Part shown: piece after piece, positions 1 through 64,000 of the stretch | How the letters are laid out: every line of letters begins with the position of its first letter | Position numbering within the stretch: position 1 is the stretch's first letter | Source: Ignavibacteriota bacterium | GTDB taxonomy: Bacteria > Bacteroidota > Ignavibacteria > UBA10030 > UBA6906 | Direction of reading: 5' to 3' | Assembly: GCA_963748405.1 (NCBI GenBank) | Contig: CAVVIT010000004.1 | Location: forward strand, 84,171-148,170 | DNA length: 64,000 nucleotides | Position numbers and translations under genes: made by a program | Notes under the pieces: model-generated | Database searches by the model: none | What the model was told of the DNA's origin: nothing | The model's input: only the letters and a program-made list of their open reading frames with translations

Positions 1-102
1 ATTCTCCTGATGCTCGTGATGCTCCAGGTCGCGGCCATGGTCATCAATCTGATGACGATGGGCCTGCCTCCGCCCCTTCCCAAATTCTGACGGCGGCGGC
101 CG

Positions 103-1662
103 ATGAATGTTCTCACACGACGGACGCCGGGGGGCTGGCGGGAGGAGATTCGCGTCAGGCTGGAAGAGTTCCGCAGCGAACACAATCCGCTTGTCGTCGT
201 GTTTCTTGCTGCGGGGGTGTTCTGCGTTTCGCTCGTCATGGTGGGGACGAACGGCAACCTCTTCCTTGCGCTGGCCGCCGTCGCCGCGATCGGGCTCGCC
301 ATCGTCTCGCTGAAGAGGATCGACCTGGGATTTTCCCTCTTCGTCGGCGTCGTCCTCCTGTCCGATGTCGACAGGGTGCCGGGATTCTGGCCGATGACGT
401 TCACGCTCCGGTATTTCAACAATTTCAACGCAAACCCCTTCCTGCTGATCCCCGGCGGCGTCATCAGCCCGATGGAGCTGCACCTCATCCTGCTCTTCGC
501 GGTCTGGTTCGTCATGGTTGCGATACGGAAGCAGAGCGTCAGGTTCAACAGGGTCCCCGTCCCGTTTCCCGCGTTCATCCTCGCCGTCTGGATCGTCATG
601 ATGTTCGGCTACGGCCTCTCACGGGGGGGGGACCTCACGTGGGGGCTCTGGCAGACCCGGGCGCTGTTCTACCTTTTCATCCTTCTCGCCATCACGCCGC
701 AGATCATCCAGACGCGGGAACAGATCCAGACACTTCTCTGGATATGCATTGCGGCGATCACGTTCAAGGCGGTGCAGGGCGCCGAGCGGTTTGCGAGCCT
801 CGGGTTCTCCTTCCAGGGGTTCTTCACGCTCACCAATCACGATGACCCGGTCTACTTCATCACCCTGTTCATGCTCCTGGCCGGCTACCTGATGTGGCAC
901 GTGCGGACGGCCCAGCGCAAGGCGCTCCTCTGGCTCACGCCGGTGCTCGCGCTCGGGTTCTTCGCCGGCAACCGCCGGGCGACATACTCCTCGTGGCTGC
1001 TGACGATCATCGCGTTCACCGCGCTCATCGGCGACCGGGAGCGGAAGATCATGTTCCGGCTCATGAAATGGGGGGTCGTCGTCGCCGTGTTGTACCTCGT
1101 CGTGTTCTGGAACAGCTACGGGACGCTCGGCAACATCGCCCAGCAGGTGAAGGCCGAGATCACGGGGGAACAGGAGACCTCCCGCTCGAACCGCGACTAC
1201 ATGTCGGACCTGTACAGGAAGTGGGAGGACTACAATCTCGCGGTGACGTTCCGCGGAGTGCCGATCGAGGGACTCGGGTTCGGACGCAAGTATGAAACGC
1301 CCCTGGTGTGGTGGAATTTCCTGGAGGCGACCCCCATTATGGCCTATACGCCCCACAACCAGCTCGTGTGGATGGCGTCGACGATGGGGAGCGTGGGTTT
1401 CTTCTGGTTTCTCCTGTTTTTCAACACGTTCCTGTTCCAGGCGTCGCACGTGTTTTCCACGCTCAAAGAGCCGTTCCTGAAGGCGGTCTGCGCCCTCATC
1501 ATCGTGTCGGTCATCAACCAGCTCGTCGTGACGTATTTCGACATGCAGCTGACGTGGCCGCGCAACATGGTGTACCTGGGCGTGTTGATGGGACTGCTCT
1601 CGAGCGTCCACCAGATTGCCCATGCCGACGCCGGGCACGAAGCGGTTGCACCGCAGAACTGA
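103..1662 (+). CDS. O-antigen ligase / Wzy-like polysaccharide polymerase family membrane protein
   Basis: 519-aa ORF with ~10 hydrophobic TM segments. C-terminal PHNQLVWMASTMGSVGFFWF fits the Wzy_C/O-antigen-ligase H-N-x2-L...G-x2-G motif. First gene of the co-directional polysaccharide locus. Confidence 0.65.
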   Translation: MNVLTRRTPGGWREEIRVRLEEFRSEHNPLVVVFLAAGVFCVSLVMVGTNGNLFLALAAVAAIGLAIVSLKRIDLGFSLFVGVVLLSDVDRVPGFWPMTFTLRYFNNFNANPFLLIPGGVISPMELHLILLFAVWFVMVAIRKQSVRFNRVPVPFPAFILAVWIVMMFGYGLSRGGDLTWGLWQTRALFYLFILLAITPQIIQTREQIQTLLWICIAAITFKAVQGAERFASLGFSFQGFFTLTNHDDPVYFITLFMLLAGYLMWHVRTAQRKALLWLTPVLALGFFAGNRRATYSSWLLTIIAFTALIGDRERKIMFRLMKWGVVVAVLYLVVFWNSYGTLGNIAQQVKAEITGEQETSRSNRDYMSDLYRKWEDYNLAVTFRGVPIEGLGFGRKYETPLVWWNFLEATPIMAYTPHNQLVWMASTMGSVGFFWFLLFFNTFLFQASHVFSTLKEPFLKAVCALIIVSVINQLVVTYFDMQLTWPRNMVYLGVLMGLLSSVHQIAHADAGHEAVAPQN

Positions 1663-1668
1663 GAGCCG

Positions 1669-2448
1669 ATGATCAGAATCCTGATGTACCATAGGATCGT
1701 TCCCGACGGCATGCCGCTCGATTCCGCGTCCATCGACATGCCGGTCGGACTCTTCCGCCGCCAGATCCGGATGCTCGACCGGTGGGGGTTCACGAGCATC
1801 ACGTTCGAGGATTACCGGCTCTCGCTCGACGAGGGGATCGAGCTTCCCAGGCGTCCCGTGATCATCACGTTCGACGACGGGTATACCGAGACGTACGATC
1901 TCGCGTTTCCCGTCCTGAAGGAATTCGGCATGCGCGCCGTCGTGTTCGTCCTCGGCGACAGGACGATGACGGCGAACGACTGGGACATTCCGCTGGGCCT
2001 CCCCTCATCGCCCCTGATGAACGACAGCCAGATCCTGGAGATGCACGCCGCCGGGTTCGAGATCGGATCGCATTCGATGACGCATCCGCACCTGGTGAAG
2101 CTCGCGCGCGAGGAGGTGTGGGACCAGGTCTCCCGTTCGCGCATGCGCCTGGAGATCATGCTGAACTCCCCCGTGACAACGTTCGCCTACCCGTACGGGG
2201 AGCTGAACGCGCTCGTGAAGAGCCTTGTCACGGAGGCGGGGTACCGCTTCGCCTGCGCGTCGTGGTCGGGGCCGCCGGTGGCGCTGTCCGACCACTACGA
2301 GATCCGCCGGGCGATCATGGTCGCCAACGACGGTCCTCTCCGGATGGCGTTCAAGGTCCTTGCGCCGTACCGTCACTACCGCTGGCTCTGGTGGAAGCTC
2401 AAATCGGCGCTCCTGAGGGACCTGACGCCGGTCCGCGTGAAGCCGTGA
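1669..2448 (+). CDS. polysaccharide deacetylase (NodB/CE4 family; PEP-CTERM-locus-type, MYHRI N-terminus)
   Basis: Translation MIRILMYHRI..., ITFDDGYTETYD, GSHSMTHPHL are NodB-homology motifs (Asp/His metal and catalytic residues). ATG lies 7 nt after the upstream stop. Confidence 0.85.
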   Translation: MIRILMYHRIVPDGMPLDSASIDMPVGLFRRQIRMLDRWGFTSITFEDYRLSLDEGIELPRRPVIITFDDGYTETYDLAFPVLKEFGMRAVVFVLGDRTMTANDWDIPLGLPSSPLMNDSQILEMHAAGFEIGSHSMTHPHLVKLAREEVWDQVSRSRMRLEIMLNSPVTTFAYPYGELNALVKSLVTEAGYRFACASWSGPPVALSDHYEIRRAIMVANDGPLRMAFKVLAPYRHYRWLWWKLKSALLRDLTPVRVKP

Positions 2449-2459
2449 CCGGAAAACCG

Positions 2460-3551
2460 ATGAAAACACTGACGCTGCTTGCCGCCGGGTACGATCATCC
2501 CGACCTGGCGCAGCAGAAAAAGATCGAAGACGCGGACATGGGCCCCCGCCAGTCCCTGTACGGCTACACGCTGAATTCGACGCTCCTGAACGAGCGGTAC
2601 ATGACGACGGTCCCCCGCCTGCGGCGGATTCTCTACGCCCCGCTCCCGGTCTGGCTGGCGCAGGTGATCGAGGCGTACATCCTGAGGAAGAAGTTCGACG
2701 CGGTGCTGAGCTGGGACGCCAGGCTGGGGCTCCTGTTCGCGGCGCTCATGAAGCTGACGGGCGCGCGCGTGCCGCACATGGTCATGTTCTCGTGGATTTC
2801 GCGCCCCAAGAAGGCGATGGTCCTCCGGCTCGTCCATTCGCACATCGACAGGATGTTCGTCTGGTCCTCGTTCCAGAGGGATTTCCTCCTCGGGCGGATG
2901 CACATCGCGCCGCGCAAGGTGGTCTTCTGCAGCGGCAGGGTGGACCAGAAGTTCTTCCACCCGATGGCGCGGGAGACCGACATGATCTGCTCGGTCGGGC
3001 GTGAGATGCGCGACTACGTGACGCTCATACGCGCGATACGGGACCTGGACATCCCCTGTCACATCGCGGTGTCGGTCATCCCGGGGGTGAAGGACGCGTG
3101 GATGACCGAGATCGAGAAGGAGGGCGCTCTTCCCCCCCACATCACGGTCGGGAACAAGAACTATGCGGACCTCCGGGATCTGTACGCGCGGTCGAAGTTC
3201 GTCGTGACGCCGCTGATCCCGACCGACACCGACAACGGCATCACGAGCCTCCTCGAAGCGATGGCGATGGGGAAAGCGGTCATCTGCACGAGGACGGAGG
3301 GGCAGCGCGACATCGTGACGGACGGCGTGAACGGGCTGCTCGTCCCCCCCTTCGACGCGCCGGCGCTCCGGAGCGCGATCGACCGGCTCCTGGCGCACCC
3401 GGAGGAGGCCGCGCGGATGGGGAAGGCCGGGCGGGAATTCGTCGAGCGCTCGCACAACCTGGACCTCTTCGTGGAGCGCGTCCGGTCATCGACCGAGGAG
3501 GCCATCGCCGAATTCCGGCGGACGACTAAAAAGAACAACACGGCGCATTGA
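2460..3551 (+). CDS. glycosyltransferase family 1 (GT4-like)
   Basis: C-terminal EAMAMGKAVICTRTEGQRDIVTDGVNGLLV is the GT1/GT4 E-x7-E nucleotide-sugar binding motif. The in-frame upstream extension of ORF 1782..3551 is rejected as Arg/Pro-rich and overlapping the deacetylase. ATG at 2460 lies 12 nt after the upstream stop. Confidence 0.8.
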   Translation: MKTLTLLAAGYDHPDLAQQKKIEDADMGPRQSLYGYTLNSTLLNERYMTTVPRLRRILYAPLPVWLAQVIEAYILRKKFDAVLSWDARLGLLFAALMKLTGARVPHMVMFSWISRPKKAMVLRLVHSHIDRMFVWSSFQRDFLLGRMHIAPRKVVFCSGRVDQKFFHPMARETDMICSVGREMRDYVTLIRAIRDLDIPCHIAVSVIPGVKDAWMTEIEKEGALPPHITVGNKNYADLRDLYARSKFVVTPLIPTDTDNGITSLLEAMAMGKAVICTRTEGQRDIVTDGVNGLLVPPFDAPALRSAIDRLLAHPEEAARMGKAGREFVERSHNLDLFVERVRSSTEEAIAEFRRTTKKNNTAH

Positions 3552-4666
3552 GAATGCTCATACACACCGACTGCAGATACTACAGGGGGAGCATGCCCTG
3601 TCACTTTCACAAACGTGACGGGAGGCCCTGCGACGGATGTCCCGACTACGATCAGGTGCGGACGCGGATTCTCATCGTGAAGCTCGCCGCCGTGGGTGAC
3701 GTGCTGCGGACGACCTCGATCCTTCCGCCGCTTGCCGCGAAGTACCCGGGGGCGCACGTCACGTGGGTGACCCGGTCGGCTGCCGCGCCGCTGCTGGCCG
3801 GCAATCCTCTCGTCGACCGCGTCCTTCCGGTCGAGGACCAGTACGCCCTGTACCTGGCGAACGAAGAGTTCGACCTGGGCATCTGCCTCGACGCCGACCC
3901 GCTGAGCGCCACGATACTCTCCTCGGCCTCCTGCCGGGAGAGGTTCGGCTTCGCCGCCGACAGGGCCGGGCGCGTCCAGCCCGTCAACGACGGCGCACAG
4001 GAGTGGTGGCTTCTCGGGCTCAACGACGCCCTCAAGAGACAGAACCGGAAGACCTATCAGCGGATCATGTACGAAATCTGCGGCCTTCCGCTCCCGGTCG
4101 CACCTCCCCAGCTCCGGATGACGGAGACGGAGCGCCGGTTCGGCGAAGAGTTCGCCGCCAGAAAGGGTCTCGGAAAGTTCCGGCGCGTCCTCGGATTGAA
4201 TACGGGGGGGGGCGGCAGGTGGCAGTACAAGAAATGGACGTTCGACGGGTACCTGTCGTTCATTCGGTTGTTCGGGTCCCGTCATCCGGACGGCGCCATA
4301 CTCCTCCTGGGAGGTCCGGAGGAAGAGGAGCTCAACGCCGAGATCATCCGCCGGGTCGGCGGCGCGGTGATCGACGGGGGGTGCGGCAACTCCCTGATGC
4401 AGTTCGCGTCGCTTGTCGCCGCCGCCGACGCCGTCCTGACGTCGGACAGCCTGGCCATGCACATGTCGGTGGCCCTGGGCAAACCCACGGTGGTGCTCGT
4501 CGGTCCGACCTCTCCGTGGGAGCTCGACGTCTTCGGCAGGGGCGAGATCGTCCACAGCGACATCGAGTGCCTGGCGTGCTATCTCTCCCGCTGCGACAAG
4601 ACGGTGAACTGCATGAACACTCTTTCACCCGAGCACGTGCTTTCCAGGGTGGAGCCGTTCCTATGA
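3548..4666 (+). CDS. glycosyltransferase family 9 (heptosyltransferase-like) with Cys-rich N-terminal extension
   Basis: ILIVKLAAVGDVLRTTSILPPLAAKYPGAHVTWV and C-terminal LTSDSLAMHMSVALGKPTVVLVGPTSP match the GT9 (RfaF/WaaC-like) N- and C-terminal signatures. N-terminal CRYYRGSMPCHFHKRDGRPCDGCPDY carries 5 Cys. ATGA overlap with the upstream gene. Confidence 0.8.
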   Translation: MRMLIHTDCRYYRGSMPCHFHKRDGRPCDGCPDYDQVRTRILIVKLAAVGDVLRTTSILPPLAAKYPGAHVTWVTRSAAAPLLAGNPLVDRVLPVEDQYALYLANEEFDLGICLDADPLSATILSSASCRERFGFAADRAGRVQPVNDGAQEWWLLGLNDALKRQNRKTYQRIMYEICGLPLPVAPPQLRMTETERRFGEEFAARKGLGKFRRVLGLNTGGGGRWQYKKWTFDGYLSFIRLFGSRHPDGAILLLGGPEEEELNAEIIRRVGGAVIDGGCGNSLMQFASLVAAADAVLTSDSLAMHMSVALGKPTVVLVGPTSPWELDVFGRGEIVHSDIECLACYLSRCDKTVNCMNTLSPEHVLSRVEPFL

Positions 4667-5886
4667 ACGTCCTGATGATGTTTCCTTACGCGCCGCAGCC
4701 TCCGCCGAACGATCTGGGAGGGATGAAACGGAACATCCCGTTCTTCGCCCAGGCGGCGAAGCGGCACGCGGTGACCGTTCTCGCCTACGGGTCGCCGGAA
4801 GAGGAGAAGGTGTTCCGCGGGGCGTACGGGGCGCGGTGCGCCGCGGTGAGGTTCGTGGACAGGCGGCGGCCCCGGGTCATCAACGGCATCGAGGCCCTCT
4901 GGCTCCTGCTGACGTGGCGGAGCAACTACCGCCAGGTCTACCGGACGTCGATGCAGAAGGCGCTCGACGGCCTCTGCGCGCACACCCGCTTTGACGTCAT
5001 CCACACGTGCACGCAGATGTTCGGCTACTTCCGGTTTCCCGAAGGGGTGCCCGTCGTGACCGACACCCACGAGGTGGAATACGACCTCGCGCAGCGGACG
5101 TACCGCAAGACGAAGAACCTGTTCTGGAAGTTCTTCACGTACCTCTCCTACAGGGTGGGGCGGCGCGAGGAGATCGAGAACTGCGCGAAGTTTGACGCGC
5201 TCATCGCGACCACGGAACGCGACGCGGAGATATTCCGCCGTGACGTTCCCACCCAGCGCGTGGTCGTGATACAGAACGGGGTGGACCCGTCGTTCTACGA
5301 CGCCCCGGGCGTCCCCCGCGAACGGGGTGCCCTCGTGTTCACGGGGATGATGAGTTTCTACCCGAACGCCCACGGAATCACATGGTTCATCGACGAGGTG
5401 TTTCCCCTCGTCCTTGAGGCCGTCCCGGGCGCCCGGTTATACGTCGTCGGGAAGGATCCTCCCCGGGAGGTCGTGGAGCGGGCCTCGGACCGGGTGACCG
5501 TCACCGGGTTTGTCGACGACGTCAGGCCGTACATGGCGCGCGGCGAGATTTTCATCATCCCCCTCCACATCGGGGGGGGGATCCGAGGGAAGGCCCTCGA
5601 GGCGATGGCGATGAATCTGCCGATCGTCACGACGACGATCGGCTGCGAAGGAATTCACCTGAAAGACGGCGTCTCCTCGCTGTTCGCGGACACGCCGGCG
5701 GCATTCGCGGGAGCCGTCACGAGGCTCCTCGGGGACGGGAATCTCCGGGCACGCATCTCCGCAAGCGCGCTTTCCACCGTGCGCACGCTCTACGACTGGG
5801 ATGCGAAAGGGGAAGCCCTTGATGAGCTGTACCGTTCCGTTGCATATCATGATGTCACTCCTCCGAAAAAGAAAGAGAAACCATGA
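4663..5886 (+). CDS. glycosyltransferase family 1 (GT4-like)
   Basis: GGGIRGKALEAMAMNLPIVTTTIGCEGI E-x7-E-like motif and two Rossmann-like halves. Start ATG 4663 forms an ATGA overlap with the GT9 stop. The long upstream extension of ORF 3763..5886 is Arg/Pro-rich junk. Confidence 0.8.
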   Translation: MNVLMMFPYAPQPPPNDLGGMKRNIPFFAQAAKRHAVTVLAYGSPEEEKVFRGAYGARCAAVRFVDRRRPRVINGIEALWLLLTWRSNYRQVYRTSMQKALDGLCAHTRFDVIHTCTQMFGYFRFPEGVPVVTDTHEVEYDLAQRTYRKTKNLFWKFFTYLSYRVGRREEIENCAKFDALIATTERDAEIFRRDVPTQRVVVIQNGVDPSFYDAPGVPRERGALVFTGMMSFYPNAHGITWFIDEVFPLVLEAVPGARLYVVGKDPPREVVERASDRVTVTGFVDDVRPYMARGEIFIIPLHIGGGIRGKALEAMAMNLPIVTTTIGCEGIHLKDGVSSLFADTPAAFAGAVTRLLGDGNLRARISASALSTVRTLYDWDAKGEALDELYRSVAYHDVTPPKKKEKP

Positions 5887-6917
5887 CCAAGAATCCACAG
5901 GCACCATCATCCGCACCGCCTTCCCTCGCCCTTGTGGGCTGCGGGGCGATCGCAGATTCATTCTACCTCCCGGCCCTCGCGCACCATCCGGACGTGGCCG
6001 CCCGGATGGTGATCGTCGACCCGGACAGGAAGCGCGCGGAAGCCGCACGGGAGAAATACCGCTGCGCTTCGGTGGCCTCCGACTACCGCGAGGTGATCGG
6101 CGGGGTGCGGGGCGCGATCATCGCCGTCCCCCACCACCTCCATCACAGCATGTCGGGCGATTTCCTTGACGCCGGGGTGCACGTGCTCTGCGAAAAACCG
6201 ATCGCCGAAACCGCGGGCGAGGTCAGGGACCTGATCGCCCGGGCGGAACGGAAGGGAGTGACGATCGGCGTCAACAACACGCGGCGGCTCTATCCGTCAG
6301 CGATCAAAGTGAAGGAGCTCCTCGACGCCGGCGCGATCGGCGCCGTGCGCTCGATCGTCTATCTCGACGGCTCGGAGTTCGACTGGCCGACGGCGTCCGG
6401 ATTCTATTTCAACTCGGGCGCCTCCGCAAAGGGGATACTGCTCGACATCGGCGCGCACGTCGTGGACCTGGTCTGCTGGTGGCTGAAGGGGAAGCCGGAA
6501 GTCACGTCGTCGGAGAACGACTCGTTCGGCGGGACGGAGGCGGTTGCCTCGGTGAAGTTCACGCTCGGGGGCTGCACCGGCGAAATCCGGCTGAGCCGCC
6601 TGGCGAAGCTCTCCAACACGTACACGATCACGGGCGAGCGGGGAGTGATCGAAGGGGGAGCGTACGAAGGGGGGCGGATTTCGCTCACGGACGCGTCGGG
6701 GAAGAAGACCGACATCGCGTGTCACCCTCCCGCGGGGAGGCCGCCCGATTCATCGCGGGCGCTCGTCGACAATTTCCTGGGCGTCATCGAGGGGAAAGCC
6801 CGGCCGCTCATTCCGGCCGCGGAAGTCATCGACTCCATTGAAATGATCGGGCAGGCATATGAACGCGCAACGCGGTTCCCGATGCCGTGGTACGCGCGCG
6901 AGGAGGTGAACGCATGA
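5883..6917 (+). CDS. Gfo/Idh/MocA family NAD(P)-dependent oxidoreductase
   Basis: LALVGCGAIADSFYLPAL Rossmann N-terminus and the VLCEKPIA EKP motif typical of the Gfo/Idh/MocA family. Confidence 0.8.
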   Translation: MTKNPQAPSSAPPSLALVGCGAIADSFYLPALAHHPDVAARMVIVDPDRKRAEAAREKYRCASVASDYREVIGGVRGAIIAVPHHLHHSMSGDFLDAGVHVLCEKPIAETAGEVRDLIARAERKGVTIGVNNTRRLYPSAIKVKELLDAGAIGAVRSIVYLDGSEFDWPTASGFYFNSGASAKGILLDIGAHVVDLVCWWLKGKPEVTSSENDSFGGTEAVASVKFTLGGCTGEIRLSRLAKLSNTYTITGERGVIEGGAYEGGRISLTDASGKKTDIACHPPAGRPPDSSRALVDNFLGVIEGKARPLIPAAEVIDSIEMIGQAYERATRFPMPWYAREEVNA

Positions 6918-7981
6918 GCGACGCGAAGAGAATACTCGTGACCGGGGGGGGCGGATTCATCGGCGGGTGGATCGTTGATGCGCTGTACATGCAGGGAAGG
7001 AAGGACGTCCGGGCGGGAATCCGATCCTGGACGGGGGCGTCGCGCGTGGCGCGTCTCCCCGTGGACATCGTCCTGTGCAACGTCCTCGACAGGGCGCAGA
7101 TCGCGAAGGCCATGGAAGGGGTGGGCACCGTTGTCCACTGCGCCGTGGGCTCTCCGGCGGCGACCGTCCAGGGGACGGAAAACATGCTCGAGGCGTCCGC
7201 CAGGGCGGGCGTGCGGCGTTTCGTCCATCTGAGCACCGTGGATGTGTACGGCGACGCCCTGGGAGACGTCGATGAAACGGTGCCCTTCAAGAGGACGGGA
7301 AGCGACTACGGCGACACGAAGATCGACGCCGAGGAGCTCTGCTGGTCGTACCACAGGAAAGGGCTTCCCGTCGTCGTCCTGCGCCCCTCGGCGGTGTACG
7401 GGCCCTACAACAAGCTCTGGGTCGCCAAGTTCGCCGAGCGCATCCTCTCGGGCCGGTGGGGGACGTTCGGCCGTCTCGGGGACGGTGTGTGCAATCTCGT
7501 GTACATCACCGATCTCCTCCAGGCGGTCTTTCTTTCGATGAATGCGGACAGGGCGGTGGGGCAGGCCTTTAATGTGAACGGGACCGACGACATCACCTGG
7601 AACGACTATTTCACGAAATTCAACGCCGCGCTCGGGGGGGCGCCCCTTGTGGCAAAGCCCCCGGCCGCGTTCAGGGCGAGCTCGGTCGTGATGACCCCTC
7701 TCAAGGCGGGGGCCCGGTTCGTGATGGGGCATTTCAGCGCCCCCGTGACCACGCTCTACCAGCGGTCACCGTTCGTCCGGCGCCTGATGAAGCAGACGGA
7801 GGCAAGGATGAAGACGACACCGGGCGGGGAAGAAATCGCGATGTTCGCCCGGAAAACGCGCTACACGGTGAAGAAGGCCGGGGACGTGATCGGGTTCCGG
7901 CCGGCGGTCAACCTGGAGCACGGGCTTTCGATGAGCGTCCGGTGGCTTGATCACGAGGCCCAGATATTCAGAAAGCCGTGA
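6914..7981 (+). CDS. NAD-dependent epimerase/dehydratase (SDR family) nucleotide-sugar enzyme
   Basis: ILVTGGGGFIGGWIVDAL glycine-rich NAD motif and YGDTK (Y-x3-K) catalytic motif. AGGAGG RBS before ATG 6914, which overlaps the upstream stop (ATGA). Confidence 0.8.
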   Translation: MSDAKRILVTGGGGFIGGWIVDALYMQGRKDVRAGIRSWTGASRVARLPVDIVLCNVLDRAQIAKAMEGVGTVVHCAVGSPAATVQGTENMLEASARAGVRRFVHLSTVDVYGDALGDVDETVPFKRTGSDYGDTKIDAEELCWSYHRKGLPVVVLRPSAVYGPYNKLWVAKFAERILSGRWGTFGRLGDGVCNLVYITDLLQAVFLSMNADRAVGQAFNVNGTDDITWNDYFTKFNAALGGAPLVAKPPAAFRASSVVMTPLKAGARFVMGHFSAPVTTLYQRSPFVRRLMKQTEARMKTTPGGEEIAMFARKTRYTVKKAGDVIGFRPAVNLEHGLSMSVRWLDHEAQIFRKP

Positions 7982-8032
7982 GATGACGCCGACGCAAAGG
8001 GCTGCACGACAGGCATATTCCCCGCGGGGGGC

Positions 8033-9538
8033 GTGATGTTCAACGACATCATGAAACGGATCGCCAAGAACACGTCGATCCTTCTCTTCCAGCAGGTCAT
8101 CACGTGGGCATCGACGTTCCTGTTGATGCTCTTCCTGCCCCGCTATCTCGGACCGGTGGAATTCGGGAGGCTCTACCTCGCCCAGTCGGTCCGGGATATT
8201 TTCCTGATCTTCGTCACGTTCGGGGGAAACTACCTCGTGGCGAAGGCGGTGTCGCGGGAAAAGGAGAAGACCGGGCAGATACTGACGGACATCGTCGCCA
8301 TGAGGTTCACGTTCGCGCTGATCTCGCTGGCGGCGATGATGGCCTTCGCCTCGCTCGTGGGATACCCGGACGAGGTCCGCGTGATGGTCCTCATATTCGG
8401 CGTGGGGATGCTCTGGCAGGGGGCCCTGACGACGCTCTTCGGCTGCTTCATGGGGCACGAGCTCATCAAGTACACTTCCGTGGGGTCGATCACCGAGCGT
8501 ATCTTTGTGAGCATCGTTGCCGTCGCGGCGATCCTGTACGGCGCGGGGGGGACGGTGATCAGCATCATTATCGTTACCGGAACGCTCATCAATTTCATCA
8601 TCCTGATCCGGTATTCGAAGATCATCATCCCGTCGCTCCCGCCCCCCCGGTGGTCCGGCGTGAAACAGCAGGCGAAAAACGGCGTTCCCTATTTCATGTT
8701 CACCGTGTTTTCGACGATCTATTACAGGATCGACACGCTGATGCTCTCCAAGCTCGCCCCGGAAGCCGTCGTCGGCTGGTACGGGGGGGCGTACAGGCTG
8801 TTCGACGTCTGGAATTTCTTTCCGGCCATACTCACGACCACCGTGTACCCGGTCCTGTCGCGGCTCTGGTCGGAAGGTGAGGCACAGCACAAACGGACGA
8901 TGCACAAGAGCCTGGAGATCATGCTGATGGTCGGCGTTCCCTTGAGTTTTGGGGCTATTTTCTTCGCCGGGAACATCATCGGGCTCTTCTACGGGCTCCA
9001 GGCATATTCTCCCTCGATTCGTGTGCTCCAGATCCTATCGGCGGGATTGTTATTCCTGTATATTGACATGTCTTTAGGGACCACGCTCCTCTCGTCGGAC
9101 AAGCAGAAGCAAATGTCGCTGATTTCGCTTTTTGCCATACCGTTGAATATCGGCCTGAATTACATCCTGATCCCGTATTTCCAGAACGGGTACGGGAACG
9201 GCGGGCTGGGGTCGGCCCTGACGACGATGCTGACGGAGATGTTCGTCATGACCGCGATGCTCACGCAGCTCCCGAAGGGGATGCTCCGGGGCTTCCGGTT
9301 CTCCGTCCCCCTGAAGATCGCAGTGTCGGCGGGAGCAATGATCGGCCTTCTCGCGCTCGGGCAGATGGCCGGGATCCACTGGATCCTGCTCGTGGTGCTG
9401 GGGCCGGCGATTTACTTCCCGGCCGTGTACGCGCTGAAGACGTTCGAGCCGCAGGAAGAGGAGCTCATCCGCTCTCTCTTCAGCCGCGAAGGGCTCAGGA
9501 AGATCGGCAAAGTGCTGAAACCGGGGCACGTGAAGTAG
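8033..9538 (+). CDS. wzx: Wzx-type oligosaccharide flippase (MOP superfamily polysaccharide biosynthesis protein)
   Basis: 501 aa with ~12-14 TM helices and the N-terminal KNTSILLFQQVITWASTFLLMLFLPRYLGPVEFG pattern typical of PST/Wzx proteins. Confidence 0.75.
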   Translation: MMFNDIMKRIAKNTSILLFQQVITWASTFLLMLFLPRYLGPVEFGRLYLAQSVRDIFLIFVTFGGNYLVAKAVSREKEKTGQILTDIVAMRFTFALISLAAMMAFASLVGYPDEVRVMVLIFGVGMLWQGALTTLFGCFMGHELIKYTSVGSITERIFVSIVAVAAILYGAGGTVISIIIVTGTLINFIILIRYSKIIIPSLPPPRWSGVKQQAKNGVPYFMFTVFSTIYYRIDTLMLSKLAPEAVVGWYGGAYRLFDVWNFFPAILTTTVYPVLSRLWSEGEAQHKRTMHKSLEIMLMVGVPLSFGAIFFAGNIIGLFYGLQAYSPSIRVLQILSAGLLFLYIDMSLGTTLLSSDKQKQMSLISLFAIPLNIGLNYILIPYFQNGYGNGGLGSALTTMLTEMFVMTAMLTQLPKGMLRGFRFSVPLKIAVSAGAMIGLLALGQMAGIHWILLVVLGPAIYFPAVYALKTFEPQEEELIRSLFSREGLRKIGKVLKPGHVK

Positions 9539-9581
9539 GCGGTCCGGGACCACATTCTTTCACTATCGTTGTTCGGGGACT

Positions 9582-10517
9582 ATGACCACACAGACACGCG
9601 CCGGCGCGGCCGGGAAGAAATTGAACCTGCACGCGGGCGATCTCGTCCAGGTGAAGAGCTACGAGGAAATCCGCGCGATGCTCGATGCCGACGGAACGTA
9701 CGCGGGTCTCCCGTTCATGCCGGAGATGAGGAAATTCTGCGGGAGAACGGTCCGCGTCGCAAAACGCGCGAACCGGTTCTGCTACGAAGGCTCCCGGATG
9801 AGGATCATGAGCGACACCGTCTTCCTTGAAGGGATGCGGTGCGACGGGGAAGCGCACGACGGCTGCGACAAGGCCTGCATGGTATTCTGGAACGAGGATC
9901 TCCTCCGGCGCGCGGAGGGAGAGCCGACGAACGACCCCTACCCGCCCGAGTCCGCGCTCCCGCCGGCAAAGGACTGGGTGACGAAGGAGGGGGACAGGTA
10001 TTTCTGCCAGTCGTCGCAGCTCGTGAACGCGACGAAGGACTGGCGGCATTCCGATTTCAAGCCGTTCATCGAGGACGTGACGAGCGGGAACATGACCGTG
10101 TGGGAGCTCACGAAAGCCCTCTGGATCACGTTCGCCCGGATGTTCGGGACGCGCTCTTACCTGAAGGTCTGCGGCGACCTCTTCGGCGTCCTTTCGAAGA
10201 CGCCCGGGGTCAGCCTGGGGCTCGAGCCGGGTGACTGGGTCCAGGTCAAGAGCGCCGAAGAGATCATGGCGACGCTCGACAAGGCCGGGCGCAACCGGGG
10301 GATGCAGTTCGCCCCGGAGATGCTGGAGCACTGCGGGAAGAAGTACCAGGTGCTGCACCGCGTCGAGAAGATCATCCTCGAGCGGTCGGGCATGATGCAG
10401 AATCTCAAGGACACGGTGATACTGAAAAACGTCGGGTGCGGCGGCGCCTGCCGCAAGGGGTGCCCGCGCGACACGTACCCGTTCTGGCGCGAGGCGTGGC
10501 TGACCCGCATTCCCTGA
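9582..10517 (+). CDS. hypothetical protein with two tandem homologous Cys-containing domains (unknown function)
   Basis: Residues ~17-110 and ~215-311 align clearly: GDLVQVKSYEEIRAMLDADG...PFMPEM..FCG versus GDWVQVKSAEEIMATLDKAG...QFAPEM..HCG. I do not recognise a family. The coding frame is clean and in operon context. Confidence 0.55.
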   Translation: MTTQTRAGAAGKKLNLHAGDLVQVKSYEEIRAMLDADGTYAGLPFMPEMRKFCGRTVRVAKRANRFCYEGSRMRIMSDTVFLEGMRCDGEAHDGCDKACMVFWNEDLLRRAEGEPTNDPYPPESALPPAKDWVTKEGDRYFCQSSQLVNATKDWRHSDFKPFIEDVTSGNMTVWELTKALWITFARMFGTRSYLKVCGDLFGVLSKTPGVSLGLEPGDWVQVKSAEEIMATLDKAGRNRGMQFAPEMLEHCGKKYQVLHRVEKIILERSGMMQNLKDTVILKNVGCGGACRKGCPRDTYPFWREAWLTRIP

Positions 10518-10549
10518 GAAGCTGAACGAGAAAGGAACGATTGCCGCGC

Positions 10550-11206
10550 ATGCAGAAACTTTCATTCCGGATCCCCGACGGGGCGCCGCTCCGCGTCCTG
10601 GCCCTGGGCGCCCACGCCGATGACATCGAAATCGGGTGCGGGGGGACCATCCTCGAGCTCGCGAAGGCCCACCCGGACCTGAAGATCCACTGGGCCGTGT
10701 TCGGCTCCAACCCCACGCGCGCGGCCGAGGCCAGGGCGTGTGCGGCGCTCTTCCTGCGCGACGTGCATGACAGGAACGTCGTGATCCGGGCGCACCGGGA
10801 CGGCTTCTTCCCGGCGGAATGGGTCGCGATCAAGGAGGAGTTCGAGGAGATTCACCGCGAGTTCGAGCCGGACGTCGTCTTCACGCATTACAGGGACGAC
10901 CGTCACCAGGACCACCGGGTTCTGTCGGACCTCGCCTGGAACACGTTCCGGAACCACCTGATCCTGGAGTACGAGGTCCCGAAATACGACGGCGACCTCA
11001 GCTCGCCGAACTTCTTCGTCCCCCTGTCGGAGGCGAGCAGCGCGGCAAAGGTGAAATACATCCTGGAGTCGTTCCATTCGCAGAGCACGAAGCACTGGCT
11101 GACGGAGGATACGCTCACGGCGCTCCTGAGGCTCCGCGGCATCGAATCGGGAGGCGCATCGCGCCACGCCGAGGCATTTTACTGCAGAAAGGTCCTTCTC
11201 GGATGA
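10550..11206 (+). CDS. PIG-L/LmbE family N-acetylglucosaminyl deacetylase
   Basis: LALGAHADDIEIGCGGT is the PIG-L signature, and the HYRDDRHQDH His/Asp motif is present. An alternative TTG start at 10541 is possible. Confidence 0.8.
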   Translation: MQKLSFRIPDGAPLRVLALGAHADDIEIGCGGTILELAKAHPDLKIHWAVFGSNPTRAAEARACAALFLRDVHDRNVVIRAHRDGFFPAEWVAIKEEFEEIHREFEPDVVFTHYRDDRHQDHRVLSDLAWNTFRNHLILEYEVPKYDGDLSSPNFFVPLSEASSAAKVKYILESFHSQSTKHWLTEDTLTALLRLRGIESGGASRHAEAFYCRKVLLG

Positions 11207-12153
11207 GCACGCCGAGGATCAGCATAGGGATCCCCCTCTACAACGCCGAACGGTACCTCCGCGGCTGCCTCGACGCCGTGGCGGCGCAGACCTGCGGCGA
11301 TTTCGAAGCGGTGATCGCCGACAACGCTTCCACCGACTCCACCGGCGAGATCTGCCGGGAGTACGCCTCCCGTGACCCCCGGTTCCGGTACGTACGGAAC
11401 GAGAAGAACCTGGGCGCCGCGCGCAATTTCAACCTCGTCTTCCAGCTTGCGAAGGGGGAGTACTTCCGCTGGGCGGCCTACGACGACATCATGGCCCCGC
11501 GCGCCCTCGAGGCGTGCGCCGCGGCGCTCGACGCCGACCCGGCCGTCGCGCTTGCATACCCGAAAACCGTGATCATCGACTCCGACGGCGTGGAGATCGA
11601 GCGCTATGACGACTCGTACGTCTTCGCCGACGACGACCCGGCAACGAGGTTCGCTGCGTTTCTCCGGGTGGTCGACCTCCGGAACTGCAACCCGCTGTTC
11701 GGGTTGATGCGCCGTGCGACGCTCGCCAGGACGATGATGCTCGGGAGCTACCATTCGGCCGACAAGGTGCTCCTGGCGCAGATGGTCCTCCTCGGCAAGT
11801 TCGTCGAAGTCCCCGAATATCTCTTTTACCGCCGGTACCACGCGCTCGGCTCGGTCCGCGTGAACAGGACGGCGCAGGCGTTCGCCGCCTGGTTCGACAC
11901 CGGGCGGGCGGGACACAGGGCGTTCCCCCGCTGGCGCCGTCTCGCGGAGCTCCTGAAGTCCATCGGCCGCTCCCGGCTGACGTTCCTGCAGAAGGGGCGC
12001 TGCACGGCCTCGCTCTTTATGTTCTACATGCATCCGGAGAAATGGAAGATGCTCGTCGCCTCCGCGGCGGGGAACGTGGTGGGCCTTTTCTCGGGCAGGC
12101 ACGTGGTGCACGGCAAGCTCGCTGCGCCGGAAGAAACGGCAAAGGCCAAGTAG
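11203..12153 (+). CDS. glycosyltransferase family 2
   Basis: ISIGIPLYNAERYL...VIADNASTDST...YDDIM (DxD) is the GT-A fold GT2 pattern. ATGA overlap with the upstream stop. Confidence 0.8.
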   Translation: MSTPRISIGIPLYNAERYLRGCLDAVAAQTCGDFEAVIADNASTDSTGEICREYASRDPRFRYVRNEKNLGAARNFNLVFQLAKGEYFRWAAYDDIMAPRALEACAAALDADPAVALAYPKTVIIDSDGVEIERYDDSYVFADDDPATRFAAFLRVVDLRNCNPLFGLMRRATLARTMMLGSYHSADKVLLAQMVLLGKFVEVPEYLFYRRYHALGSVRVNRTAQAFAAWFDTGRAGHRAFPRWRRLAELLKSIGRSRLTFLQKGRCTASLFMFYMHPEKWKMLVASAAGNVVGLFSGRHVVHGKLAAPEETAKAK

Positions 12154-12258
12154 TGTGTTCTCCGTGCGGCGCCGGCTCCGGCCGTCCGTCGCGCGGATCG
12201 CTTCACCCGGCGGGGACCCCGCCGGTCCACATCAGGCTTCAACCTTAGGGGAAGGACA

Positions 12259-13374
12259 ATGATAAAATCGGGGAATGAGATCGTCCGTGAAGATCTGGAC
12301 TACATCTGCGCCAACCTTGGCGACGAGTTCGGCCGCATCGCCGGGAAGAACCTCCTCGTCACCGGGGGGGCCGGGTTCCTGGGATTCTACCTGGTGCAGG
12401 GGGCGCTCCACTGGAACACGAAGGTGCCGCCGGCGAAGAAAATCCGCGTGACGGTGTACGACAATTACATCAGGGGGGTTCCCGCGTGGCTGACGGCGCT
12501 CAAGGGGAATCCGGACCTTCGCCTGGTCACGCACAACATGATCCAGCCGCTTCCGCCGGACATGGGCGAGTTTCAGTACATCATCCACGCCGCGGGGATC
12601 GCCTCGCCGATCTACTACCGGCTGCATCCGATCGAGACGATGGACGCCAACATCACGGGCCTCCGGAACCTCCTGGACTATGCGGTCAGGCAGAACGACG
12701 CGGGGAAGACCGTTGAAGGATTCCTGTACTACTCGAGCAGCGAAATCTACGGCGATCCTTCCCCGGAGAACATCCCGACCCCCGAGGATTACCGGGGGAA
12801 CGTGTCGTGCACCGGGCCGCGCGCCTGCTACGACGAGTCAAAACGGTACGGGGAGACGCTCTGCGTCAATTTCGCCAGGCAGCACGGCGTCCACGTCACG
12901 ATGGCGCGCCCGTTCAACAACTACGGGCCGGGACTGAAAATCACCGACAAGAGGGTCCTGCCGGACTTCGCCGCGAACGTCCTGGCCGGGAAGGATATCG
13001 TCATGCTTTCCGACGGATCCCCGAAACGGACGTTCTGTTACTCCGCCGACGCGATCGTCGGCTACTACAAGGTCCTCGTCAGGGGACGGAGCGGTGAGCC
13101 GTACAACGTGGGGGTCGAAACCCCCGAGATCTCGATGTACGAGCTCGCGCAGAAGGTTGTCGCGACCGCGGCCGAGCTCTTCTCCTTCAAGGGGAAGATC
13201 GTCCGCCAGACGAGCGCCGAGAAGGACTACCTCGTCGACAACCCGAACCGCCGGTGCCCCGTCATCGCCAAAGCCAGGAAGGACCTCGCCTACAACCCGA
13301 CGATCCTCGTGGACGAAGGGCTGCGGCGCGCCATGCAGTGGTACAACGACAATCGCCAAGCGGAGGATGCGTAA
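12259..13374 (+). CDS. NAD-dependent epimerase/dehydratase, UDP-glucuronate decarboxylase (UXS/ArnA-C)-like
   Basis: LLVTGGAGFLGFYLV Rossmann, YYSSSEIYGDP, CYDESKRYGE (Y-x3-K), RPFNNYGPG. It lies immediately upstream of ugd, consistent with a UDP-GlcA-consuming enzyme. Confidence 0.65.
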   Translation: MIKSGNEIVREDLDYICANLGDEFGRIAGKNLLVTGGAGFLGFYLVQGALHWNTKVPPAKKIRVTVYDNYIRGVPAWLTALKGNPDLRLVTHNMIQPLPPDMGEFQYIIHAAGIASPIYYRLHPIETMDANITGLRNLLDYAVRQNDAGKTVEGFLYYSSSEIYGDPSPENIPTPEDYRGNVSCTGPRACYDESKRYGETLCVNFARQHGVHVTMARPFNNYGPGLKITDKRVLPDFAANVLAGKDIVMLSDGSPKRTFCYSADAIVGYYKVLVRGRSGEPYNVGVETPEISMYELAQKVVATAAELFSFKGKIVRQTSAEKDYLVDNPNRRCPVIAKARKDLAYNPTILVDEGLRRAMQWYNDNRQAEDA

Positions 13375-14712
13375 ATGAACGTCTCAGTCATCGGTACAGG
13401 CTACGTGGGGATCGTCACGGGCGTCTGCCTTGCGGACAAGGGGCACGCCGTGACGTGCGTGGACGTTGACGCGGAGAAGGTGGAGAGGATACGCAAGGGG
13501 GAACCGCCGATATTCGAAGCGGGACTCGAAGACATGCTGAAGAAAACGATCGGGAAGTCGCTCTTCGCGACGACCGACCTGCGCGCGGCGGTGCTGGAGA
13601 GCCAGGTGACGCTCATCGCCGTCGGCACGCCGTTCGACGGGAAAGAGATCGATCTGACGTTCGTCCGCGAGGTCGCCCGTCAGATCGGCGTCGTCCTGAA
13701 GGAGAAGGGCGCCTATCACGTCGTCGTCGTCAAGAGCACCGTCGTTCCGGGCACGACCGACACGGTCGTGCTGCCGATCCTCGAGGAGGCTTCCGGGAAG
13801 AAGGCCGGGAAGGATTTCGGCGTGGGAATGAACCCGGAGTTTCTCACCGAAGGGCAGGCGATCGACGACTTCATGAAGCCCGACAGGCTCGTGCTGGGCG
13901 GCTGCGATGCGCGCTCGCTGGAAACGCTCGACGCCCTGTACGAGCCGTTCCACGGCGTCCCCCGGCTCCGGACGAACTGCAAAACGGCGGAGATGATCAA
14001 GTACGCCTCCAACTGCATGCTCGCGGTGCAGATTTCGTTCGCCAACGAGCTGGGAAACCTCTGCGCCGCGCTGGGCGGCGTGGACATGGTCGACGTCACG
14101 AAGGGACTGCAGCTGGGATACTACCTCCGGCCCCTCCTGGCGGACGGCACGCCGGTCCAGGCCCCCATCTCCTCGTTCCTGGAGGCGGGGTGCGGGTTCG
14201 GGGGAAGCTGCCTCCCGAAGGACGTCAAGGCGCTCGTTGCCCACGGTGAGAAGGCCGGGCGGGCGATGCCGCTGCTGAACGCCGTCCTCGACATCAACAG
14301 GGAACAGCCGGGGCGCACCGTCGCGATCCTGAAGAAGCATTACCCGTCGCTCCGCGGCGTGCGCGTTGCGGTCCTGGGACTGGCGTTCAAGCCCGATACG
14401 GACGACATGAGGGAGTCTCCCGCGATACCGATCGTCCGGCAGCTCGCCGCCGAAGGCGCTGTGCTCCAGGCATACGACCCGGTCGCGATGAAGGAAGCCC
14501 GGAAGATCTTCCGCGACGTCCCGATCATGATGTGCTCCGGGCTCGAGGAGGCCCTGAAGAACGTCGATGCGGCGATCATCGTGACCCGGTGGAACGAATT
14601 CAAGCGCGTGCCGGAACTCCTCGCGCGTCTCCGGCCGCAGCCGCTCCTGATCGACGGGCGCCGGATGCTCGACAAGTCCGCGGTCGCCAGGTACGAGGGG
14701 ATCGGGGTCTGA
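13375..14712 (+). CDS. ugd: UDP-glucose 6-dehydrogenase / nucleotide-sugar dehydrogenase
   Basis: MNVSVIGTGYVGIVTGVCLA N-terminus, GGSCLPKD catalytic Cys motif, and the C-terminal UDP-binding domain. ATG immediately follows the upstream TAA. Confidence 0.9.
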   Translation: MNVSVIGTGYVGIVTGVCLADKGHAVTCVDVDAEKVERIRKGEPPIFEAGLEDMLKKTIGKSLFATTDLRAAVLESQVTLIAVGTPFDGKEIDLTFVREVARQIGVVLKEKGAYHVVVVKSTVVPGTTDTVVLPILEEASGKKAGKDFGVGMNPEFLTEGQAIDDFMKPDRLVLGGCDARSLETLDALYEPFHGVPRLRTNCKTAEMIKYASNCMLAVQISFANELGNLCAALGGVDMVDVTKGLQLGYYLRPLLADGTPVQAPISSFLEAGCGFGGSCLPKDVKALVAHGEKAGRAMPLLNAVLDINREQPGRTVAILKKHYPSLRGVRVAVLGLAFKPDTDDMRESPAIPIVRQLAAEGAVLQAYDPVAMKEARKIFRDVPIMMCSGLEEALKNVDAAIIVTRWNEFKRVPELLARLRPQPLLIDGRRMLDKSAVARYEGIGV

Positions 14713-14774
14713 TTTCCCCCTCCCGCACCGGCACCGCACACACCAGGAACAGGAAACCAGAAAAAAGGAGTACT

Positions 14775-16031
14775 ATGGCAGGACAGGCGTCATCCCCGGC
14801 ACGAGGCTGTTTATTCTGCGGCACACCCCTGCGCCACACGTTCGTGGACCTCGGGCTCTCACCCCTGTGCGAGACGTTCATCAGGGAAGACGAGCTTGAC
14901 AACAGGGAGCCGTTTTACCCTCTCCACGTGTTCGTGTGCGAGAAGTGCTTTCTCGTCCAGCTGCACGAGTACGTCAGTCCGGCCGACATCTTCACGGAAT
15001 ACGCGTACTTCTCCTCGTACTCCGACACGTGGGTCCAGCACGCGAAGAAGTACGTCGACATGATCACGGAGCGCCTGCACCTGGGTCCGAAGAGTTTCGT
15101 CGTCGAGCTGGCGAGCAACGACGGATACCTCCTGCAGCACTACCTGCCGAAGGGGATCCCCGTGCTCGGCGTCGAGCCCGCCGCCAACGTCGCGAAGGTC
15201 GCCGTGGAACAGCGGAAGGTCCCGACGCTCGTGAAGTTCTTCGGCGTGAACACCGCGAAGGAGCTCGTCGCGCAGGGGAAACAGGCGGATCTCATCTCGG
15301 GGATCAACGTCCTGGCCCAGGTGCCGGACATCAACGATTTCGTCGAGGGGATCAGGATCCTCCTGAAGCCGGGGGGCGTGATGACGATCGAATTCCCTCA
15401 CCTGCTCCGGCTCATGAACGAAAACCAGTTCGATACGATCTACCACGAACATTTCTTCTACTTCTCGTTCATGACGGCCGAAACGATCTTCGGGGCGCAC
15501 GGGCTGACGCTCTTCGACGTGGAAGAGCTCCCGTCGCACGGCGGCTCGCTCCGCATTTACGGCCGCCACGAGGCCGACGCGACGAAGCCGGTCACCGAGC
15601 GCGCGCTGGCGCTGAAGCAGCGGGAGCTCGCCGCGGGACTCAGGACGCTCGCGGCTTACGGCTCGTTCGCCGAACAGGTGAAGGAGACGAAGCGGGGGAT
15701 CCTGGATTTCCTGATCCGGGCGAAGCGCGAAGGGAAGAAGATCGTCGGGTACGGCGCGCCGGGGAAAGGGAACACGCTCCTGAACTACTGCGGGATCCGC
15801 GAGGATTTTCTCGATTTCACGGTGGACCGGAACACGTACAAGCACGGAAAATACACCCCGGGGACGCACATCCCGATCTTTGACCCTTCGAAGATCCGGG
15901 AAGCGAAACCGGATTATCTCTTCATCCTGCCGTGGAACCTGAAGTCCGAGATCGTCTCGCAGATGGGGTTCATCAGGGACTGGGGGGGGAAATTCGTGAT
16001 TCCCATTCCGCGCATCGAGGTGATCGATTGA
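14775..16031 (+). CDS. SAM-dependent sugar C-methyltransferase family protein (zinc-ribbon + class I MTase + C-methyltransferase C-terminal domain)
   Basis: N-terminal CLFCGTPL...C..C..C zinc-binding-like segment, an MTase fold (VVELASNDGYLL), and a C-terminal domain KIVGYGAPGKGNTLLNYCGI typical of TylCIII-like NDP-hexose C-methyltransferases. AAGGAG RBS before ATG. Confidence 0.7.
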   Translation: MAGQASSPARGCLFCGTPLRHTFVDLGLSPLCETFIREDELDNREPFYPLHVFVCEKCFLVQLHEYVSPADIFTEYAYFSSYSDTWVQHAKKYVDMITERLHLGPKSFVVELASNDGYLLQHYLPKGIPVLGVEPAANVAKVAVEQRKVPTLVKFFGVNTAKELVAQGKQADLISGINVLAQVPDINDFVEGIRILLKPGGVMTIEFPHLLRLMNENQFDTIYHEHFFYFSFMTAETIFGAHGLTLFDVEELPSHGGSLRIYGRHEADATKPVTERALALKQRELAAGLRTLAAYGSFAEQVKETKRGILDFLIRAKREGKKIVGYGAPGKGNTLLNYCGIREDFLDFTVDRNTYKHGKYTPGTHIPIFDPSKIREAKPDYLFILPWNLKSEIVSQMGFIRDWGGKFVIPIPRIEVID

Positions 16032-16065
16032 CCGCCCCTGTCCCGCGCAGAAGGGAGAGGTCCTC

Positions 16066-17346
16066 GTGATCGACACGGCGCTCGCCCTCCGTGAAAAGGA
16101 GGGGAAACCGATCCGCGTCGCCATGGTCGGGGCGGGGTTTGCCGGCCGGATGATCGCGCTCCATCTCGTCGCCGTTCCCGGCATCCGGCTCGCCGCCGTG
16201 GTCAACAGGAACCCCGCGCACGCGGAGGAAGCGTTCCGCGACGCGGGGGTCGCGCGCGTGAGGACGGTGGAGCGGAGCGACGAGCTCGACGCCGCCGTCG
16301 GGCGCGGAGAGTGCGCCGTGACGACGGACCACCGCGCGGTATGCGGCGCGAAGACGATCGACGCCGTCATCGAGGTGACGGGGACCGTCGAGTACGGGGC
16401 CCGGGTCGTTCTTGACGCGGTCGCCGGGAGGAAACACGTCATCCTCGTGAACGCCGAGCTCGATGCGACGCTCGGGCCGGTCCTGAAGCGCTATGCGGAC
16501 AAATCGGGGGTGATCCTGACGGACACGGACGGCGACGAGCCGGGGGTCGCGATGACGCTCCTGCGTTATCTCCGCTCCATCGGGCTCCGCACGGTCGCCG
16601 CGGGGAACCTTAAGGGGCTCCTCGACAGGCGGAGGACGCCGGCGACGCAGAAGGAGTTCGCGGAAAAGACCGGGCAGGATCCAATGAAGGTCACGTCGTT
16701 TGCCGACGGGACGAAGCTCTCGATGGAGGCGGCGGTCCTGGCGAACGCGGCGGGGTTCGGCGTCGGGGTGCGGGGAATGTTCGGACCGCGCGCGCAGCAC
16801 GTGAACGAGATGGCACGCCTGCTCCCGGCGGAGGCCATGCTGGCGGGCGGGATCGTCGATTTTGCGCTGGGCGCCGAGCCCCATACCGGGGCGTTCGTCG
16901 TCGTCCACGAAAGCGGCGCCCTGAAGGTGGAGCGCCTGAAGTACTTCAAGATGGGGGACGGGCCGTTTTTCGTCTTCTATACGCCGTTCCACCTTCCGCA
17001 GGTCCAGGTCGCTTCGACCGTGGCGCGGGCCGTCCTGTTTGCGGACGCCACCGTGGCGCCCGCGGGGCCGCCCCGCTGTGAGGTGATCACGATGGCAAAA
17101 CGGGACCTCCGGGAGGGGACGCGCATCGACGGCCTCGGGGGATACGACATATACGGCACGATCGATAATGCCTCCGTCGCGGCGGCGGGACGGCTCCTGC
17201 CGGCCGGCGTCGCCGAAGGGTGCACGCTCAGGCGTGACGTGGCGCGGGATGAGCCGTTGACCTACGACGACATCGCGCTCCCGGCGGGGCGCCTCTGCGA
17301 CAGGCTGCGCGGCGAACAGGAAGTATTGTCTCACTCCTCTCTGTGA
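16066..17346 (+). CDS. NAD-binding oxidoreductase with C-terminal SAF-like domain (COG4091, predicted homoserine-dehydrogenase-like)
   Basis: IRVAMVGAGFAGRMIALHL Rossmann N-terminus. Overall architecture resembles the homoserine-dehydrogenase-like/SAF proteins found in sugar loci. GTG start. Confidence 0.55.
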   Translation: MIDTALALREKEGKPIRVAMVGAGFAGRMIALHLVAVPGIRLAAVVNRNPAHAEEAFRDAGVARVRTVERSDELDAAVGRGECAVTTDHRAVCGAKTIDAVIEVTGTVEYGARVVLDAVAGRKHVILVNAELDATLGPVLKRYADKSGVILTDTDGDEPGVAMTLLRYLRSIGLRTVAAGNLKGLLDRRRTPATQKEFAEKTGQDPMKVTSFADGTKLSMEAAVLANAAGFGVGVRGMFGPRAQHVNEMARLLPAEAMLAGGIVDFALGAEPHTGAFVVVHESGALKVERLKYFKMGDGPFFVFYTPFHLPQVQVASTVARAVLFADATVAPAGPPRCEVITMAKRDLREGTRIDGLGGYDIYGTIDNASVAAAGRLLPAGVAEGCTLRRDVARDEPLTYDDIALPAGRLCDRLRGEQEVLSHSSL

Positions 17347-17362
17347 ACGAAAGGGACTGGCG

Positions 17363-18160
17363 ATGAAAGTAGTGCTCTTCTGCGGCGGGCTCGGCACGCG
17401 CATGCGCGATTTCTCCGAGTCGATCCCCAAGCCGATGGTGACGATCGGGTACCGTCCGATCATCTGGCACGTCATGAAATACTACGCGCACTTCGGCCAC
17501 AAGGATTTCATCCTCTGCCTGGGATACAAAGCCGACGTGATCAAGAATTATTTCCTGAAATACGACGAATGCATCTCGAACGACTTCGTCCTCTCCAACG
17601 GCGGGGGACAGGTCGACCTCCTGGCGCGCGATATCAGCGACTGGAAGATCACGTTCGTCGACACGGGAGTCCATTCCAACATCGGGATGCGGCTCAAGGC
17701 GGTGGAGAAGCACCTCGAGGGAGAGAAGGCGTTTTTCGCGAACTACACCGACGGCCTGACCGACCTGAACCTCAACGATGAGTACGCGTTCTTCGAGAAG
17801 CACGACAAGATCGCCTGTTTCGCGGGAGTCCGGCCGACACAGTCGTTCCATCTGGTGAACACGGACGGCCCGCTCGTCACCGGCATCCAGCACGTCGTCG
17901 ACTCCGGCGTCCGGATCAACGGCGGATTCTTCATATTCAAGCACGACATTTTCAAATATATGCGCGAAGGGGAGGAGCTCGTCATCACCCCGTTCCACCG
18001 CCTGATCGCCGAGAAGCAGCTTCTCGCCTATCCGTACGACGGCTTCTGGGCGTGCATGGACACGTTCAAGGAGCGGCAGATGCTCGACGACATGTACTCA
18101 CGCGGCGAAACGCCCTGGGAAGTCTGGAAGGGGCACGGGAAACAATCATTACAGAAATAA
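17363..18160 (+). CDS. rfbF: glucose-1-phosphate cytidylyltransferase (CDP-glucose pyrophosphorylase)
   Basis: MKVVLFCGGLGTRMRDFSESIPKPMVTIGYRPIIWHVMKYYAHFGHKDFILCLGYKADVIKNYF aligns closely along its length with RfbF/DdhA (MKAVILAGGLGTRL...KPKPMVEIGGKPILWHIM...). Confidence 0.9.
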   Translation: MKVVLFCGGLGTRMRDFSESIPKPMVTIGYRPIIWHVMKYYAHFGHKDFILCLGYKADVIKNYFLKYDECISNDFVLSNGGGQVDLLARDISDWKITFVDTGVHSNIGMRLKAVEKHLEGEKAFFANYTDGLTDLNLNDEYAFFEKHDKIACFAGVRPTQSFHLVNTDGPLVTGIQHVVDSGVRINGGFFIFKHDIFKYMREGEELVITPFHRLIAEKQLLAYPYDGFWACMDTFKERQMLDDMYSRGETPWEVWKGHGKQSLQK

Positions 18161-18241
18161 TCACCGCAGGCGGCCCGTGTTGTTCTTCAGGCACGGGCTG
18201 CGTATATTGACCGCCGTCAACGCACACAGGGAAGGGTTTTG

Positions 18242-19366
18242 ATGAGTCAGGCTTCATTCGAACAGAGCCGTGATCGGATCAATGAATTCTGCGTCGCCCG
18301 CCTCCGGGAGGCGCTGAACCCCGCGACGGGGCTGTTTGACAGGCAGCTCCGCGACAGGAAATGGGACGCCACGCTCGGCACGGAGGACATGACGAGCACC
18401 GCCATCTGCCTCATCGGCATTCACCGCCGGGGCGATGCGAAGTCCGTCGGGCTCGATCCCGCCAGGACCTCCGAAGCGCTCTTCCAGGTCGCCCGGCGGA
18501 GGATGTACGCCGGGGGAACGGGGCTCGTGCTCTGGGCGAACGCTGTCTGGAACGGGATCCCGTATCCCGAAGCGATGCGCGCCATGGGTCTCGGCAGCGC
18601 TGATCCCACGGTGCTTCCCCGCAGCCTGACGACGATGGAGGTGGCCTGGCTCGTCAGCGGGCTGCTGCACGAGCTGAAACGCTCGAAGGATGCCGCCGCA
18701 CGCGCGGCGTTTGACGGAGCGCTCGCGGAGCTCAGGCGCAGGTACCGGCGCGAGGCGGCGCTCGTGGACCACTGTTCCTCCGCGGCGCCCGCGGGGGACC
18801 GGCTCCGGCTCTGGATCCCCAATTTTGCCGACCAGGTGTATTCGCTCCAGGCGTTCTCGTTCGCCGCGCGTGAAGGCATGGGCGCGGAGAACCTCGACAC
18901 CGCCGCCGCCATCGCCGGCCGTCTCGTCGCACTGCAGGGGGAATCCGGGCAGTGGTGGTGGCACTACGACACGAGGAGCGGGAGCGTGGCCCAGCCCTAC
19001 CCGGTCTACGCGGTCCACCAGCACGGGATGGCCCCGATGGCCCTCCGCGCGCTCGCCGCGGCCGGGGGACCCGTTCACGAGGAGCCGATTCGCCGGAGCA
19101 AGGCGTGGCTGACGGGGAACGAGCTCGGTGCGGAGCTCATCGATGAAGCCGCCGGGACCGTCTGGCGGGACATCGAACACGCCGGGGGGAGATTCTCCTC
19201 CCTCGTCCGCCAGGCCAGGTCCGTCCTCGGCATCCCGGAAGGGCACACGGCGGCAAAGACACAGCAGCTCCGGGTGAACTACGAAACCCGTCCCTACGAG
19301 TGGGCGTGGTGCCTGTACGCTGCCGCGATCGAATCGGGAAAGGCCGGCGCGGGTCATGTCGTCTGA
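18242..19366 (+). CDS. hypothetical protein (possible alpha/alpha-toroid repeat fold)
   Basis: Coherent 375-aa ORF in operon context. Weak QxxxGxW-like repeats (GESGQWWWHYD). No confident family assignment. Confidence 0.45.
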   Translation: MSQASFEQSRDRINEFCVARLREALNPATGLFDRQLRDRKWDATLGTEDMTSTAICLIGIHRRGDAKSVGLDPARTSEALFQVARRRMYAGGTGLVLWANAVWNGIPYPEAMRAMGLGSADPTVLPRSLTTMEVAWLVSGLLHELKRSKDAAARAAFDGALAELRRRYRREAALVDHCSSAAPAGDRLRLWIPNFADQVYSLQAFSFAAREGMGAENLDTAAAIAGRLVALQGESGQWWWHYDTRSGSVAQPYPVYAVHQHGMAPMALRALAAAGGPVHEEPIRRSKAWLTGNELGAELIDEAAGTVWRDIEHAGGRFSSLVRQARSVLGIPEGHTAAKTQQLRVNYETRPYEWAWCLYAAAIESGKAGAGHVV

Positions 19367-20138
19367 ACACGATCGCGTTACGCTTCTCGGGTGCCCACTT
19401 GACCTCGTCGATTTCGAAGAGGCCGCCTCCTGGTGCTTCGACGCCGCGCGCGCGAAGGGGAGCCCGGCGCAGCTCGTCACCGTCAACGCACAGAGCCTCC
19501 TGATGATGCGCGACGATCCGGCGATGGATCGTGCGATCAGGGAGGCGGCGATGGTCGTCGCGGACGGCGCGTCGATGGCCCTGGCGGCCCGGATCCTCCG
19601 GCTTCCCTGGAAAGGGCGCGTCACCGGCGTCGACCTGATGGCGCGTCTTCTGCGCGACGGGTCGTCGCGCGGACTGAAGGTGTATTTTCTCGGCGCCACG
19701 GACGTCGTGCTCGACCGGCTGCTGGCCGTCACGCGCGAGCGGCACCCGGGTCTCGTCGTGGCGGGGTACCGGAACGGGTATTTCGACAGGGAAAAAGACG
19801 GGGAAGTCATCGACGCTATCCGCGCTTCGGGCGCGGACGTGCTGTTCGTGGGGATGCCGACCCCCTTCAAGGAGGTCTGGCTCCACAGGAATCTTTCCCG
19901 GTTCGGCGCCGGGCTCGTCATCGGCGTGGGGGGGACGTTCGACGTTCTCGCCGGGCTCGTGCCCCGCGCGCCCGTCTGGATGCAGCGGGCGGGACTCGAA
20001 TGGTCCTGGCGTTTGATGATGGAACCCCGTAAACTCTGGAAACGGAATCTCGTGTACAATTCGCGGTTCGTGGCCCTTCTCCTGCGGGAGAGGATCCTGC
20101 ACGGGCGGGCGCGCGTCGAAACGGCGGTGGGCAGGTGA
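19356..20138 (+). CDS. WecB/TagA/CpsF family glycosyltransferase (GT26)
   Basis: LLGCPLDLVDFEEA...LVTVNAQSLLMM...VADGASMALAARIL...GVGGTFDVLAG are GT26 signatures. Confidence 0.8.
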   Translation: MSSEHDRVTLLGCPLDLVDFEEAASWCFDAARAKGSPAQLVTVNAQSLLMMRDDPAMDRAIREAAMVVADGASMALAARILRLPWKGRVTGVDLMARLLRDGSSRGLKVYFLGATDVVLDRLLAVTRERHPGLVVAGYRNGYFDREKDGEVIDAIRASGADVLFVGMPTPFKEVWLHRNLSRFGAGLVIGVGGTFDVLAGLVPRAPVWMQRAGLEWSWRLMMEPRKLWKRNLVYNSRFVALLLRERILHGRARVETAVGR

Positions 20139-20512
20139 AAAAAGTCCTGATTATCGATGACGATGAGATGCACCTCGTCCTTGTCCGGCAGATACTGGAC
20201 AGGGAGGAATGCACCGTCCTTTCGACCGCCGACGGACCCCACGGCATTACCCTGTACAGGGACCACCGCCCGGAACTCGTCCTCCTGGATCTCGGGCTGC
20301 CGAGCATGAACGGCATCGACGTCCTGAAAGAGATCCGGAAGATCGACAGGAACGCGAAAGTCATCGTCGTGACGGGGTATGCCTCGAGCGAGACGGCCAA
20401 CATCGCCGAGCGCAACGGGGCACTGGAGGTACTGCAGAAGCCGATCGAATTCAGAACGTTTCTCGAGAAGATCAGACGCGCGCTGAATCTGCCCGAGGCG
20501 CAGGATCAATAA
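20135..20512 (+). CDS. single-domain response regulator receiver (CheY-like)
   Basis: KVLIIDDDEM...LVLLDLGLPSMNGIDVLKEIRK...KVIVVTGYAS carries the conserved Asp pocket and Lys of REC domains. There is no output domain and no kinase nearby. GTG start overlaps the upstream stop. Confidence 0.8.
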   Translation: MKKVLIIDDDEMHLVLVRQILDREECTVLSTADGPHGITLYRDHRPELVLLDLGLPSMNGIDVLKEIRKIDRNAKVIVVTGYASSETANIAERNGALEVLQKPIEFRTFLEKIRRALNLPEAQDQ

Positions 20513-20566
20513 GGTTCTCCCCAGTCATCAGTCGTCTGTCCCCCCCGGATTGATCCCGAGAAAATC

Positions 20567-21889
20567 ATGGTATCGCATTCCGGAACGCCAGGTCAGGATT
20601 CGCCGCAGCTTCGGATCTCGGTGGTTTCCGCCGATGCCGACCTTGCCAGCCTGGAGGGGGAATGGAATGCCCTGTTCGCATCGGCGAACTCGTCCGTGTT
20701 CCAGTCGTACGAGTGGGCGGCGGCGTGGTGGAAGCACTTCCGGAACGGCCGCGAGCTCTACTGCCTCTGCTTCCGGTCCGGGGAGCGCCTCGTGGGGCTC
20801 GCGCCTCTCTGCCGGAGGACCGTCACGTTCCTCGGCATCCCGCTCTTCCGTCTCCTGGAATTCCTCGGACGGCCGCACGCCGACTATCTCGACATCATCG
20901 TCCTTCCGGGGTTCGGCGTTCCCGTCGTCGAAGCTTTCGTCGCCCATATCGCCTCCGGGGAGGCACACATCGACCTCCTCGACCTCGAAGAGATCCCCCC
21001 CTGGTCGCTTCTGAAAGAGCACATCGCGGCGCCGGCCGCGGCCTCCGGGATGAAGGCCGTCGTCGACAGGGGCCCGGCCTGCCCGTATATCCCCCTCCCC
21101 GGGACGTTCGATGAATTCCTCGCCGCGCTCGGCCCCAACACGCGGTACAACTACAGGCGCAAGTGGACGCGCCTGAGGGGGGGACACGCCGTCACCGAGC
21201 GCCTCGTGCGGGGAAGCGGCGAAGACGTGCCGGCCGCCCTCCGTTCGTTCATGAAGATCCACGGGGACCGGTGGAAGGGACTCGGATTTCCGAGCGCGTT
21301 CGACAATCCCATCGAGAGAGGTTTCTTCGAGGACATGACGCGCGGATTCGCCCGGAGGGACTGGCTCCGCATATTTCTCCTGGAGGTGGACGGCGTCGAC
21401 GTGGCGGCCAGCCTGGAATTTCTGTACCGGGGGCGCGCCTACATGTACCACTGCAACGCCACGGGCCCCGACGACGTGATGCGCTGCAGCCCGGGCCTTC
21501 TCGTGAAGATCTTCGCCATCCGCTCCGACATAGGGGAGGAGATGCGCGAGTACGACATGCTCAGGGGGGAGGAGAGCTACAAGTACGAGCACCTGAAAGC
21601 TCTCGAGCGGTTCAACAGCACGCTCCGGATGCCCGCGCTCCTTCCCGGGAGCAGCCTCCGGTTCCGCGTGTTCCTCCTCTGGCTTCTCGCCAGAAAATCG
21701 TTCGGCCGCACGAAGCTCGAGTATTATCAATGGCGCCGGTTCACGATTACGAAGAACCCGGGGGGGAAGGAGAAACTGGACTACCTCTTCCGCAGGATCG
21801 CCGAGGTCGGGCACATGGCGCTGCACTTCATCCGCGTCTATTTTGCCGGGGCCCCGCCCGCCGGCGAAAGCCCCGATGCTCACGATTGA
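20567..21889 (+). CDS. FemAB/CelD-like GNAT acyltransferase family protein (paralog 1)
   Basis: VFQSYEWAAAWWKHF..., the LDLEEIP middle region and YMYHCNATGPD resemble BioF2/CelD/FemAB-like (PEP-CTERM-associated FemAB-type) proteins. Unlike paralogs 2-4 it lacks the SELTRSDQ tail. Confidence 0.7.
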   Translation: MVSHSGTPGQDSPQLRISVVSADADLASLEGEWNALFASANSSVFQSYEWAAAWWKHFRNGRELYCLCFRSGERLVGLAPLCRRTVTFLGIPLFRLLEFLGRPHADYLDIIVLPGFGVPVVEAFVAHIASGEAHIDLLDLEEIPPWSLLKEHIAAPAAASGMKAVVDRGPACPYIPLPGTFDEFLAALGPNTRYNYRRKWTRLRGGHAVTERLVRGSGEDVPAALRSFMKIHGDRWKGLGFPSAFDNPIERGFFEDMTRGFARRDWLRIFLLEVDGVDVAASLEFLYRGRAYMYHCNATGPDDVMRCSPGLLVKIFAIRSDIGEEMREYDMLRGEESYKYEHLKALERFNSTLRMPALLPGSSLRFRVFLLWLLARKSFGRTKLEYYQWRRFTITKNPGGKEKLDYLFRRIAEVGHMALHFIRVYFAGAPPAGESPDAHD

Positions 21890-23066
21890 ACCGGTGACCA
21901 CAGACCGGGAGTTCTCCGCGCTGGCTCCCGACTGGAACTCCGTCCTCGCCGCTTCCGGCCGGCGGTCTCTCTACCTGACGCACGAATGGCTCGACGCCTG
22001 GTGGCGCACGCACGGGGCCCCGGGGAGCGAGCTGTGCATACTCGTCGTCCGGGACGAACAGGGGATCGCCGCGCTGGCGCCGCTCGTCCGTGTGACCCGC
22101 CGGTACCTCGGCGTCCCGGTGCGGATGATCGAATTCCTCTCGATGTCGATGTATGCCGACCATCCCGCTGCGGTGACAGGAACGCTTGACTGGATCATCC
22201 GGAGGGATCCCCTCCCGGTGATCGGCGCGCTCATCGACCACCTCCTCCGCGGGAGAGACACCTGGCAGGCCCTCCGGCTCCATCCCGTCCCTTCCGACTC
22301 GCCGTACCTGCCGCTCCTGGTCGGCGAGGCGGCGCGCCGCGATTGCACCGTCGACCGGCGGCACGTGCTCGATAACGCGGTGATCGACTGCGGCCAGGGG
22401 TGGGACCGGTTCTTCGGCGGCCTCACCGGGGACTTCCGCCGTACGCTCAGGCGGAGGGGTGAGAACCTGGCGAAGATTGGAGCGGTCGCCTTCAGCAGGA
22501 TCGACGCACTGGAGACCGCCGGTATGTTCCGCCGGCTGCTCGACGTCGAGCGGCGGAGCTGGAAGTGGGAGAGGGGGGTGAGTCTCAATTCCGCCGCGTA
22601 CGGCGATTTCTTCCCGGAGTTCGCGCGCACGGCGGCCGGGCGCGGGTGGCTTCGCACGTGGGTTCTCTCGCTCGGGGAGGAGGACATCGCCTACGAGCTC
22701 TGCGTAACATTCCAGGGCGAGCTTCACTGCCTGAAAAAGAGCTACGATGCGCGCTACAGCACTGCATTTCCGGGGGGGCTTCTCGAGCGCCGCATTTACG
22801 AGGATGCGTTCCGGGACGGGATCATCCGCATTCACACGCTCTGGGGAGATGAAGCTCACAAGCTCCGCTGGCACTCGGCGCTCGAGCCCCACGAAGAACT
22901 CCTCCTCTTCCACGATGCTCCCGCCTCCCGGAGCGCGCGAGCGTTCCTGCTCGGCGCAAAAGCCCCGCGCTTACACAGAGAGGTGGCCGAAGCGGGCAAA
23001 CGCGCTCTCCGGCGGGCCGGTCTTCACCCGCGGTGTTCCGAACTGACGCGAACGGACCAGCTGTGA
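21876..23066 (+). CDS. FemAB/CelD-like GNAT acyltransferase family protein (paralog 2)
   Basis: LYLTHEWLDAWWRTHG..., ERRSWKWERG, and the C-terminal ...PRCSELTRTDQL tail. Start chosen at MLTIEP, overlapping the paralog-1 stop by 14 nt. Confidence 0.7.
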   Translation: MLTIEPVTTDREFSALAPDWNSVLAASGRRSLYLTHEWLDAWWRTHGAPGSELCILVVRDEQGIAALAPLVRVTRRYLGVPVRMIEFLSMSMYADHPAAVTGTLDWIIRRDPLPVIGALIDHLLRGRDTWQALRLHPVPSDSPYLPLLVGEAARRDCTVDRRHVLDNAVIDCGQGWDRFFGGLTGDFRRTLRRRGENLAKIGAVAFSRIDALETAGMFRRLLDVERRSWKWERGVSLNSAAYGDFFPEFARTAAGRGWLRTWVLSLGEEDIAYELCVTFQGELHCLKKSYDARYSTAFPGGLLERRIYEDAFRDGIIRIHTLWGDEAHKLRWHSALEPHEELLLFHDAPASRSARAFLLGAKAPRLHREVAEAGKRALRRAGLHPRCSELTRTDQL

Positions 23067-24292
23067 GCGCCGCCGGTGCACACGGTACGGACGCACCGCC
23101 GCTCACCGTGACGGAGTATGGAACGGCGGACGGGTTCGCGCAACTCGAGGGTGTATGGAACGGGCTCCTTCGCTCCTCTCCCGCCCCTTCGCTCTACATG
23201 TCGTTCGAGTGGCTGCGGGCGTGGTGGGAGTGCTTCGGCGGCGGAAAGAGACGGCTCAGAATCCTCGGCGTGTCGGCGGGTGAGCGGACGATCGCGATCG
23301 CGCCGTTCATGGAGGTGCGGAGGCGGTTTCTCGGGATGCCCTACAGGACGATCGAGTTCATCTCGTCGCGCGATTACGCATTCTCGCACCTGACGATGTC
23401 GGGCATACTCGACGTCATTGCCCCCCCTGACGCCGAAGAAGCGGTCGACGCGGTCCTGCGTCACCTGCTCTCCGCCGGGGAGGACTGGGCGTTCATGAGG
23501 CTGGAGCCTCTTGCCGGTGAAGGGGTCGTCCGGCGCGTCCTCGAGGCGCGGGCGGCGGCCTTCGGGCTTCATGTGAAGGAGGGAGATACATTCGAGGCGT
23601 ACGAGGCGGAACTCGGTCCGGGGTGGGAAGCCCGCCGGATGGGGCCGGAGTCGCACCGCCGGGATCCGTCAGGGGCATTGAATGAGAAGCTCAGAAAGCA
23701 GGGGGAGATCACGTGGGAGGACACAGACGGGAGCGGCGGCCCGGAATTGCTGTTCGGGACGCTCCTCGACATCGAGCGGAGAAGCTGGAAGTGGAACCGC
23801 GGCCTGAGCATCAACGCGCTCGGCTACGGGGGGTTTTATCCCCTCTTCCTGCAATCCGCCGCCGGGAACCGCACGCTGAGGGTCACGCTCCTGAACATCG
23901 ACGGGCGCCCCGTGGCATATGTCTTCAGCGCACTGTTCGGCGGAACGCTGGAGGCGCTGAAGACCGCATATGACGGCTCGTTCGCCCGGAGTTCGCCCGG
24001 ACGTGCGGCTCTCTGGCACCACGTGCAGCAGGCCGCCGCCGAAGGGATCTCTCGCGTGAACCTGCACATCGGATCGAAGGAGTATAAATCCGAGTGGGCC
24101 ACCGGCTCCCGGATGTACACCGAGCTTTTCCTCCTTCGAACGTCAGCGCGGGGAAAGATCATCGGATTCCTTCTCTTCACGCTCGGTCTGTACGGCAGGT
24201 TTCGATTCATCCCGGATCTCACAAAGCGGGTCCTGCGGCGGCTCGGGTTCACGCCCCGCTGGTCGGAGCTCACGCGCTCAGATCAGGTCTGA
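23033..24292 (+). CDS. FemAB/CelD-like GNAT acyltransferase family protein (paralog 3)
   Basis: LYMSFEWLRAWWECFG, ERRSWKWNRG, and the C-terminal ...PRWSELTRSDQV tail. An alternative GTG start at 23063 overlaps the paralog-2 stop (GTGA). Confidence 0.7.
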   Translation: MFRTDANGPAVSAAGAHGTDAPPLTVTEYGTADGFAQLEGVWNGLLRSSPAPSLYMSFEWLRAWWECFGGGKRRLRILGVSAGERTIAIAPFMEVRRRFLGMPYRTIEFISSRDYAFSHLTMSGILDVIAPPDAEEAVDAVLRHLLSAGEDWAFMRLEPLAGEGVVRRVLEARAAAFGLHVKEGDTFEAYEAELGPGWEARRMGPESHRRDPSGALNEKLRKQGEITWEDTDGSGGPELLFGTLLDIERRSWKWNRGLSINALGYGGFYPLFLQSAAGNRTLRVTLLNIDGRPVAYVFSALFGGTLEALKTAYDGSFARSSPGRAALWHHVQQAAAEGISRVNLHIGSKEYKSEWATGSRMYTELFLLRTSARGKIIGFLLFTLGLYGRFRFIPDLTKRVLRRLGFTPRWSELTRSDQV

Positions 24293-24293
24293 C

Positions 24294-25412
24294 ATGCCAA
24301 GAGTCTCGGTGGTTCTTCCGACATACAACAGGGCGTCGACGCTCGCCCGGGCGGTGGGGAGCGTCCTTGCACAATCGTGGTCCGATTTTGAGCTGATCGT
24401 CGTCGACGACGGCTCGACGGACGGCTCGGTCGACGGGATCGCGGAGCTGGACCGCCGCATTTGCGTCCTCCGCAGGGAGAACGGCGGAGTGTCCGCCGCG
24501 CGGAACAGCGGACTCTCCCGGGCCTCCGGCGATCTCATCGCGTTCATCGATTCGGATGACGAGTGGCGCCCGTTCTACCTCCGGCTGGCGTGCGCTTTTT
24601 TTGACGCATTCCCGGCCGAGGATCTCTTCAGTACCGAGATACTCGTCCGGCTTCCCGGCGGGGAGGAGACGATTTTTCCCCGCGAGGAGGTTGCCCGGTG
24701 GTACCCCCGTCTCGCCTCCCGCGTGGGATCGCGCCTGCTCGATCTCCCTGCGGGAGAACGGGACCCGTACAGGAGGCTCTTCGGCCGGAAGATGAGCGCG
24801 GACTGGTCGAAGGGGATCGGACCGGAACCCGGCGTTGCAGGCGCAAGCCACTACCGGGGTGCCGTGTACCCGCATTTGCGCTGGGGATACATTGCCGGTC
24901 TCCAGGCGATGGTCATGACGAAGAGGGCGTCGCTTGCGGCCGGCGTCTTCGACACGAATCTCAGGACGGCCGAGGATTTCGCGTACATCGGGCGCCTCCT
25001 GAGAGCGTTTCCGCTGAACCTGGTCTCGTGCCAGGGTTGCATCAAACACGAGGAGGAGACCGAGGAGCACCTGGCAACGGGAAAACACGCTCTGGAATTC
25101 AGGGAAAACCTCTACGGCCAGTTTAAGCACATGATAGGTTCGGTCGCTCCCGAAAGAAGCGATCAGCGCATTCTTCTCGGGTTCAAGGCCTTCGACGTGG
25201 CTGTGGCTGCTCTTGACGCGGGGGACCGACTGAAGGCCCTCCGGTATCTCGATACGGCCTGCGCTTCGATAGGCGGGTTCCGGCGCGGGGCCATCCTCCG
25301 GTTCATTCTCCGCACGGTCCGTTCTACGCGCCTGACCCGGTTTTTCTACCGGCTGATGAATGGGATCGAGCACAGGCTCCGTTCCCGCGTTCCATCGGGC
25401 GGGGGTGCGTGA
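24294..25412 (+). CDS. glycosyltransferase family 2
   Basis: VSVVLPTYNRASTL...LIVVDDGSTDGS...IAFIDSDDEW is the canonical GT2 DxD architecture. It sits between FemAB-like paralogs 3 and 4. Confidence 0.8.
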   Translation: MPRVSVVLPTYNRASTLARAVGSVLAQSWSDFELIVVDDGSTDGSVDGIAELDRRICVLRRENGGVSAARNSGLSRASGDLIAFIDSDDEWRPFYLRLACAFFDAFPAEDLFSTEILVRLPGGEETIFPREEVARWYPRLASRVGSRLLDLPAGERDPYRRLFGRKMSADWSKGIGPEPGVAGASHYRGAVYPHLRWGYIAGLQAMVMTKRASLAAGVFDTNLRTAEDFAYIGRLLRAFPLNLVSCQGCIKHEEETEEHLATGKHALEFRENLYGQFKHMIGSVAPERSDQRILLGFKAFDVAVAALDAGDRLKALRYLDTACASIGGFRRGAILRFILRTVRSTRLTRFFYRLMNGIEHRLRSRVPSGGGA

Positions 25413-25414
25413 CG

Positions 25415-26605
25415 ATGTATGAGGTGCGCGAACATACGGCGTTCGAGGAGATGCTCCCGATTGCCGGCGAGTGGACCCGGCTGGCGCTCGCGCCGGGGGG
25501 GCCGGGGATATTCGGGACGTTTGAGTGGGCTGCAACCTGGTGGAAATGCCACGCCGGGGAAGGTCGGAGTCTCATGGTTCTCTCCGCCTGGCTTGACGGG
25601 AAGATCGCGTGCATCGCTCCTCTTATGACAGGGAGATCGTGGTTCGGACCGTTTCCCGTCTTGACGGTGGAATTCATCTCGACGTGGAAGTTCGCGGGGT
25701 CTGCCGCCAGCGTCCTCGGATCGATGGACTTCGTCGCAGACCCGGCTCACAGGGGGGAAGCCATTGATGCGACGCTTCTTTATATTGAAGAGAAGGAGTG
25801 GGATCTCCTCCGGCTTCACCCGATTCCCGAAGATTCAACGGCAATACCCGCGCTGAAACGCTGGGGCTCCTCCGGAGGGAGATCGGTCGTCGTGCAGCAC
25901 GTGTTCGACAACGCCGTCCTCCGGTCGGGGGGCGGAGATGAAGGTTTCCGGTCGCACCTCTCTTCGAAGTTCAAGGCCAGGCTCCGCCAGGCCGGGGACA
26001 AGCTCGGACGGCGCGGCGCGGTGGACTTCGTCGAATACACGTCTCCGGGGGATGTCCCCCGGTCGTTCGAGCGAATCACCGCCATCGAACGGGGAAGCTG
26101 GAAATGGGAGAAGGGGATCGCCATTAGCTCTGCGGCCTACCGGGAGTTCTTTCCCGCGATCGCGCTTTCGGCTGCCGGCAGGGGCTGGCTGAAGCTGGGG
26201 TTCCTCCGGCTGGATGGGAGGGAGATCGCGTATTCTGTTATGGTGGTCACGGGGGAGACCGCCACGTTCCTCAAGACGGGATACGATGACGCGCACGACG
26301 ACTGCTCTCCCGGGAGCCTGCTGATGGACTGGACATTCGCCCGACTCGCGCGCGAAGGTGTGCGCCGGATCGACATGTTTTCCGGCGACTGGGGATACAA
26401 GCAGCGCTGGCAGGCGGTGCCGGAACCTCACTGCGAGGTGCAGGTCTTCAGAGGCAGTGCGTATGCCCGGTTCCTCCGATTCATGTACTGGAATCTTGGA
26501 TTGTACGGCAAAGCGAGAACGCCGGTCCTCCTGTTCAAGCGCGTTCTGAGGAAATGCGGCATCCCCTGGAGGCATTCTGAGCTCACACGGTCCGATCAAC
26601 TCTGA
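25415..26605 (+). CDS. FemAB/CelD-like GNAT acyltransferase family protein (paralog 4)
   Basis: IFGTFEWAATWWKCHAG, ERGSWKWEKG, and the C-terminal ...WRHSELTRSDQL tail. ATG at 25415; an alternative GTG at 25409 overlaps the GT2 stop. Confidence 0.7.
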   Translation: MYEVREHTAFEEMLPIAGEWTRLALAPGGPGIFGTFEWAATWWKCHAGEGRSLMVLSAWLDGKIACIAPLMTGRSWFGPFPVLTVEFISTWKFAGSAASVLGSMDFVADPAHRGEAIDATLLYIEEKEWDLLRLHPIPEDSTAIPALKRWGSSGGRSVVVQHVFDNAVLRSGGGDEGFRSHLSSKFKARLRQAGDKLGRRGAVDFVEYTSPGDVPRSFERITAIERGSWKWEKGIAISSAAYREFFPAIALSAAGRGWLKLGFLRLDGREIAYSVMVVTGETATFLKTGYDDAHDDCSPGSLLMDWTFARLAREGVRRIDMFSGDWGYKQRWQAVPEPHCEVQVFRGSAYARFLRFMYWNLGLYGKARTPVLLFKRVLRKCGIPWRHSELTRSDQL

Positions 26606-26617
26606 GGCGGAAATCCT

Positions 26618-27817
26618 ATGATGGAATTCATCGAGGTGACCGAGGCAGTCTTCCTTCTTTTTCTGGGGATCAGTCTCGTGTATCTCGCCACACTGACCGT
26701 CCTGGCCCTGATCATGCGCGGCCGTTCCGTCCCCCCGGCCGCACGTGAACGCCGGTTCGCCGTCGTCGTCCCGGCCCACAACGAAGAGGCGGGAATCGCC
26801 GCGACGCTCGCCTCCCTCGCTTCGGTCGACTATCCCGCCGGGCTGCGGGAGATCATCGTGATTGCGGACAACTGCACCGACCGGACGGCCGCAATCGCGC
26901 GCTCCTCCGGTGCGACCGTCCTGGAGAGAAACGATGCGGAGCATCGGGGGAAGGGGTTCGCGCTCCGCTGGTGCTTCGACCGTCTTGTGGCCGCGGAGAG
27001 GCCGTACGACGCTGTCGTCGTCATCGACGCGGACACCGAAGCGCCGAAGAATCTCCTGCGCGCGATGAACGACCGGCTCGCTCTCGGCGCAGAGGTCCTG
27101 CAGTGCAATGACATGGTCAAGCCGCTTCCCGGCGCGTGGAGTTCCGAGATGACGCGTCTCGGCTTCACGCTGTACAACTATGTGCGCCCCCTGGGGCGGA
27201 CGGCGTTCGGGGGCTCGGCGGGACTCAAGGGGAACGGCATGTGTTTCACGACCCGTATTCTCCGGGACCACCCGTGGAGGGCCTACTCGCGCGCCGAGGA
27301 TCTCGAGTACGGACTCCAGCTTCTTGTCGAAGGGGTCCCCGTCGGGTTCGCCCCCGAAGCGACGATACTGGCGACGATGCCGGGCGAGGCTGCGAACGCC
27401 GAAAGCCAGCGCGCACGATGGGAGGGGGGGAGGCTTCCGCTGATCAGGACGTACTGGCGGCCTCTCCTTGCGCGATTCCTCCGGAGCGGATCGCTCGTTC
27501 CGCTGGACGCACTCCTCGAGCTGTGTTCGCCCGCGCTCGTAAACATGCTCGCCCTCTCGCTTCTGCTGGCGGCGTTGAACTTCGTCCTTCTCCTGACGGG
27601 AGTCGGGCACGCCGCGTATTTCTTTGCAGGCTGGACGCTTCTTGTGTGCCTTGGGCTGGTGCACCTGTTTCTCGGTATTCTCGTTGCACGGGACTCAGGC
27701 CTCCTCCGGGTTCTTGTCCACCTGCCCCGATTTATCGTCTGGAAAGGCTTCCTTTACGTAAAGCTTCTCTTCAGGAAGAAGAAGACCACGGAATGGGTCA
27801 GAACGACACGGGAATGA
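26618..27817 (+). CDS. membrane glycosyltransferase family 2 (synthase-type, TM-flanked GT-A domain)
   Basis: N-terminal TM, then FAVVVPAHNEE...IIVIADNCTD...VVIDADT (DxD) and a Q-x2-RW-like ESQRARWEGG, followed by 3-4 C-terminal TM helices. Confidence 0.75.
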   Translation: MMEFIEVTEAVFLLFLGISLVYLATLTVLALIMRGRSVPPAARERRFAVVVPAHNEEAGIAATLASLASVDYPAGLREIIVIADNCTDRTAAIARSSGATVLERNDAEHRGKGFALRWCFDRLVAAERPYDAVVVIDADTEAPKNLLRAMNDRLALGAEVLQCNDMVKPLPGAWSSEMTRLGFTLYNYVRPLGRTAFGGSAGLKGNGMCFTTRILRDHPWRAYSRAEDLEYGLQLLVEGVPVGFAPEATILATMPGEAANAESQRARWEGGRLPLIRTYWRPLLARFLRSGSLVPLDALLELCSPALVNMLALSLLLAALNFVLLLTGVGHAAYFFAGWTLLVCLGLVHLFLGILVARDSGLLRVLVHLPRFIVWKGFLYVKLLFRKKKTTEWVRTTRE

Positions 27818-28062
27818 GGATTCAGGGCCGGGCAATGCATAGAGATCGGTGAAAAATTCTCAAAAATTGCGATTCTGTGATGGGAATCATAAATTGACAT
27901 CGCATAAACGCTACATTGCGTACGAACCGTTTCTCTCGTTTCACTCCCCCCCCGGACCATCCCGCCCCCAGGCAGGATGAACGCGGCTTTATGTTTCCGG
28001 CTTTGAGATTGTCCCCGCTTCACCGAACGAAGTTGCACTGCCATCCACACAATGAGGAACAT

Positions 28063-30624
28063 ATGAACACATTGTCTCGATATACGTTACTGTTGGGTCT
28101 GCTCCTTGTCCTGGGAGTGTCGCTTTCCCTGGCACAGCCTACGATTTCGGGTCTCAGTGCACAGAGCGGAAAGGCGGGCACATCGTTCACGATCACGGGT
28201 ACAAACTTTGACGGCTCCGCGTCGAACGATGTGGTGCGGATCGGCGGGGTGAAAGCAGCTGTGACCGGTGCGACCGCGACGTCGCTGACGGTCACCGTAC
28301 CGACGAATGCAGTTTCGGGAATTGTCACTGTCACCGTCACGCCTCTTCACCTGACGGCATACTGGTCGCTTCCCTTCAGCGTGACGTATGTGTTCCCCGG
28401 CCCGATTGACACGGCTTCGTTTGCACCCTCCGTTGGATTTGCGGCGGGGACAGCGGCGAGCATCGCGTTCGCCGGCGATTTCGACGGTGACGGCAAAACC
28501 GATATCGGGGTCGTCAACAACGGTGACAACACGATCTCCTTGTATCTGAACACGAGTTCGGTGGGATCGATAACCTCGGCTTCGTTCGGTTCACAGTTTG
28601 TGCTGACGACGGGGCAGCATCCCTGGGGTGTTGCCGTCGCGGATATCGACGGCGACGGGAAACTCGATATCGTCGTCTGCAACGGCTTGGACAGCACCAT
28701 CTCGGTATTCAGGAACACGAGTTCGCCCGGTTCGTTCAGTTTCGATCCGAAGGTGGATTTCAAGACCGGCTACGGTCCGCACGACATCGTCGTCGCCGAT
28801 TTCAATCTCGACGGCCGGCCGGACGTCGTCGTCTCCGACTACGCAGGCGGGACCTCCGGCCTGGGGACGATCTCGGTCCTCCGCAACGTTTCCACGGGAT
28901 CCACGATCGCCTTCACGAAGCACATCGACATACCGGTTGGTGACGGCCCGAGAGGGATCGCCGCCGCGGACATGGACGGTGACGGTTACCTTGACCTTGC
29001 AGTCGCTAATTTCGACGGCGGCTCGATTTCGCTGTTCCAGAACCAGTCAAAATCCACCCCGGATTCGATCGCGTTTATTATCCAGCACACGGAAAATGGA
29101 TTCCTTTCTCCGGACGCGGTGGCGTTCACCGACGTTGACGGCGACGGCGTTCCGGACGTGATTGCCGGCGGAGCCGGTGACGGACTCTGGCTGTATCGCG
29201 GTGATGCAACCTGGTCGTTCGAAAGCGCCGTGCTCTACCACAAAGGGAGCGGGCAGGGGAACGTGCTGGGTATCGATATGAACGGGGACGGGAAGCCTGA
29301 CGTCGTGACCGGGAACGCGCTGGAATCTCCTGTCCGCGTCGGGACCGTTTCGATCCTCCAGAATGCGACCGTGGGGATCGGAACGTTCTCGTCGGCATCA
29401 CTGCGCGATTCGGTGAATTACCTCGTGCCGAGCCTCAACTACGGCGTCGCCGTGGCGGATGTCGACGGTGACGGACGGCCCGATCTCATCAGTGCCAATT
29501 ACTACACGAAGCAGGTCGGCGTCCTCAGGAGCCGGCTCAGCGACGCGCACACGATCACGCCGACGGTGACCGGGCCGGGCGCGATTTCTCCGCCGGCAAC
29601 GTTCACCATCTACCACGGACATGATACGACGTTCACGATCACCGCAAACGGCGGATCGCACGTCGACAGCGTGGTTGTGGACGGCGTGAACCAGTATGTC
29701 CTCCCGACCTACACGTTCACGAACGTGACGTCGAATCATACGATCAAGGCGTACTTCTCGTCGGGAGCGGTCTTTGCCATCACCTCGAGTGCGGGAGCCA
29801 ACGGCACAATTTCGCCGAATGGCACGGTCAATGTTCCCTCGGGAGGCACGCAGGCGTACACGATCACGCCGAACTCCGGGTACGGCATTGCGACGGTGCT
29901 TGTCGACGGGTCGCCCGTCGCCAATACCGCAAAGTATACATTTACCAACGTGCTGCTGTCGCACACGATCAGCGCGACGTTCTCTGTGGGCGTAAACATC
30001 CCGCTGAAGGTCTTTCTGCAGGGTCCGGCTGCAGCGTCGCCGGACACAATGTTGCCGACGCTCAGGACATCGGGCACTCTTGCTGCTCATTTTACATCGG
30101 TCCCGATTCCCTCGAATGCAATCGACAGCATCAATGTGGAGCTCAGGAACGCCCAGACGACTGCCGGATCGACAACAAGGAAGTTCCAGCCGGCGTGGCT
30201 CCTTTCCAACGGCACGATCACGAGCTTCACCGATACGACAAAGAACTACGTCCGGTTTGACACAAGCGCCGGTTCGTACTATATTGTCGTGCGGCACCGG
30301 AACCACCTTGCGGTCATGAGCGCGGCCGCGATCGCGCTGACGTCGACGGACACCCTCGCCTACGACTTCACGACGGGACAGGCAAAGGCATTCGGGACAA
30401 ACCCGATGGCACAGGTGGGGACGAAGTTTTGCATGATCGCTGGCGACGCGAATGCGGATGGTCAGATTACAACTCTTGATTTTAGTCCTTGGCTGGCAAA
30501 CGCAAAGGCAGCTCTTACCGGTTACTATAGCACCGATATGAATTGCGACGGACAGAATACTACGCTGGATTTCACGCTGTGGCTGGCAAATGCAAAGAGC
30601 GCTCCGACGAGTCAGGTTCCGTGA
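28063..30624 (+). CDS. secreted IPT/TIG + 7x FG-GAP beta-propeller + Ig-like repeat protein with C-terminal dockerin-like domain
   Basis: Signal peptide MNTLSRYTLLLGLLLVLGVSLSLA. IPT-like PTISGLSAQSGKAGTSFTITGTNFDG. Seven D-x-D/N-G-D-G-x-x-D FG-GAP repeats (FDGDGKTDIGVV ... VDGDGRPDLISAN). Two Ig-like repeats ending YTFTNV..HTI.A.F. C-terminal DANADGQITTLDFSPWLANAK / DMNCDGQNTTLDFTLWLANAK are two dockerin type-I Ca-binding segments. GAGGAA RBS. Confidence 0.75.
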   Translation: MNTLSRYTLLLGLLLVLGVSLSLAQPTISGLSAQSGKAGTSFTITGTNFDGSASNDVVRIGGVKAAVTGATATSLTVTVPTNAVSGIVTVTVTPLHLTAYWSLPFSVTYVFPGPIDTASFAPSVGFAAGTAASIAFAGDFDGDGKTDIGVVNNGDNTISLYLNTSSVGSITSASFGSQFVLTTGQHPWGVAVADIDGDGKLDIVVCNGLDSTISVFRNTSSPGSFSFDPKVDFKTGYGPHDIVVADFNLDGRPDVVVSDYAGGTSGLGTISVLRNVSTGSTIAFTKHIDIPVGDGPRGIAAADMDGDGYLDLAVANFDGGSISLFQNQSKSTPDSIAFIIQHTENGFLSPDAVAFTDVDGDGVPDVIAGGAGDGLWLYRGDATWSFESAVLYHKGSGQGNVLGIDMNGDGKPDVVTGNALESPVRVGTVSILQNATVGIGTFSSASLRDSVNYLVPSLNYGVAVADVDGDGRPDLISANYYTKQVGVLRSRLSDAHTITPTVTGPGAISPPATFTIYHGHDTTFTITANGGSHVDSVVVDGVNQYVLPTYTFTNVTSNHTIKAYFSSGAVFAITSSAGANGTISPNGTVNVPSGGTQAYTITPNSGYGIATVLVDGSPVANTAKYTFTNVLLSHTISATFSVGVNIPLKVFLQGPAAASPDTMLPTLRTSGTLAAHFTSVPIPSNAIDSINVELRNAQTTAGSTTRKFQPAWLLSNGTITSFTDTTKNYVRFDTSAGSYYIVVRHRNHLAVMSAAAIALTSTDTLAYDFTTGQAKAFGTNPMAQVGTKFCMIAGDANADGQITTLDFSPWLANAKAALTGYYSTDMNCDGQNTTLDFTLWLANAKSAPTSQVP

Positions 30625-30656
30625 TTGACAAATAACCACAGAGTGAGGAGTATATC

Positions 30657-31826
30657 ATGAAAAACTTTCTATTCACGATAGCAGTTATTGTCCTGAGCAT
30701 CTCGATGGCGACAGCTCAGACCTCTATTCAACAGCAACTCGTGGTATCTCAAAACGGTGCCCAAAATGGTCAACCGTTCAAGGTTGACATTCAGCTCAAG
30801 GGATCAACTCTAACCGGGGCAAACACCATAAACTCACTCACGATCGACGTGAAGTACGAAACTGCCAAACTGAGCTTTCCGACAGTGGCAGGATCGATTA
30901 TCGCGGCGACCGCGTGGAATGCAGGCATCAATGCCCTTGCCTACACCCGGACACCAAGTAACCCCGGCACAGGGTTCGTCCGACTGCTTCTCACAGGAAA
31001 CAACGTCAACGGAAATGCTGATGGTACGCCCGCTGGTTTTGATGTTACGACCTCATATCAGACTATTGCGACGCTGACCTTCACAATTCTTGACCAAACG
31101 CAGTTGGCGACCCTGTCCATTGATGGATCTTCCAATGCGTTTGCTTTTTTCTCGACAGAGAATAACGGCGACAACTCGAACGGATTTGTGAGCATTTCCG
31201 GTGCGAATCTGACTGCGACGGGGATCAATAATCAGCCCCTCCCCATCCAGCTCGCAACATTCCAGCCGACGTCCGTGTCGTCGAAGTCGGTGACGCTCTC
31301 CTGGGCGACGCTGAGCGAAACGAACAACTACGGATTCGAAGTGCAGCGCTCTGCCGCGAAGACGACAGGGTTCGCGACGATCCCCGGGAGCTTCACGAAG
31401 GGGAACGGGACGACGACCGCACGCCACACGTATTCGTACACGGATGCGGCACCGACGACATCCCAGCCGTACTACCGGCTCCGCCAGATCGACCTGAACA
31501 ACGCGGACCATTACAGTGACGTGCTTGACGTCACGGGCGTTGCGATTGCGCCTGTGATCCCGACGGAGTTTGCGATGCGTCAGAACTATCCGAACCCGTT
31601 CAACCCGACGACGATCGTGGAGTTCGACCTTCCGAAAGATTCTCACGTGACGCTCGAGCTCTACAACATACTCGGACAGAGAGTCATGGAGATACTCAAC
31701 GAGGTCCGTCTCGCGGGAACACAGCGGGTCCAGGTGGATGCCTCACGGCTCGCGAGTGGTGTATATCTCTACAGGCTTGCGGCTGGGGATAAGGTGTTCA
31801 TGAAAAAGATGACACTGATCAAGTAG
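30657..31826 (+). CDS. secreted cohesin-like domain + FN3-like protein with T9SS C-terminal sorting domain
   Basis: Signal peptide MKNFLFTIAVIVLSISMATAQ. FKVDIQLKGSTLTGANTINSLTIDVKYETAKLSFPTVAGSII resembles cohesin beta-sandwich strands. FN3-like SVTLSWATLSETNNYGFEVQR. The C-terminus NYPNPFNPTTIVEFDLPKDSHVTLELYNILGQRV...SGVYLYRL...KKMTLIK is a T9SS (Por) sorting-domain signature. Confidence 0.7.
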   Translation: MKNFLFTIAVIVLSISMATAQTSIQQQLVVSQNGAQNGQPFKVDIQLKGSTLTGANTINSLTIDVKYETAKLSFPTVAGSIIAATAWNAGINALAYTRTPSNPGTGFVRLLLTGNNVNGNADGTPAGFDVTTSYQTIATLTFTILDQTQLATLSIDGSSNAFAFFSTENNGDNSNGFVSISGANLTATGINNQPLPIQLATFQPTSVSSKSVTLSWATLSETNNYGFEVQRSAAKTTGFATIPGSFTKGNGTTTARHTYSYTDAAPTTSQPYYRLRQIDLNNADHYSDVLDVTGVAIAPVIPTEFAMRQNYPNPFNPTTIVEFDLPKDSHVTLELYNILGQRVMEILNEVRLAGTQRVQVDASRLASGVYLYRLAAGDKVFMKKMTLIK

Positions 31827-31853
31827 GGAATCCTCCTGATGCATCTCGCATCA

Positions 31854-31889
31854 CACCCCGGTCCGGATTACGGACCGGGGTGTTTCATT
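31854..31889 (+). terminator. rho-independent terminator (12-bp GC stem CACCCCGGTCCG/CGGACCGGGGTG + TTTCATT)
   Basis: Perfect inverted repeat 28 nt after the stop at 31826, followed by a T-rich tract. It is followed by an AT-rich intergenic region before the next gene. Confidence 0.7.
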
Positions 31890-32256
31890 GATCGGATGTC
31901 CAAACTTTTTGTATGGCAAAAAACTGCGAGCCGTGTGACTCGACTCACCCGCGCGCCGTTTTCAAGGCAATTCGTTCCAAATGTATTGACATTCTCGCTC
32001 TGCACTAGTAAGTTGACTGGCACAATGATGTTCGCTGAGAGAGTTCATCCGGTGCTTTCAAGATCCATCATCCGCAGACACACTTCAGCCGCACAACGAA
32101 CAAACGTCATCTGATCAAGCGTCCGGTATTTTCCCATCGGACGTGTCATCCGCGAATCGTTGAACTTATTCGCGAGTCCGCCGTTGAGGTCCGGGGGGGC
32201 CAAATGAAACTCTGCACTCGTGCTTGGTTTCACGGTCGACAGCAAGGGGAGTTCCA

Positions 32257-34224
32257 ATGATCGAACAACTGGTTGTCGCCTTCGGGGTGGCCGCCGCCGC
32301 CGCCCTACTGTTCACACCGATCGTCATCCGGATCGCACACGTCGTCAACGCGGTCGACCTTCCCGGTGAGAGGAAGATCCACACGCAACCGATACCGCGA
32401 CTCGGAGGTCTTGCCGTCGCAGCATCCTTCGCCGTTACCGCACTCCTGGTGTTCCTCACCCGCTCCGACATCGTGTCCCCTCCCTGGGAGTCGTCCGTGC
32501 AGGGGATAGGTCTGGCGCTGACGGGGATTCTCGTTCTCGGACTCGGGATGTGGGATGACATCCGGCAGCTCGGACCGGGGAAGAAGTTCGTCCTCCAGGT
32601 CGCCATCGCATCGATCGTGTTTCTCGCGGGGATCAGGATCTCCATCGTGTCGCAGCCGCTGGGCGGGGGTTTCTTCGACCTGGGCTGGATCAGCTACCCG
32701 GTGACCGTCCTCTGGATCGTCGGCATCATGAACGCACTGAACCTCATCGACGGTCTGGACGGACTAGCCTCGGGCGTTGCCATGGTCGCCCTGCTGACAA
32801 TCGCGGCCGTCGGGTTCGTGAAGTTCAACGACAGCGGAACCGCGATGCTCGCCGTGATCCTGGCGGGTTCTCTCCTCGGGTTCCTTCGATATAATTTCAA
32901 TCCGGCGAGAATATTCCTCGGAGATTCCGGGAGCCTCTTCATCGGGTTTTCTCTCGCGATCCTTTCGATGCTGAGTTCGACGAAAGGGTCGGCGGCGTTC
33001 GCCGTCCTCATCCCCGCGCTGTCGCTCGGCCTGCCGATACTCGATACTGCGCTGGCAATGCTCCGGCGGCTCCTCAGGCCGTTTATGAAATCGGAAGGGA
33101 ACGGGGAATCGACGCTCCGGCGCCTCCGGTCGATGTTCCTCCCCGACAGGGACCATATCCATCACCGGCTTCTCGCGCTCGGGCTTTCCCAGAAGGAGGC
33201 GGTGATCCTCCTGTATTTCGTCTCGTCCGCGCTCGGCTGCAGCGCATTCGGGCTGACGGTAGCCGACAATGTCAGCGGGGTCATGATTCTCGCCGTGGCC
33301 GGGATCGCGATGTTCGCGGGGATTCACCGTCTGCGCTACCGCGAATTCGCCATATTCCGGAGGGGAGTGCTTCTCCCGCTGTATGATCGCCCGTTCGTCC
33401 ACAACCCCGCGTTCCAGATCGCCATGGATCTCGGGTTCACCAGCGTGGCATTCGTACTTGCCTACGCCCTGTCGCAGGACGGCAGGACAGTGGACTTTTC
33501 GTACGACGCATTCCGCTGGCTTCTCGTGGGTGTGACGGCCGTGCAGATGACCGTCTTCTTCTTCTCCGGGGTGTACAAAGGGATCATGCGCCACGCGGGG
33601 GTCGAGGACGCCGTCCGCATCATGAAGGCGCTCGTGATTTCTTTGGCAATCGGCGTCGGGGCGCACTATGTCGGCGGGTTCGACCTGTCCGGCGCCATGA
33701 CGAAGACGTTCCTTCTCGACTTCTACTTCCTGCTCACGCTTCTCGTGATGTCACGGTTCTCGTTCGCGGTCCTGAACCGCATTGCGCACGAGACGCAGGA
33801 GGGGAAGGATCCCGTCGTGATTTACGGTACAGGCGAGCGCGCGGTCGTTGTGGCCCGGCTTCTCCTGAACTCTCCCGAGCTCAAGATGCGCCCGGTCGGG
33901 TTCATGGACGACGTCCGCTCCATGGAGGGAAAGTCGATACACGGACTGCCCGTCTTCGGCGGCATATGGAAGATCGAGCCCCTGATCAAGACCGCCGGCA
34001 TCAGGGGGGTCATCATTGCAACCGATGACATCAAGCCCGGGGTGCTCTCGAGGCTTCGCAAGCTTTCCCGCGTCCACCGTTTGCCGGTGAAGACATTCAG
34101 CCCGCTATTCCAGGACCTGTCGCCAGAGCCGGAATCCCAGCCGGCGTTTCACCCTGCCTTTGTCAACGAGGCGGGCGAAGTGGTGATTTCCCGCTCCTCC
34201 TACAGGGGCGGAAATCAGGCCTGA
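32257..34224 (+). CDS. polyprenyl-phosphate N-acetylhexosamine-1-phosphate transferase (WecA/MraY-like GT4 PNPT) fused to an extra TM region and a CoA-binding-like C-terminal domain
   Basis: GIMNALNLIDGLDGLASG and RIFLGDSGSLFIGF are MraY/WecA family motifs. The C-terminal ~250 aa (VVIYGTGERAVVVARLL...GIRGVIIATDD) resembles the NAD/CoA-binding linker domain found N-terminal in WbaP/PglF-type proteins. Total 655 aa. Confidence 0.7.
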   Translation: MIEQLVVAFGVAAAAALLFTPIVIRIAHVVNAVDLPGERKIHTQPIPRLGGLAVAASFAVTALLVFLTRSDIVSPPWESSVQGIGLALTGILVLGLGMWDDIRQLGPGKKFVLQVAIASIVFLAGIRISIVSQPLGGGFFDLGWISYPVTVLWIVGIMNALNLIDGLDGLASGVAMVALLTIAAVGFVKFNDSGTAMLAVILAGSLLGFLRYNFNPARIFLGDSGSLFIGFSLAILSMLSSTKGSAAFAVLIPALSLGLPILDTALAMLRRLLRPFMKSEGNGESTLRRLRSMFLPDRDHIHHRLLALGLSQKEAVILLYFVSSALGCSAFGLTVADNVSGVMILAVAGIAMFAGIHRLRYREFAIFRRGVLLPLYDRPFVHNPAFQIAMDLGFTSVAFVLAYALSQDGRTVDFSYDAFRWLLVGVTAVQMTVFFFSGVYKGIMRHAGVEDAVRIMKALVISLAIGVGAHYVGGFDLSGAMTKTFLLDFYFLLTLLVMSRFSFAVLNRIAHETQEGKDPVVIYGTGERAVVVARLLLNSPELKMRPVGFMDDVRSMEGKSIHGLPVFGGIWKIEPLIKTAGIRGVIIATDDIKPGVLSRLRKLSRVHRLPVKTFSPLFQDLSPEPESQPAFHPAFVNEAGEVVISRSSYRGGNQA

Positions 34225-34470
34225 TTCTGCCGTGTCAACGGGGCGCCGTCCGGCGTCCCGTTGACATTTCCGGCCGAAATCCGTAGATTCATTCCGAACT
34301 TGCAGGCAGTGCCTGTCCTGTCCCGAAAGGAATCGATACCCGCCCCGTTGCTACGAAATCTCCCCGCTGCACCTCCCCGGCGCCGGGTTTTGAGGGTGCC
34401 GGTGTCGTCCATTTCACGTCCGCATCCACATGCGGCCGAACACTCGTTATGTCGCATATTGAGGTGACTG

Positions 34471-34944
34471 ATGTTCAAAAACGGAACAATTCAGGGCGTC
34501 GTGGTGCGAAACCTCACGAAATTCATCGATGACAGGGGCTGGCTGAGCGAGCTCTACCGCGGGGACGAACTGGAGAAGGAGTACATGCCCGCGATGGGGT
34601 ACGTTTCCATGACTGCTGCGGGCATTGCCAGGGGGCCCCACGAGCACGTCGACCAGGCGGATTGTTTCGCATTCATCGGCCCGTCGAATTTCAAGGTCTA
34701 TCTCTGGGACAACAGGAAGGGATCCCCCACGTACCAGACAAGGCAGATCCTCTACGCGGGCGAAGACGCTCCGCGTTCGCTGATCATCCCGAAAGGGGTG
34801 GTCCACGCCTACAGGAACATCGGGAGTTCCCAGGGGATGGTCCTGAATTTCCCCAACCGCCTCTACGCGGGATCGGGCAAGAAGAGCCCGGTGGACGAGA
34901 TCCGGCACGAGGGGGTACCCGATTCCCCATTCCGTCTCGATTGA
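34471..34944 (+). CDS. rmlC: dTDP-4-dehydrorhamnose 3,5-epimerase (RmlC) family cupin protein
   Basis: RGPHEH..., KVYLWDNRKGSPTYQTRQILYAGEDAPRSLIIPKGVVHAYRN matches the RmlC core (vDlRkgSpTfGkw...iPpGfaHGf). It is shorter (157 aa) than canonical RmlC. Directly upstream of rmlB. Confidence 0.7.
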   Translation: MFKNGTIQGVVVRNLTKFIDDRGWLSELYRGDELEKEYMPAMGYVSMTAAGIARGPHEHVDQADCFAFIGPSNFKVYLWDNRKGSPTYQTRQILYAGEDAPRSLIIPKGVVHAYRNIGSSQGMVLNFPNRLYAGSGKKSPVDEIRHEGVPDSPFRLD

Positions 34945-34947
34945 CGT

Positions 34948-35961
34948 ATGAAATCCCTCCTTGTCACAGGCGGTGCGGGATTCATCGGAAGCAACTTCAT
35001 CAGGTACTTCCTTGAGTCCCATGCCGACATCCGCGTTGTGAATTACGACAAGCTGACGTACGCAGGCAACCTGGACAATCTCCGGGACATCCAGGACCAC
35101 GGCAGGTACGTATTCGTCCGCGGCGACATCTGCGACAGGGACGAAGTCGCCGGCGTCCTGAAGAAATACGACATCAGCACCGTCGTCCACTTTGCCGCGG
35201 AGTCGCACGTCGACAGGAGCATCGCCGGGGCGTCGGTCTTCGTGACGACGAACGTCCTGGGCACCCAGGTCCTTCTGGATGCGGCACGGGAACGGAAGGT
35301 CGAGCGGTTCCTCCATGTCTCGACGGACGAGGTCTACGGGTCGCTGGGTGCGTCGGGAAAGTTCACCGAGTCGACCACGGTGCACCCGAACAGCCCCTAC
35401 GCCGCGAGCAAGGCCTCGTCCGACCTCCTTGTCCTTGCCGCAGTTCATACGTTCGGCTTTCCCGCGATCGTCACACGGTGCTCGAACAACTACGGGCCCT
35501 ACCAGTTTCCGGAGAAGCTCATCCCGCTGATGATCGCCAACGCGATGGACGATAAGCCGCTCCCCGTGTACGGCGAGGGGGCGAACGTCCGCGACTGGCT
35601 CTTCGTCCGCGATCATTGCACGGCGCTCGATGCCGTGCTCGGCCGGGGCCGGCCGGGGGAGGTGTACAACATCGGCGGGAACAACGAATGGCGGAACATC
35701 GACATCGTGAAGCTCCTGCTCTCGATGGTCGGCAAGCCGGAGAGCCTCATCACGTTCGTGAAGGACCGTCCCGGGCACGACCTGCGCTATGCGATCGACG
35801 CCTCGAAGATCACGAGCGAGCTCGGCTGGGCGCCGTCGGTCACGTTCGAGCAGGGACTCAGGCAGACGGTGGAGTGGTACATCAAACATGAGCCCTGGTG
35901 GCGCGGGATCATCAGCGGGGCATACAAGCAGTACTACAGGGAGATGTATGAAGACCGGTAA
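34948..35961 (+). CDS. rmlB: dTDP-glucose 4,6-dehydratase
   Basis: MKSLLVTGGAGFIGSNFIRYFL, HFAAESHVDRS, PYAASKASSD (Y-x3-K), and NYGPYQFPEKLIPLMI give a full-length match to the RmlB/RfbB family. Confidence 0.9.
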   Translation: MKSLLVTGGAGFIGSNFIRYFLESHADIRVVNYDKLTYAGNLDNLRDIQDHGRYVFVRGDICDRDEVAGVLKKYDISTVVHFAAESHVDRSIAGASVFVTTNVLGTQVLLDAARERKVERFLHVSTDEVYGSLGASGKFTESTTVHPNSPYAASKASSDLLVLAAVHTFGFPAIVTRCSNNYGPYQFPEKLIPLMIANAMDDKPLPVYGEGANVRDWLFVRDHCTALDAVLGRGRPGEVYNIGGNNEWRNIDIVKLLLSMVGKPESLITFVKDRPGHDLRYAIDASKITSELGWAPSVTFEQGLRQTVEWYIKHEPWWRGIISGAYKQYYREMYEDR

Positions 35962-37372
35962 TCACCAGAGCTACTTTCGGCGAAACGTTGTCGCGGCAAA
36001 CCTCCTTGCTCTCCTTGCCTGTCACACGCTGTCGCCCGGCCAACAGGAGTCGCGTCAATCAACGACCGCCCCCGAATTTCCGAAAGCCGCTCCGATCAGC
36101 GTGACGATCGGAGGCGGGTTTCCCGTCAACGGAACGTTCGCGGCATCCCCTTCGGAGCGTGTCGACCAGTTCGTCACCCGGGTCTATACCGGCGCCATGG
36201 ACGCCATGGCGGGAAGGTACGAACGTCTTCCGGCCCCGCAGCCTTGGAGCACGGCAGGGCAGTCGGCCGAGGAGCTGGCTGGATACCCCCTGCGCAATAT
36301 CAGGCTGAAGAGGATTTCGGGAGAGGAGATCGTCATCGACATTCAGAAATTCCGGCTCACGGGGGATTTCAGCGACAACCCGTACCTCAAGAACGACGAT
36401 GTCGTGATTTTTCCTGTTGTCGACAGGGATCATGATTTCGTCTCCATCTCGGGGGGTGTTACCCGCCCGACAAGATTTCAGTTCGTTCCTGGAGACCGGC
36501 TTTCGGTGGCCGTCCTTTTCGGAGGAGGCCTGCTGTCGACGGCCGACAGCGCCGGCAGGGTGACGATCTCCCGTCTCGATCCGACAGGCCAGATCGAGAC
36601 GCGGATCGAGGCAACACTTCATGGAAATCCGACGTTGGTGCAGGGAGACCGCGTCGTTGTCTGGCTCGGCGAAAACGAAAAATTTGACTACCGGGTCAAC
36701 GTTTCGGGCGAGATCCTCAGACCGGGTTTCGTTCCGATCACGAAGAATTCGACGACCCTCCGGGATGTCATCAGCAAGGTGGGCGGGTTCAAGCCCAACG
36801 CCGATCTGGATCGCGCTGAGCTCATCCGCGGGGCGAACGTCTTCCGCTCTCTTTTCTATACTGAAACGTTCGAGGACCTGATGATGACCCGGACCGCGAA
36901 CATCGCTCCGGAAGACTCGCTGGTCCTCTTCATCGACAACAAGCTGAGGTTCCAGAGGGGGAACGGGCTGATTGACTTCACGAAGATCGACTCCACGTCG
37001 GAAGGAGATTTCATCGTCCGGGACGGCGACTTCATCTTTGTGCCGGAACGCCTGAACCTCGTCTATGTGTTCGGTCAGGTCAAGACTCCCGGCTATGTTC
37101 AGTTCGAGCCGGGGAGAGGTTACTCGTTCTACCTCGATAAATCCGGAGGCCCCGCGGAGACGGCCCGGGACGAAGTGTTCCTCATCAAGGGAAAAACGAG
37201 GACCTGGAAGCGGTTGAGCGATCCGGAGGCGGGAGGAATAGAAGCCGGGGACTTCCTCTGGGTGCCCAAGATCATACGCAGGGACTTTGACTACTATTTC
37301 GTCCGGGTGGGTGCCACCGCGCAGATTGTCGGGGCGATCGCAACGCTGATTATTCTCATCAAGCAGTTCTGA
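35948..37372 (+). CDS. polysaccharide export outer-membrane protein (Wza/KpsD-like, SLBB domains), lipoprotein
   Basis: Lipobox signal peptide ...NLLALLACHT. Polysaccharide-export N-domain plus repeated SLBB-type beta-grasp segments (GDRVVVWL, GDFIFVPER, GDFLWVP). Start ATG 35948 overlaps the rmlB end by 14 nt (alternative frame). The upstream part of ORF 35789..37372 is rejected as Arg/Ser-rich. Confidence 0.7.
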   Translation: MKTGNHQSYFRRNVVAANLLALLACHTLSPGQQESRQSTTAPEFPKAAPISVTIGGGFPVNGTFAASPSERVDQFVTRVYTGAMDAMAGRYERLPAPQPWSTAGQSAEELAGYPLRNIRLKRISGEEIVIDIQKFRLTGDFSDNPYLKNDDVVIFPVVDRDHDFVSISGGVTRPTRFQFVPGDRLSVAVLFGGGLLSTADSAGRVTISRLDPTGQIETRIEATLHGNPTLVQGDRVVVWLGENEKFDYRVNVSGEILRPGFVPITKNSTTLRDVISKVGGFKPNADLDRAELIRGANVFRSLFYTETFEDLMMTRTANIAPEDSLVLFIDNKLRFQRGNGLIDFTKIDSTSEGDFIVRDGDFIFVPERLNLVYVFGQVKTPGYVQFEPGRGYSFYLDKSGGPAETARDEVFLIKGKTRTWKRLSDPEAGGIEAGDFLWVPKIIRRDFDYYFVRVGATAQIVGAIATLIILIKQF

Positions 37373-37445
37373 CCCGCCCGAACCCGCCGGGTGGGATCGT
37401 GCGCAAGTTGACTTCACACTTCGTTGCTCACACACATCAAAGCCA

Positions 37446-38702
37446 ATGACATCGTCGAATAGTGCCGCCCCCGCTGAAGGGGGGACGGAGGGGCGTCCCT
37501 CAGCGCTTCTCGTTCTCGTGGAGATTCTGACGCAATGGTGGAAGCTCATCGCGGGATCGGTCCTCGTGTGCGGCATCGCGGCGGGCGTCGCCGCCTTTCT
37601 TATCCACCCGCAGTTCAAATCGGTCACGGCAGTGTTTCCCTCTCAGCCGGCGGACCTCTTTGGCGCCTCCGAGGGGGTTTCGGGTCTCGTCAAGTCTCTT
37701 ACGCCCAAGGGGATCCCCGGGTTGAGCGCCAACACCGAACTCGACAGGTACCTCGCCATACTGAAGAGCGGACGTGTGGTGGGGGACGTGATCAAGAAGT
37801 TCGACCTTGTGAAGGTGTATGACATTACGTCGTATCCCGCGGAGATGACGGCGAAGAAGCTGATGGAGAACACGGAGTTTGTGGAGGAGCCGGAAGGTGA
37901 CCTTACGATCGCCGTGTATGACGAGGACCCGCAGCGGGCCGCCGACATGGCAAACTTCTTCGTCGAAGACCTGAACATCACCAATACGGAGCTGCAGAGC
38001 CAGAACGCCCGCGCCAACCGTGCCTTCATTGAAGAGAGGTACAACAAGAACATTCAGGATATCGACGCTGCCCAGGAATCTCTCCGCGTGTTCCAGAAGC
38101 GGTACGGTGTCATTGCGCTCCCCCAGCAAACCGAGGCCACGATCAAGGCGGGAGCGGAGATCGCGGCCCAGCTTGCGTTGAAGGAAGTGCAGCTCAACGT
38201 GGCGCGTCGGACGCTGGCGGACGATAATCCCGCCGTCCAGCAGCTGCGCATCGAGATGCAGGAGCTACGCCGGAAAATCTCCGAGATGAACACTGCGGAG
38301 GCCGCCCCGGGCGAGCTGAACATCTTCGTCCCGTTCGCCTCAATTCCCGACCTGGGCTCGACGTATCTCCGCCTGTACAGGGAAGGGGAGATGCAGTATA
38401 AGATCCTGCAGTTCATCGCCCCGCTGTACGAACAGGCCAGGGTCGAAGAGCGCCGCCAGACCCCTTCCGTCATCGTGCTCGACAGGGCGGGTCCCGCAGA
38501 ACGCAAGTCACGGCCGAAGCGATTGCCCATCATCATCGGTGGAATGCTCGTGGGACTCATCGGGTCGCTCGGGTTCATCGCGCTTGCCCGCCGCTGGAGG
38601 ATGGAGAAGGAGCGCGATTCCCCCCTGTATTTTGCGGTGGGACGGCTCGCCGCGGTCCTTCGGACCGATCTTCGCCGGCCCTTCGGGCGCTCATCGCGCT
38701 GA
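37446..38702 (+). CDS. polysaccharide co-polymerase / chain-length determinant protein (Wzz-like)
   Basis: N-terminal TM (LIAGSVLVCGIAAGVAAFLI), a long coiled-coil periplasmic region (ELQSQNARANRAFIEERY...LRIEMQELRRKISEM), and a C-terminal TM (LPIIIGGMLVGLIGSLGFIAL). This is the PCP-1/Wzz architecture. Confidence 0.7.
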   Translation: MTSSNSAAPAEGGTEGRPSALLVLVEILTQWWKLIAGSVLVCGIAAGVAAFLIHPQFKSVTAVFPSQPADLFGASEGVSGLVKSLTPKGIPGLSANTELDRYLAILKSGRVVGDVIKKFDLVKVYDITSYPAEMTAKKLMENTEFVEEPEGDLTIAVYDEDPQRAADMANFFVEDLNITNTELQSQNARANRAFIEERYNKNIQDIDAAQESLRVFQKRYGVIALPQQTEATIKAGAEIAAQLALKEVQLNVARRTLADDNPAVQQLRIEMQELRRKISEMNTAEAAPGELNIFVPFASIPDLGSTYLRLYREGEMQYKILQFIAPLYEQARVEERRQTPSVIVLDRAGPAERKSRPKRLPIIIGGMLVGLIGSLGFIALARRWRMEKERDSPLYFAVGRLAAVLRTDLRRPFGRSSR

Positions 38703-38706
38703 AGAC

Positions 38707-40155
38707 ATGGAACAAGCCACCGGTCGCTCGCCGCTCGGGTCCGTTTCCCTGGAACTGCCGGACTATTCCGTCCGCCTCGGCGCGCTTCTGTGCGTCACGG
38801 TTCTGATCGGGGCGTACATCGCGAGCGTGGCCCTGGATTCCGCCGGGCTCTATTTCATCATCCTCCTCGGACTGGTCGTGCTGGGAACGGCCCTGATCCG
38901 GTTCGAAAGCGCCCTTCTGTTCGTCCCGATAACCATCACCAATCCCTACGTCCTCAAAGAGACGGGGACCAACATGAGCCTCTCGGAATACGTTCTCCTC
39001 ATCCTCTACATCGTCTGGTTCATACGACTGATCCCGTCGCGGGAGCGATTGCACTACCCGAAGGCGTTCGCCCTCCCGGTCATTCTGATCATCGGCACCG
39101 GCGTGCTTTCGCTGGCAGCGGCGCATTACCCCGGCACAAGCGCCCTGCAGGATATCCGGTATATTGAAGTCCTCGGGGTCCTGTTTTTTGTCATCGTCAA
39201 TGAGTGCCGGACTGAGAAACAGATCAAGTCGATGGTCTTCTTTCTCATGATCGGGGGGCTCATTGCCTCGCTCATCGGCATCGGGCAGTTCATCTTCTTT
39301 GCGGGGACGATGGGGGAGGTCCACCGCGTGTCGGGATTGCTCGGCGGCGCGTTCGGCGGCGTTGCCGGGACCACGGTGTGCCTCGCCTTTGGCATGCTCC
39401 TGTTTGACCCGTCACGTGGAAAGAAAACCTTCGCCGTCGTCGTCCTCGGCATCGCCCTGACGGCCCTTATCATGAGCCAGACGAGAGCCTGGATCGGCGG
39501 GGCGGCCATCGGTCTTCTGACCGTGATGCTGCTGGGGCGGGCGAAGGCGGCCCGATCCCTGATCCTGCTCGCGTGTGCAGGTTCGTTCGTCATCTACATT
39601 TTCACCCAGACCGGTGTCTTCGGCGCGTCCGGGAGCGGCGCATTGAGAGGGGCCCTGTCGAAAGCGTTCCGCTATGAGTCTCCGGCAGGAGGAGTGTCGG
39701 TGGGCGACCTCGCGCTGTACGAACGTCTCATCGTCTGGCGCAAAGCCGTCAGTCTCACCGCGCAAAACCCGCTGTTCGGGATCGGCGCAGGGAACCTCCG
39801 GTTCGACGACTACCTCCGCGCGCACCTCACCGCGCCGGTGCAGTCCGCCGGTTACGTGGACAACCAGTACCTGAATTTCTTTGCCGAAGCCGGACTCCTG
39901 GCAGGCATCGCGTGGCTGGCGTACATGTTTGTCTCGGTCCGGGCAGGACTGAGAGGACTGAGGAATTCCGCGGGGACGGCGTTGCACGCCGACGCCTACG
40001 GGCTGTTTCCCTCGCTCCTGCTGTTCGTCGTCGGATCGGTCTTCTGGGTGGTGACCGCCCAGCATGATTACTTTGCCGTGGTGGTCGTGCAGATCGCGCT
40101 TCTGTACAACGTGAGCCGCGGTGTCCCGGCGGCCGATCCCGCCGGAGCGGGCTGA
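38707..40155 (+). CDS. O-antigen ligase / Wzy-like polymerase family membrane protein (second copy)
   Basis: IMSQTRAWIGGAAIG and VDNQYLNFFAEAGLLAGIAWL match Wzy_C family motifs, with ~10-12 TM helices. Start ATG 38707 lies 5 nt after the upstream stop. Confidence 0.7.
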   Translation: MEQATGRSPLGSVSLELPDYSVRLGALLCVTVLIGAYIASVALDSAGLYFIILLGLVVLGTALIRFESALLFVPITITNPYVLKETGTNMSLSEYVLLILYIVWFIRLIPSRERLHYPKAFALPVILIIGTGVLSLAAAHYPGTSALQDIRYIEVLGVLFFVIVNECRTEKQIKSMVFFLMIGGLIASLIGIGQFIFFAGTMGEVHRVSGLLGGAFGGVAGTTVCLAFGMLLFDPSRGKKTFAVVVLGIALTALIMSQTRAWIGGAAIGLLTVMLLGRAKAARSLILLACAGSFVIYIFTQTGVFGASGSGALRGALSKAFRYESPAGGVSVGDLALYERLIVWRKAVSLTAQNPLFGIGAGNLRFDDYLRAHLTAPVQSAGYVDNQYLNFFAEAGLLAGIAWLAYMFVSVRAGLRGLRNSAGTALHADAYGLFPSLLLFVVGSVFWVVTAQHDYFAVVVVQIALLYNVSRGVPAADPAGAG

Positions 40156-41690
40156 TGCACGAACCGGGCGGACAATCGCACACTGCGCGGATGCTCGCGA
40201 AGAACACGCTGAACAACCTCGCGACGCAGGTTGTTCTCGTCCTGATTTCCTTTGTGAGCTTTCCCATACTTGTCCGGGGGATTTCCGCGGAGGGATTCGG
40301 ACTGCTGTCGCTCGTCTGGGTGCTGATCGGCTATTTCAGCATTCTCGATCTGGGCGTGAGCAGGGCGATTACAAAGTTCGTCGCGGAGTTCCTTGCACGT
40401 GATGATCAGGCACGGATACGGGAGATTACGTGGACGTCCCTTTCACTCAGCGCCGTCTTCGGAAGCGCCGTAGGCCTCCTGATCGTCGTCACGCGCGGGT
40501 ATGTCGTGACAGAGTTGTTCCACGTCTCGGACGCGATGAGCGCGGAGGCTCGCACCTCGCTGGTCATCGCAGCGGTGGGGATACCCTTCATGCTGGCGCA
40601 GGGGATCCTCCGGGGCGTTCAGATCGCGTACCAGCGGTTCGATCTCGCGAACGGATTCCAGGCGGCGACGGGCGCAATCCAGTGGGTGGGCTCATCCCTT
40701 CTCGTTGCGTTCGCCGGAGGGGGAGTGCGGGAGGTCGTTCTGCTCACCGTCGTGTCGCGCGTTCTCGCCGTGGCCGCATCGCTCGCCGTGCTGCCCGGCA
40801 TGATGCCGGGTGCGTACAGGAACGTGCGCGTCTGGGATCGGTCGCATGCGCGGACTCTCCTTTCCTTCGGGGGATGGGTCTCCCTGACGCAGGTCCTCGC
40901 GCCCCTGTTCACGTATGTGGACCGGCTGATGATTGCGTCGTTCATGGCGCTCACGTCTGTCGCGTACTATACCGTGCCCCAGGAGTCGGTCAACAGGCTG
41001 ATCATCCTGCCGATGAGCCTGACCACCGCCCTGTACCCGGTCCTGAGCGGGTGGTCAACGGGGATGCCGGGCTCAGAAAAGGCGGGCGCGATGTACACGC
41101 GCGCTGTCAAATACGTCGCGGCCCTGATTCTCCCGGTGGCCGTGGTCCTGTTTGTTTTTTCACGTGAGATCCTCCGGCTGTGGATGGGCGAGGAATTCTC
41201 GGCGCACGGGAGTCTTCCGCTGCAGATTCTCCTCGTCGGCCTCTTTTTTAACGCGGTCTCGCAAATTCCCGTGACGGCACTGCACGCCAACGGGCGCCCT
41301 GACCTCCCGGCGAAGTTCAATCTGGTGGAGCTTCCATTCATGATCGGGCTGAATCTGCTGCTGATCCCCCTGCTCGGCATCGCCGGTGCGGCGATTACCT
41401 GGACGCTCAGGGTCATGCTCGACGCCGTGCTCCTTTTTCGTGCCGCGAGAACGTACAGCCGGGGTTCGGAGTATTTCAGCGGCACGGAAAAGGCTCCCCG
41501 CACGCTTGTCATGCTCGCAACCGGACTGTGTCTTCTCGTCGCCCTGATGTGTTCCGTCCGGAATGAGCCGCTCCGTCTCGCCGCCGCCGCCGTGTTTGTC
41601 GCGGGATACGTCTACGGCGTCTGGAGGCACGGGTTTGACGACACGGACAGGGGGTTCGTGTTTGCATTGAAGAGCAAGTTTCTCGGATGA
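40155..41690 (+). CDS. wzx: Wzx-type oligosaccharide flippase (MOP superfamily), second copy
   Basis: AKNTLNNLATQVVLVLISFVSFPILVRGISAEGFGLLSLVW is a typical PST-family N-terminus. 12-14 TM helices. TGATG overlap with the upstream stop. An alternative start is MLAKNT at ~40191. Confidence 0.75.
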   Translation: MHEPGGQSHTARMLAKNTLNNLATQVVLVLISFVSFPILVRGISAEGFGLLSLVWVLIGYFSILDLGVSRAITKFVAEFLARDDQARIREITWTSLSLSAVFGSAVGLLIVVTRGYVVTELFHVSDAMSAEARTSLVIAAVGIPFMLAQGILRGVQIAYQRFDLANGFQAATGAIQWVGSSLLVAFAGGGVREVVLLTVVSRVLAVAASLAVLPGMMPGAYRNVRVWDRSHARTLLSFGGWVSLTQVLAPLFTYVDRLMIASFMALTSVAYYTVPQESVNRLIILPMSLTTALYPVLSGWSTGMPGSEKAGAMYTRAVKYVAALILPVAVVLFVFSREILRLWMGEEFSAHGSLPLQILLVGLFFNAVSQIPVTALHANGRPDLPAKFNLVELPFMIGLNLLLIPLLGIAGAAITWTLRVMLDAVLLFRAARTYSRGSEYFSGTEKAPRTLVMLATGLCLLVALMCSVRNEPLRLAAAAVFVAGYVYGVWRHGFDDTDRGFVFALKSKFLG

Positions 41691-42640
41691 AACAGACCGA
41701 CCTCACCATCATCGTCGTAACGTACAGGCAGTGGGACCGGGTGCGGGTGTGCCTTCAATCGGTGTTCAGGGAATGCGCAGGTCTGGACGCCGACGTTATT
41801 GTCGTTGACAACGCGTCCGGAGACGGCACGGCCGGGAGGGTCCGGAATGAATTCCCTGCGGTGCGGATCATCGCCAACGAACGCAACAGGGGCTTTGCCG
41901 CTGCGAACAACCAGGGGATCGGGGAGGCACGGGGTCGCAACATCCTCCTGTTGAACCCGGACACGGAGGTGCACAGCGGAGCAATACGCGCCGTGCTGGC
42001 ATTTCTTGACGAACACCCTCTCGCCTGGGTTGCGGGCTGCAGGCTCAATTCCGCCGACGGTTCGCTCCAGGCTTCCGTCGGCGCGTTCCCGTCGATCCTG
42101 GAAGGAGTGCTCAGGGCGAGTTTTCTCTATCTCCTTCTGCCGGCGAACGCCGTGATCGGCAGCCGGAGCGTCCGGAAGTTCGACTATACACGGCCGGCTG
42201 CCGTGGATTGGGTCATGGGCGCGTTTCTGATGGTCCGCCGGGAGGCCATCGGGCGGATCGGAGCTCTTGACGAGCGGTTCTTCATGTACTCGGAGGAGGT
42301 CGATTTCTGCAGGCGTGTGTGGGAGGAGGGGCACGAGGTGTGGTACACCCCCGCAGGAACCGTCACCCATTTCTGGGGAGGGCAGAACGCCGTGAGCGCC
42401 AGGACCTATGTGTGGCTTCACGCAAGCCAGATCCTCTATTTGAAGAAGCACTACAGCGGGCCCGGCTTGGCCGTCATGGTGATGGTGAAGTATGCCGGAT
42501 TGGCGCTTCGCGTGGTCGTCTACGCGGCCGTCGGCTGCCTGAGAATGGACCGGAGGTTCATCGCGAAGTCGGCGTATGCCCTCAGAGCCATCCGGCGGCT
42601 TCTCCTGACGCCGGTTCCGGCGTTGTGGGAGGCCGATTGA
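41687..42640 (+). CDS. glycosyltransferase family 2
   Basis: LTIIVVTYRQWDRV...VIVVDNASGDGT...LLLNPDTEV, FMYSEEVDFCRRV are GT2 (rhamnosyltransferase-like) motifs. ATGA overlap with the upstream stop. Confidence 0.8.
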   Translation: MKQTDLTIIVVTYRQWDRVRVCLQSVFRECAGLDADVIVVDNASGDGTAGRVRNEFPAVRIIANERNRGFAAANNQGIGEARGRNILLLNPDTEVHSGAIRAVLAFLDEHPLAWVAGCRLNSADGSLQASVGAFPSILEGVLRASFLYLLLPANAVIGSRSVRKFDYTRPAAVDWVMGAFLMVRREAIGRIGALDERFFMYSEEVDFCRRVWEEGHEVWYTPAGTVTHFWGGQNAVSARTYVWLHASQILYLKKHYSGPGLAVMVMVKYAGLALRVVVYAAVGCLRMDRRFIAKSAYALRAIRRLLLTPVPALWEAD

Positions 42641-42678
42641 TGGGGCGGGAAATGTCGAATGCAAAGGAGATCTGACAG

Positions 42679-43860
42679 GTGGGCGGGGGATCTGCATACT
42701 GGTTTCTGAGAGTCGCCGAATTCGTCTTCTGGGGTTCGCTGGGAATAGTGGCGTATTCCTACCTGCTGTACCCGCTCATTGTCGCCGCGCTCGTGAGGGT
42801 GAGGGGGCCCCGGCCCGTATTCAGGGATGAGGCGTATTGCCCGGTCGTTTCAATGGTCATATCGATATACAACGAGGAGGCGGTGCTGCCCGAGAAACTC
42901 CGCAACCTGGAGGCGACAACGTATCCCGCGGAAAAGCTGAGGTTCGTCCTCGGATCGGACGGTTCTTCGGACGGCACGAACAGGATTCTCGCCGCGTGGA
43001 GCCATCCTTCGAAGCGGGTCATCGAATTCAAGACGCGGAGGGGGAAGGGGCCGGTGCTGAACGACCTGGTGCACGCAGCCGAGGGCGAAGTCGTCGTCTT
43101 CTCGGACGCAAACACGATGTACGATCCCCTGACCGTCGCCAGGCTCGTTCAGCCGCTGGCGGATCCCGCCGTGGGCGCAGTCTGCGGTGAGCTTGTGCTC
43201 GTCTCGGAAGGATCGGAAGCGGGGGGAACCGGAGAGGTCTCGTACTGGTCGTATGAGAACTGGCTCAAGCGGATGGAGAGCGAGGTTCATTCCATGCTGG
43301 GGGCCACCGGTCCCCTGTACGCGATCCGGAAATCGTTGTTTGTCCCGCTGCCGGTTCACAAGTCCGTCACCGATGATTTTCTGATTCCCATGAACATCAT
43401 CATGAAGGGGTACCGGTTCATCTATTCGCGGGACGCGACAGCCTACGAGAAGACCTCGGGATCGATGAAGGGGGAATTCCGCCGGAAAGCGCGGATCGGG
43501 GCACAGAATTTCGCCGGCATTGCTGATCTCAAGCCCCTTCTTCTTCCGGGAGCGGGTTTTACGGCGTTTGCGCTCTGGTCGCACAAGATCATACGGTGGT
43601 TTGTGCCGTTTCTGGCGATACTGGCATTCGTGGCGACCGCCGTCCTTGCTCCCGGCTCGCTCTTCTTCTCGATTGTTTTCGCACTGGAGATTGCGTTCCT
43701 TGTGATCGGGGGAGTGGGCTTCATCGCCGACAGATCGCACGTGCACCTGCGCAACGGCGGGCTTCCGTACTACGTCCTTGCGATGAACGCCGCTCTGCTC
43801 GTCGGATTCTTCCGCTGCGTCCTGAAGCGACAGCGAACGACCTGGGAGGTCTTCCGGTAA
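42679..43860 (+). CDS. membrane glycosyltransferase family 2 (synthase-type with flanking TM helices)
   Basis: N-terminal 2 TM, VVSMVISIYNEE...FVLGSDGSSDGT...VVFSDANT (DxD), EFRRKARIGAQNF, and 3-4 C-terminal TM helices. GTG start. Confidence 0.75.
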   Translation: MGGGSAYWFLRVAEFVFWGSLGIVAYSYLLYPLIVAALVRVRGPRPVFRDEAYCPVVSMVISIYNEEAVLPEKLRNLEATTYPAEKLRFVLGSDGSSDGTNRILAAWSHPSKRVIEFKTRRGKGPVLNDLVHAAEGEVVVFSDANTMYDPLTVARLVQPLADPAVGAVCGELVLVSEGSEAGGTGEVSYWSYENWLKRMESEVHSMLGATGPLYAIRKSLFVPLPVHKSVTDDFLIPMNIIMKGYRFIYSRDATAYEKTSGSMKGEFRRKARIGAQNFAGIADLKPLLLPGAGFTAFALWSHKIIRWFVPFLAILAFVATAVLAPGSLFFSIVFALEIAFLVIGGVGFIADRSHVHLRNGGLPYYVLAMNAALLVGFFRCVLKRQRTTWEVFR

Positions 43861-43861
43861 G

Positions 43862-45256
43862 ATGTCCAACCGCCGCGAAATCTTCGTCCTGCTGATTTCG
43901 GACCTGCTGATGATCTCGGCCGGGTGGACGCTCTATTTCATATTCCGCGTCCGGAGCGGGCTGTTCGAAGTGAGCGGCCAGCCCGATTTCTGGGCGCCGA
44001 TGTTCGCGGTAACGGCGTTCTGGCTTCTCCTTTTTTTCGTTGTCGGGCTGTACCGGCCCTGGTACGCGGCCTCCCGGTTTGACGAGCTGGCTCTTCTGTT
44101 CAAGACCGTGGTGATGGGATCGCTGATCGTGTTCTTCGCGGTGTTCCTTGACGACGCCGGGAGGCCCACCGGGACGAATTCCCGGCTCCTGATCGCGGTG
44201 TACTGGGCCGACGTGCTCCTCATGGTGTCACTGGGACGCATGGTCCTCCGCAGCATCCAGCGCCGGATGCTCATCGCGGGGATCGGAGTGCACAACACGC
44301 TCATCGTCGGGAGCAGCGCCCGGTCGCGCGAGCTCTGCAGTGAGGTGGAGAAGTATCCGGCGCTGGGATACAAGGTCGTGGGCTTCGTCGGGCTCGACCG
44401 CCGCAGGTCCGGGCAGAATTATCGAAAGATCCGGGTCATGGGGGGGATCGACGACCTCTCGGAAATCATCCGCCGGGAGGATGTCCTCGAGGTGCTTGTC
44501 GCGCTCGACTCCGCCGATCACGGGCGCCTTCTCGAGATTATGAGCAAATGCAACGGGCACAAGGTCAGCATCAAGATCATGCCCGACCTGTACGACATCA
44601 TCAGCGGCCAGGCCAGGACGAATCAGATCTATGGGTTCCCGCTGATCGAGATCACCCCTCAGCTGATGCCCGCCTGGGAGGAATCGACGAAACGGCTTCT
44701 CGACGTTGCGGTGTCGGTGGCGATCCTCGTGGTGGGACTTCCTGTGTGGATCCTCATCGCCGTGGTCATCAAGCTGGAATCCCCGGGTCCGGTGCTGTAC
44801 CGCCAGGAACGGGTGGGCAAGGACGGCGCCGTGTTCAACATCGTGAAATTCCGGTCGATGGAGAGGGACGCGGAAAAAAGCGGACCGAAGTGGGCGGGAA
44901 GACGGGACCCGCGCATTACGGGCTTCGGCAGGATCCTGCGCCAGCTCCATCTCGATGAGATTCCGCAGATGGTCAACGTCCTGAAAGGCGACATGAGCCT
45001 GATCGGGCCGAGGCCTGAACGACCGGTGTTCGTCGAACGGCTGTCGAAGGAGATCCCCCTGTACCAGAGGCGCCTGAAAGTCAGGCCGGGGATCACCGGG
45101 TGGGCGCAGGTGAAACAGCGGTACGACGATACGATCGAGGACGTGAAAAAGAAAGTGCAGTACGACCTGTTTTACATCGAGAACATGTCTCTCAGGATGG
45201 ACTTCAAGATTTTGCTCAATACAGCGTACCACGTGCTCCTCGGCCGCGGAAGGTAG
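43862..45256 (+). CDS. undecaprenyl-phosphate hexose-1-phosphate transferase (WbaP/EpsB-like polyprenyl glycosylphosphotransferase, priming enzyme)
   Basis: 4-5 N-terminal TM, a CoA-binding-like linker (NTLIVGSSARS...), and a complete Bac_transf domain: KRLLDVAVSVAIL...PGPVLYRQERVGKDGAVFNIVKFRSM...DPRITGFGRILRQLHLDEIPQMVNVLKGDMSLIGPRPE...PGITGWAQV. Confidence 0.9.
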   Translation: MSNRREIFVLLISDLLMISAGWTLYFIFRVRSGLFEVSGQPDFWAPMFAVTAFWLLLFFVVGLYRPWYAASRFDELALLFKTVVMGSLIVFFAVFLDDAGRPTGTNSRLLIAVYWADVLLMVSLGRMVLRSIQRRMLIAGIGVHNTLIVGSSARSRELCSEVEKYPALGYKVVGFVGLDRRRSGQNYRKIRVMGGIDDLSEIIRREDVLEVLVALDSADHGRLLEIMSKCNGHKVSIKIMPDLYDIISGQARTNQIYGFPLIEITPQLMPAWEESTKRLLDVAVSVAILVVGLPVWILIAVVIKLESPGPVLYRQERVGKDGAVFNIVKFRSMERDAEKSGPKWAGRRDPRITGFGRILRQLHLDEIPQMVNVLKGDMSLIGPRPERPVFVERLSKEIPLYQRRLKVRPGITGWAQVKQRYDDTIEDVKKKVQYDLFYIENMSLRMDFKILLNTAYHVLLGRGR

Positions 45257-45301
45257 CGCCGCGGAGCGCGTTCCCATATCACGATGCAGAAAGAAGAATC
45301 C

Positions 45302-46420
45302 ATGAAACTTCAGATGGTTGACGTGGTCGGGCAGTACAAACACATTAAGCCGGAAGTCGATGCCGCGGTGCTCGCGGTGCTTGATTCCGGGATGTTCATC
45401 CAGGGGAAAGAAGTCGGGGAACTCGAACGCGATGTGGCCGGTTACCTTGGAGTGAAGCATGCCGTCGGGTGCGCCTCGGGCACCGATGCCCTGCAGATTG
45501 CGATGATGGCTCTCGGTATCGGCCCCGGGGACGAGGTGATCACGACGCCGTTCACGTTCGTGGCGACGGCGGAAACGATCGCGATCCTCGGCGCGAAGCC
45601 CGTCTACGTGGACATCGACCCCCGGACCTTCAATATCGACCCGTCGCTTGTCGAGGCTGCCGTCACCCCGCGCACGAAGGCGATCATCCCGGTCCATCTC
45701 TACGGTCAGCCCGCGGACATGGACCCCCTCCTGGCGGTTGCCCGGACGCATGCGATTCCCGTGATCGAGGACGCCGCCCAGGCGATGGGTGCATCGTACG
45801 GAGGTCGAAAGGTCTGCTCGCTCGGCACTATCGGCTGCATCAGCTTCTTTCCCAGCAAGAACCTCGGGTGCTTCGGCGACGGCGGAATGGTGGTGACGGA
45901 CGACCCCGCCCTTGCGGAGTCGATGAAGGTGATTGCCGCCCATGGATCCAGGGTCCGTTATTATCACGAAGTCCTCGGGCTGAACAGCCGGCTGGATACG
46001 ATCCAGGCCGCCATCCTGAAGACGAAACTGCCGCACCTGGGGGCGTACAACGCCGCACGGCAGAAGGCGGCCGCACGTTACAACGAGCTGCTGGCGGGAC
46101 TTCCCGTGACGGTCCCGTTTGTGGCCCCCGGGGCGGAGCATATTTTCCACCAGTACACGCTGCGCGTGCCGAAGCGCGATGCCCTCGCTGCGTCACTCAG
46201 GGAGAAAGGCATTCCTCACGGAGTCTATTATCCGGTGCCGCTCCATCTTCAGAAAGCATTTGCCATGTCAGGCGGGAAGAAGGGAGACTTCCCGGTGACA
46301 GAGCGCGCGTGCGAAGAGGTTATCTCGCTCCCCATGCACACGGAGCTCACCGAGGAGCATCTCGGGTTCATCACGAGGGCGATACGTGAATTCTACGCCG
46401 ACAAGTCTTCCGCCCACTAA
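45302..46420 (+). CDS. DegT/DnrJ/EryC1/StrS family PLP-dependent nucleotide-sugar aminotransferase
   Basis: FIQGKEVGELERDVAGYLGVKHAVGCASGTDAL, ISFFPSKNLGCFGDGG (Schiff-base Lys context), GLNSRLDTIQAAIL are the family signatures. Confidence 0.85.
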   Translation: MKLQMVDVVGQYKHIKPEVDAAVLAVLDSGMFIQGKEVGELERDVAGYLGVKHAVGCASGTDALQIAMMALGIGPGDEVITTPFTFVATAETIAILGAKPVYVDIDPRTFNIDPSLVEAAVTPRTKAIIPVHLYGQPADMDPLLAVARTHAIPVIEDAAQAMGASYGGRKVCSLGTIGCISFFPSKNLGCFGDGGMVVTDDPALAESMKVIAAHGSRVRYYHEVLGLNSRLDTIQAAILKTKLPHLGAYNAARQKAAARYNELLAGLPVTVPFVAPGAEHIFHQYTLRVPKRDALAASLREKGIPHGVYYPVPLHLQKAFAMSGGKKGDFPVTERACEEVISLPMHTELTEEHLGFITRAIREFYADKSSAH

Positions 46421-46438
46421 CAGGAGCCGGATCGTACA

Positions 46439-47155
46439 GTGCCAAGGACCCTCGTCGTCATCCCGACATTCAATGAATCGGAGAATATTCCGCGGCTGAT
46501 CCCTCTGATCCTCCAGCAGGGTGAAGGGATCGAAGTGCTCGTCGTCGACGACAGCTCTCCCGACGGTACGGGGGACCTCGTCCGGAAGATCGGGGAGAAG
46601 GACCCCCGCGTGCACCTGATGGAGCGCGCCGCCAAAATGGGGCTCGGCACCGCGTATGTCGCCGGGTTCCGGTACGCGCTTGAGGGAAATTACGACTTCG
46701 TGTTCGAGATGGATGCGGACTTTTCCCACAACCCGAAGGAGATCCCCGCGTTTCTCCGGAAGACCGCCGAAGCGGACCTTGTTGTCGGATCCCGGTACAC
46801 GAACGGCGTGCGGGTGCTGAACTGGCCGATGCAGAGGCTTCTCCTGAGCTGGACGGCAAATATCTGGACAAGGTTCTGGACCGGCCTTCCGCTGAACGAT
46901 GCAACGGGCGGTTTCAAGTGCTACCGCATCGAGGTCCTCAGGGGCATCAACCTGGACAAGATCCGCTCGAACGGTTATGCGTTTCAGATCGAAATGAGCT
47001 ACATGGCCTGGCGCAAGGGTTTCCGTCTGCGGGAGATCCCGATCGTGTTCCTGGACCGGAACGCCGGGCAGTCGAAGATGTCGAAGCACATCGTCTACGA
47101 AGCGTTTTTCATGCTGTGGAAACTGAGGTTTCGTGGTATGCTGAACAGGCTCTGA
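46439..47155 (+). CDS. polyprenol-phosphate glycosyltransferase (GT2, DPM1/ArnC-like)
   Basis: LVVIPTFNESENIPRLI...EVLVVDDSSPDGTGDLVRKI...FVFEMDADFSHNP, GGFKCYRIEVL give the DPM1-like architecture. GTG start. Confidence 0.8.
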   Translation: MPRTLVVIPTFNESENIPRLIPLILQQGEGIEVLVVDDSSPDGTGDLVRKIGEKDPRVHLMERAAKMGLGTAYVAGFRYALEGNYDFVFEMDADFSHNPKEIPAFLRKTAEADLVVGSRYTNGVRVLNWPMQRLLLSWTANIWTRFWTGLPLNDATGGFKCYRIEVLRGINLDKIRSNGYAFQIEMSYMAWRKGFRLREIPIVFLDRNAGQSKMSKHIVYEAFFMLWKLRFRGMLNRL

Positions 47156-47159
47156 CGGC

Positions 47160-49145
47160 GTGATGGAACTCTCCGTGGTTATCGTCAACTACAATGTCCG
47201 TCAGTTCCTCGAGAATTCGCTGACCTCGATCTTCCGGGCGCTCGAAGGGATTGAAGGGGAAGTCTTTGTCGTCGACAATGCATCCGATGACGGGAGCCCG
47301 GACATGGTGAAGTCGAAGTTCCCGTCGGTCCATCTCATCGAGAACGCGAACAACGTCGGGTTCGCGAAGGCGAACAACATCGCGCTCCGCGAGGCGCGGG
47401 GGAGCTTCCTTCTTCTCATCAATCCGGATACCGTCGTCCAGGAAGACACGTTCCGTGTGATGCTCGCCTTCTTCCGGGAAGTCCCGGACGCCGGGCTCGC
47501 CGGATGCCGGATCCTGAATCCCGATGGCTCGTTCCAGCTTCCGTGCCGCAGGAGCTTTCCGACCCCCTGGGTCGCGTTCACGAAGATCTTCGGTCTCGCG
47601 AGTCTCTTCCCCGGATCGAGGGTTTTTGGAAAGTACAACCTGACGTATCTGAGTGAGGATGAGACCTATCCGGTCGACGCGGTGAGCGGTTCGTTCATGA
47701 TGGTACGGCGGGAGGCGTATGCACAGGTGGGGGGGCTGGACGAGAGCTTCTTCATGTACGGGGAAGACCTGGACTGGTGCTACAGGATCGGGAGGGCGGG
47801 GTTCAGGGTATACTACGTGCACACGACCAAGATCATCCATTTCAAAGGGGAAAGCACCAAGAGAAGCGACATCGACGAGATCAGGCTCTTTTACAGGGCG
47901 ATGCAGCTGTTTGTCCGGAAGCACTTCAGCCGTTCGCGCATCGTCCTTCTTTTCCTGAATCTCGGCATCATCGTCCGGGGGTCCGCGGCGTCGCTCGCCC
48001 GTCTCGCGCGGCCGATGGAGCTCGCCCTGCTGGACGGCCTGCTCGTCATCGGGGCGCTTCTGGCCGGAGAGTTCATCTACCGTGGGGGGTTGTTTCGCTT
48101 TCCGGCATATGCGTATCCGGTGATCTGGCTGGTACCCGCTTCGCTGATCGTCCTCCTCTCGGCTGCGGCGGGATTGTACACGACTGCCCGTTATGCCGTG
48201 AACCGCTCGTTCGGCGCGGTCGCGGCGGGGTACGTGCTTGTCTCCGCGACGGTGTTTTTCGTGAAGGACTTCGCATTCAGCAGGGCGGTCGTCCTCCTGG
48301 CCGGGATTTTCAGTCTGCTGTTTCTTCCCGGATGGCGGTTCGGGGTCCGGCTGTTCGGGCGGGGGGGGGCGCGGAAAACGGTCTTCGGACGGCGGACAGT
48401 CATCGTGGGCACGGGGCCGTCTGCACAGGAGGTGCTCAGAAAGCTCCGGGCCCGGGTCGATGACGGGTATGATGTGCTGGGCTTCATCGATACGAGCCTC
48501 CGGAGGGTCGGCGAAAAAGTGGCGGGCGTGGAAATCATCGGGAGCATCGACAATGCGGGAAAAGTGATCGATGAACGCCGCGTGGGAGAGGTGATCTTCT
48601 CGACGGACGGGCTCTCGTATGAGAACATCCTCTCCGTCATCGCGCGGAGCAGGAACAGGGCCATCAACTTCCGCCTTGTTCCGGGGAGCCTGGAATCGAT
48701 CATCGGGAAGACGAGCGTCGATGAGCTCGATACCCTCCCCCTGGTGGACATCGAGTACAACATCCACCGGCCGGGGAACAGATTCGTGAAGCGGCTCTTC
48801 GACCTGACGGCCGCGTGCATCCTCCTTGTCACGGTCTATCCCTTCAGCCGCGCGTTTCGCGGTGCCGATCCGGGAGCAAAGCCCCGCCTGTCCCGTCTTC
48901 CGGACGTGTTCCGCGGCCGGTTGAGCATCGTGGGGCTCCCCCCGGGGGACGCGCAGGCCGCGGGGGGCGGTCCCGACGTGAACGGTTACCTGGGACCCGA
49001 GGGACTCACCGGGCTCCTGCAGATCCACACGCACGAAGACCTCGACATGCAGGAACGCGAGCAGTACAAGCTCTACTACGCAAAGAACCAGTCCTTGATG
49101 CTCGATTTGCAGATCATCGCGAAATCGCTTTTCAGCCGGCGCTGA
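47160..49145 (+). CDS. fusion protein: N-terminal GT2 + TM/CoA-binding-like linker + degenerate C-terminal sugar-transferase (PHPT-like) remnant
   Basis: N-terminal [14 protein letters not shown]...[12 protein letters not shown]...[23 protein letters not shown] is GT2. The middle has 4-5 TM plus [17 protein letters not shown]...YDVLGFID (WbaP-like linker). The C-terminus [14 protein letters not shown] ... then only ...[27 protein letters not shown]. The PHPT catalytic core (KFRSM...DELPQ...PGITG) is absent. Confidence 0.65.
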
Positions 49146-49174
49146 GCGCACCACATTTTTACAGGAGAGGCCTT

Positions 49175-50125
49175 ATGGCGAAATCGGTACTGGAATTCGA
49201 GAAGCCCATCATCGAGCTCGAACAGAAGATGGAAGAGATGCGGCGGTACGCCGACAATCCCGACATCGCGATCGAAATCGGCAAAATCGAGAAACGCGTG
49301 AACCAGCTCCAGCTCACCGTCTACGCGGGGCTCACCCGCTGGCAGAAGGTTCAGCTTGCGCGCCATCCGGACCGTCCGTACACGCTCGACTACATCGGCA
49401 TGATCACGAAGGATTTTATCGAGCTCCACGGCGACCGGTACTTCAGGGACGACAAGGCGATCGTCGGGGGCTTCGCCCACATCGACGACAGGAAGGTGAT
49501 GCTCATCGGCCACCAGAAGGGGCGCGACACGAAGTCCAACGTCTACCGGAATTTCGGGATGCCGAACCCCGAGGGGTACCGGAAGGCCCTCAGGCTCATG
49601 AAGCTGGCGGAAAAATTCAAGATTCCGGTCGTCACCCTTCTGGATACTCCGGGCGCATTTCCGGGCCTGGAGGCCGAAGAACGGGGGCAGGCCGAGGCGA
49701 TCGCGCGGAACCTCCTGGAGATGGCACGCCTCCGCGTCCCCATCGTCGTGGCGATCATCGGCGAAGGGGCATCCGGGGGAGCCCTGGGGCTTGGTGTCGG
49801 CGACAGAATACTCATGATGGAGAATTCCTGGTATTCCGTGATCTCGCCGGAGTCCTGCTCCAGCATACTCTGGAGAAGCTGGGATTTCAAGGAACAGGCG
49901 GCCGAGGCTCTGCAGCTCACGGCGCCTGATCTGAAAAAGCAGGGGATCATCGACGAGATCATGCCTGAACCGCTCGGGGGCGCTCACCGCAACCCCGAAC
50001 AGGCCGCGCGGGTACTCAAAGACGCAATCCTGCAGGAACTCAAAGTCCTGGCGAAAGTCAAACCCGAAAAACTCCTGGAACGCCGCATCGAGAAGTTCAG
50101 CAAGATGGGCGTCTGGGTCGGTTAA
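49175..50125 (+). CDS. accA: acetyl-CoA carboxylase carboxyltransferase subunit alpha
   Basis: Full-length AccA: [61 protein letters not shown]. The upstream in-frame part of ORF 48815..50125 is rejected as Arg/Pro-rich. Confidence 0.9.
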
Positions 50126-50140
50126 GTAAAGGAAAGGACC

Positions 50141-50566
50141 ATGGTCAAACATACCTCCGAAATCCGCATCCGCTACGCCGATACGGACCAGATGAAATTC
50201 GCCTACTACGGTAAGTTTTTCGAGTACTTCGAACAGGGTCGTTCCGACCTCCTGCGGAGCATCGGCCTCCCCTACACGCGGGTCGAGGAGATGGGTCTCT
50301 TCCTCCCGGTCATCGAGGCGCACGCCTCGTACAAGCGCGCCGCCAGGTATGACGACCTCCTGCAGGTCGTGACGATCCTTCGCGACGCCCCCGTTGCGCG
50401 CGTCCGGCTCGACTACGAGATTTACAAGGAGGGGGAAAAGGAGATCCTCGCGGACGGCTACACGATACACAGTTTCGTGAATGCGGAGACCGGGAAACCG
50501 ACCCGTGCGCCGGCGCAGTTCGTCGAGGCCATTGAAAAGGCGATCGCAAAATCAGCGAAAGGGTAG
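50141..50566 (+). CDS. acyl-CoA thioesterase, YbgC/4HBT hotdog-fold family
   Basis: IRIRYADTDQMKFAYYGKFFEYFEQGRSDLLRSIG is the classic 4HBT/YbgC N-terminal motif with catalytic Asp. 141 aa. Confidence 0.8.
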   Translation: MVKHTSEIRIRYADTDQMKFAYYGKFFEYFEQGRSDLLRSIGLPYTRVEEMGLFLPVIEAHASYKRAARYDDLLQVVTILRDAPVARVRLDYEIYKEGEKEILADGYTIHSFVNAETGKPTRAPAQFVEAIEKAIAKSAKG

Positions 50567-50569
50567 CCG

Positions 50570-50731
50570 ATGCTGCGGAAAGAGCTGCTCGATGTCCTCT
50601 GCTGCCCGAAGTGCAGGGGGGCGCTGTCCTATAAGACTGATCCGGAGACGCTCACGTGCCTGAAATGCGGGGCGGTTTACCAGGTCAGAAACGACATCCC
50701 GATCATGGTGGCCTCCGATGAGCGCAAATGA
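50570..50731 (+). CDS. Trm112/UPF0434 (YcaR-like) family small protein
   Basis: MLRKELLDVLCCPKCRGALSYKTDPETLTCLKCGAVYQVRNDIPIMV matches the UPF0434 pattern (LLEILVCPVCKGKL...L.C..C...YPI.DGIPVLL). It is under 60 aa, so absent from the ORF track. It overlaps the nadC start. Confidence 0.75.
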   Translation: MLRKELLDVLCCPKCRGALSYKTDPETLTCLKCGAVYQVRNDIPIMVASDERK

Positions 50732-51602
50732 CACGCTGAACGACAGCCGCATCAGCCGGATGGTGGAGCTCGCGCTGATGGAGGACATCGGCCTCGGCGA
50801 CATCACGGGCGAGGCGATCCTCGGGGAGGACGATCTCGGTGCGGCGGAGTTCCTCTGCAAGGGGGAGGGCATCGTCGCGGGGATCGAGGTTGCCGGAATC
50901 GTGTTCGGATATTGCGACCACAGCATCACGCTGCACAGCCTGGCGAGCGACGGGAGCGCCGTGAAGCCAGGCCAGGTGCTCGCCAGGATTGACGGGAACG
51001 CAAAGGGGATTCTCCGCGGCGAGCGCACGGCTCTCAACTTTCTCCAGCGGATGAGCGGCATCGCGACGCTGACGGGGGAGTTTGTGCGGGCGGTGGCCGG
51101 AACGGGCGCAAAGATCACCGACACCCGCAAGACCGCCCCCGGTCTCCGGGCCCTCGACAAGATGGCCGTCCGTCTGGGCGGGGGCGTGAACCACCGGTTC
51201 GGCCTCGACGACATGGTTCTCGTCAAGGACAACCACATCGTGGCGGCAGGGGGGATCGCCGCCGCCGTGACGCGCTGCCGGAGCTATCTCCAGGAACACC
51301 GGATCGACGCGAGGATCGAAGTGGAGACGAAGAACATTCCCGAGGTGGATGAAGCGCTCACGTGCACGGGGGTCCACAGGATCATGCTGGACAATTTCTC
51401 CCCGGAACTTATGAAGAAAGCCGTGGAGAGGATCGCGCACCGCGTGGAGGTGGAAGCCTCCGGAGGGATTACGCTCGGAACGGTCCGTGCGTATGCGGAA
51501 ACCGGCGTCGATTTCATTTCTGTCGGCGCGCTGACGCACTCGGTCAGGGCGCTGGACATTTCTCTCGAACTCACCCAGACCGCGCGCGCCCGCGCGCACT
51601 GA
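50718..51602 (+). CDS. nadC: nicotinate-nucleotide pyrophosphorylase (quinolinate phosphoribosyltransferase)
   Basis: ALMEDIGLGDITGEAI, LRGERTALNFLQRMSGIAT, TRKTAPGLRALDKMAV, MVLVKDNHI and LDNFSPE are NadC signatures. Confidence 0.9.
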   Translation: MSANDTLNDSRISRMVELALMEDIGLGDITGEAILGEDDLGAAEFLCKGEGIVAGIEVAGIVFGYCDHSITLHSLASDGSAVKPGQVLARIDGNAKGILRGERTALNFLQRMSGIATLTGEFVRAVAGTGAKITDTRKTAPGLRALDKMAVRLGGGVNHRFGLDDMVLVKDNHIVAAGGIAAAVTRCRSYLQEHRIDARIEVETKNIPEVDEALTCTGVHRIMLDNFSPELMKKAVERIAHRVEVEASGGITLGTVRAYAETGVDFISVGALTHSVRALDISLELTQTARARAH

Positions 51603-51616
51603 TCCCGGGACCACAC

Positions 51617-53071
51617 ATGCTTGCACAGATCAGACGCCTGGGGACGGACACCGCGATTTACGGGATCAGCACCGTCGTCGGGAGATTCCTCAGCTTCCTC
51701 CTCGTCCCGTTCTACACGAATGTCATCCGTCCCGGCGAATACGGTATCGTCGCGAACGTCTATTCCATCATCGCCTTCCTGAACGTGATCTGGGTGTACG
51801 GGATGGAATCGGCGTACTTCAAGTACTCCTCCACGGGAGAAATCGGCACCCCGCGGCAGAATTTCAGCACCCCGTTCATCTCCCTGTGTGCGACGTCCCT
51901 GCTCCTTTCGGGGGCCCTTGCCGCTCTTGCTCCCGCCGCCGGGAGATGGATGGCCATCCCGCCCGGACACGGATCCATCGTGCCGTACACCGCGGGAATA
52001 CTCTTTCTCGATACGCTCGCAATCGTCCCGTTCGCTTCGCTCAGGATGGACCGCAAGCCTTTTCTCTTTGCGTCCCTGAAGGTCCTCAATATCGGCGTGA
52101 ACGTGGCGTGCAACCTTGTGTTCCTCCTCGTGTTTCACGCCGGTGTGGAGGGGATATTCATGAGCGGGCTTATCGCATCGGGGGTGACGGTCATAGCGCT
52201 GGTCCCCACGATCGTCCGGCAGTTCACAGGCGAGTTCTCCGTTCCCTTGTACAGGGCGCTCCTGAAATTCGGGCTCCCGTACATACCCGCGGGGCTTGCC
52301 GCCATCGTCATCCAGGTGATCGACAGGCCGATCATGCTTCTCCTGACGAGCCTCGCGGTGGTGGGGGTGTACCAGGCGAATTACCGTCTCGGCATATTCA
52401 TGATGCTCATCGTCTCGATGTACGATTACGCCTGGCGGCCGTTCTTTCTCTCCCACGCTGCAGAGCCGGGAGCGAAGGCTCTCTTCGCGCGCGCTCTGAC
52501 GTACTCCGTGGCCGCAATGGCGGGCGTTTTCCTTGCCGTCTCAATGTTCATCGGCGACGTCGTCAGGATGCGGATCTTCGGCAGGTACATCATCCACCCC
52601 GACTACTGGGGAGGGCTGTCAATCGTCCCCGTCGTCCTGATTGCCTACATGTTCCTCGGCGTCTACAACAACCTCGTGGCGGGAGTCTACATCGAGAAGA
52701 GGACGCAACGGCTGCCGGCGATCACGCTGGCGGGAGCCCTCGTCAACATCGGTGCCAATTTCCTGCTGATCCCCGTCATGGGAATGATGGGAGGAGCACT
52801 TGCGACGCTCCTCGCCTACGCCGTTATGGCGATCGTGCTGTATGTTGACGTTCAGAGATTCTACCCCGTCCGCTATGAATGGGGAAGGATCGCCCGCCTG
52901 GCGGCGATCGGCTCGCTGACTTATTTCCTGTTCCTCTTCGTGAATGCCGGGGCGTATCACATCGCGTGGAAGAGCTTCCTTCTCCTTTTCTTCTGCGCTT
53001 CCCTCTTCCTCACGCGGTTCTTCCTGCCTGAAGAAATCACCGCCCTCCGCAGGCTTATCCGCAAATCGTAA
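51617..53071 (+). CDS. MOP-superfamily oligosaccharide flippase family protein (Wzx/MurJ-like)
   Basis: 484 aa with ~14 TM helices. N-terminal TAIYGISTVVGRFLSFLLVPFYTNVIRPGEYG is the polysaccharide-biosynthesis-protein family pattern. Located among housekeeping genes. Confidence 0.65.
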   Translation: MLAQIRRLGTDTAIYGISTVVGRFLSFLLVPFYTNVIRPGEYGIVANVYSIIAFLNVIWVYGMESAYFKYSSTGEIGTPRQNFSTPFISLCATSLLLSGALAALAPAAGRWMAIPPGHGSIVPYTAGILFLDTLAIVPFASLRMDRKPFLFASLKVLNIGVNVACNLVFLLVFHAGVEGIFMSGLIASGVTVIALVPTIVRQFTGEFSVPLYRALLKFGLPYIPAGLAAIVIQVIDRPIMLLLTSLAVVGVYQANYRLGIFMMLIVSMYDYAWRPFFLSHAAEPGAKALFARALTYSVAAMAGVFLAVSMFIGDVVRMRIFGRYIIHPDYWGGLSIVPVVLIAYMFLGVYNNLVAGVYIEKRTQRLPAITLAGALVNIGANFLLIPVMGMMGGALATLLAYAVMAIVLYVDVQRFYPVRYEWGRIARLAAIGSLTYFLFLFVNAGAYHIAWKSFLLLFFCASLFLTRFFLPEEITALRRLIRKS

Positions 53072-53171
53072 ATGAATCATCGCGAAGCGCGCTCTCCGCG
53101 ACCCGCCGCAGGCGGGGCAATCTGGCATCTGGCCCCAAAAACCTGTATCTTTCAATATTTTACAGGACCTC

Positions 53172-54182
53172 ATGAGCGGTCAACCGCTGAAATACAGATT
53201 CGATGCTGAACACCCCATGGTCGTCGGAGGCCAGGCGGTGATCGAAGGGGTCATGATGCGCGCCCCGGGGATGGTCGCGACTGCGGTGCGGAGACCGGAC
53301 GGAACCATCGCCGTGCGAAAAGAGCCGTATGTTTCGCTGGCGGAAAAGAGCAAGATCTTCCGGCTCCCCGTACTCCGGGGAGCAGTCGGCCTCATCGAGA
53401 TGCTCATCATCGGCCTCCGCTCGCTCAACTACTCCGCCGAAGCGGCCATGGGGACGGACACGCAGGAAGAGCAAGGGAATGACGGCCGCGGGGATTCGCC
53501 GAAGCGGAGCGCGGGAGAGACATTCAGTCTCGCTCTCGCCCTTGGAGGAGCACTCCTTGCCGGGGTGGCGATATTCTTCCTGACGCCTCTGGTGATCACG
53601 ACAGCCCTGTTTCACGTCGACCAGCAGCCGCTGGCGTTCAATCTTATCGCAGGTGCAATACGATTGGCGCTGTTCCTGGGGTATCTCCTCGTGATTTCGA
53701 TGATGAAGGATGTCCGCCGTCTTTTCGAATACCACGGGGCGGAGCACAAGGTGGTCTTCACCTTCGAGCGCGAGGACGCGCTGTCGGTCGAGTGCGCGGC
53801 AAAGCAGACCCGGTTCCATCCACGGTGCGGAACGAGCTTTCTCCTCATCGTCATGCTCGTGGCGATCGTCCTTTTCGGGCTCCTCGATACGGCCTTGATG
53901 TACTGGCTCGGCGCACTTTCTCTCCCTCTTCGGATCGCGACGCATCTGCCTCTGATCCCCGTCCTCGGGGGCGTTTCGTACGAGTTCATCAGGATCTCCG
54001 CCCGGAAATCGGGGACGGCGATCGGGCGCATGATCGTCGCTCCCGGGCTCTGGCTTCAGAAGATCACCACGAAAGAACCCGACGCCGGCGAGCTTGAAGT
54101 CGCCCTCGAAGCCCTCAGGGCCGCCCTCGGTGAAGAGCCCGCCGACATCCCCGTGTTTGCGCAGCAGGCAGCCGCAAGGTGA
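53172..54182 (+). CDS. DUF1385-domain membrane protein (YqhQ-like)
   Basis: [38 protein letters not shown] are the DUF1385 conserved motifs. Commonly encoded upstream of prfA. Confidence 0.75.
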
Positions 54183-54183
54183 C

Positions 54184-55248
54184 ATGATGCTTGACCGACT
54201 GGAAAAAGTCCGTGAGCGCTACGATGAGCTGACCCGCCTGCTGAGCGATCCTGCAGTTCTGGAAAACCAGGAAAGGATCCGCCAGCTCAGCAAGGAACAC
54301 AGCGACCTCGCCCCCCTTATCCGGGTGTACAATCTCTACACGAAAGAGAAACAGAACCTCGCGGGGTTGAAGGAGATCACCGAAACCTCCTCCGACCCCG
54401 AAATGAAGCAGCTTGCGTACGGGGAGATGGAAGAAGCCCGGGGGAAGGTCTCCCGCCTCGAGGACGAGCTGAAGACCCTCCTGATTCCCAAGGATCCCAA
54501 TGACAGCAGGGACGTGATTCTGGAGATCCGGGCGGGAACAGGAGGCGACGAAGCCGCCCTGTTCGCCGCGGACCTCTACAGGATGTATTCCAGATTTGCG
54601 GAACGCCAGAAATGGAAGGTGGAGATCCTCGATCTCAACGACACCGGCATCGGCGGGGTCAAGGAGATCTCCTTCGCCCTGAGCGGGGACGACGTTTACG
54701 GGACGATGAAGTTCGAAAGCGGCGTGCACAGGGTGCAAAGGGTCCCGGAAACGGAAACACAGGGGCGCGTGCACACTTCCGCAGCGACCGTGGCGGTCCT
54801 CCCGGAAGTTGAACCGGTCGACGTGGAAATCAATCCGGCGGACCTGGAAATGGACACGTTCCGTTCGGGGGGAAAGGGGGGGCAGAACGTCAACAAAGTG
54901 GAGACCGCCGTCCGAATCACGCACCGTCCGAGCGGCATCATCGTCGTCTGCCGCCAGGAGCGTTCACAGTTTCAGAACCGCGAACGGGCGATGAAGATGC
55001 TGCGGGCCAGGTTGTACGACAGGATGGTGGAACAGCAGGTCGGTGACGTGGCCGCCCGGAGGAAATCCATGGTCAAAAGCGGCGACAGGAGCGACAAAAT
55101 CAGGACGTACAATTTTCCCCAGAACCGGGTGACCGACCACCGCATCGGGCTGACGCTGTACAATCTCGCGGAGATCATCGATGGGAAGCTCGAAGAGCTC
55201 CTGGAAGCCCTGAAGATTGCCGACCGCGCCGAGAAGCTTAAAGCGTAA
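54184..55248 (+). CDS. prfA: peptide chain release factor 1
   Basis: Full-length RF1: the PVT-type recognition region ...[13 protein letters not shown] motif in [21 protein letters not shown], and C-terminal RIGLTLYNL. Confidence 0.95.
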
Positions 55249-55743
55249 CTAGCCCCCGTTCCCCTTCTCCCTCATCGCCGCAAAGAACTCCGAGAGCAGC
55301 CCGCCACACTGTTCCGCGCTGATCCCCCCCACAAGCTCAACCCGGTGGTTCAGTCTTGAGTCCTGGACGATGTTGAAGAGCGTTCCGCACGCGCCGGCCT
55401 TTGGATCGAATGCTCCGAAGACGAGCCTGGGGATCCTGGCGAGAACGATCGCCCCCGCGCACATCGCGCAGGGCTCGAGCGTCACGTAGAGCGTGCAGCC
55501 CTCAAACCGCCTGCTACCAAGGCCCGCCGCCGCCGCGGTTATGGCGATCATCTCGGCGTGTGCCGTCGGGTCCTGAAGGGTCTCGATCTGGTTGTACCCC
55601 TTGCCGATGATGCGGCTGTTGTGGACGACCACCGCGCCGACAGGGACCTCTTTCCGTTTTTTTGCCTGCTCCGCTTCTCGCAGAGCAGATTCCATCCACC
55701 TCTCGTCTTCAGTCATGCGATCAATATCGGGGAACTCCTCCAT
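55249..55743 (-). CDS. tadA: tRNA-specific adenosine deaminase
   Basis: WMESALREAEQA...VPVGAVVVHN...HAEMIAI (zinc His-Ala-Glu), LYVTLEPCAMCAGAI (P-C-x2-C). Start codon is uncertain: MEEF at 55743, MTEDERW at 55716, or the long ORF start at 55869. Convergent with prfA. Confidence 0.85.
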   Translation of the reverse strand: MEEFPDIDRMTEDERWMESALREAEQAKKRKEVPVGAVVVHNSRIIGKGYNQIETLQDPTAHAEMIAITAAAAGLGSRRFEGCTLYVTLEPCAMCAGAIVLARIPRLVFGAFDPKAGACGTLFNIVQDSRLNHRVELVGGISAEQCGGLLSEFFAAMREKGNGG

Positions 55744-55848
55744 GGAATCAAGATGAAATCGGGCTGTGGTGCGTTGTATCACATGCTGTCCGTGTATTGC
55801 CGGGTCCCGGGCCGTTGCGTCCGACGGCGGGGTTCCGTATAATGAAAA

Positions 55849-56760
55849 ATGCAAACCCCGCCGGGTCATTACGAACTTGCAGTTGCATACCGCGTGTGCC
55901 CGCGACTCTCACGTGCGGCCGAACCGTTCGGGCTGTCGAAGCTCGATTTCACATCTCTCTGTCTCCGGTCTTTCCGGGAAAGCCTGGGACCGCTGCGGAC
56001 AAAAATCTGGGCGATTCTGGACGATTGCCCGGCGGAATATGAAGACCTTTTTCGCGGGCATTTCCGGGAGGAGGATCTCGAGATCGTGCGCTTTCCGCAC
56101 GCAGGGAATGCAAAGACGTTTATGGCGCAGGTCGACATCCTCACGCGTCAGAAGGATGCACCGCTCGTCTATTTTGCCGAGGATGACTATCTCTACCGGC
56201 CGGGGATGTTGGCCGTGATGGCGGGCTTCATTGCGTCGCACCCGGATGTGGATTTTGTCTCGCCGTTCGATCACCCGGACTACTACTCGCTCCCCCTCAC
56301 GCGCCCCCGCACCGTCCTCAGGGTTTACGGGTCCTCGCACTGGCGCACGGCGGGTTCGACGTGCCTGACGTTTCTGACGCGCCGGGAGACCCTCGAGCAC
56401 ACGCGTTCCATCTTCGGGACGTACGCACGGAGAAACTATGACTCGAGCCTCTGGCTGATGCTGACGAAACAGCGGATCCTGAATCCCTTTGCCTTGCTCC
56501 GCCTCCTCGGCGGCACCAGGGTTGAACGGATGACCGCCGCAAAGGCCTGGTTCTTCGGTTGGCGCCAGTTGCTCTTCGGGCGGGCGTGGAAGTTGTGGAC
56601 ACCCGTTCCCTCAATGGGAACCCACGTCGTATCGGGCGGGCTTGCGCGGGGGGTGGATTGGACCCTCTACGGACTCCCTGAATCGCGGGTGACGGCCCGG
56701 CCGGAGGCGCGCGACAGTCTGAACATCGAGACAGCGGGAGAGAGAAAGGGAGTACGGTGA
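55849..56760 (+). CDS. hypothetical protein (possible GT-A-like nucleotide-sugar transferase fold, DxD-like YFAEDDYLY)
   Basis: Clean 303-aa ORF in high-GC host DNA. No confident family. TATAAT hexamer 5 nt upstream of the ATG. Confidence 0.45.
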   Translation: MQTPPGHYELAVAYRVCPRLSRAAEPFGLSKLDFTSLCLRSFRESLGPLRTKIWAILDDCPAEYEDLFRGHFREEDLEIVRFPHAGNAKTFMAQVDILTRQKDAPLVYFAEDDYLYRPGMLAVMAGFIASHPDVDFVSPFDHPDYYSLPLTRPRTVLRVYGSSHWRTAGSTCLTFLTRRETLEHTRSIFGTYARRNYDSSLWLMLTKQRILNPFALLRLLGGTRVERMTAAKAWFFGWRQLLFGRAWKLWTPVPSMGTHVVSGGLARGVDWTLYGLPESRVTARPEARDSLNIETAGERKGVR

Positions 56761-56793
56761 CGAGGGGGGCTCAGATGAGCCCCCCGGCTTTTG

Positions 56794-56867
56794 TGCGCCT
56801 GGAGGGATTTGAACCCCCAACCCTCAGATCCGAAGTCTGATGCTCTATCCAGTTGAGCTACAGGCGC
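56794..56867 (-). tRNA. tRNA-Arg (anticodon TCG)
   Basis: The reverse complement GCGCCTGTAGCTCAACTGGATAGAGCATCAGACTTCGGATCTGAGGGTTGGGGGTTCAAATCCCTCCAGGCGCA folds as a cloverleaf: acceptor 7 bp, D-stem GCTC/GAGC, anticodon stem TCAGA/TCTGA with loop CTTCGGA (U33, anticodon TCG, purine at position 37), T-loop TTCAAAT. No encoded CCA. Confidence 0.85.
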
Positions 56868-57068
56868 TGCATATTCGAGCTGTTTTAGCCGATTCCTGGC
56901 CGGAAGAACCTCTCCGTGGACAGGTTTACGTCCAATACTTGTTACAATTTGGTAACAATTGGTATTAGGCCTTGCCGGCTTGGATTGGCTTATGCGACAA
57001 TAAGGTAACAAGTGTTGACCGGGAATTCAAGGAGGAAAGAATCAGGCACGGTCACGTATATGATAGAG

Positions 57069-57101
57069 GAGCCCAATGAAATTTGTCGGGCTCTTTTTTT
57101 T
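57069..57101 (+). terminator. intrinsic terminator-like hairpin (GAGCCC...GGGCTC) followed by T8
   Basis: Seen in sequence: 6-bp GC stem, 13-nt loop, then TTTTTTTT. Orientation suits plus-strand transcripts entering the island from the host side. It abuts the 3' end of the minus-strand repressor gene. Confidence 0.5.
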
Positions 57102-57528
57102 ACGTCACGAGCGCCGTCACCACTCGCACGATCCTCTCCCGTTCCTCTTGGCTGAAGCGCTTCTTCCCTGATGCGACCAGGACCGAGGCTATATCTGAGA
57201 GAATCAAACTGAGTTCCTTTTCCGGACGCCAGTCGATATCCTGCAATAAGGCAAACCGGTTCTTTTTGCTGTCAAAGTGCACTCTTGCTCCCATTGATCT
57301 CGCTAAGGAGGCAAGAGTCGATCTTCGAGGTGGTCTCGTGACCTGTTTCTCCGATTTGTTCAGGATTTGGAAGATCGTCGCGGCACTGAGCTCGGCTCTC
57401 TTGGATAGGGTGAACTGGGATATTCCCTTTTCATCCATGATCCAGCGAATGAGCTTCTGGACGCCGGACTGTGAATAGGGGGCCGCAAAGATGGCTTTTA
57501 CTGCTCGGGCGGTGATCTTGGGTTTCAT
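57100..57528 (-). CDS. XRE-family helix-turn-helix transcriptional regulator (phage-repressor-like)
   Basis: GISQFTLSKRAELSAATIFQILN is a canonical HTH_XRE (helix-turn-helix) motif. 142 aa. Divergently arranged from the island replication genes. Low-GC codon usage. Confidence 0.75.
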   Translation of the reverse strand: MKPKITARAVKAIFAAPYSQSGVQKLIRWIMDEKGISQFTLSKRAELSAATIFQILNKSEKQVTRPPRRSTLASLARSMGARVHFDSKKNRFALLQDIDWRPEKELSLILSDIASVLVASGKKRFSQEERERIVRVVTALVT

Positions 57529-57554
57529 AGGGGTTACTTGGGCTTTTATTGTTT

Positions 57555-57583
57555 AATATAGTTTTTTTATTTGACTTTATCAA
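57555..57583 (-). promoter_or_regulatory. sigma70-like promoter for the repressor gene (-35 TTGATA, 17-nt spacer, -10 TATATT on minus strand)
   Basis: The reverse complement of the plus-strand sequence reads TTGATAaagtcaaataaaaaaacTATATT. It lies ~25 nt upstream of the repressor ATG at 57528 and overlaps the rightward promoter P1. Confidence 0.5.
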
Positions 57584-57599
57584 TGGAATTGCATATAGT
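57571..57599 (+). promoter_or_regulatory. sigma70-like promoter P1 (TTGACT, 17-nt spacer, TATAGT), rightward
   Basis: Seen in sequence: TTGACTttatcaatggaattgcaTATAGT. It is followed by the 12-bp palindrome ACGGGATCCCGT at 57610-57621, a candidate operator. Confidence 0.5.
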
Positions 57600-57630
57600 A
57601 GACTTGGGGACGGGATCCCGTTGAAACCCC

Positions 57631-57659
57631 TTGACAGAGAGCCTGATTTTGAATAGAAT
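57631..57659 (+). promoter_or_regulatory. sigma70-like promoter P2 (TTGACA, 17-nt spacer, TAGAAT), rightward
   Basis: Seen in sequence: TTGACAgagagcctgattttgaaTAGAAT, ~150 nt upstream of the gene at 57809. Confidence 0.5.
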
Positions 57660-57808
57660 AGGGTAGGGGTCATTCGATCCCCCCAGCCTTCCGAAAAATG
57701 ATCGGTCGGCACGTGGAGTTGGATGAAGAGATGGATGCTGACGATGGTCATCGATTGACGTACCCGCCTTTTCTACCCAATCCCTAAGAAGCCAAAGGAA
57801 CAAGAATC

Positions 57809-58078
57809 ATGAAGCATTTTCTCACTAAAGATCTATATCTATCCAGCTACCTCGCTTCTTCAGGTTGCCCGCTGGAGTCGCACAACCGAGTTGACGGAAT
57901 AACGATGTTCTCCTTCCTCCGCACTCGCGAGCTGGAGATGCTCGTTGAATCGTACTTCTCATTGAAGGCATCCGTAAATCCGATAAAGTATGATGAAGCC
58001 ATGAGGAACCTACGAACCCTGGCAATCGGTCCCAAGTCTCGACACGAAAATACTCTATCCAGCCGGGTGGCTGTGTGA
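57809..58078 (+). CDS. hypothetical small protein (89 aa) of the mobile element, first gene of the rightward operon
   Basis: AAGGAA RBS 6 nt before ATG. Low-GC codon usage consistent with neighbouring island genes. No recognisable family (positionally Cro/excisionase-like). Confidence 0.5.
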   Translation: MKHFLTKDLYLSSYLASSGCPLESHNRVDGITMFSFLRTRELEMLVESYFSLKASVNPIKYDEAMRNLRTLAIGPKSRHENTLSSRVAV

Positions 58079-58153
58079 GTTGAGAGCGACGGTAGTCGGC
58101 TCTATTTGAATGTGAGTCTGAAATGGCTCACCTAAAGACCAATATGTTCAACA

Positions 58154-60286
58154 ATGTTAAATGATGAAGATGTAAAACAAACTGACGCATCTGTTTCTGC
58201 GACACCCAATGACCAGGCACCGCCTGGGATCCTCGATTCAATCCTCGTTTCATATTCTGAACGCGTTACAGAACCGCAGACCACGCGCGTAACACTTGGT
58301 TCGATACTTACTGAGATTCAATCATCACCGGATCTTCAGCACAAGATTGCCGCTGTCCGTAGCCTTTCCGAACCTAAAGAACGGCAGGATCTGAAGAGGA
58401 AGACCCTCCCGTGGTTTTCGATGGCCGAGTACAAGAACAACCATCGGGACAACCTCTCCTTTCTATCGACGAAATATGTCATCCTCGATCCAGATCACAT
58501 CGCTGGACACCTCAGTGACCTGCTGGTCAAGGTCAGAACCGATCCAAAAATCTTTGTTGCCTTCGTCTCTCCATCGGGAGATGGGCTCAAATTGATTGTC
58601 GAGCTCGAGAATGCCGTGACCGCCGCAGAGGACTTCCGGGGGGCGTTCGGCTACCTTCGGGACATCATCGAGAAGGAATACGGAATTGCTATCGATGGGG
58701 ACGACGACCCTGCCCGAGCGTGCTATCTGTCATATGATCCTGAGCTATGGGTCAATCTGAACAGAAAAGCCATGCAAATACCCACGGTAACAAAGGTGGA
58801 TTCGTTACAGGTTAGGATTGATCTCTCTCGCACATCGTCGATGCTGGAAGCTCTTTCCGGTTCAACGTCACCTGGGCGAACCCATAAGGCAACGCAAATC
58901 ATTGGGCGTTTCATCGAGAGAGGAATCCGACTGGATGAGGCCATGGAATTGGTAAGGATCTGGGACCAGTCGAAGAATACCCCTCCTCTTGGGGAGCAGA
59001 AGATTGCGTCGACCGTGCGAGACATGTATAAGCGGTACAATGACGGAGGGTTCGCGCAAAAGCTGGATCGTTTCTACTCCTACCGGAGCGATATCTACGA
59101 TGTCGGAATCGTCGGAGAGAACTTCTTTCTGGAGAATGTCGGACAGAGAAAGTTCTTTATCCAGACAGATGCCGCGGATGTTGAGACGCAGAAGCGGTTC
59201 CTGGAACATGTTGTGAAGGAGAAACACATACGCCACCTACAGCGAATCGATCATCTCGGGGACATGAATGCCGAGAAATCTGTCGTTGAATACGTCTCCG
59301 ACAAGGGTCTCTTTGAAGTGCACTATTCGCCTGTCGCGGTAAGGGTCAGGGGCAACGATTTCGTTGAAACCTGGCTGTCGTCAACTTTTGGAATCCATAA
59401 GGATTTCATCAAGGAGTGGCTCGCGATGTACTGCTACACGAATTACCGCAAGCTCCCGACATTGGTTCTGAAAGGTGATCGTGGAACCGGAAAGAACACA
59501 TTTGCGGAGTCAGTCCTCTCCATCTTTCCATCGATATCTCAGTTCTGGCACGGGGAAGAGAAGGGCTTTACCCCCGAAGTGCAAAAGAAATTGCTCATTG
59601 CAGATGAGTCGGTTTCGGCTAATGAAAAGCAATACCGAATGCTGAAGCAGAGATCGGGCCAGAAGATGTCAGTCGTCAATCAGAAATTCCTCCCGGAGTA
59701 CCAGGTCCTCAACAACATGAACATCATCATCATGTCGAACGAACACACGCCGATATTCGTGCAGAAGGACGAGGAGCCCACGAGCGTGAAAAACAACCAG
59801 TTCTTCGTCTACACGTTGCCGAAGCTGGAAGGGGAGATTGACCCTGATTTCGGCCAAAAAATCGAAGATAGGATGGGGCACTATGTAAGGACGGAACTAA
59901 GGAATGTCTACATGAAGGCTCAGGCATATGCCGGTTGTCGGTACTCCATACCGACGCCCATCACGGATGACGAGAAGGCTCTCTTCAACGTGAACATGAC
60001 TGGGCTGGAAGCCGAAGGCATGAAATTCCTCCAGAAAATGGTGGAGGCGAGCGGTTCGGCCTATACGAGTTTCTTCGAGAATGGGCTGTTCCCATCGTCA
60101 TTCATCGATGCCTTTACGATCTCAAAGGGCTACACGAAGAATGGAGTTATCCGAAACCTTAAGGAGAAGGATTACCTGGTGCCTGCCGATCCAGCCAGGA
60201 AAATGGTCAAAGGGGAGAGGCAATACTGCTACCAGATGACCGACAAACTGAAATCGTGGTACGAAAACCAGAAGCTTGCCCAGTGA
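58154..60286 (+). CDS. replication protein: N-terminal primase-polymerase (AEP/VirE_N, BT4734-like) domain fused to a C-terminal D5/P4-type SF3-helicase-like P-loop NTPase
   Basis: N-terminus: YVILDPDH (DxD), FVSPSGDGLKLIV (sGxGxH/K-type motif), ACYLSYDPE (third acidic motif) are archaeo-eukaryotic primase-like. C-terminus: VLKGDRGTGKNTFAES (Walker A variant) and KKLLIADES (Walker B), with the domain organisation of phage/plasmid primase-helicases. Confidence 0.7.
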   Translation: MLNDEDVKQTDASVSATPNDQAPPGILDSILVSYSERVTEPQTTRVTLGSILTEIQSSPDLQHKIAAVRSLSEPKERQDLKRKTLPWFSMAEYKNNHRDNLSFLSTKYVILDPDHIAGHLSDLLVKVRTDPKIFVAFVSPSGDGLKLIVELENAVTAAEDFRGAFGYLRDIIEKEYGIAIDGDDDPARACYLSYDPELWVNLNRKAMQIPTVTKVDSLQVRIDLSRTSSMLEALSGSTSPGRTHKATQIIGRFIERGIRLDEAMELVRIWDQSKNTPPLGEQKIASTVRDMYKRYNDGGFAQKLDRFYSYRSDIYDVGIVGENFFLENVGQRKFFIQTDAADVETQKRFLEHVVKEKHIRHLQRIDHLGDMNAEKSVVEYVSDKGLFEVHYSPVAVRVRGNDFVETWLSSTFGIHKDFIKEWLAMYCYTNYRKLPTLVLKGDRGTGKNTFAESVLSIFPSISQFWHGEEKGFTPEVQKKLLIADESVSANEKQYRMLKQRSGQKMSVVNQKFLPEYQVLNNMNIIIMSNEHTPIFVQKDEEPTSVKNNQFFVYTLPKLEGEIDPDFGQKIEDRMGHYVRTELRNVYMKAQAYAGCRYSIPTPITDDEKALFNVNMTGLEAEGMKFLQKMVEASGSAYTSFFENGLFPSSFIDAFTISKGYTKNGVIRNLKEKDYLVPADPARKMVKGERQYCYQMTDKLKSWYENQKLAQ

Positions 60287-60292
60287 GGAGAC

Positions 60293-60501
60293 GCATTGCC
60301 CATCGATTGCCTGTAGTTGGGCAATCCTTGGGCAGTGTTTTGAGTAGGAATAGCAATGCTTTTCATATGATTTGCCCATTTACCTGTAAGAGATTCAGTT
60401 AGAGAAAGAAAAGAAAGTGGTGAAAGAGAATATAGCGTTGAACCTTCAGCGCACGGGGTATAGGTGAAAATTGAAAATGGGCAGGCAAATGGGCAATTGC
60501 G
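60293..60501. repeat. iteron-like array: at least 6 copies of TGGGCA(A/G)/TGCCCA in both orientations, with an adjacent AT-rich tract (putative replication origin)
   Basis: Seen in sequence: ATTGCCCA (60295), TTGGGCAAT (60317), TTGGGCAG (60328), TTTGCCCAT (60371), AATGGGCAG (60476), AATGGGCAATTGC (60487), then an AT-rich tract at 60570-60600. A further copy CTTGGGCAATTG lies at 61181. Confidence 0.5.
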
Positions 60502-60847
60502 AGGCCAAAAACAAAAAGATAAAAGCCCAAAAGCCTGAACGACGGGGGGAGGGGCTTTCCGCGAAGCAGATCTTTTCTTTTAGTTTTTATTTTGGATCCG
60601 CCCGCTGGCTCGCGTTATTCGGAGAAGATTAGAAAGCACTCTCCCTCTGTGGTGGATCTCGGGGATAATATGTCGAAATCCGGTCAATCTGAAGCCGATT
60701 CAGGGAAAAGGTGACGGCAACACAAGAAAAATAAACAGGGCGCTCGGTAACGACCACAGTTCCGGAAAAGACTCGGGCCAGTGAAAACGTATCACCATCT
60801 TCAGGATGAACGGCTCGAGACTCGAAGACATTACAAAGGAGAGCTAT

Positions 60848-61024
60848 ATGACAACTGAGAAAGCACAGAAGATCCTCAACGCCATCAAGAAACGAGACCG
60901 TCTCGCCAGCAAGCACTGGACCCCCTACCAAGGTCCAGCGGATTGGGACTTCATTGTACTGAACTCATCAAAAGAGGAACTGGAAGAAGGGAAGGAGGAG
61001 AAGTCGGAGGTCAGCAATGGATGA
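60848..61024 (+). CDS. hypothetical small protein (58 aa)
   Basis: AAGGAGAG RBS 5 nt upstream of ATG 60848 (MTTEKAQKILNAIKK...). The longer ORF from 60806 lacks an RBS. Confidence 0.35.
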   Translation: MTTEKAQKILNAIKKRDRLASKHWTPYQGPADWDFIVLNSSKEELEEGKEEKSEVSNG

Positions 61025-61193
61025 GGATATGCTGGCTCGGATGAATGACAATCAGAACAGGGACCGCATTCTCGAAGATCTCAACCGCTCAACTCTGGAC
61101 GACGTCGGGCCGGTGGGCAAAACGCAGGCGGCAAAAATGCTGCAGGAGATGAACAATCTCTCAAGTGAGGAGTCCCGACTCTTGGGCAATTGA
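61017..61193 (+). CDS. hypothetical small protein (58 aa)
   Basis: ATG overlaps the upstream stop (ATGGATGA), which suggests coupling. MDEDMLARMNDNQNRDRILEDL... Followed by the terminator hairpin. Under 60 aa, so not in the ORF track. Confidence 0.3.
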   Translation: MDEDMLARMNDNQNRDRILEDLNRSTLDDVGPVGKTQAAKMLQEMNNLSSEESRLLGN

Positions 61194-61198
61194 AAAGC

Positions 61199-61235
61199 CG
61201 TCCCAATTTCTTGGCCGTTGGGACTTTGTAATCCC
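61199..61235 (+). terminator. rho-independent terminator-like hairpin GTCCCAA(n11)TTGGGAC + TTTGT
   Basis: Seen in sequence immediately after the stop at 61193: ccGTCCCAAtttcttggccgTTGGGACtttgtaat. Confidence 0.5.
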
Positions 61236-61688
61236 CCCTCAAAGAATTCCCGAGAATTACCGTGGTTGACAGATTTGCTGCTCGAAAATCTCGGTTGAGA
61301 ATTCTCCAAAATCTCGATCCCTGGGGTATATATGATGAAGGTGCCATTCCTGCGAAACATCAAAATATACTTGCGATAAAGGCAAATGAGTGACTTGACA
61401 CGAAAGTTGCAGACAATAGGAAGAAATTCGTCAGGTTCTGGCGTAGACTTCTCGGGACTGACAGATTTTATTAGGTTTGCGAATCGCGGATCAAGGGGAT
61501 ATATTAGGTGACATTGATAGCCGCCTCGTTTGATTGCATCGTATCTGATCGATGATAACTAAGTCCTGTTTGCTCAGCCGAATGGCCAGTTGAGCGATTG
61601 GATCCGATGCAGCGAGTCAATCCTCGCTATTCCGTTCTTACACCCTTCATCTGTTTTTCACAATTCCTCTCTGACTCGGAGTTGGATC

Positions 61689-63185
61689 ATGCGAACAAAC
61701 ATCGCGGTAGTGTTTCTCTTGTTCTCATTCTTCGAAAGTTTTGTGACGTTGTTGTCTCCAGCCGAATGCAACGCGCAAGTGATCGTCAAAGAACGCGTCT
61801 CAATATTCCCAGACATTGTGACGGGCTCATATCGGAAGAATCCACGGGACACGCCTCCAAATCTGTTTATCGTTGCCCCAAGATCGGGTCTCATGCAGTT
61901 TGAAATTTCATACGGCTGGAAACTCAACTCGGCGATTCCATCCTCTGCCACTTTTAGGGTTGCCCTTCCTGAGACGACTTATACCACAACCGTCACCGAC
62001 TTCTTCAACCGATTTACGAGCTTCCCGGTTTATAACACGAACATCTGCCAAAGTCCGCCGACGTCAAACAACTATGTCAGGTTCTCTGACATGCGAAACA
62101 CGCCATATCCATTCAAGCTGCTCTTTATCAGGGTCCCTCGGCCAGGTGATACATTGCGATTTACGTTGCACGATGGAGCAGATATTCCCAGCACGACCCT
62201 CAGCGGCGACTCGTCAACTGGTTGGACTGTCTTCAATTCGATAGACCCGCCCAATGTGCAATGCTGGTCGTCACCGGACAACCAAGAGGCAACCAGTGCC
62301 GTATTGAAATTCGCAGATACTGCAATCGCCGGTTTCCGCGTGAAAGGAGATTATGACACCGTTTTCTACGGTCATGCTACCCCAGTTAGGGTGACTGCCA
62401 TTAACAGCGCAGGTAATGAAGTCTATTACAGCGCTTCAAATCAGATTTCCCTATCCTATACTCCTACGATATACGGCAGATTCATTAACGCAGCTTGGGA
62501 CACAGTCGCCTCCCCGATAACCCAGAATTATTCTGATGCAAGAAATGGAAAAGTGTGGTATGTTTCTGATCCTGGTAGGCTCTCGGATTCTGTTCACCCA
62601 ATTACATTGACAGCGAAGAACATACAGGACACTTCGAAGCATGGGACGGGTACGGTCACAATAAAGAACGAATGGACTATATTTAACCAATGGAATACGC
62701 TTTGGAGGGACAGCGCTTATGATTTTGAACCAGGCGCTACTATCTGGGGTAAAGGTTGTGCTCTGACGTGTTTTGCTATGATTTTGAAGAGATATGGTTA
62801 CAACGTCACCCCTGGTACTCTTAATTCATGGATGAAAAATAGTGATCACTTAGGGTTCGACCCAGGGGGAAATGTTCATTGGGTAGTTCCGGAAGAGTAT
62901 TCAGGTGGAGTGTCACTTGCATTCATGGGCCTAGTGGCGAACCCAAACGGCTCACCATTAAGCCTCTCGGTAATAGATAATTGCCCAGAGCCTAATTGGT
63001 CGCTCATGGCACAGGTTGATGATGGAGCTTCGACTCACTATATCATCATCGTCGGAAAGAATCTTGCTGGTGAATACGTGACATTAGACCCCATCTATTC
63101 CACGCCGAGGACACTTGTCGATTACGGTACGCCAGCTTACCCTCATGGCCGAATTCGTAAACTGATTAAGTACTGGAAGAACTGA
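61689..63185 (+). CDS. secreted protein with C-terminal papain-like (C39-like) cysteine peptidase signature
   Basis: Signal peptide MRTNIAVVFLLFSFFESFVTLLSPAECNA. C-terminal GKGCALTCFAMILKRYGY (candidate nucleophile Cys in a G-x-C-[AG]-x-[TA]-x2-A-M-[IV]-L context) and downstream THYIIIVG (candidate His). GGAG RBS. The TTG-start ORF from 61590 is rejected in favour of ATG 61689. Confidence 0.5.
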   Translation: MRTNIAVVFLLFSFFESFVTLLSPAECNAQVIVKERVSIFPDIVTGSYRKNPRDTPPNLFIVAPRSGLMQFEISYGWKLNSAIPSSATFRVALPETTYTTTVTDFFNRFTSFPVYNTNICQSPPTSNNYVRFSDMRNTPYPFKLLFIRVPRPGDTLRFTLHDGADIPSTTLSGDSSTGWTVFNSIDPPNVQCWSSPDNQEATSAVLKFADTAIAGFRVKGDYDTVFYGHATPVRVTAINSAGNEVYYSASNQISLSYTPTIYGRFINAAWDTVASPITQNYSDARNGKVWYVSDPGRLSDSVHPITLTAKNIQDTSKHGTGTVTIKNEWTIFNQWNTLWRDSAYDFEPGATIWGKGCALTCFAMILKRYGYNVTPGTLNSWMKNSDHLGFDPGGNVHWVVPEEYSGGVSLAFMGLVANPNGSPLSLSVIDNCPEPNWSLMAQVDDGASTHYIIIVGKNLAGEYVTLDPIYSTPRTLVDYGTPAYPHGRIRKLIKYWKN

Positions 63186-63207
63186 AACCCCGAGAGAAGG
63201 AGAAAAG

Positions 63208-64000
63208 ATGAACTCCAAGTCAGTTTGTGGAAGATTTCTGGTCGGCCTCCTCGTGCTCGTTAGGCCGTTATCCGCCGTTATGGGTCAATCGTCGGGAATG
63301 GAAGTTCACTCCTCAATGAACATTCAATTCCTTGTAGTAGACCCGATTGGTCGAAAGACTGGCATAGACGGCCAGAGCAATACATTTTTTGGGGATATCC
63401 CGTCGTCCGTCTACGATACACTTTCAAGTGGTGACATCGATACATCAAAGCCAAATACATTGTCTCGCGAATGCATATTTGGGTGGGGTGCTGATTCTTT
63501 GATCCAAGGCAATTACTACATCAAGGTTTACGTCCTACAAAGCGGCAATTTCTGGATAGACAACGTTGTCACTCGGGTTCCGACTTTTTACCACCAAGCA
63601 GTCAACCACGTTGGGACCGCTGGTGATACATATCTGTACAGAATCCCATACAGCTACAATCCTACAAGCCCAATAACGCTTGACACTTTGACAACCACAA
63701 GAGAAGTGCAGGGTGGCATATTTAATCCAACAGGAACAAGTACATTGTCCATCAAAGTGAAGGCATCACAAAACCAAGGCACGCGGGACACCCTGACAGG
63801 AGGCACTGTGACGGTCCGTTGGCGGTCAAGGTATACGTTGTCTATAGGGACAGTCTCTTCGCCGACTTACGGCTTCTCCGCATTCGGGCCAGTTGATTCT
63901 CAGGGTAGCTATAAGTATCAGACGTTTCGGACAACAAACCACGTTCCTGTTGCTTGGACCGCTGGAACGGAGTATGAGATTCTTACTGTAAGCATAATTG
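63208..64000 (+). CDS. secreted hypothetical protein (3'-partial, runs off window)
   Basis: GAGAAGGAG RBS 8 nt before ATG. Signal-peptide-like MNSKSVCGRFLVGLLVLVRPLSAV. Open frame to the window end. Thr/Ser-rich, predicted beta-rich. Confidence 0.5.
   Translation, partial: MNSKSVCGRFLVGLLVLVRPLSAVMGQSSGMEVHSSMNIQFLVVDPIGRKTGIDGQSNTFFGDIPSSVYDTLSSGDIDTSKPNTLSRECIFGWGADSLIQGNYYIKVYVLQSGNFWIDNVVTRVPTFYHQAVNHVGTAGDTYLYRIPYSYNPTSPITLDTLTTTREVQGGIFNPTGTSTLSIKVKASQNQGTRDTLTGGTVTVRWRSRYTLSIGTVSSPTYGFSAFGPVDSQGSYKYQTFRTTNHVPVAWTAGTEYEILTVSII

Follow-up and report, generated by a model that had tools for sequence, protein, structure and literature searches.

Phosphoglycosyl transferases (PGTs) commit scarce undecaprenyl phosphate (Und-P) to one glycoconjugate pathway or another. 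We wanted to know what kind of PGT is encoded at positions 32257-34224 of the window (the whole stretch of 64,000 nucleotides that was analysed), and what the long C-terminal part of its product could be for. The initial annotation described a WecA/MraY-family polytopic transferase (PNPT) about 300 residues longer than WecA. The added part was said to consist of transmembrane (TM) helices and a Rossmann-like domain similar to that of PglF- and WbaP-type proteins. We are highly confident that the gene encodes a single-polypeptide WecA-type PGT with a WbaP-type accessory module. Our explanation taken as a whole, namely this identity, a GlcNAc pathway and nucleotide feedback, seems moderately likely.

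Reading frame, catalytic half and family of the fusion gene

The gene and its parts are located as follows.

32257..34224, +, PNPT-[4TMH-DUF] fusion gene, stop codon included (ORF; 100% identity to database protein P0001; full-length family)
32257..33327, +, polytopic PNPT catalytic domain, WecA/MraY fold, 11 TM, residues 1-357
32554..32559, +, DD Mg2+-binding motif, cytoplasmic loop II, D100-D101 (invariant, 42-sequence family alignment)
32731..32763, +, NxxNxxDGxDG catalytic motif, cytoplasmic loop III, N159-ALNLIDGLDG-169 (family alignment)
33154..33165, +, WecA-type HIHH motif, large cytoplasmic loop V, H300-I-H-H303 (family alignment)
33328..33417, +, arginine-rich cytoplasmic linker (RLRYREFAIFRRGVLLPLY...), residues 358-387 (conservation, K+R count)
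33418..33771, +, four-TM-helix bundle (4TMH) of the accessory module, residues 388-505 (hydropathy, AF2)
33772..34107, +, cytoplasmic Rossmann-like DUF (PF13727), residues 506-617, five strands and three helices
34108..34224, +, C-terminal tail, residues 618-655 and stop, probably disordered (conservation 0.21; pLDDT <50)

In the ORF list, 32257-34224 (+) is one unbroken frame that starts with ATG 32257 and encodes a 655-aa protein. There is an alternative TTG start at 32224 with the same end, 34224. With the ATG start, the protein has the same N-terminus and length as the identical database entry P0001 and as the family consensus. E. coli WecA is 367 aa long, and the fusion protein exceeds it by 288 residues, close to the figure given initially. 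The four peptides quoted at that time are all present: NALNLIDGLDGLA at residues 159-171, FLGDSGSLF at 220-228, VVIYGTGERAVVVARLL at 520-536 and GIRGVIIATDD at 581-591.

Such a long frame could be an artefact, either of a frameshift or of a WecA gene being joined to the beginning of a gene of the WbaP or PglF type. We consider this extremely improbable, and apart from the unusual protein length we found nothing in its favour. The best 120 homologs are 627-680 aa long, with the exception of three that are shorter, two of which carry the label partial. Full-length homologs at 41-90% identity were found in many metagenomes and MAGs from independent NCBI, ENA, JGI and Logan assemblies, and the architecture, the length and the junction sequence recur across them. 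The linker spans the junction and belongs to the best-conserved parts of the protein: its mean column conservation (0.69) equals that of the catalytic domain, L359, Y361, E363, G370 and L373 are invariant, and K+R = 6. A frameshift or an assembly error is therefore ruled out by conserved length, junction and linker among full-length homologs. The module of the fusion constitutes a subfamily of its own, and its identity to the WbaP-like module of the window is just 21%; this excludes a local chimera and also a recent local duplication of the latter. As to split two-gene versions, one candidate short match (P0121) proved to be a contig-edge fragment, and a non-exhaustive look at short matches gave no evidence of split genes.

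The catalytic half was identified by profiles and motifs. PF00953 (Glycos_transf_4) matched residues 85-240 (Pfam, E 4.5e-41, 140.9 bits vs cutoff 27), and residues 17-347 aligned to the NCBIfam WecA model. This model, TIGR02380, was the best-scoring one in NCBIfam, yet it reached 120.7 bits vs a cutoff of 326.05; the MraY model TIGR00445 was below its cutoff as well (68.9 vs 192.05 bits). Therefore we file the fusion as WecA-like and not as a WecA equivalog, and its sugar specificity has to be read from motifs and context alone. The PDB sequence search matched MraY and GPT. It returned 3nkl weakly (E 0.017) and WbaP was absent from its matches, so structure and profile methods were needed. 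Hydropathy analysis gave 11 TM segments followed by four more, and the first part is a polytopic domain of 10-11 TM helices with the MraY/GPT fold. N159, N162, D165, G166, L167, D168 and G169 are invariant in the 42-sequence alignment, as are H300, H302 and H303, while I301 is conserved in at least 90% of sequences. The definitions and meaning of the DD and NxxNxxDGxDG motifs are taken from PMC5222938. The HIHH motif of bacterial WecA has been implicated in UDP-GlcNAc recognition (PMC5222938, citing Amer & Valvano 2001, Lehrer 2007). The profile match, the WecA alignment, the MraY and GPT matches and the intact motifs together uphold the assignment to the WecA/MraY-family PNPTs. PF02397, the catalytic domain of monotopic PGTs, had no match in the fusion protein at E<=1 (Pfam), and the protein stops 38 residues past the DUF. 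Hence it is not one of the large monotopic PGTs (Lg-PGTs), though it bears their module.

The architecture is conserved far beyond this window. With the C-terminal extension as a query, we obtained 700 representatives (50% identity) at E<=1e-10. Among the best 150 matches, all 78 full-length ones carry the module, in each case C-terminally at approximately 330-630, and a strict PNPT motif lies upstream of it in 56 of the 78. We considered other N-terminal partners for the 13 full-length matches that failed the strict PNPT regex. All of the ten that were tested contained PF00953 and PF13727, so the regex was too strict. Every full-length top match had the fusion architecture, and the MAGs were labelled mostly Bacteroidota, Ignavibacteriota, Chlorobiaceae, Latescibacteria and Balneolaceae, the taxonomic spread being read from source names among the matches listed. 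A contig profile search with the full-length alignment returned at least five fusion loci among the matches listed, the rest being plain WecA/TagO genes. Plain WecA/TagO-like genes of many phyla are approximately 36-45% identical to residues 1-360. The fusion architecture is thus a large family, mainly of MAGs labelled as FCB-group phyla, and its module is a separate sequence subfamily with motifs of its own (LEGK, FGGHWK).

Automatic annotation names the fusion proteins plain 'GlcNAc-1-P transferase' or 'hypothetical', and fragments of them 'FlaA1/EpsC-like epimerase'. The module has previously been described on an unrelated (monotopic) class of starter enzymes. Its fusion to a PNPT is new in the literature searched: no description of a PNPT + PF13727 protein was found in a search that covered few subscription journals.

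Gene neighbourhood and the proposed pathway

The other genes that bear on the pathway are listed below.

103-1662, +, Wzy-like (Wzy_C) polymerase, orthologue of fusion-linked Wzy (Pfam; tblastn 39-41%)
1669-2448, +, polysaccharide deacetylase, orthologue of the fusion-linked one (Pfam; tblastn 37-49%)
8033..9538, +, Wzx flippase, orthologue of fusion-linked Wzx (PF01943; tblastn 39-41% identity, full length)
19356..20138, +, WecG/TagA-family glycosyltransferase, likely second-step enzyme on the PNPT product (PF03808, E 1e-55)
35789..38702, +, Wza-like exporter (SLBB; true start probably near 36000) and Wzz/PCP-like protein (Pfam)
38539..47155, +, second gene set as a whole (Pfam)
38539-40155, +, Wzy_C-like, second set (Pfam)
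40155-41690, +, Wzx-like, second set (Pfam)
41687, 42679 and 46439, +, GT2 genes, second set (Pfam)
43862-45256, +, complete WbaP-type Lg-monoPGT (PHPT; PF13727 and full-length PF02397, E 4e-69)
45284, +, DegT aminotransferase, second set (Pfam)
47160-49145, third PF13727-bearing protein, GT2-4TMH-DUF-pseudo-monoPGT
~51600-53071, third Wzx-like gene

We compared the surroundings of the fusion in seven homolog loci. In six of them it lies in a conserved Wza / Wzz-kinase-Wzy-WecG-Wzx-GT1-deacetylase cluster. These six contain a WecG/TagA glycosyltransferase, Wzx, Wzz, a BY-kinase-like protein, Wza, GT1 and a polysaccharide deacetylase, and five of them also Wzy. Three loci have GH18 genes on the flanks of the fusion. 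In the window, the context of the fusion is polysaccharide synthesis, and genes for the cell wall or for cell division were not seen nearby. The Wzy, WecG, Wzx, GT1 and deacetylase genes of the homolog loci have their counterparts in the window upstream of the fusion. The gene at 19356-20138 is orthologous to the fusion-linked WecG of those six loci, and the downstream Wzx (40155) matches fusion-linked Wzx at just 24% (tblastn). A 66%-identical relative (L088) has the same fusion-RmlC-RmlB-Wza-Wzz order as the window. In the clade formed by the two, the fusion does not lie next to the canonical WecG cluster, and in L088 no WecG is seen within 10 kb of it; consequently the pathway assignment is less direct here than in the other six loci. 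A scan of the flanks for sigma-70 promoters and terminators gave no more sites than chance, and this consensus may not apply to the lineage. The window also encodes epimerases/dehydratases at 6887, 12259 and 34948, and a UDP-sugar dehydrogenase at 13375.

We propose that the fusion protein would transfer GlcNAc-1-P from UDP-GlcNAc to undecaprenyl phosphate with release of UMP. The Und-PP-linked product would first be extended by the co-travelling WecG/TagA-type transferase, and to our knowledge the characterised glycosyltransferases of this family act on Und-PP-GlcNAc. The linked Wzx would then flip the product, Wzy would polymerise it and Wzz/Wza would export it. The end product would be a GlcNAc-initiated surface polysaccharide, partly de-N-acetylated or otherwise decorated.

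Judged from motifs and context, we consider it likely that the donor is UDP-GlcNAc. The PNPT might instead use another one, for example UDP-GalNAc, UDP-QuiNAc/FucNAc (as WbpL does) or a di-N-acetylated sugar. The WecA equivalog score far under its cutoff and the many sugar-modifying enzymes of the window (6887, 12259, 34948, 13375 and DegT at 45284) would fit such a donor, but HIHH, which is linked to recognition of UDP-GlcNAc by WecA, is invariant across the family, and WecG/TagA-family enzymes accompany the fusion in six of the seven loci. We find this alternative rather unlikely.

The initial annotation had also noted a complete PHPT in the locus, two Wzy-like and two Wzx copies, and from these had suggested two polymers. 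The PHPT at 43862-45256 is indeed complete, with both Pfam domains and with intact DE and PRP motifs. Two Wzy-like genes (103-1662 and 38539-40155) were found as described, but the Wzx-like genes number three. As for two polymers, the upstream set matches the fusion-linked genes, and the WbaP-type PGT lies amid the second Wzy/Wzx/GT2 set; this supports the suggestion but falls short of proof. Because the downstream WbaP-type PGT has its own Wzy, Wzx and GT2 genes, two separate polysaccharide pathways in the locus appear plausible from the gene content. As the window shows a single Wza/Wzz pair only, the two pathways may share their export machinery.

The accessory module and its possible roles

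The four helices of the 4TMH (residues 384-406, 416-437, 449-472 and 479-512 by hydropathy and AF2) stand directly before the DUF, and this region aligns to the TM part of Lg-PGT models. In Pfam, PF13727 (CoA_binding_3) matched residues 438-588 (E 7.2e-10, 39.6 bits vs cutoff 25), so that both this profile and PF00953 score above their cutoffs. In NCBIfam, residues 390-614 align to the N-terminal TM + DUF part (positions 2-221) of three models, EPS_sugtrans, WcaJ and WbaP. The extension also matched the N-terminus of the WbaP-like protein of the window (BLASTP, E 1e-8, 21% identity), and hhalign of 4TMH + DUF gave 97.8% probability (E 9e-13, 235 columns). The DUF has a five-stranded, three-helix fold which is structurally like the solved examples. 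These results agree with the first description of the extension, including its likeness to nucleotide-binding linker domains, and show its homology to the accessory module of WbaP- and PglF-type proteins. The term 'linker domain' used there is better replaced by 4TMH + DUF module of Lg-PGTs.

The DUF family motifs are YG(A/T)xxxG, PVGF(L/M)DD, (L/M)EGK and FGG(H/I)WK. In the family alignment PVGFLDD, LEGK and FGGHWK are invariant or nearly so and are surface-type motifs, and the glycine-rich loop varies (YGTGERA, YGADxxG, YGAGxxG). A WbaP-type beta6/beta7 hairpin was not evident: the monomer model has no secondary structure after beta5, and the tail (616-655) is unconserved. EpsZ-type Lg-PGTs are without this hairpin (PMC12802240). 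The topology obeys the positive-inside rule, with K+R of 27 on predicted cytoplasmic loops vs 5 on periplasmic ones. The catalytic loops, the linker and the DUF are all predicted on the cytoplasmic face. The AF2 model is uncertain in its inter-domain geometry (pTM 0.56; pLDDT <60 for much of 250-370) and of low confidence at the linker (pLDDT <50, residues 354-370).

For WbaP, nDSF showed that UMP, UDP and UTP stabilise the isolated DUF, and UMP inhibits the full-length enzyme with an IC50 of 4.1 uM (PMC10942596). By analogy, the DUF of the fusion could bind uridine nucleotides and throttle the transferase as UMP builds up. This would ration Und-P between the fusion pathway and the WbaP-initiated pathway of the same locus. 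Uridine-nucleotide binding by the DUF and inhibition by UMP are known for WbaP only (PMC10942596), and we put forward a nucleotide-feedback role in the fusion tentatively, as a possibility.

The 4TMH bundle and the DUF may also stabilise an oligomer. It is conceivable, although in our view unlikely, that the module acts only as a dimerisation or membrane-scaffolding unit for a PNPT oligomer and senses no ligand. In WbaP the DUF mediates dimerisation; the inter-chain contacts are mostly in the DUF, and the 4TMH bundles touch too (PMC10942596). The activity of EpsZ was proposed to depend on a DUF-mediated dimer (PMC12802240), and the variable glycine-rich loop of the fusion family fits a non-canonical or absent nucleotide site. 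However, MraY-family enzymes were reported to be active as dimers without such a module (PMC10942596), so that the need for a further dimeriser is not obvious, and the dimer-contact hairpin of WbaP was not detected in the fusion. The near-invariance of PVGFLDD, LEGK and FGGHWK suggests a conserved functional site.

We also considered that the module might be a docking platform, which brings a regulator or another protein of the pathway to the initiating enzyme. In M. xanthus, the response regulator EpsW~P activates the Lg-PGT EpsZ by contacting it directly, and the contact is modelled at the DUF dimer interface (PMC12802240). Genes for possible partners occur near the fusion. Directly upstream of it there is a truncated Sigma54_activat/AAA_lid gene in three of seven loci and an unannotated gene of 253-314 aa in five of seven, and a single-domain Response_reg gene is found ~4 kb upstream in L088. 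Nevertheless, no candidate partner is encoded adjacent to the fusion in the window, and operon co-localisation is weak evidence for physical contact. Docking seems doubtful to us. The candidate partners would be a single-domain response regulator, the stand-alone sigma54-type AAA+ protein, the unannotated ~305-aa protein whose gene directly precedes the fusion in many loci, and the Wzz/BY-kinase pair.

Returning to nucleotide feedback, a 'one-size-fits-all' UMP-feedback role of the module had been proposed earlier. Here the module is carried by the second PGT superfamily, whose mechanism is unrelated, in reverse domain order and in hundreds of sequence clusters, which widens the set of enzymes that it serves. 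We suggest, as a conjecture, that 4TMH + DUF is a portable cassette independent of the fold of its partner. The two PGT superfamilies may have acquired it independently of each other, and PglF-type dehydratases and the GT2/pseudo-PGT family may have taken it up too. In all of these it would sense uridine nucleotides and/or control oligomerisation, and so ration the flux of Und-P and UDP-sugar at the committed step. If this were true, the fusion would be its cleanest natural test, as mechanism and fold are unlike those of WbaP while the by-product, UMP, is identical. UMP- or DUF-dependent regulation of the fusion would then show that the cassette serves generally for feedback. With three module architectures within 17 kb, the locus is a compact comparative system.

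Comparison with known systems

WecA and TagO are UDP-GlcNAc:undecaprenyl-phosphate GlcNAc-1-P transferases of PF00953, with MraY and DPAGT1 as relatives. The fusion shares with them the 11-TM polytopic domain, the DD, NxxNxxDGxDG and HIHH motifs and the MraY/GPT fold, and like them it occurs together with a WecG/TagA partner in polysaccharide loci of the Wzx/Wzy type. The fusion differs by ~300 extra C-terminal residues, which the described WecA, TagO, WbpL, MraY and GPT do not have.

The Lg-PGTs (prototype S. enterica WbaP, PDB 8t53; also WcaJ, CpsE and EpsZ) possess a homologous 4TMH + PF13727 DUF with the five-strand/three-helix core. They transfer sugar-1-P from a UDP-sugar to Und-P with release of UMP and initiate Wzx/Wzy pathways, as the fusion is predicted to do from its sequence. 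In contrast, the catalytic domain of the fusion comes from an unrelated polytopic superfamily, the module is C-terminal to it whereas it is N-terminal in Lg-PGTs, the WbaP beta6/beta7 hairpin is not evident, and the module is a separate subfamily.

In membrane-anchored UDP-sugar 4,6-dehydratases of the PglF/WbpM/CapD type, the module is N-terminal and fused to a soluble SDR dehydratase; 3nkl, listed with them, is the structure of an isolated N-terminal domain. The GT2-4TMH-DUF-pseudo-monoPGT family (47160-49145 in the window) occurs in the same lineages and also has 4TMH + DUF (hhalign E 9e-13) after another catalytic domain. It differs from the fusion in its GT2 partner and in a degenerate monoPGT C-terminus without the catalytic Asp-Glu dyad.

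Anatomy of the fusion protein

The initial annotation had placed at 32257-34224 a WecA/MraY-type PNPT with a nucleotide-binding extension. This was borne out by the reading frame and by the Pfam and NCBIfam matches, and every peptide quoted was found in the protein. The ORF (+ strand) is uninterrupted, starting at 32224 (TTG) or 32257 (ATG) and ending at 34224. The ATG start gives 655 aa; this length and N-terminus agree with the family consensus and with P0001, a database protein of 100% identity encoded on a 337-kb MAG contig. In Pfam, PF00953 (Glycos_transf_4, MraY/WecA family) was detected at residues 85-240 (E 4.5e-41) and PF13727 (CoA_binding_3) at residues 438-588 (E 7.2e-10), both above the gathering score. 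In NCBIfam, residues 17-347 matched the WecA model and, separately, residues 390-614 matched positions 2-221 of the EPS_sugtrans, WcaJ and WbaP models, which is the N-terminal transmembrane and DUF part of large monotopic PGTs.

Features of the fusion protein (residues; TM segments and soluble region from hydropathy; motifs on the cytoplasmic face in the predicted topology)
6-357: PNPT half, 11 TM segments
D100-D101: DD motif
N159-G169: NxxNxxDGxDG motif
H300-H303: HIHH motif in the large loop
358-387: arginine-rich linker
388-505: four more TM segments (4TMH)
after the 4TMH: soluble region holding the Rossmann-like domain (DUF)

In the predicted topology (N-terminus outside) there were 27 K+R in cytoplasmic loops and 5 in periplasmic ones, and the catalytic motifs, the linker and the Rossmann-like domain are all cytoplasmic. 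An AlphaFold2 model, obtained from a 42-sequence family alignment, had a mean pLDDT of 71.9 and a pTM of 0.56. The pLDDT was ~70-94 across most of residues 1 to ~240 and for the bulk of the 380-615 module, and weaker for residues 250-370; we regard the modelled inter-domain geometry as unreliable. The modelled soluble domain consists of five strands and three helices, followed after the last strand by a tail (618-655) with no structure.

The extension is homologous to the 4TMH + DUF module. It aligned with the WbaP-like protein of the window over 226 residues (BLASTP, 21% identity, E 1e-8). Profile-profile comparison of the fusion family with an alignment containing the window's other two module-bearing proteins gave 97.8% probability (E 9e-13) over 235 columns, the entire 4TMH + DUF region. 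Sequence search of the PDB matched the N-terminal half to MraY and human GPT, and residues 516-592 weakly to 3nkl and to nothing else.

Conservation and spread of the fusion family

The best 120 homologs of the full protein were 627-680 aa long, with three shorter exceptions (two labelled partial); nearly all were annotated with PF13727 and PF00953, and identity ranged from 90% down to ~42%. With the C-terminal 311 residues as sole query, a search of 1.84 billion 50%-identity representatives yielded 3726 matches with E no higher than 1e-3; 700 of them had E of 1e-10 or lower, and 42 had E of 1e-30 or lower. Of the top 150 matches, 78 were full-length (at least 580 aa), and all 78 matched at positions ~330-630. 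The strict PNPT motif lay upstream of the module in 56 of the 78, and all ten tested among the others carried PF00953 and PF13727. The shorter matches look like fragments, and the one checked (P0121) begins at a contig edge. Judged by these searches, the architecture does not appear to be rare. Among the matches listed, to which this range is limited, source labels were Bacteroidota, Ignavibacteriae/Ignavibacteriota, Chlorobiaceae, Latescibacteria and Balneolaceae MAGs and one 'Eubacteriales' MAG (short contig); plain WecA-type genes dominated the genome scan.

Mean column conservation was 0.67 in the catalytic half, 0.69 in the linker, 0.48 in the 4TMH, 0.57 in the DUF and 0.21 in the tail. 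Seven DUF residues (Y523, G524, P546, G548, F549, G558, G568) are invariant in the family, and the motifs PVGFLDD, LEGK and FGGHWK are specific to it. Together these observations argue that both halves and the junction are under selection. We rejected an artefact as the origin of the long ORF, as the family keeps length, junction and both domains.

Automatic naming of the family is inconsistent: P0270, a C-terminal fragment (314 aa) that belongs to the 90% cluster of P0001, is called 'FlaA1/EpsC-like NDP-sugar epimerase', and full-length members of that cluster are called GlcNAc-1-P transferase or hypothetical.

Gene neighbourhood and the second gene set

We compared seven loci with fusion homologs. 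A Wza-type exporter gene precedes the fusion gene in six (L081, L082, L084, L085, L086, L089). An unannotated 253-314-aa gene lies between the two, directly upstream of the fusion, in 5/7 loci, and a truncated stand-alone sigma54-type AAA+ gene (260-290 aa) lies in that interval in 3/7. The families listed for the latter are Sigma54_activat/AAA_lid alone, with no receiver and no HTH.

Regions flanking the fusion gene in the compared loci
L081 8208-9994; L085 8095-9854; L089 7932-9714; also L082 8993-9916 and L086 9118-9879: upstream region with the unannotated gene (5/7 loci) and the AAA+ gene (3/7 loci)
L085 12335-18760; L086 12060-15300; L089 12102-15945: GH18 region

The products of both genes might regulate the fusion enzyme or act as its partners, and one rival explanation of the module is that it is a docking site for partners; neither gene has a detectable counterpart within the window.

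A divergent cluster in the six loci encodes Wzz/GNVR, a BY-kinase-like protein, a WecG/TagA-family GT, Wzx, GT1 and, in five of the six, Wzy; a polysaccharide deacetylase and sometimes Acetyltransf_6 come next where the locus reaches far enough. In three loci one or two GH18 genes (chitinase or endo-beta-N-acetylglucosaminidase family) lie directly downstream of the fusion, some with T9SS sorting domains, which is consistent with a GlcNAc-containing polymer.

The fusion of the seventh locus, L088, is 66% identical to ours. The two share the order FG-GAP/TIG, T9SS protein, fusion, RmlC-like, RmlB, Wza, Wzz-like, Wzx, past which glycosyltransferase content diverges, as is usual where a conserved border adjoins a variable polysaccharide region. 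L088 also has a single-domain response-regulator gene (5911-6279, 122 aa) ~4 kb upstream of the fusion, with no counterpart seen within the window. It is notable because in Myxococcus such a regulator activates the Lg-PGT EpsZ via its DUF (PMC12802240).

In tblastn, the best window matches of the partner proteins all fell in the upstream part, and these were the sole matches for every query but one.

Upstream window matches to fusion-linked proteins (tblastn identity)
103-1662: Wzy, 39-41%
1669-2448: polysaccharide deacetylase, 37-49%
~4660-5886: GT1, 34-37%
8033-9538: Wzx, 39-41%
19356-20138: WecG, 29-35%

The fusion homologs of those loci share 43-47% identity with our fusion protein. The downstream Wzx (40155) reached 24% and no more against the fusion-linked Wzx. 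Four paralogous Acetyltransf_6 (PF13480) genes, starting at 20567, 21843, 23033 and 25409, occupy 20567-26605 (+) with a GT2 gene interleaved and the WecG gene adjoining; such a gene is present also in the fusion-linked cluster of L082.

The best-scoring NCBIfam model for the fusion was WecA, with a score below the WecA equivalog cutoff, and HIHH is invariant in the family. Characterised WecG/TagA enzymes act on Und-PP-GlcNAc. From these points and the linkage to deacetylase and GH18 genes we infer that the fusion makes Und-PP-GlcNAc, primer of a Wzx/Wzy-dependent polymer.

Genes downstream of the shared Wza/Wzz pair
38539: second Wzy_C
40155: second Wzx, followed by two GT2 genes
43862-45256: complete Lg-monoPGT (PF13727, full PF02397, DE and PRP motifs intact), followed by a DegT aminotransferase and another GT2

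The WbaP-type PHPT reported earlier at 43862-45256 is therefore complete. The accompanying proposal of two polymers is plausible, since two initiators of different superfamilies each have their own Wzy/Wzx set.

A 661-aa protein (47160-49145, +) combines GT2, 4TMH, a PF13727 DUF and a truncated Bac_transf domain. Its family is strongly conserved: the best 120 clusters listed come from MAGs with the label Bacteroidota or Ignavibacteriae, are 61-84% identical and measure ~650-690 aa. All members in the alignment are missing a ~60-aa segment that contains KFRSM and the catalytic Asp-Glu dyad, and they have other residues in place of PRP; they keep the re-entrant helix and the motifs at the C-terminus. 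From its sequence, the protein seems to join a conserved pseudo-monoPGT scaffold to an intact-looking GT2. The 17 kb from 32257 to 49145 hold the 4TMH + DUF module in three different architectures: PNPT-[module], [module]-monoPGT and GT2-[module]-pseudoPGT.

Outside the main polysaccharide clusters, a third Wzx/Polysacc_synt-like gene (~51600-53071, +) lies amid the housekeeping genes nadC, DUF1385 and prfA; its ORF is listed from 51362, which overlaps nadC and makes a later true start probable. Right of a tRNA-Arg (TCG) gene (56793-56867, -), GC falls from ~0.61 to 0.48-0.54 (56793-64000). This region holds a 710-aa primase-like gene (58154-60286; BT4734-like_N, DUF5906, PriCT_1) and, at 61590-63185, a gene weakly matching Peptidase_C39_2; it probably represents a mobile element that inserted at the tRNA.

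Possible role of the module and comparison with known systems

In the searchable literature we found no description of WecA, polyPGT or PF00953 joined to this module, which is described there on Lg-monoPGTs and PglF-like dehydratases only. We call the architecture undescribed and not undetected, because automatic domain annotations already show it. It overturns nothing; it extends a puzzling module to a second PGT superfamily and lets the general role proposed for that module be tested directly by experiment.

Work on WbaP reports that UMP, UDP and UTP stabilise its isolated DUF, that UMP inhibits the complete enzyme (IC50 4.1 uM) and that the dimer interface is mostly DUF, through a beta-hairpin (PMC10942596). 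For EpsZ, which has no hairpin, the activating response regulator was proposed to favour a DUF-mediated dimer (PMC12802240). Since a WecA-type enzyme also releases UMP and uses up Und-P, our preferred reading, by analogy, is that the module may subject the polytopic enzyme to feedback by uridine nucleotides, control its oligomer state, or both. Homology, topology, conservation and gene context are what the analysis shows; the ligand, the regulatory effect and the sugar are deduced from them and from known enzymes. The linker, conserved like the active site, would couple the catalytic half to the module. The glycine-rich DUF loop is variable across the family, no WbaP-type beta-hairpin was seen in the model or in family conservation, and given also the unreliable inter-domain geometry we are cautious about this role; a rival explanation is that the module is a structural scaffold and nothing more.

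In summary, the fusion protein has every defining feature tested of the PNPT superfamily, but it falls below the curated equivalog cutoffs for WecA and MraY and is thus neither equivalog, and it does not belong to the monoPGTs. Its modelled five-strand, three-helix core resembles that described for the WbaP and EpsZ DUF (PMC12802240). The beta-hairpin apart, for which the monomer model shows no secondary structure after the last strand, it has each feature tested of the 4TMH + DUF module except the domain order of known module-bearing enzymes, which it does not share.

Follow-up and report, generated by a model that had tools for sequence, protein, structure and literature searches.

A GT2 glycosyltransferase joined to a priming-enzyme membrane scaffold with a deleted active site, from an FCB-group protein family

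The gene at 47160-49145 of the window (the whole 64,000-nucleotide stretch of DNA analyzed) encodes a GT2 enzyme joined to an Lg-PGT (priming enzyme) membrane scaffold from which the active site has been deleted. It represents an ancient, very widespread, and so far undescribed family, and the same reduced form is encoded in at least 599 species genomes from FCB-group phyla. To judge from its sequence, the PGT half is catalytically dead. The best explanation, which we consider reasonably probable, is an active GT2 carried on a dead Lg-PGT membrane anchor and acting after the co-encoded priming enzyme.

The open reading frame was found as the original prediction had it, and all peptides cited there occur in the fusion protein (aa 413, 544-562, and 634-658); in the public annotation, the gene begins at ATG 47163 and codes for 660 aa. 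Pfam searches returned Glycos_transf_2 at aa 5-189 (77.7 bits), CoA_binding_3 (PF13727) at aa 341-508 (61.5 bits; cut-off, 25), and Bac_transf (PF02397) at aa 577-657 (profile positions 91-174 of 179; 41.7 bits, exceeding the gathering threshold of 27), bearing out both the predicted canonical N-terminal GT2 and the WbaP-like linker after the transmembrane (TM) helices. Profile positions 3-276 of TIGR03025 aligned with aa 292-562, and the protein scored below the NCBIfam cut-offs of TIGR03025 (164.2 versus 295.55), TIGR03023 (130 versus 410.75), and TIGR03022 (99.2 versus 403). BLASTP against the PHPT at 43862-45256, which is intact as first read, gave 25% identity over the membrane/scaffold module. 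Two artifacts that had been allowed for were rejected: tblastn of this PHPT against all frames of 47000-49400 returned an in-frame match only, leaving no frameshift, and blastn of the fusion gene against 43862-45256 found no nucleotide similarity of the kind a collapsed paralog copy would give (best match, 27 nt; E value, 0.41). An AlphaFold monomer model was built from a 68-sequence alignment (pLDDT, 89.4); Foldseek matches of an earlier model from 17 close orthologs (pLDDT, 65.8) were to generic GT-A folds only. Feature coordinates are given in Table 1.

Table 1. Positions of the fusion gene, its segments, and two upstream genes in the window
Feature	Position	Strand	Evidence or remark
Full-length Lg-PGT (PHPT)	43862-45256	+	Bac_transf 1-178, 232 bits; CoA_binding_3; TIGR03025 442.8 > 295.55
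Soluble GT2, 238 aa	46439..47155	+	PF00535, 96.2 bits; 4-nt gap upstream of fusion gene
Fusion gene	47160-49145	+	Uninterrupted ORF, 661 aa; stop codon 49143-49145
GT2 (GT-A fold) catalytic domain, aa 1-255	47160..47924	+	Intact; PF00535 above gathering score
Membrane region, aa 256-400	47925..48359	+	Homologous to Lg-PGT 4TMH; TIGR03025, BLASTP, hydropathy, model
PF13727 Rossmann-like domain (DUF of Lg-PGTs)	48372..48683	+	Pfam; glycine-rich motif IVGTGPSA
Beta-hairpin linker, aa 509-537	48684..48770	+	Aligns with DLYDIISGQARTNQIYGFPLIEITPQL of the neighboring PHPT
Putative reentrant-helix segment	48771..48854	+	Second arm about 6 residues; phmmer to PglC 8E37 chain residues 8-29
Variable linker replacing about 70 catalytic-core residues	48855..48890	+	Alignment with canonical PHPT and intact P0228
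Retained C-terminal PGT remnant	48891..49145	+	Bac_transf 91-174; helix + beta-hairpin (GLTGLLQ), two C-terminal helices

The GT2 domain was by far the most constrained section of the protein across phyla, with about 70 of 250 positions at least 90% conserved. Conserved positions include D39, N40, S42, D44, NPDT (88-91), GEDxD (201-205), and HxKGES (227-232), and a family signature ending FGxYNLTY lies at aa 130-163. The acidic residues D39, D44, D90 (within NPDT), E202, and D203 were invariant or at least 90% conserved; their motifs are presumably those that, in GT2 enzymes generally, bind the nucleotide-sugar and metal and supply the catalytic base. The nearest relatives of the domain, by sequence and structure, were of the COG1216, rhamnosyltransferase, MftF, TarS, GlfT2, and PglI types, not the catalytic domains of DPMS, GtrB, or ArnC. 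These nearest relatives use sugar acceptors.

All parts of the Lg-PGT accessory architecture (4TMH, PF13727, and beta-hairpin) are present. Where 4-5 TM helices had been counted, hydropathy and the AlphaFold model resolved a four-helix bundle (about 282-307, 314-343, 350-369, and 370-396) plus a hydrophobic helix at aa 259-280 leading into TM1 and a putative half reentrant helix at 542-560; the helices modeled in the membrane region span 260-308, 321-336, 347-367, and 375-399. Six bundle positions and three in the PF13727 domain (G417, G441, and G461) were at least 90% conserved across phyla, and phmmer matched the protein to WbaP 8T53 residues 151-350 (E value, 6e-12). In WbaP, the PF13727 domain binds uridine nucleotides and makes the dimer interface (PMC10942596). 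The hairpin linker is the counterpart of the domain-swapped dimerization hairpin of WbaP; it was strongly conserved among close orthologs, and the DUF and hairpin together were only moderately conserved across phyla. Its modeled strands lie at 513-515 and 520-522, and its tip (524-531) is the sole segment of the monomer model with pLDDT below 50, in agreement with the WbaP monomer model, where the hairpin was misplaced with moderate confidence (PMC10942596). The module of 4TMH and PF13727 also occurs on a WecA-type PGT in the window (32224-34224) and on PglF dehydratases (PMC10942596). Since both have catalytic domains other than a monoPGT, the module is a portable membrane and dimerization scaffold.

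The Bac_transf region is reduced in the middle. In the putative reentrant segment (model helices 538-558 and 560-565), phmmer aligned K544/R545 with PglC Lys7/Arg8 and Y560-P561 with Ser23-Pro24; K544 and D548 were at least 90% conserved across phyla. The linker that follows stands in place of the second reentrant arm, the KFRSM beta-hairpin, and DPRxT...LR, ends at the former Asp-Glu dyad site (S578-R579), and is the least conserved part of the protein, variable in length and sequence. The active site of PglC is centered on Asp93-Glu94 (PMC10186338), and WbaP carries the same conserved dyad (PMC10942596). Among 33 diverse members from about 10 lineages, none had D-E at these columns. From KRxxD onward, the tail measures 118 aa, where the canonical domain has 188 aa, and a complete Bac_transf domain (positions about 1-179, including KFRSM and DPRxT) is absent, with alignment to profile positions 91-174 and no intact PHPT core.

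Downstream of the dyad site, more is retained than the short terminal segment originally described. About 85 C-terminal residues survive. They include the post-dyad helix and beta-hairpin (compare DEIPQMVNVLKGDMSLIGPRP), with the hairpin motif LPxVxxGxxSxVG and GLTG, followed by two helices bearing YYAKNxSxxLD. Modeled elements are helices at 576-584 (starting inside the preceding linker), 630-642, and 646-659 and strands at 588-591 and 614-617. Matches by phmmer covered WbaP 8T53 residues 435-517 and PglC residues 137-180, with D649 aligned to PglC Asp169, which forms a salt bridge with Lys7 (roles of Lys7/Arg8, Pro24, and Asp169 are from PMC6133551). Seven remnant positions were at least 90% conserved across phyla, V591, G592, G615, Y640, and D649 among them. 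By their alignment to PglC, K544/R545, P561, and D649 appear to map to structural determinants of the PGT fold. The predicted loss of the catalytic core thus holds for KFRSM and the Asp-Glu pair, not for PGITG, whose counterpart EGLTGLLQI is present, and the extent of the deletion had been overstated, given these residues and motifs. The reading as a pseudo-enzyme fusion stands: the dyad and about 70 core residues are gone, and the GT2 is intact.

The truncated form persists in orthologs from at least 599 species genomes, and its retained motifs are under purifying selection. The orthologs fall into more than 120 clusters (61 to 84% identity; every member, 650-690 aa). Because the arrangement is conserved in hundreds of Bacteroidota-Ignavibacteriota species, the gene belongs to a real family and is not a broken gene. 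The literature searched covers the Bi-PGT and Lg-PGT classes, and no description of a decayed Bi-PGT lineage or of a GT2/pseudo-PGT family was met in it, a scope outside which the O'Toole 2021 PNAS network paper lay.

Relatives grade from intact to progressively deleted. P0228 combines a GT2 (53% identical to that of the fusion protein) with an intact Bac_transf domain (1-175; 197.5 bits) and is the earliest branch in a rooted NJ tree; P0133 has a full-length yet degenerate domain (70.9 bits), P0134 has a partial one (78-178; 56.4 bits), and L041 and L055 have no remnant, which shows it to be dispensable. This gradation points to a putative bifunctional GT2-Lg-PGT ancestor that decayed in place, a scenario drawn from one intact representative among the best 150 relatives and a simple NJ tree. 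In-place decay is favored over the domain swap initially suggested, given intact P0228 and the graded intermediates. The GT2 signature of P0228 differs slightly from that of the family. Among long relatives, P0209 has an odd C-terminal SPOR domain and P0231 and P0238 have unassigned tails; a Rosetta-stone check of these three gave no inferable interaction partner.

The gene neighborhood is conserved across phyla. The soluble GT2 directly upstream resembles polyprenyl-phosphate sugar synthases (DPM1, PpgS, AglJ, and ArnC), its top NCBIfam matches being PpgS, AglJ, and ArnC, each below cut-off. Of 80 loci, 36 had a PHPT ortholog close to the fusion gene and 41 had the DPM1-like GT2 inside the fetched flanks. 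In most of these, the DPM1-like gene directly preceded the fusion gene; in Balneolales, the PGT gene came between the two. The block PGT-(DegT)-DPM1-like GT2-fusion-accA was found in Ignavibacteriota, Kryptonia, Neomarinimicrobiota, Calditrichota-like, Chlorobiota, and Balneolales loci, and a block with the full-length Lg-PGT and the DPM1-like GT2 is typical of most non-Bacteroidia lineages. This synteny makes some functional link between fusion protein and PGT likely, whatever its kind. Of the roles first suggested, the scaffold may present the Und-PP-linked acceptor to the GT2 or may regulate the upstream PGT. The link is not universal, since in Bacteroidia, Saprospiraceae, and Flavobacteriales the fusion gene sits amid housekeeping genes (recR and E2 dehydrogenase) with no PGT nearby.

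Under the explanation that we prefer, the ancestor would have been a Bi-PGT (GT2-Lg-PGT) performing both priming and the next glycosyl transfer. This lineage would then have lost the PGT active site, namely the dyad, KFRSM hairpin, and DPRxT segment along with the second reentrant arm. Selection would have retained the four-TM bundle, the nucleotide-binding and dimerizing PF13727 domain with its beta-hairpin, and a structural "staple" of the PGT fold, made up of the Lys-Arg motif, the Pro break, the helix and beta-hairpin, and the C-terminal helices with the Lys-pairing Asp. The dead scaffold would keep a presumably active GT2 at the cytoplasmic membrane face, and priming would now fall to the separate full-length Lg-PGT of the same conserved block, to whose polyprenyl-PP-linked product the GT2 would most likely add a sugar. 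As a counterpoint to a pure anchoring role, 4TMH might suffice alone; the tail-less L041 and L055 manage without the remnant.

It is possible, if on balance unlikely, that the scaffold was kept mainly for interaction. The dead Lg-PGT module would heterodimerize with the upstream Lg-PGT through the 4TMH/DUF interface and a swapped hairpin, coupling or regulating the PGT and GT2 steps and perhaps binding the soluble DPM1-like GT2 as well; this overlaps with the anchored-GT2 explanation. WbaP, whose DUF is a UMP sensor, is an obligate dimer joined by that DUF and a domain-swapped hairpin (PMC10942596). Hairpin, DUF, and glycine-rich motif are all still present in the fusion protein. Its hairpin tip alone falls to low confidence in the monomer model, in agreement with the misplaced hairpin of moderate confidence in WbaP monomer models (PMC10942596). 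The PGT and DPM1-like GT2 genes are syntenic with the fusion gene across phyla, the DPM1-like gene ending 4 nt before it. However, identity between fusion protein and PGT across the module is low enough for a fusion homodimer to be no less likely, a PGT gene is missing next to the fusion gene in Bacteroidia, and the cross-phylum conservation of DUF and hairpin is only moderate.

We give little credence to a stronger form, in which the family is a core envelope-glycan enzyme of the FCB superphylum and its dead PGT serves as an assembly platform, heterodimerizing with the active Lg-PGT and docking the soluble DPM1-like GT2. Such a fixed priming complex would pass a polyprenyl-linked intermediate along the route to a conserved glycoconjugate. 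One candidate product would be a conserved surface-anchor glycolipid, proposed because the taxonomic range of the fusion family seems similar to that of the T9SS. If such a complex existed, the fusion protein would be the first reported case of a pseudo-enzyme subunit in the priming of bacterial glycans.

Similarly improbable is a GT2 that acts as a polyprenyl-phosphate glycosyltransferase (DPMS/GtrB/ArnC type) making Und-P-sugar, with the PGT-derived module kept for Und-P binding. The nearest GT2 relatives listed above are of other types, a dedicated DPM1-like GT2 is already encoded directly upstream, and the family does not conserve the Arg of the GPRP motif (L593 here, in VGLPP; R or L in close orthologs). 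Very little speaks for a genuine Bi-PGT in which the shortened Bac_transf domain still works with other catalytic residues: its score passes the gathering threshold and several motifs persist, but the dyad is absent from all 33 diverse members, the segment replacing KFRSM and DPRxT is unconserved, NCBIfam PGT scores are far below cut-offs, and a separate intact PGT is co-encoded. That the gene is a pseudogene, carries a frameshift, or arose by assembly collapse of the paralog at 43862-45256 can be practically dismissed: nothing beyond the truncated domain itself speaks for it, and the gene is a single ORF whose reduced form recurs widely under purifying selection.

Public labels of family members include "O-antigen biosynthesis protein" and "WcaJ-type glycosyltransferase." Because the Pfam Bac_transf threshold is passed, censuses of monoPGTs and Bi-PGTs would count inactive domains from hundreds of species as priming enzymes. 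The family amounts to a natural dissection of which parts of the PGT fold selection keeps without catalysis (the Lys-Arg motif, Pro break, helix and hairpin, and C-terminal helix Asp), and its intact-to-absent series could help to show how reentrant helices insert and how the scaffold functions. The conserved multiphylum block, together with the housekeeping context in Bacteroidia, possibly reflects an uncharacterized conserved FCB glycoconjugate pathway rather than a capsule or O-antigen gene that varies between strains.

With Lg-PGTs (WbaP, WcaJ, and CpsE; 8T53), the fusion protein shares 4TMH, PF13727, the hairpin linker, the Lys-Arg motif, a putative first reentrant arm with its Pro break, the helix and beta-hairpin, and the C-terminal helices; it differs in lacking the Asp-Glu dyad, KFRSM hairpin, DPRxT...LR, and second reentrant arm, in adding an N-terminal GT2, and in failing the NCBIfam cut-offs. 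Bi-PGTs fuse a glycosyltransferase or acetyltransferase to a monoPGT core (PMC10942596, PMC11626204). The fusion protein likewise has a glycosyltransferase domain (here an N-terminal GT2) and a monoPGT-derived domain in one polypeptide, but the PGT half is gutted in it and in nearly all family members, making it monofunctional at most; only the rare relative P0228 appears to have two catalytically competent halves. PglF-like dehydratases and the WecA-like protein at 32224-34224 also carry 4TMH and PF13727 on a catalytic domain other than a monoPGT; they have no monoPGT catalytic vestige, whereas the fusion protein keeps about 120 residues of one. Compared with inverting GT-A GT2s acting on lipid-linked or polymeric glycans (WbbL-type TIGR01556, PglI-like AvpGT, TarS/TarP, GlfT2, and WrtF), it reaches the cut-off of no curated family and is set apart by its own signature insertion (FGxYNLTY) and by its PGT-derived membrane module.

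The gene at 47160-49145 is one uninterrupted open reading frame of 661 aa; public gene calls start one codon further in (ATG 47163; 660 aa). The original prediction of a GT2 glycosyltransferase fused to a PHPT-like protein with an incomplete Bac_transf domain is borne out by the reading frame and its Pfam matches (table). The neighboring large monotopic phosphoglycosyl transferase (Lg-PGT, WbaP type) passed the TIGR03025 cutoff (NCBIfam, 295.55), against which the fusion scored 164 bits, with its main aligned stretch confined to model positions 3-276. A frameshifted copy of this Lg-PGT was rejected (tblastn against all frames of 47000-49400 gave only an in-frame match), as was an assembly-collapsed copy (blastn between both genes found no meaningful nucleotide similarity); neither an intact core (Pfam) nor a damaged copy accounts for the gene.

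Features of the window, the fusion protein, and its relatives
Feature	Location	Strand	Details
FG-GAP/TIG repeat protein, then T9SS C-terminal sorting domain (Por_Secre_tail) protein	27916-31826	+	
Second fusion: WecA/MraY-type polytopic PGT + Lg-PGT N-terminal module	32224-34224	+	666 aa; Glycos_transf_4 aa 96-251; TIGR02380 aa 28-358; PF13727 aa 449-599; TIGR03025 positions 2-221 at aa 401-625
Wzx/MOP-type flippase	40155-41690	+	
Lg-PGT	43862-45256	+	Entire Bac_transf profile, positions 1-178, 232 bits (Pfam)
DPM1-like GT2, soluble	46439-47155	+	238 aa; ends 4 nt before fusion start
Fusion	47160-49145	+	
GT2 domain PF00535	fusion aa 5-189	+	Pfam 77.7 bits
PF13727 "CoA_binding_3"	fusion aa 341-508	+	Pfam 61.5 bits
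Bac_transf PF02397, partial	fusion aa 577-657	+	Profile positions 91-174 of 179, 41.7 bits
Topology residues	fusion K544/R545		PglC Lys7/Arg8 (phmmer alignment)
Topology residues	fusion Y560-P561		PglC Ser23-Pro24 (phmmer alignment)
Aspartate	fusion D649		PglC Asp169 (phmmer alignment)
GT-A domain	fusion		Second model
Long helix into helical bundle	fusion aa 260-308		Second model
Rossmann-like domain	fusion aa 410-507		Second model
Beta-hairpin	fusion aa 513-522		Second model
Helix + short continuation	fusion aa 538-558, 560-565		Second model
Helix plus hairpin	fusion aa 576-584, 588-591, 614-617		Second model
Two terminal helices	fusion C terminus		Second model
Wzx/MOP-type flippase	51617-53071	+	
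tRNA gene	56794-56867	-	
P0228	Bac_transf positions 1-175		755 aa; intact, 197.5 bits
P0133	Bac_transf positions 1-177		720 aa; spanned but degenerate and without the dyad, 70.9 bits
P0134	Bac_transf positions 78-178		761 aa; 56.4 bits
P0140, P0166, P0126, P0122			691-717 aa; mid-size Bac_transf deletions
Window fusion + most other members			About 660 aa; large Bac_transf deletion
Bacteroidia members			About 650 aa; additional erosion of the glycine motif
Calditrichota-like	L041, 9986-11671; L055, 9983-11638		551-561 aa; end right after PF13727, no remnant

The C terminus of the fusion was aligned to the canonical Lg-PGT, WbaP (8T53), and PglC (8E37). The fusion lacks the reentrant helix's second membrane arm, the KFRSM-bearing beta-hairpin, the DPRxT...LR segment, and the Asp-Glu dyad (S578-R579 at the aligned position), and the KRxxD motif lies 118 residues from the C terminus versus 188 in the canonical enzyme. 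The core had been predicted to be absent altogether, which holds for KFRSM and the dyad but not for a PGITG-like motif (EGLTGLLQI); the remnant was also larger than predicted, with the post-dyad helix and beta-hairpin (canonical counterpart, DEIPQMVNVLKGDMSLIGPRP) and two C-terminal helices surviving. Asp93-Glu94 forms the center of the PglC active site (PMC10186338), the dyad is likewise conserved in WbaP (PMC10942596), and in PglC the reentrant topology depends on Lys7-Arg8 acting together with Ser23-Pro24, while Asp169 is the salt-bridge partner of Lys7 (PMC6133551). Because the topology residues align with those of PglC and the dyad is absent, the remnant appears to have kept the fold's structural staple but lost its chemistry; the canonical mechanism is unavailable to the PGT half.

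Of two structural models, the first, built from 17 close orthologs, reached a mediocre pLDDT of 65.8; the second, built from 68 diverse members, was confident (pLDDT, 89.4; pTM, 0.82), with pLDDT below 50 in the hairpin tip only (aa 524-531). For WbaP, too, the monomer model is reported to misplace this hairpin with moderate confidence, since it is domain-swapped in the dimer (PMC10942596).

The fusion is not a one-off. A word-indexed protein search returned >120 clusters at 61 to 84% identity, all 650 to 690 aa long with an identical Pfam set and named by their sources from Ignavibacteriota and Bacteroidota metagenome-assembled genomes, and at least 599 genomes encode a relative (each GTDB species represented by one genome in the scan). 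Ignavibacteriota, Kryptonia, Neomarinimicrobiota, Calditrichota, Chlorobiota, Balneolales, Bacteroidales, Saprospiraceae, Chitinophagales, and Flavobacteriales are all represented among the best 80 loci, most covering the full query length at 33 to 68% identity. Orthologs mostly keep the truncated form: ORFs were taken from 37 of the loci, and the majority show the reduced C terminus. In a set of 33 full-length members drawn from the same lineages, conservation was very uneven: positions ≥90% conserved numbered about 70 in the GT2 domain (250 aa), 6 in the transmembrane bundle, 3 in PF13727, and 7 in the PGT remnant (K544, D548, V591, G592, G615, Y640, and D649). The segment replacing the core was the least conserved of the whole protein and variable in length, and D-E occupied the dyad columns in 0 of the 33. 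Selection thus acts mainly on the GT2 half, with scaffold and structural staple retained.

An exhaustive HMMER search (1.84 billion representatives; best 150 matches each scored against the canonical catalytic domain), together with ORFs from the loci, recovered a graded Bac_transf series inside one family (table). At its intact end, the library relative P0228 has KFRTM, DPRVT, HLDELPQ, GPRPERP, and PGLTG motifs and carries the family signature. GT2 identity was 53% between P0228 and the window fusion, versus 38% for the paralogous GT2 at 41687 and 25 to 27% for unrelated GT2s from P0228's own locus; P0228 is also the first branch of an outgroup-rooted neighbor-joining tree, alone weak evidence. 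No separate PGT was found on its 12-kb contig. The simplest reading is that the ancestor was a bifunctional GT2-Lg-PGT (Bi-PGT; for the class, see PMC10942596 and PMC11626204), which lost PGT catalysis early and whose vestige has since been trimmed to unequal extents by lineage. Both Calditrichota-like genes lack a remnant yet still adjoin a DPM1-like GT2 and accA, which shows that the vestige can vanish entirely.

The neighborhood of P0228 (GCA_030620115.1) differs from that of the window fusion and holds two GT2 genes, a DUF218 protein, a GWxTD-domain protein, and a pair of radical-SAM proteins, one of which also has a B12-binding domain. Three other library members have long C-terminal extensions, either real fusions or gene-calling artifacts: P0209 (963 aa; peptidoglycan-binding SPOR domain, aa 892-954), and P0231 (848 aa) and P0238 (1,359 aa), both without an assigned domain there.

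Upstream of the fusion lies a Wzx/Wzy-type polysaccharide locus (Wza-like exporter, Wzz, Wzy, flippase, and two GT2s), and its surroundings run Lg-PGT, DegT aminotransferase, DPM1-like GT2, fusion, accA, and YbgC-type thioesterase. The DPM1-like GT2 resembles the polyprenyl-phosphate sugar synthases PpgS, AglJ, and ArnC (every score below cutoff) and, having no transmembrane segment, may need a membrane partner. By tblastn of window neighbors against the best 80 loci, a DPM1-like GT2 was close to the fusion ortholog in 41 across phyla (mostly directly upstream), accA in 43, and a PGT in 36; the block is common to most non-Bacteroidia lineages (Balneolales order: fusion, PGT, DPM1-like GT2, accA). 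In many phyla, then, the fusion gene is accompanied by a real Lg-PGT and a DPM1-like GT2. Polysaccharide genes usually vary from strain to strain, and retention of this block across lineages argues for a conserved pathway. Loci of Bacteroidia, Saprospiraceae, and Flavobacteriales place the gene amid housekeeping genes with no linked PGT (recR is the immediate upstream neighbor in 9 of 24 loci; E2 dehydrogenase or DnaQ-like exonuclease lies downstream), which suggests a core function.

Two separate flippase genes flank the cluster, the downstream one (51617-53071) being syntenic with a fusion-accA-thioesterase-nadC block in 20 of the 80 loci. Elsewhere in the window, the Por_Secre_tail protein is consistent with an FCB-group organism with a type IX secretion system, and GC content falls from about 0.61 to 0.48-0.54 across the last 8 kb (56000-64000), beginning beside a tRNA gene, a pattern typical of an integrated island.

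The four-helix bundle plus PF13727 module is demonstrably portable, since it is present on PglF-type dehydratases (PMC10942596) and on the WecA-type second fusion, in which no monoPGT catalytic domain follows the module. WbaP dimerizes through this module, and its PF13727 domain senses UMP (PMC10942596); by analogy, the fusion may plausibly form homodimers or pair with the real PGT.

We propose that the fusion would be an active GT2, anchored to the cytoplasmic face of the membrane through a dead PGT scaffold, that may extend the polyprenyl-PP-sugar product of the co-encoded PGT. We found no literature account of a large, ancient lineage in which decay of the PGT half has left a conserved structural vestige (the O'Toole 2021 network paper was outside coverage). 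The family exposes an annotation trap and would come as a useful surprise to PGT specialists. The system is not of a new type, and we infer its function; fusions of GT and PGT (Bi-PGTs), like the accessory module of Lg-PGTs, were already known.

Follow-up and report, generated by a model that had tools for sequence, protein, structure and literature searches.

The window considered here, a stretch of 64,000 nt from an Ignavibacteriota bacterium, raises the question of what is served by a 560-bp gap 3′ of a primase-helicase gene, a gap that houses an array of short repeats with the core TGGGCA. An earlier note, made from the letters of this DNA, had read the array as an iteron-type origin of replication, and this candidate is supported here by the conserved position of the repeats, their layout, and the covariation of their core across related loci. 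Judged by sequence comparison and structural modelling, positions 60275–60500, with flanks reaching to approximately 60600, are likely to be the vegetative replication origin of a mobile element, bound by the adjacent putative initiator. The design is very probably that of the self-loading-helicase origins of SaPI/PICI elements, a known origin type, here in an uncharacterised element family of FCB-group bacteria.

The GC content of the window is 61–65% up to approximately 56.9 kb, and approximately 48% from 57.0 kb to the window end. The low-GC segment from approximately 57.0 kb is very probably an integrative mobile element in a 61–65%-GC chromosome. The window end cuts through this island, of which approximately 7 kb are visible, and no integrase is visible in these 7 kb. 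The island lies on the 5′ side of a tRNA-Arg(TCG) gene (Table 1), the usual side being the 3′ side. The tRNA was the sole match in an Rfam scan of 56.5–64 kb at E ≤ 1.

A PICI-like phage satellite would comprise an integrase, a repressor/regulator pair, a replication module, and genes that hijack helper-phage packaging, for instance by a small terminase or capsid-size redirection. The island contains a repressor-like HTH gene, divergent promoters, and a replication module, and integrases are seen in relatives. The divergent promoter region contains three strong sigma-70-like matches in the promoter scan, one of them TTGACA-17-TAGAAT with 11 of 12 matches, and it resembles a lysogeny-type switch. 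A related locus, L002, encodes an HTH_26 gene at the position matching the HTH regulator. The label of phage satellite, which the earlier note had attached to the region, is unproven, as PHROGs and Pfam recognised neither packaging nor capsid-related genes in the island portion within the window. The DUF5659 gene is nearly always found immediately 5′ of the initiator gene and often overlaps the initiator start, which suggests translational coupling; a search for literature on DUF5659 found none. Beyond the array gap lie two small ORFs, followed by a gene for a secreted C39-like protein (61590–63185) with a signal-peptide-like start at Met 61689, whose C-terminal segment is Peptidase_C39-like. 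At locus L010, too, a gene for a C39 peptidase lies downstream of the replication module.

Table 1. Coordinates of the island features in the window, and the repeat layout in mapped related loci relative to the stop codon of the primase-helicase gene.
Feature	Position	Strand	Remarks
tRNA-Arg(TCG)	56793–56867	−	At host/island GC boundary (~61% to 48%)
HTH regulator, 142 aa	57100–57528	−	Divergently transcribed; from ORF list
Divergent promoter region between HTH regulator and DUF5659 gene	57529–57808		Promoter scan
DUF5659 gene	57809–58078	+	Pfam; small partner gene directly 5′ of putative initiator gene
Primase-helicase gene, 710 aa	58154–60286	+	ORF and Pfam
C-terminal winged-helix coding region	59966–60283	+	Residues ~605–710; proposed iteron-recognition domain
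Iteron cluster I	60275–60337	both	Palindromic arrangement: two leftward, then two rightward
Cluster I site TGCCCA	60277	−	Overlaps last codons L-A-Q-stop
Cluster I site ATTGCCCA	60295–60302		
Cluster I degenerate site ATTGCC	60306–60311		
Cluster I site TGGGCAAT	60318–60325		
Cluster I site TGGGCAGT	60329–60336		
Left arm TTTGCCCATTTACCTG	60371–60386	−	One exact iteron and a degenerate second unit; flanks AT-rich tract
AT/purine-rich central tract	60379–60477		Between inverted arms; proposed DNA-unwinding element
Right arm TGGGCA-GGCAAA-TGGGCAATTG	60478–60499	+	Two exact iterons 12 bp apart and an overlapping degenerate unit
Distal part	60505–60595		A-rich run 60505–60525, G-rich 60544–60554, T-rich run 60571–60595
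Weaker outlying copy GTGGGCAAA	61113–61121		
Outlying copy TTGGGCAAT	61182–61190	+	At stop codon of small ORF 61017–61193
Third outlying copy TGGGCAA(T)	62980–62987		
Layout in mapped loci: inverted cluster	At or near stop	−	Minus-orientation sites
Layout in mapped loci: site(s)	~+31 to +44 from stop	+	
Layout in mapped loci: site or pair	~+83 to +121 from stop	−	
Layout in mapped loci: AT-rich tract	Next ~60–100 bp		
Layout in mapped loci: pair	After AT-rich tract	+	

The primase-helicase contains Pfam hits to a BT4734-like AEP primase domain (residues 86–198), to PriCT_1 (residues 246–294, weak), and to DUF5906, the last within a DUF5906/D5-type SF3 helicase at residues ~400–590 that is followed by a C-terminal winged helix. 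Its AF2 model has a pLDDT of 83.5, and Foldseek matches in the PDB comprise the NrS-1 helicase region, ASFV PrimPol, MPXV E5/VACV D5, and the SaPI5 PriRep (7OLA). The catalytic DxD motif (D112, D114), the Walker A residue K447, and the Walker B residues D484/E485 are invariant in 32 homologs. The BT4734-like AEP family is listed as unassigned to any clade (PMC5862659). A scan of viral_contigs with the protein recovered no relatives, and the plasmid and phage collections returned only distant partial AEP-domain matches, with no characterised plasmid or phage there carrying such a module.

Exact copies of TGGGCA/TGCCCA are found at 60277(−), 60297(−), 60318(+), 60329(+), 60373(−), 60478(+), and 60490(+). 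The seven copies share the consensus aTGGGCAAt, in both orientations, within 60277–60495, and cluster I contains inverted repeat I2 (18 nt, 83%). The count of at least six copies after the stop at 60286 given in the earlier note holds, as six lie after the stop and one more overlaps the last codons, and the other elements it described were also located: the partial palindrome is GCAATTGC (60492–60499), in which the right arm ends, the further segments are the G-rich GGGGGGAGGGG (60544–60554) and the T-rich run (60571–60595), and the extra copy reported near 61181 is TTGGGCAAT. The first iteron, TTGCCCAG (60275–60286), extends over the final codons of the initiator gene and its stop (…L-A-Q-stop). 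Both this iteron and the -AQ C-terminus are kept in L002, L014, L005, and L006, and not in L009 or L015, an overlap through which the origin constrains the coding sequence, or vice versa.

Across the whole window TGGGCA occurs 25 times against 26.1 expected, with 7 of the 25 copies falling within 220 bp, so the signal lies in clustering and not in overall abundance. Dinucleotide shuffles of 60267–60620 (n = 5000) contained 0.34 copies on average and 4 at most. When the best count of any non-trivial hexamer was scored, no shuffle reached seven copies, whether of the 7-kb island (n = 300) or of the region (n = 1000); in the shuffled-sequence comparison that had been suggested for this array, clustering thus exceeds expectation in all 1300 look-elsewhere shuffles. 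Centre-to-centre distances of 20, 21, 11, 44, 105, and 12 bp correspond to near-integral helical turns, albeit in a small sample. No DnaA box within one mismatch is present in 60200–61300, and no tandem array was reported by TRF for the origin region. Further downstream, in 60621–64000, three copies of the 7-mer are observed against 0.39 expected (the 9-mer expectation is 0.027), and these outlying copies have no counterpart in the closest relatives, L002 and L014.

The array flanks the central tract (60379–60477) with five sites on its left and two on its right. On the right side both iterons are exact (+) copies, and the immediate left side contains one exact (−) copy and the degenerate TTTACCTG, with further (−) copies left of the tract at 60277 and 60297; clean opposed pairs are found, for example, in L019, L025, L028, and L030. 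A nearest-neighbour duplex stability profile places the least stable 40-mer of the region at 60378–60417, and among the 22 loci profiled, 12 have theirs at +89 to +108 from the stop. The tract is only approximately 65% AT in the window and more extreme in relatives, which speaks against the origin reading, as does the single exact iteron immediately to its left; among aligned loci its sequence and length vary while its A/T-richness is constant. Predicted stability makes approximately 60379–60477, between the inverted arms, the likeliest candidate for the unwinding element. This placement replaces the earlier proposal of the T-run at 60570–60600, since the better candidate between the arms holds the least stable 40-mer, while the T-run (60571–60595) is the second least stable segment and falls outside the opposed arms.

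The distal part of the gap (60505–60595), whose A/T arms form inverted repeats I4–I7, could be an auxiliary melting region, a terminator of the rep operon, or a promoter region for downstream genes. Its T-run, TTTTTATTTT, is kept in most TGGGCA-class relatives. Folded as RNA, the T-run region is no more stable than shuffles (z 0.17). A terminator formed by the GC-rich segment and the T-run was considered and rejected, given this fold score and the fact that the scan called no terminator.

Homologs of the protein at 82% to approximately 30% identity were collected and their genomic contexts fetched; a further 36 loci came from a scan of a genome collection, in MAGs assigned to Ignavibacteriota, Bacteroidota, Neomarinimicrobiota, Zixibacteria, Calditrichota, and KSB1. 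At approximately 40 loci, the 500 bp 3′ of the stop were searched, without a prior, for the hexamer with the strongest local enrichment. Most loci with usable downstream sequence have a locally enriched short repeat there, and approximately 30 are assignable to an iteron class. The cores differ by lineage (TGGGCA, TGGACA(C), CAGGCA(C), CAGCCA(C), GGCACC, GTGACA, and AGGACA), and the position and layout of the array are conserved in relatives from 82% down to approximately 31% protein identity. Whatever the core, the layout is broadly alike across the 21 mapped loci (Table 1), and tandem copies within them are mostly 9 bp apart. A constant layout combined with cores that change from lineage to lineage is what marks binding sites that co-evolve with a cognate protein.

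Closer relatives of the TGGGCA class, at 82–53% identity (n = 8), contain the array after the stop codon with sites in the same places. An alignment of eight TGGGCA-class loci (A3) has its invariant columns at the iterons, with divergent, indel-containing sequence in between. Invariant elements comprise ATTGCC, GGGCA, TTxCCxATTxACC in the left arm (8 of 8 loci), and the columns of cluster I, and the longest invariant block is GGCAA(A/T)TGGGCAAT in the right arm. A near-palindromic A/T box, approximately AAAGTTTTTCAAAAAC, lies 0–5 bp left of the right-hand pair in L025, L034, L036, L038, L041, L042, L045, and L006. The box is independent of iteron class; in the window (60467–60477), as in many of the other loci, it is degenerate and reduced to an A-run. 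A host factor might bind it, or priming might take place there; it was not retained in the core model since it is present in only a subset of loci.

Natural rearrangements of the module indicate which protein is paired with the array. In the proteins P0013, P0014, and P0019 the N-terminal half is unrelated, with DUF5906 as the only Pfam hit, and the helicase/C-terminal half is 61–74% identical over the shared region. TGGGCA arrays are kept at the two loci of this kind that were examined, those of P0014 (L009) and P0019 (L010, also recovered as L016), and also at L015, which matches only the C-terminal half of the protein. The DUF5659 gene is absent from six distant loci with intact upstream flanks (L033–L036, L038, and L045; HMM scan), all of which have arrays, and DUF5659 was therefore rejected as a necessary iteron binder. 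The array is also common to elements with a tyrosine (L002) and a serine (L003) recombinase. Because it persists across primase exchange, loss of DUF5659, and change of recombinase, its sole constant partner is the half of the protein containing the SF3 helicase and winged helix.

Class-variable residues are found in the alignment just before the putative recognition helix, a pattern that phylogeny confounds and that L008 breaks. Assigning specificity to particular winged-helix residues was abandoned on these grounds, as L008 keeps KGYTKNG yet uses CAGGCA/AGGCAAT. At the level of lineages, iteron class appears to covary with the winged helix, as expected for a co-evolving initiator, in a comparison that is phylogeny-confounded.

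The same pattern bears on a reading in which the repeats are transcriptional operators, bound by the winged helix, DUF5659, or an HTH protein, that autoregulate the rep operon or control downstream genes without any initiation. Both winged-helix and HTH proteins are encoded nearby, and the array lies between two co-oriented gene groups, with the conserved T-rich tract and then the next gene coming after it. Iteron-binding initiators of plasmids commonly autoregulate too, which counts in favour of operators. However, the array is situated at the 3′ end of the rep gene, approximately 2.2–2.7 kb from the only strong promoter-like sites (57555–57659), and it persists without DUF5659 and beside differing regulators and downstream genes. 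In addition, opposed arms around an AT tract, conserved over large distances, are the layout of an origin and not that of an operator. We therefore regard operators without initiation as improbable, while noting that operator and origin roles are compatible.

The origin reading gains its model from known systems, of which SaPI elements are the closest in design. SaPI origins are defined as 6–12 penta- or hexanucleotide iterons immediately downstream of rep with an AT-rich centre and at least two iterons per side in opposite directions, read by a self-loading SF3 helicase through its C-terminal winged helix (PMC9371898; PMC7581432). As in SaPI1, SaPIbov1, and SaPI5, the candidate origin is immediately 3′ of the putative initiator gene and contains opposed short iterons around an AT-rich centre. 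Two or more opposed iterons per side are matched only in part by the window itself, and by clean opposed pairs in relatives. In number, seven exact TGGGCA copies and at least two degenerate units are found in 60275–60499. The putative initiator also shows the SF3-type helicase with a C-terminal winged helix at fold level, with an AEP primase fused to it as in SaPI5, and the module again comes after a divergent repressor/regulator pair.

Differences from SaPI are equally clear. No homology to SaPI Reps can be detected from sequence, and structural alignments give 7–12% identity; the Pfam families are BT4734-like AEP (BT4734-like_N), PriCT_1, and DUF5906. Given this low identity and different Pfam content, the protein is an analogue or very distant relative and not a member of the SaPI Rep/PriRep family. 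The hosts are Ignavibacteriota/Bacteroidota-group bacteria and not Firmicutes, one iteron overlaps the last codons of the initiator, and helper-phage dependence and packaging genes are not evident in the island within the window.

Other replicons resemble the locus in part. SCCmec Cch2 has a putative origin with three 5-nt iterons and a separate primase (CCPol-MP), whereas here at least seven iterons form opposed sets and the primase is fused. The alpha protein of P4 is a primase-SF3 helicase with a C-terminal winged helix that reads short octamer iterons and has a distant second site, crr, but its primase is not BT4734-like, unlike that of the window protein. An equivalent of crr in the outlying copies at 61113–61121 and 61182–61190 is unsupported, as these are not conserved in the closest relatives. 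In pPS10, RK2, R6K, and F, initiator-site repeats likewise adjoin an AT-rich unwinding element and iteron/initiator specificity co-evolves. Those plasmids, however, have 17–22-bp direct repeats, a WH1-WH2 Rep without a helicase, DnaA boxes, and host DnaB loading, while the locus described here has 6–9-bp repeats in both orientations, no DnaA box, and a putative initiator that is itself the helicase, and so falls outside the class of classical iteron plasmids.

The most serious alternative comes from the Sulfolobus plasmid pRN1, in which a small regulator gene and ORF904, an AEP-SF3-winged-helix protein, are accompanied by an essential cis element within approximately 170 bp downstream (PMC4234260). 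By analogy, a large stem-loop or cruciform would be extruded from the inverted arms, and this structure would be recognised in place of the repeat units. The gene logic is shared with pRN1, where the structure, a 100-nt stem-loop, is conserved without its sequence (PMC4234260). In the window, the arms form inverted repeat I3 (60372–60386 versus 60482–60496), 15 nt with 93% complementarity at a distance of 95 nt, and when folded as ssDNA the region somewhat exceeds shuffles in stability (z −2.16; matched by 3 of 100 shuffles). Against this, the 6–9-nt repeat is also present as direct copies in tandem, a further cluster of it lies at the stop codon, and the arms of the other classes share 6–7-nt cores only, their spacers not being conserved beyond the first base (CTA versus CCG in L025, TTA/CAA versus TAG/CTC in L028, and CTA versus CAA in L030). 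A fully complementary stem-loop of approximately 100 nt, as in pRN1, is thus not what is found, the spacers being non-complementary in most classes. As the spacers are unlike and tandem and extra copies occur, discrete binding units fit better than a continuous stem, and recognition of a pRN1-type structure seems to us quite improbable.

A gap of this length that is non-coding and contains inverted repeats together with a T-run could also represent a cis-acting RNA element or terminator, or a site of recombination, packaging, or partition (an attP arm, pac/cos, or a parS-like site), and att and pac sites do occur on mobile islands. An RNA role is at odds with the Rfam and terminator scans and with the folding of the T-run given above. 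An attP arm was rejected because recombinase type varies while the array does not; the array, found with either recombinase type, always tracks the helicase gene. ParB, terminase, and capsid genes were not recognised in the island portion within the window (Pfam and PHROGs), and we consider this group of explanations very unlikely. That the cluster arose by chance, or from the composition of a low-GC intergenic region, is a reading for which only the unremarkable total of TGGGCA in the window speaks; it is refuted by clustering that shuffles never reproduced and by the same sites in eight independent TGGGCA-class loci.

For the preferred reading of the array as an origin, we propose a mechanism modelled on SaPI Rep/PriRep, SCCmec Cch2, and viral SF3 initiators. 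Upon induction, the primase-helicase of the element would be made, and its C-terminal winged-helix domain would bind the aTGGGCAAt iterons. The opposed iteron sets flanking 60379–60477 could then place two helicase hexamers face to face, the tract would melt, and the SF3 rings would self-load onto the single strands and unwind 3′ to 5′. The fused AEP primase domain would make the first primers, which a host polymerase would extend. Binding, melting, hexamer loading, and replication of the element itself are inferred from sequence patterns and the structural model.

More broadly, the loci may represent a previously undescribed family of integrative elements, possibly phage satellites, that are self-replicating and widespread in Ignavibacteriota, Bacteroidota, and other FCB-group bacteria, with a fixed SaPI-like architecture and at least six iteron classes, a possibility that we advance tentatively. 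If it is true, six incompatibility-like classes (TGGGCA, TGGACA, CAGGCA, CAGCCA, GGCACC, and GTGACA) would form a natural series for decoding how a winged-helix/SF3-helicase protein reads its origin, and the stop-overlapping iteron, together with the class-independent A/T box, would count as further control features, as yet uncharacterised. For annotation, the analysis supplies a candidate cis-acting origin and its likely initiator for an unstudied family of mobile islands, whose host phyla, those named above for the genome-collection scan, are environmentally abundant and mostly uncultured. The origin principle itself is already known and no new principle is involved; the SaPI-type design of a self-loading helicase with opposed short iterons would be extended beyond Firmicutes to a non-homologous primase-helicase family, which suggests a general solution for small mobile replicons. 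Lineage-specific cores on a fixed scaffold offer a comparative dataset for initiator/origin specificity, and the gene together with approximately 250 bp could supply orthogonal minimal replicons for genetic tools in Bacteroidota-group bacteria.

Individual loci contain further repeats and cargo beside the module. At L010 (the same element as L016), positions 10263–10460, just 3′ of the TGGGCA array, contain an unrelated repeat, CGGTAACA, 7–9 times in both orientations, which may be a binding array for another protein involved in partition or regulation. At L006, four TGGGCAA copies approximately 186 bp apart (~5728–6289; stop +1408, +1594, +1780, and +1969) lie inside the gene for a repeat-domain protein; this series is a coding repeat and not a set of iterons, a case against which origin scans based on motifs should guard. 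Defence or anti-defence cargo is encoded beside the replication module at L006 (401–1489), L007 (398–5988), L002 (6579–7448), L004 (1008–1775), and L012 (522–1142), comprising among these five loci an Apyc1-like anti-Pycsar gene of the metallo-β-lactamase fold, AbiEi/AbiEii, AbiGi, and SocA_Panacea.
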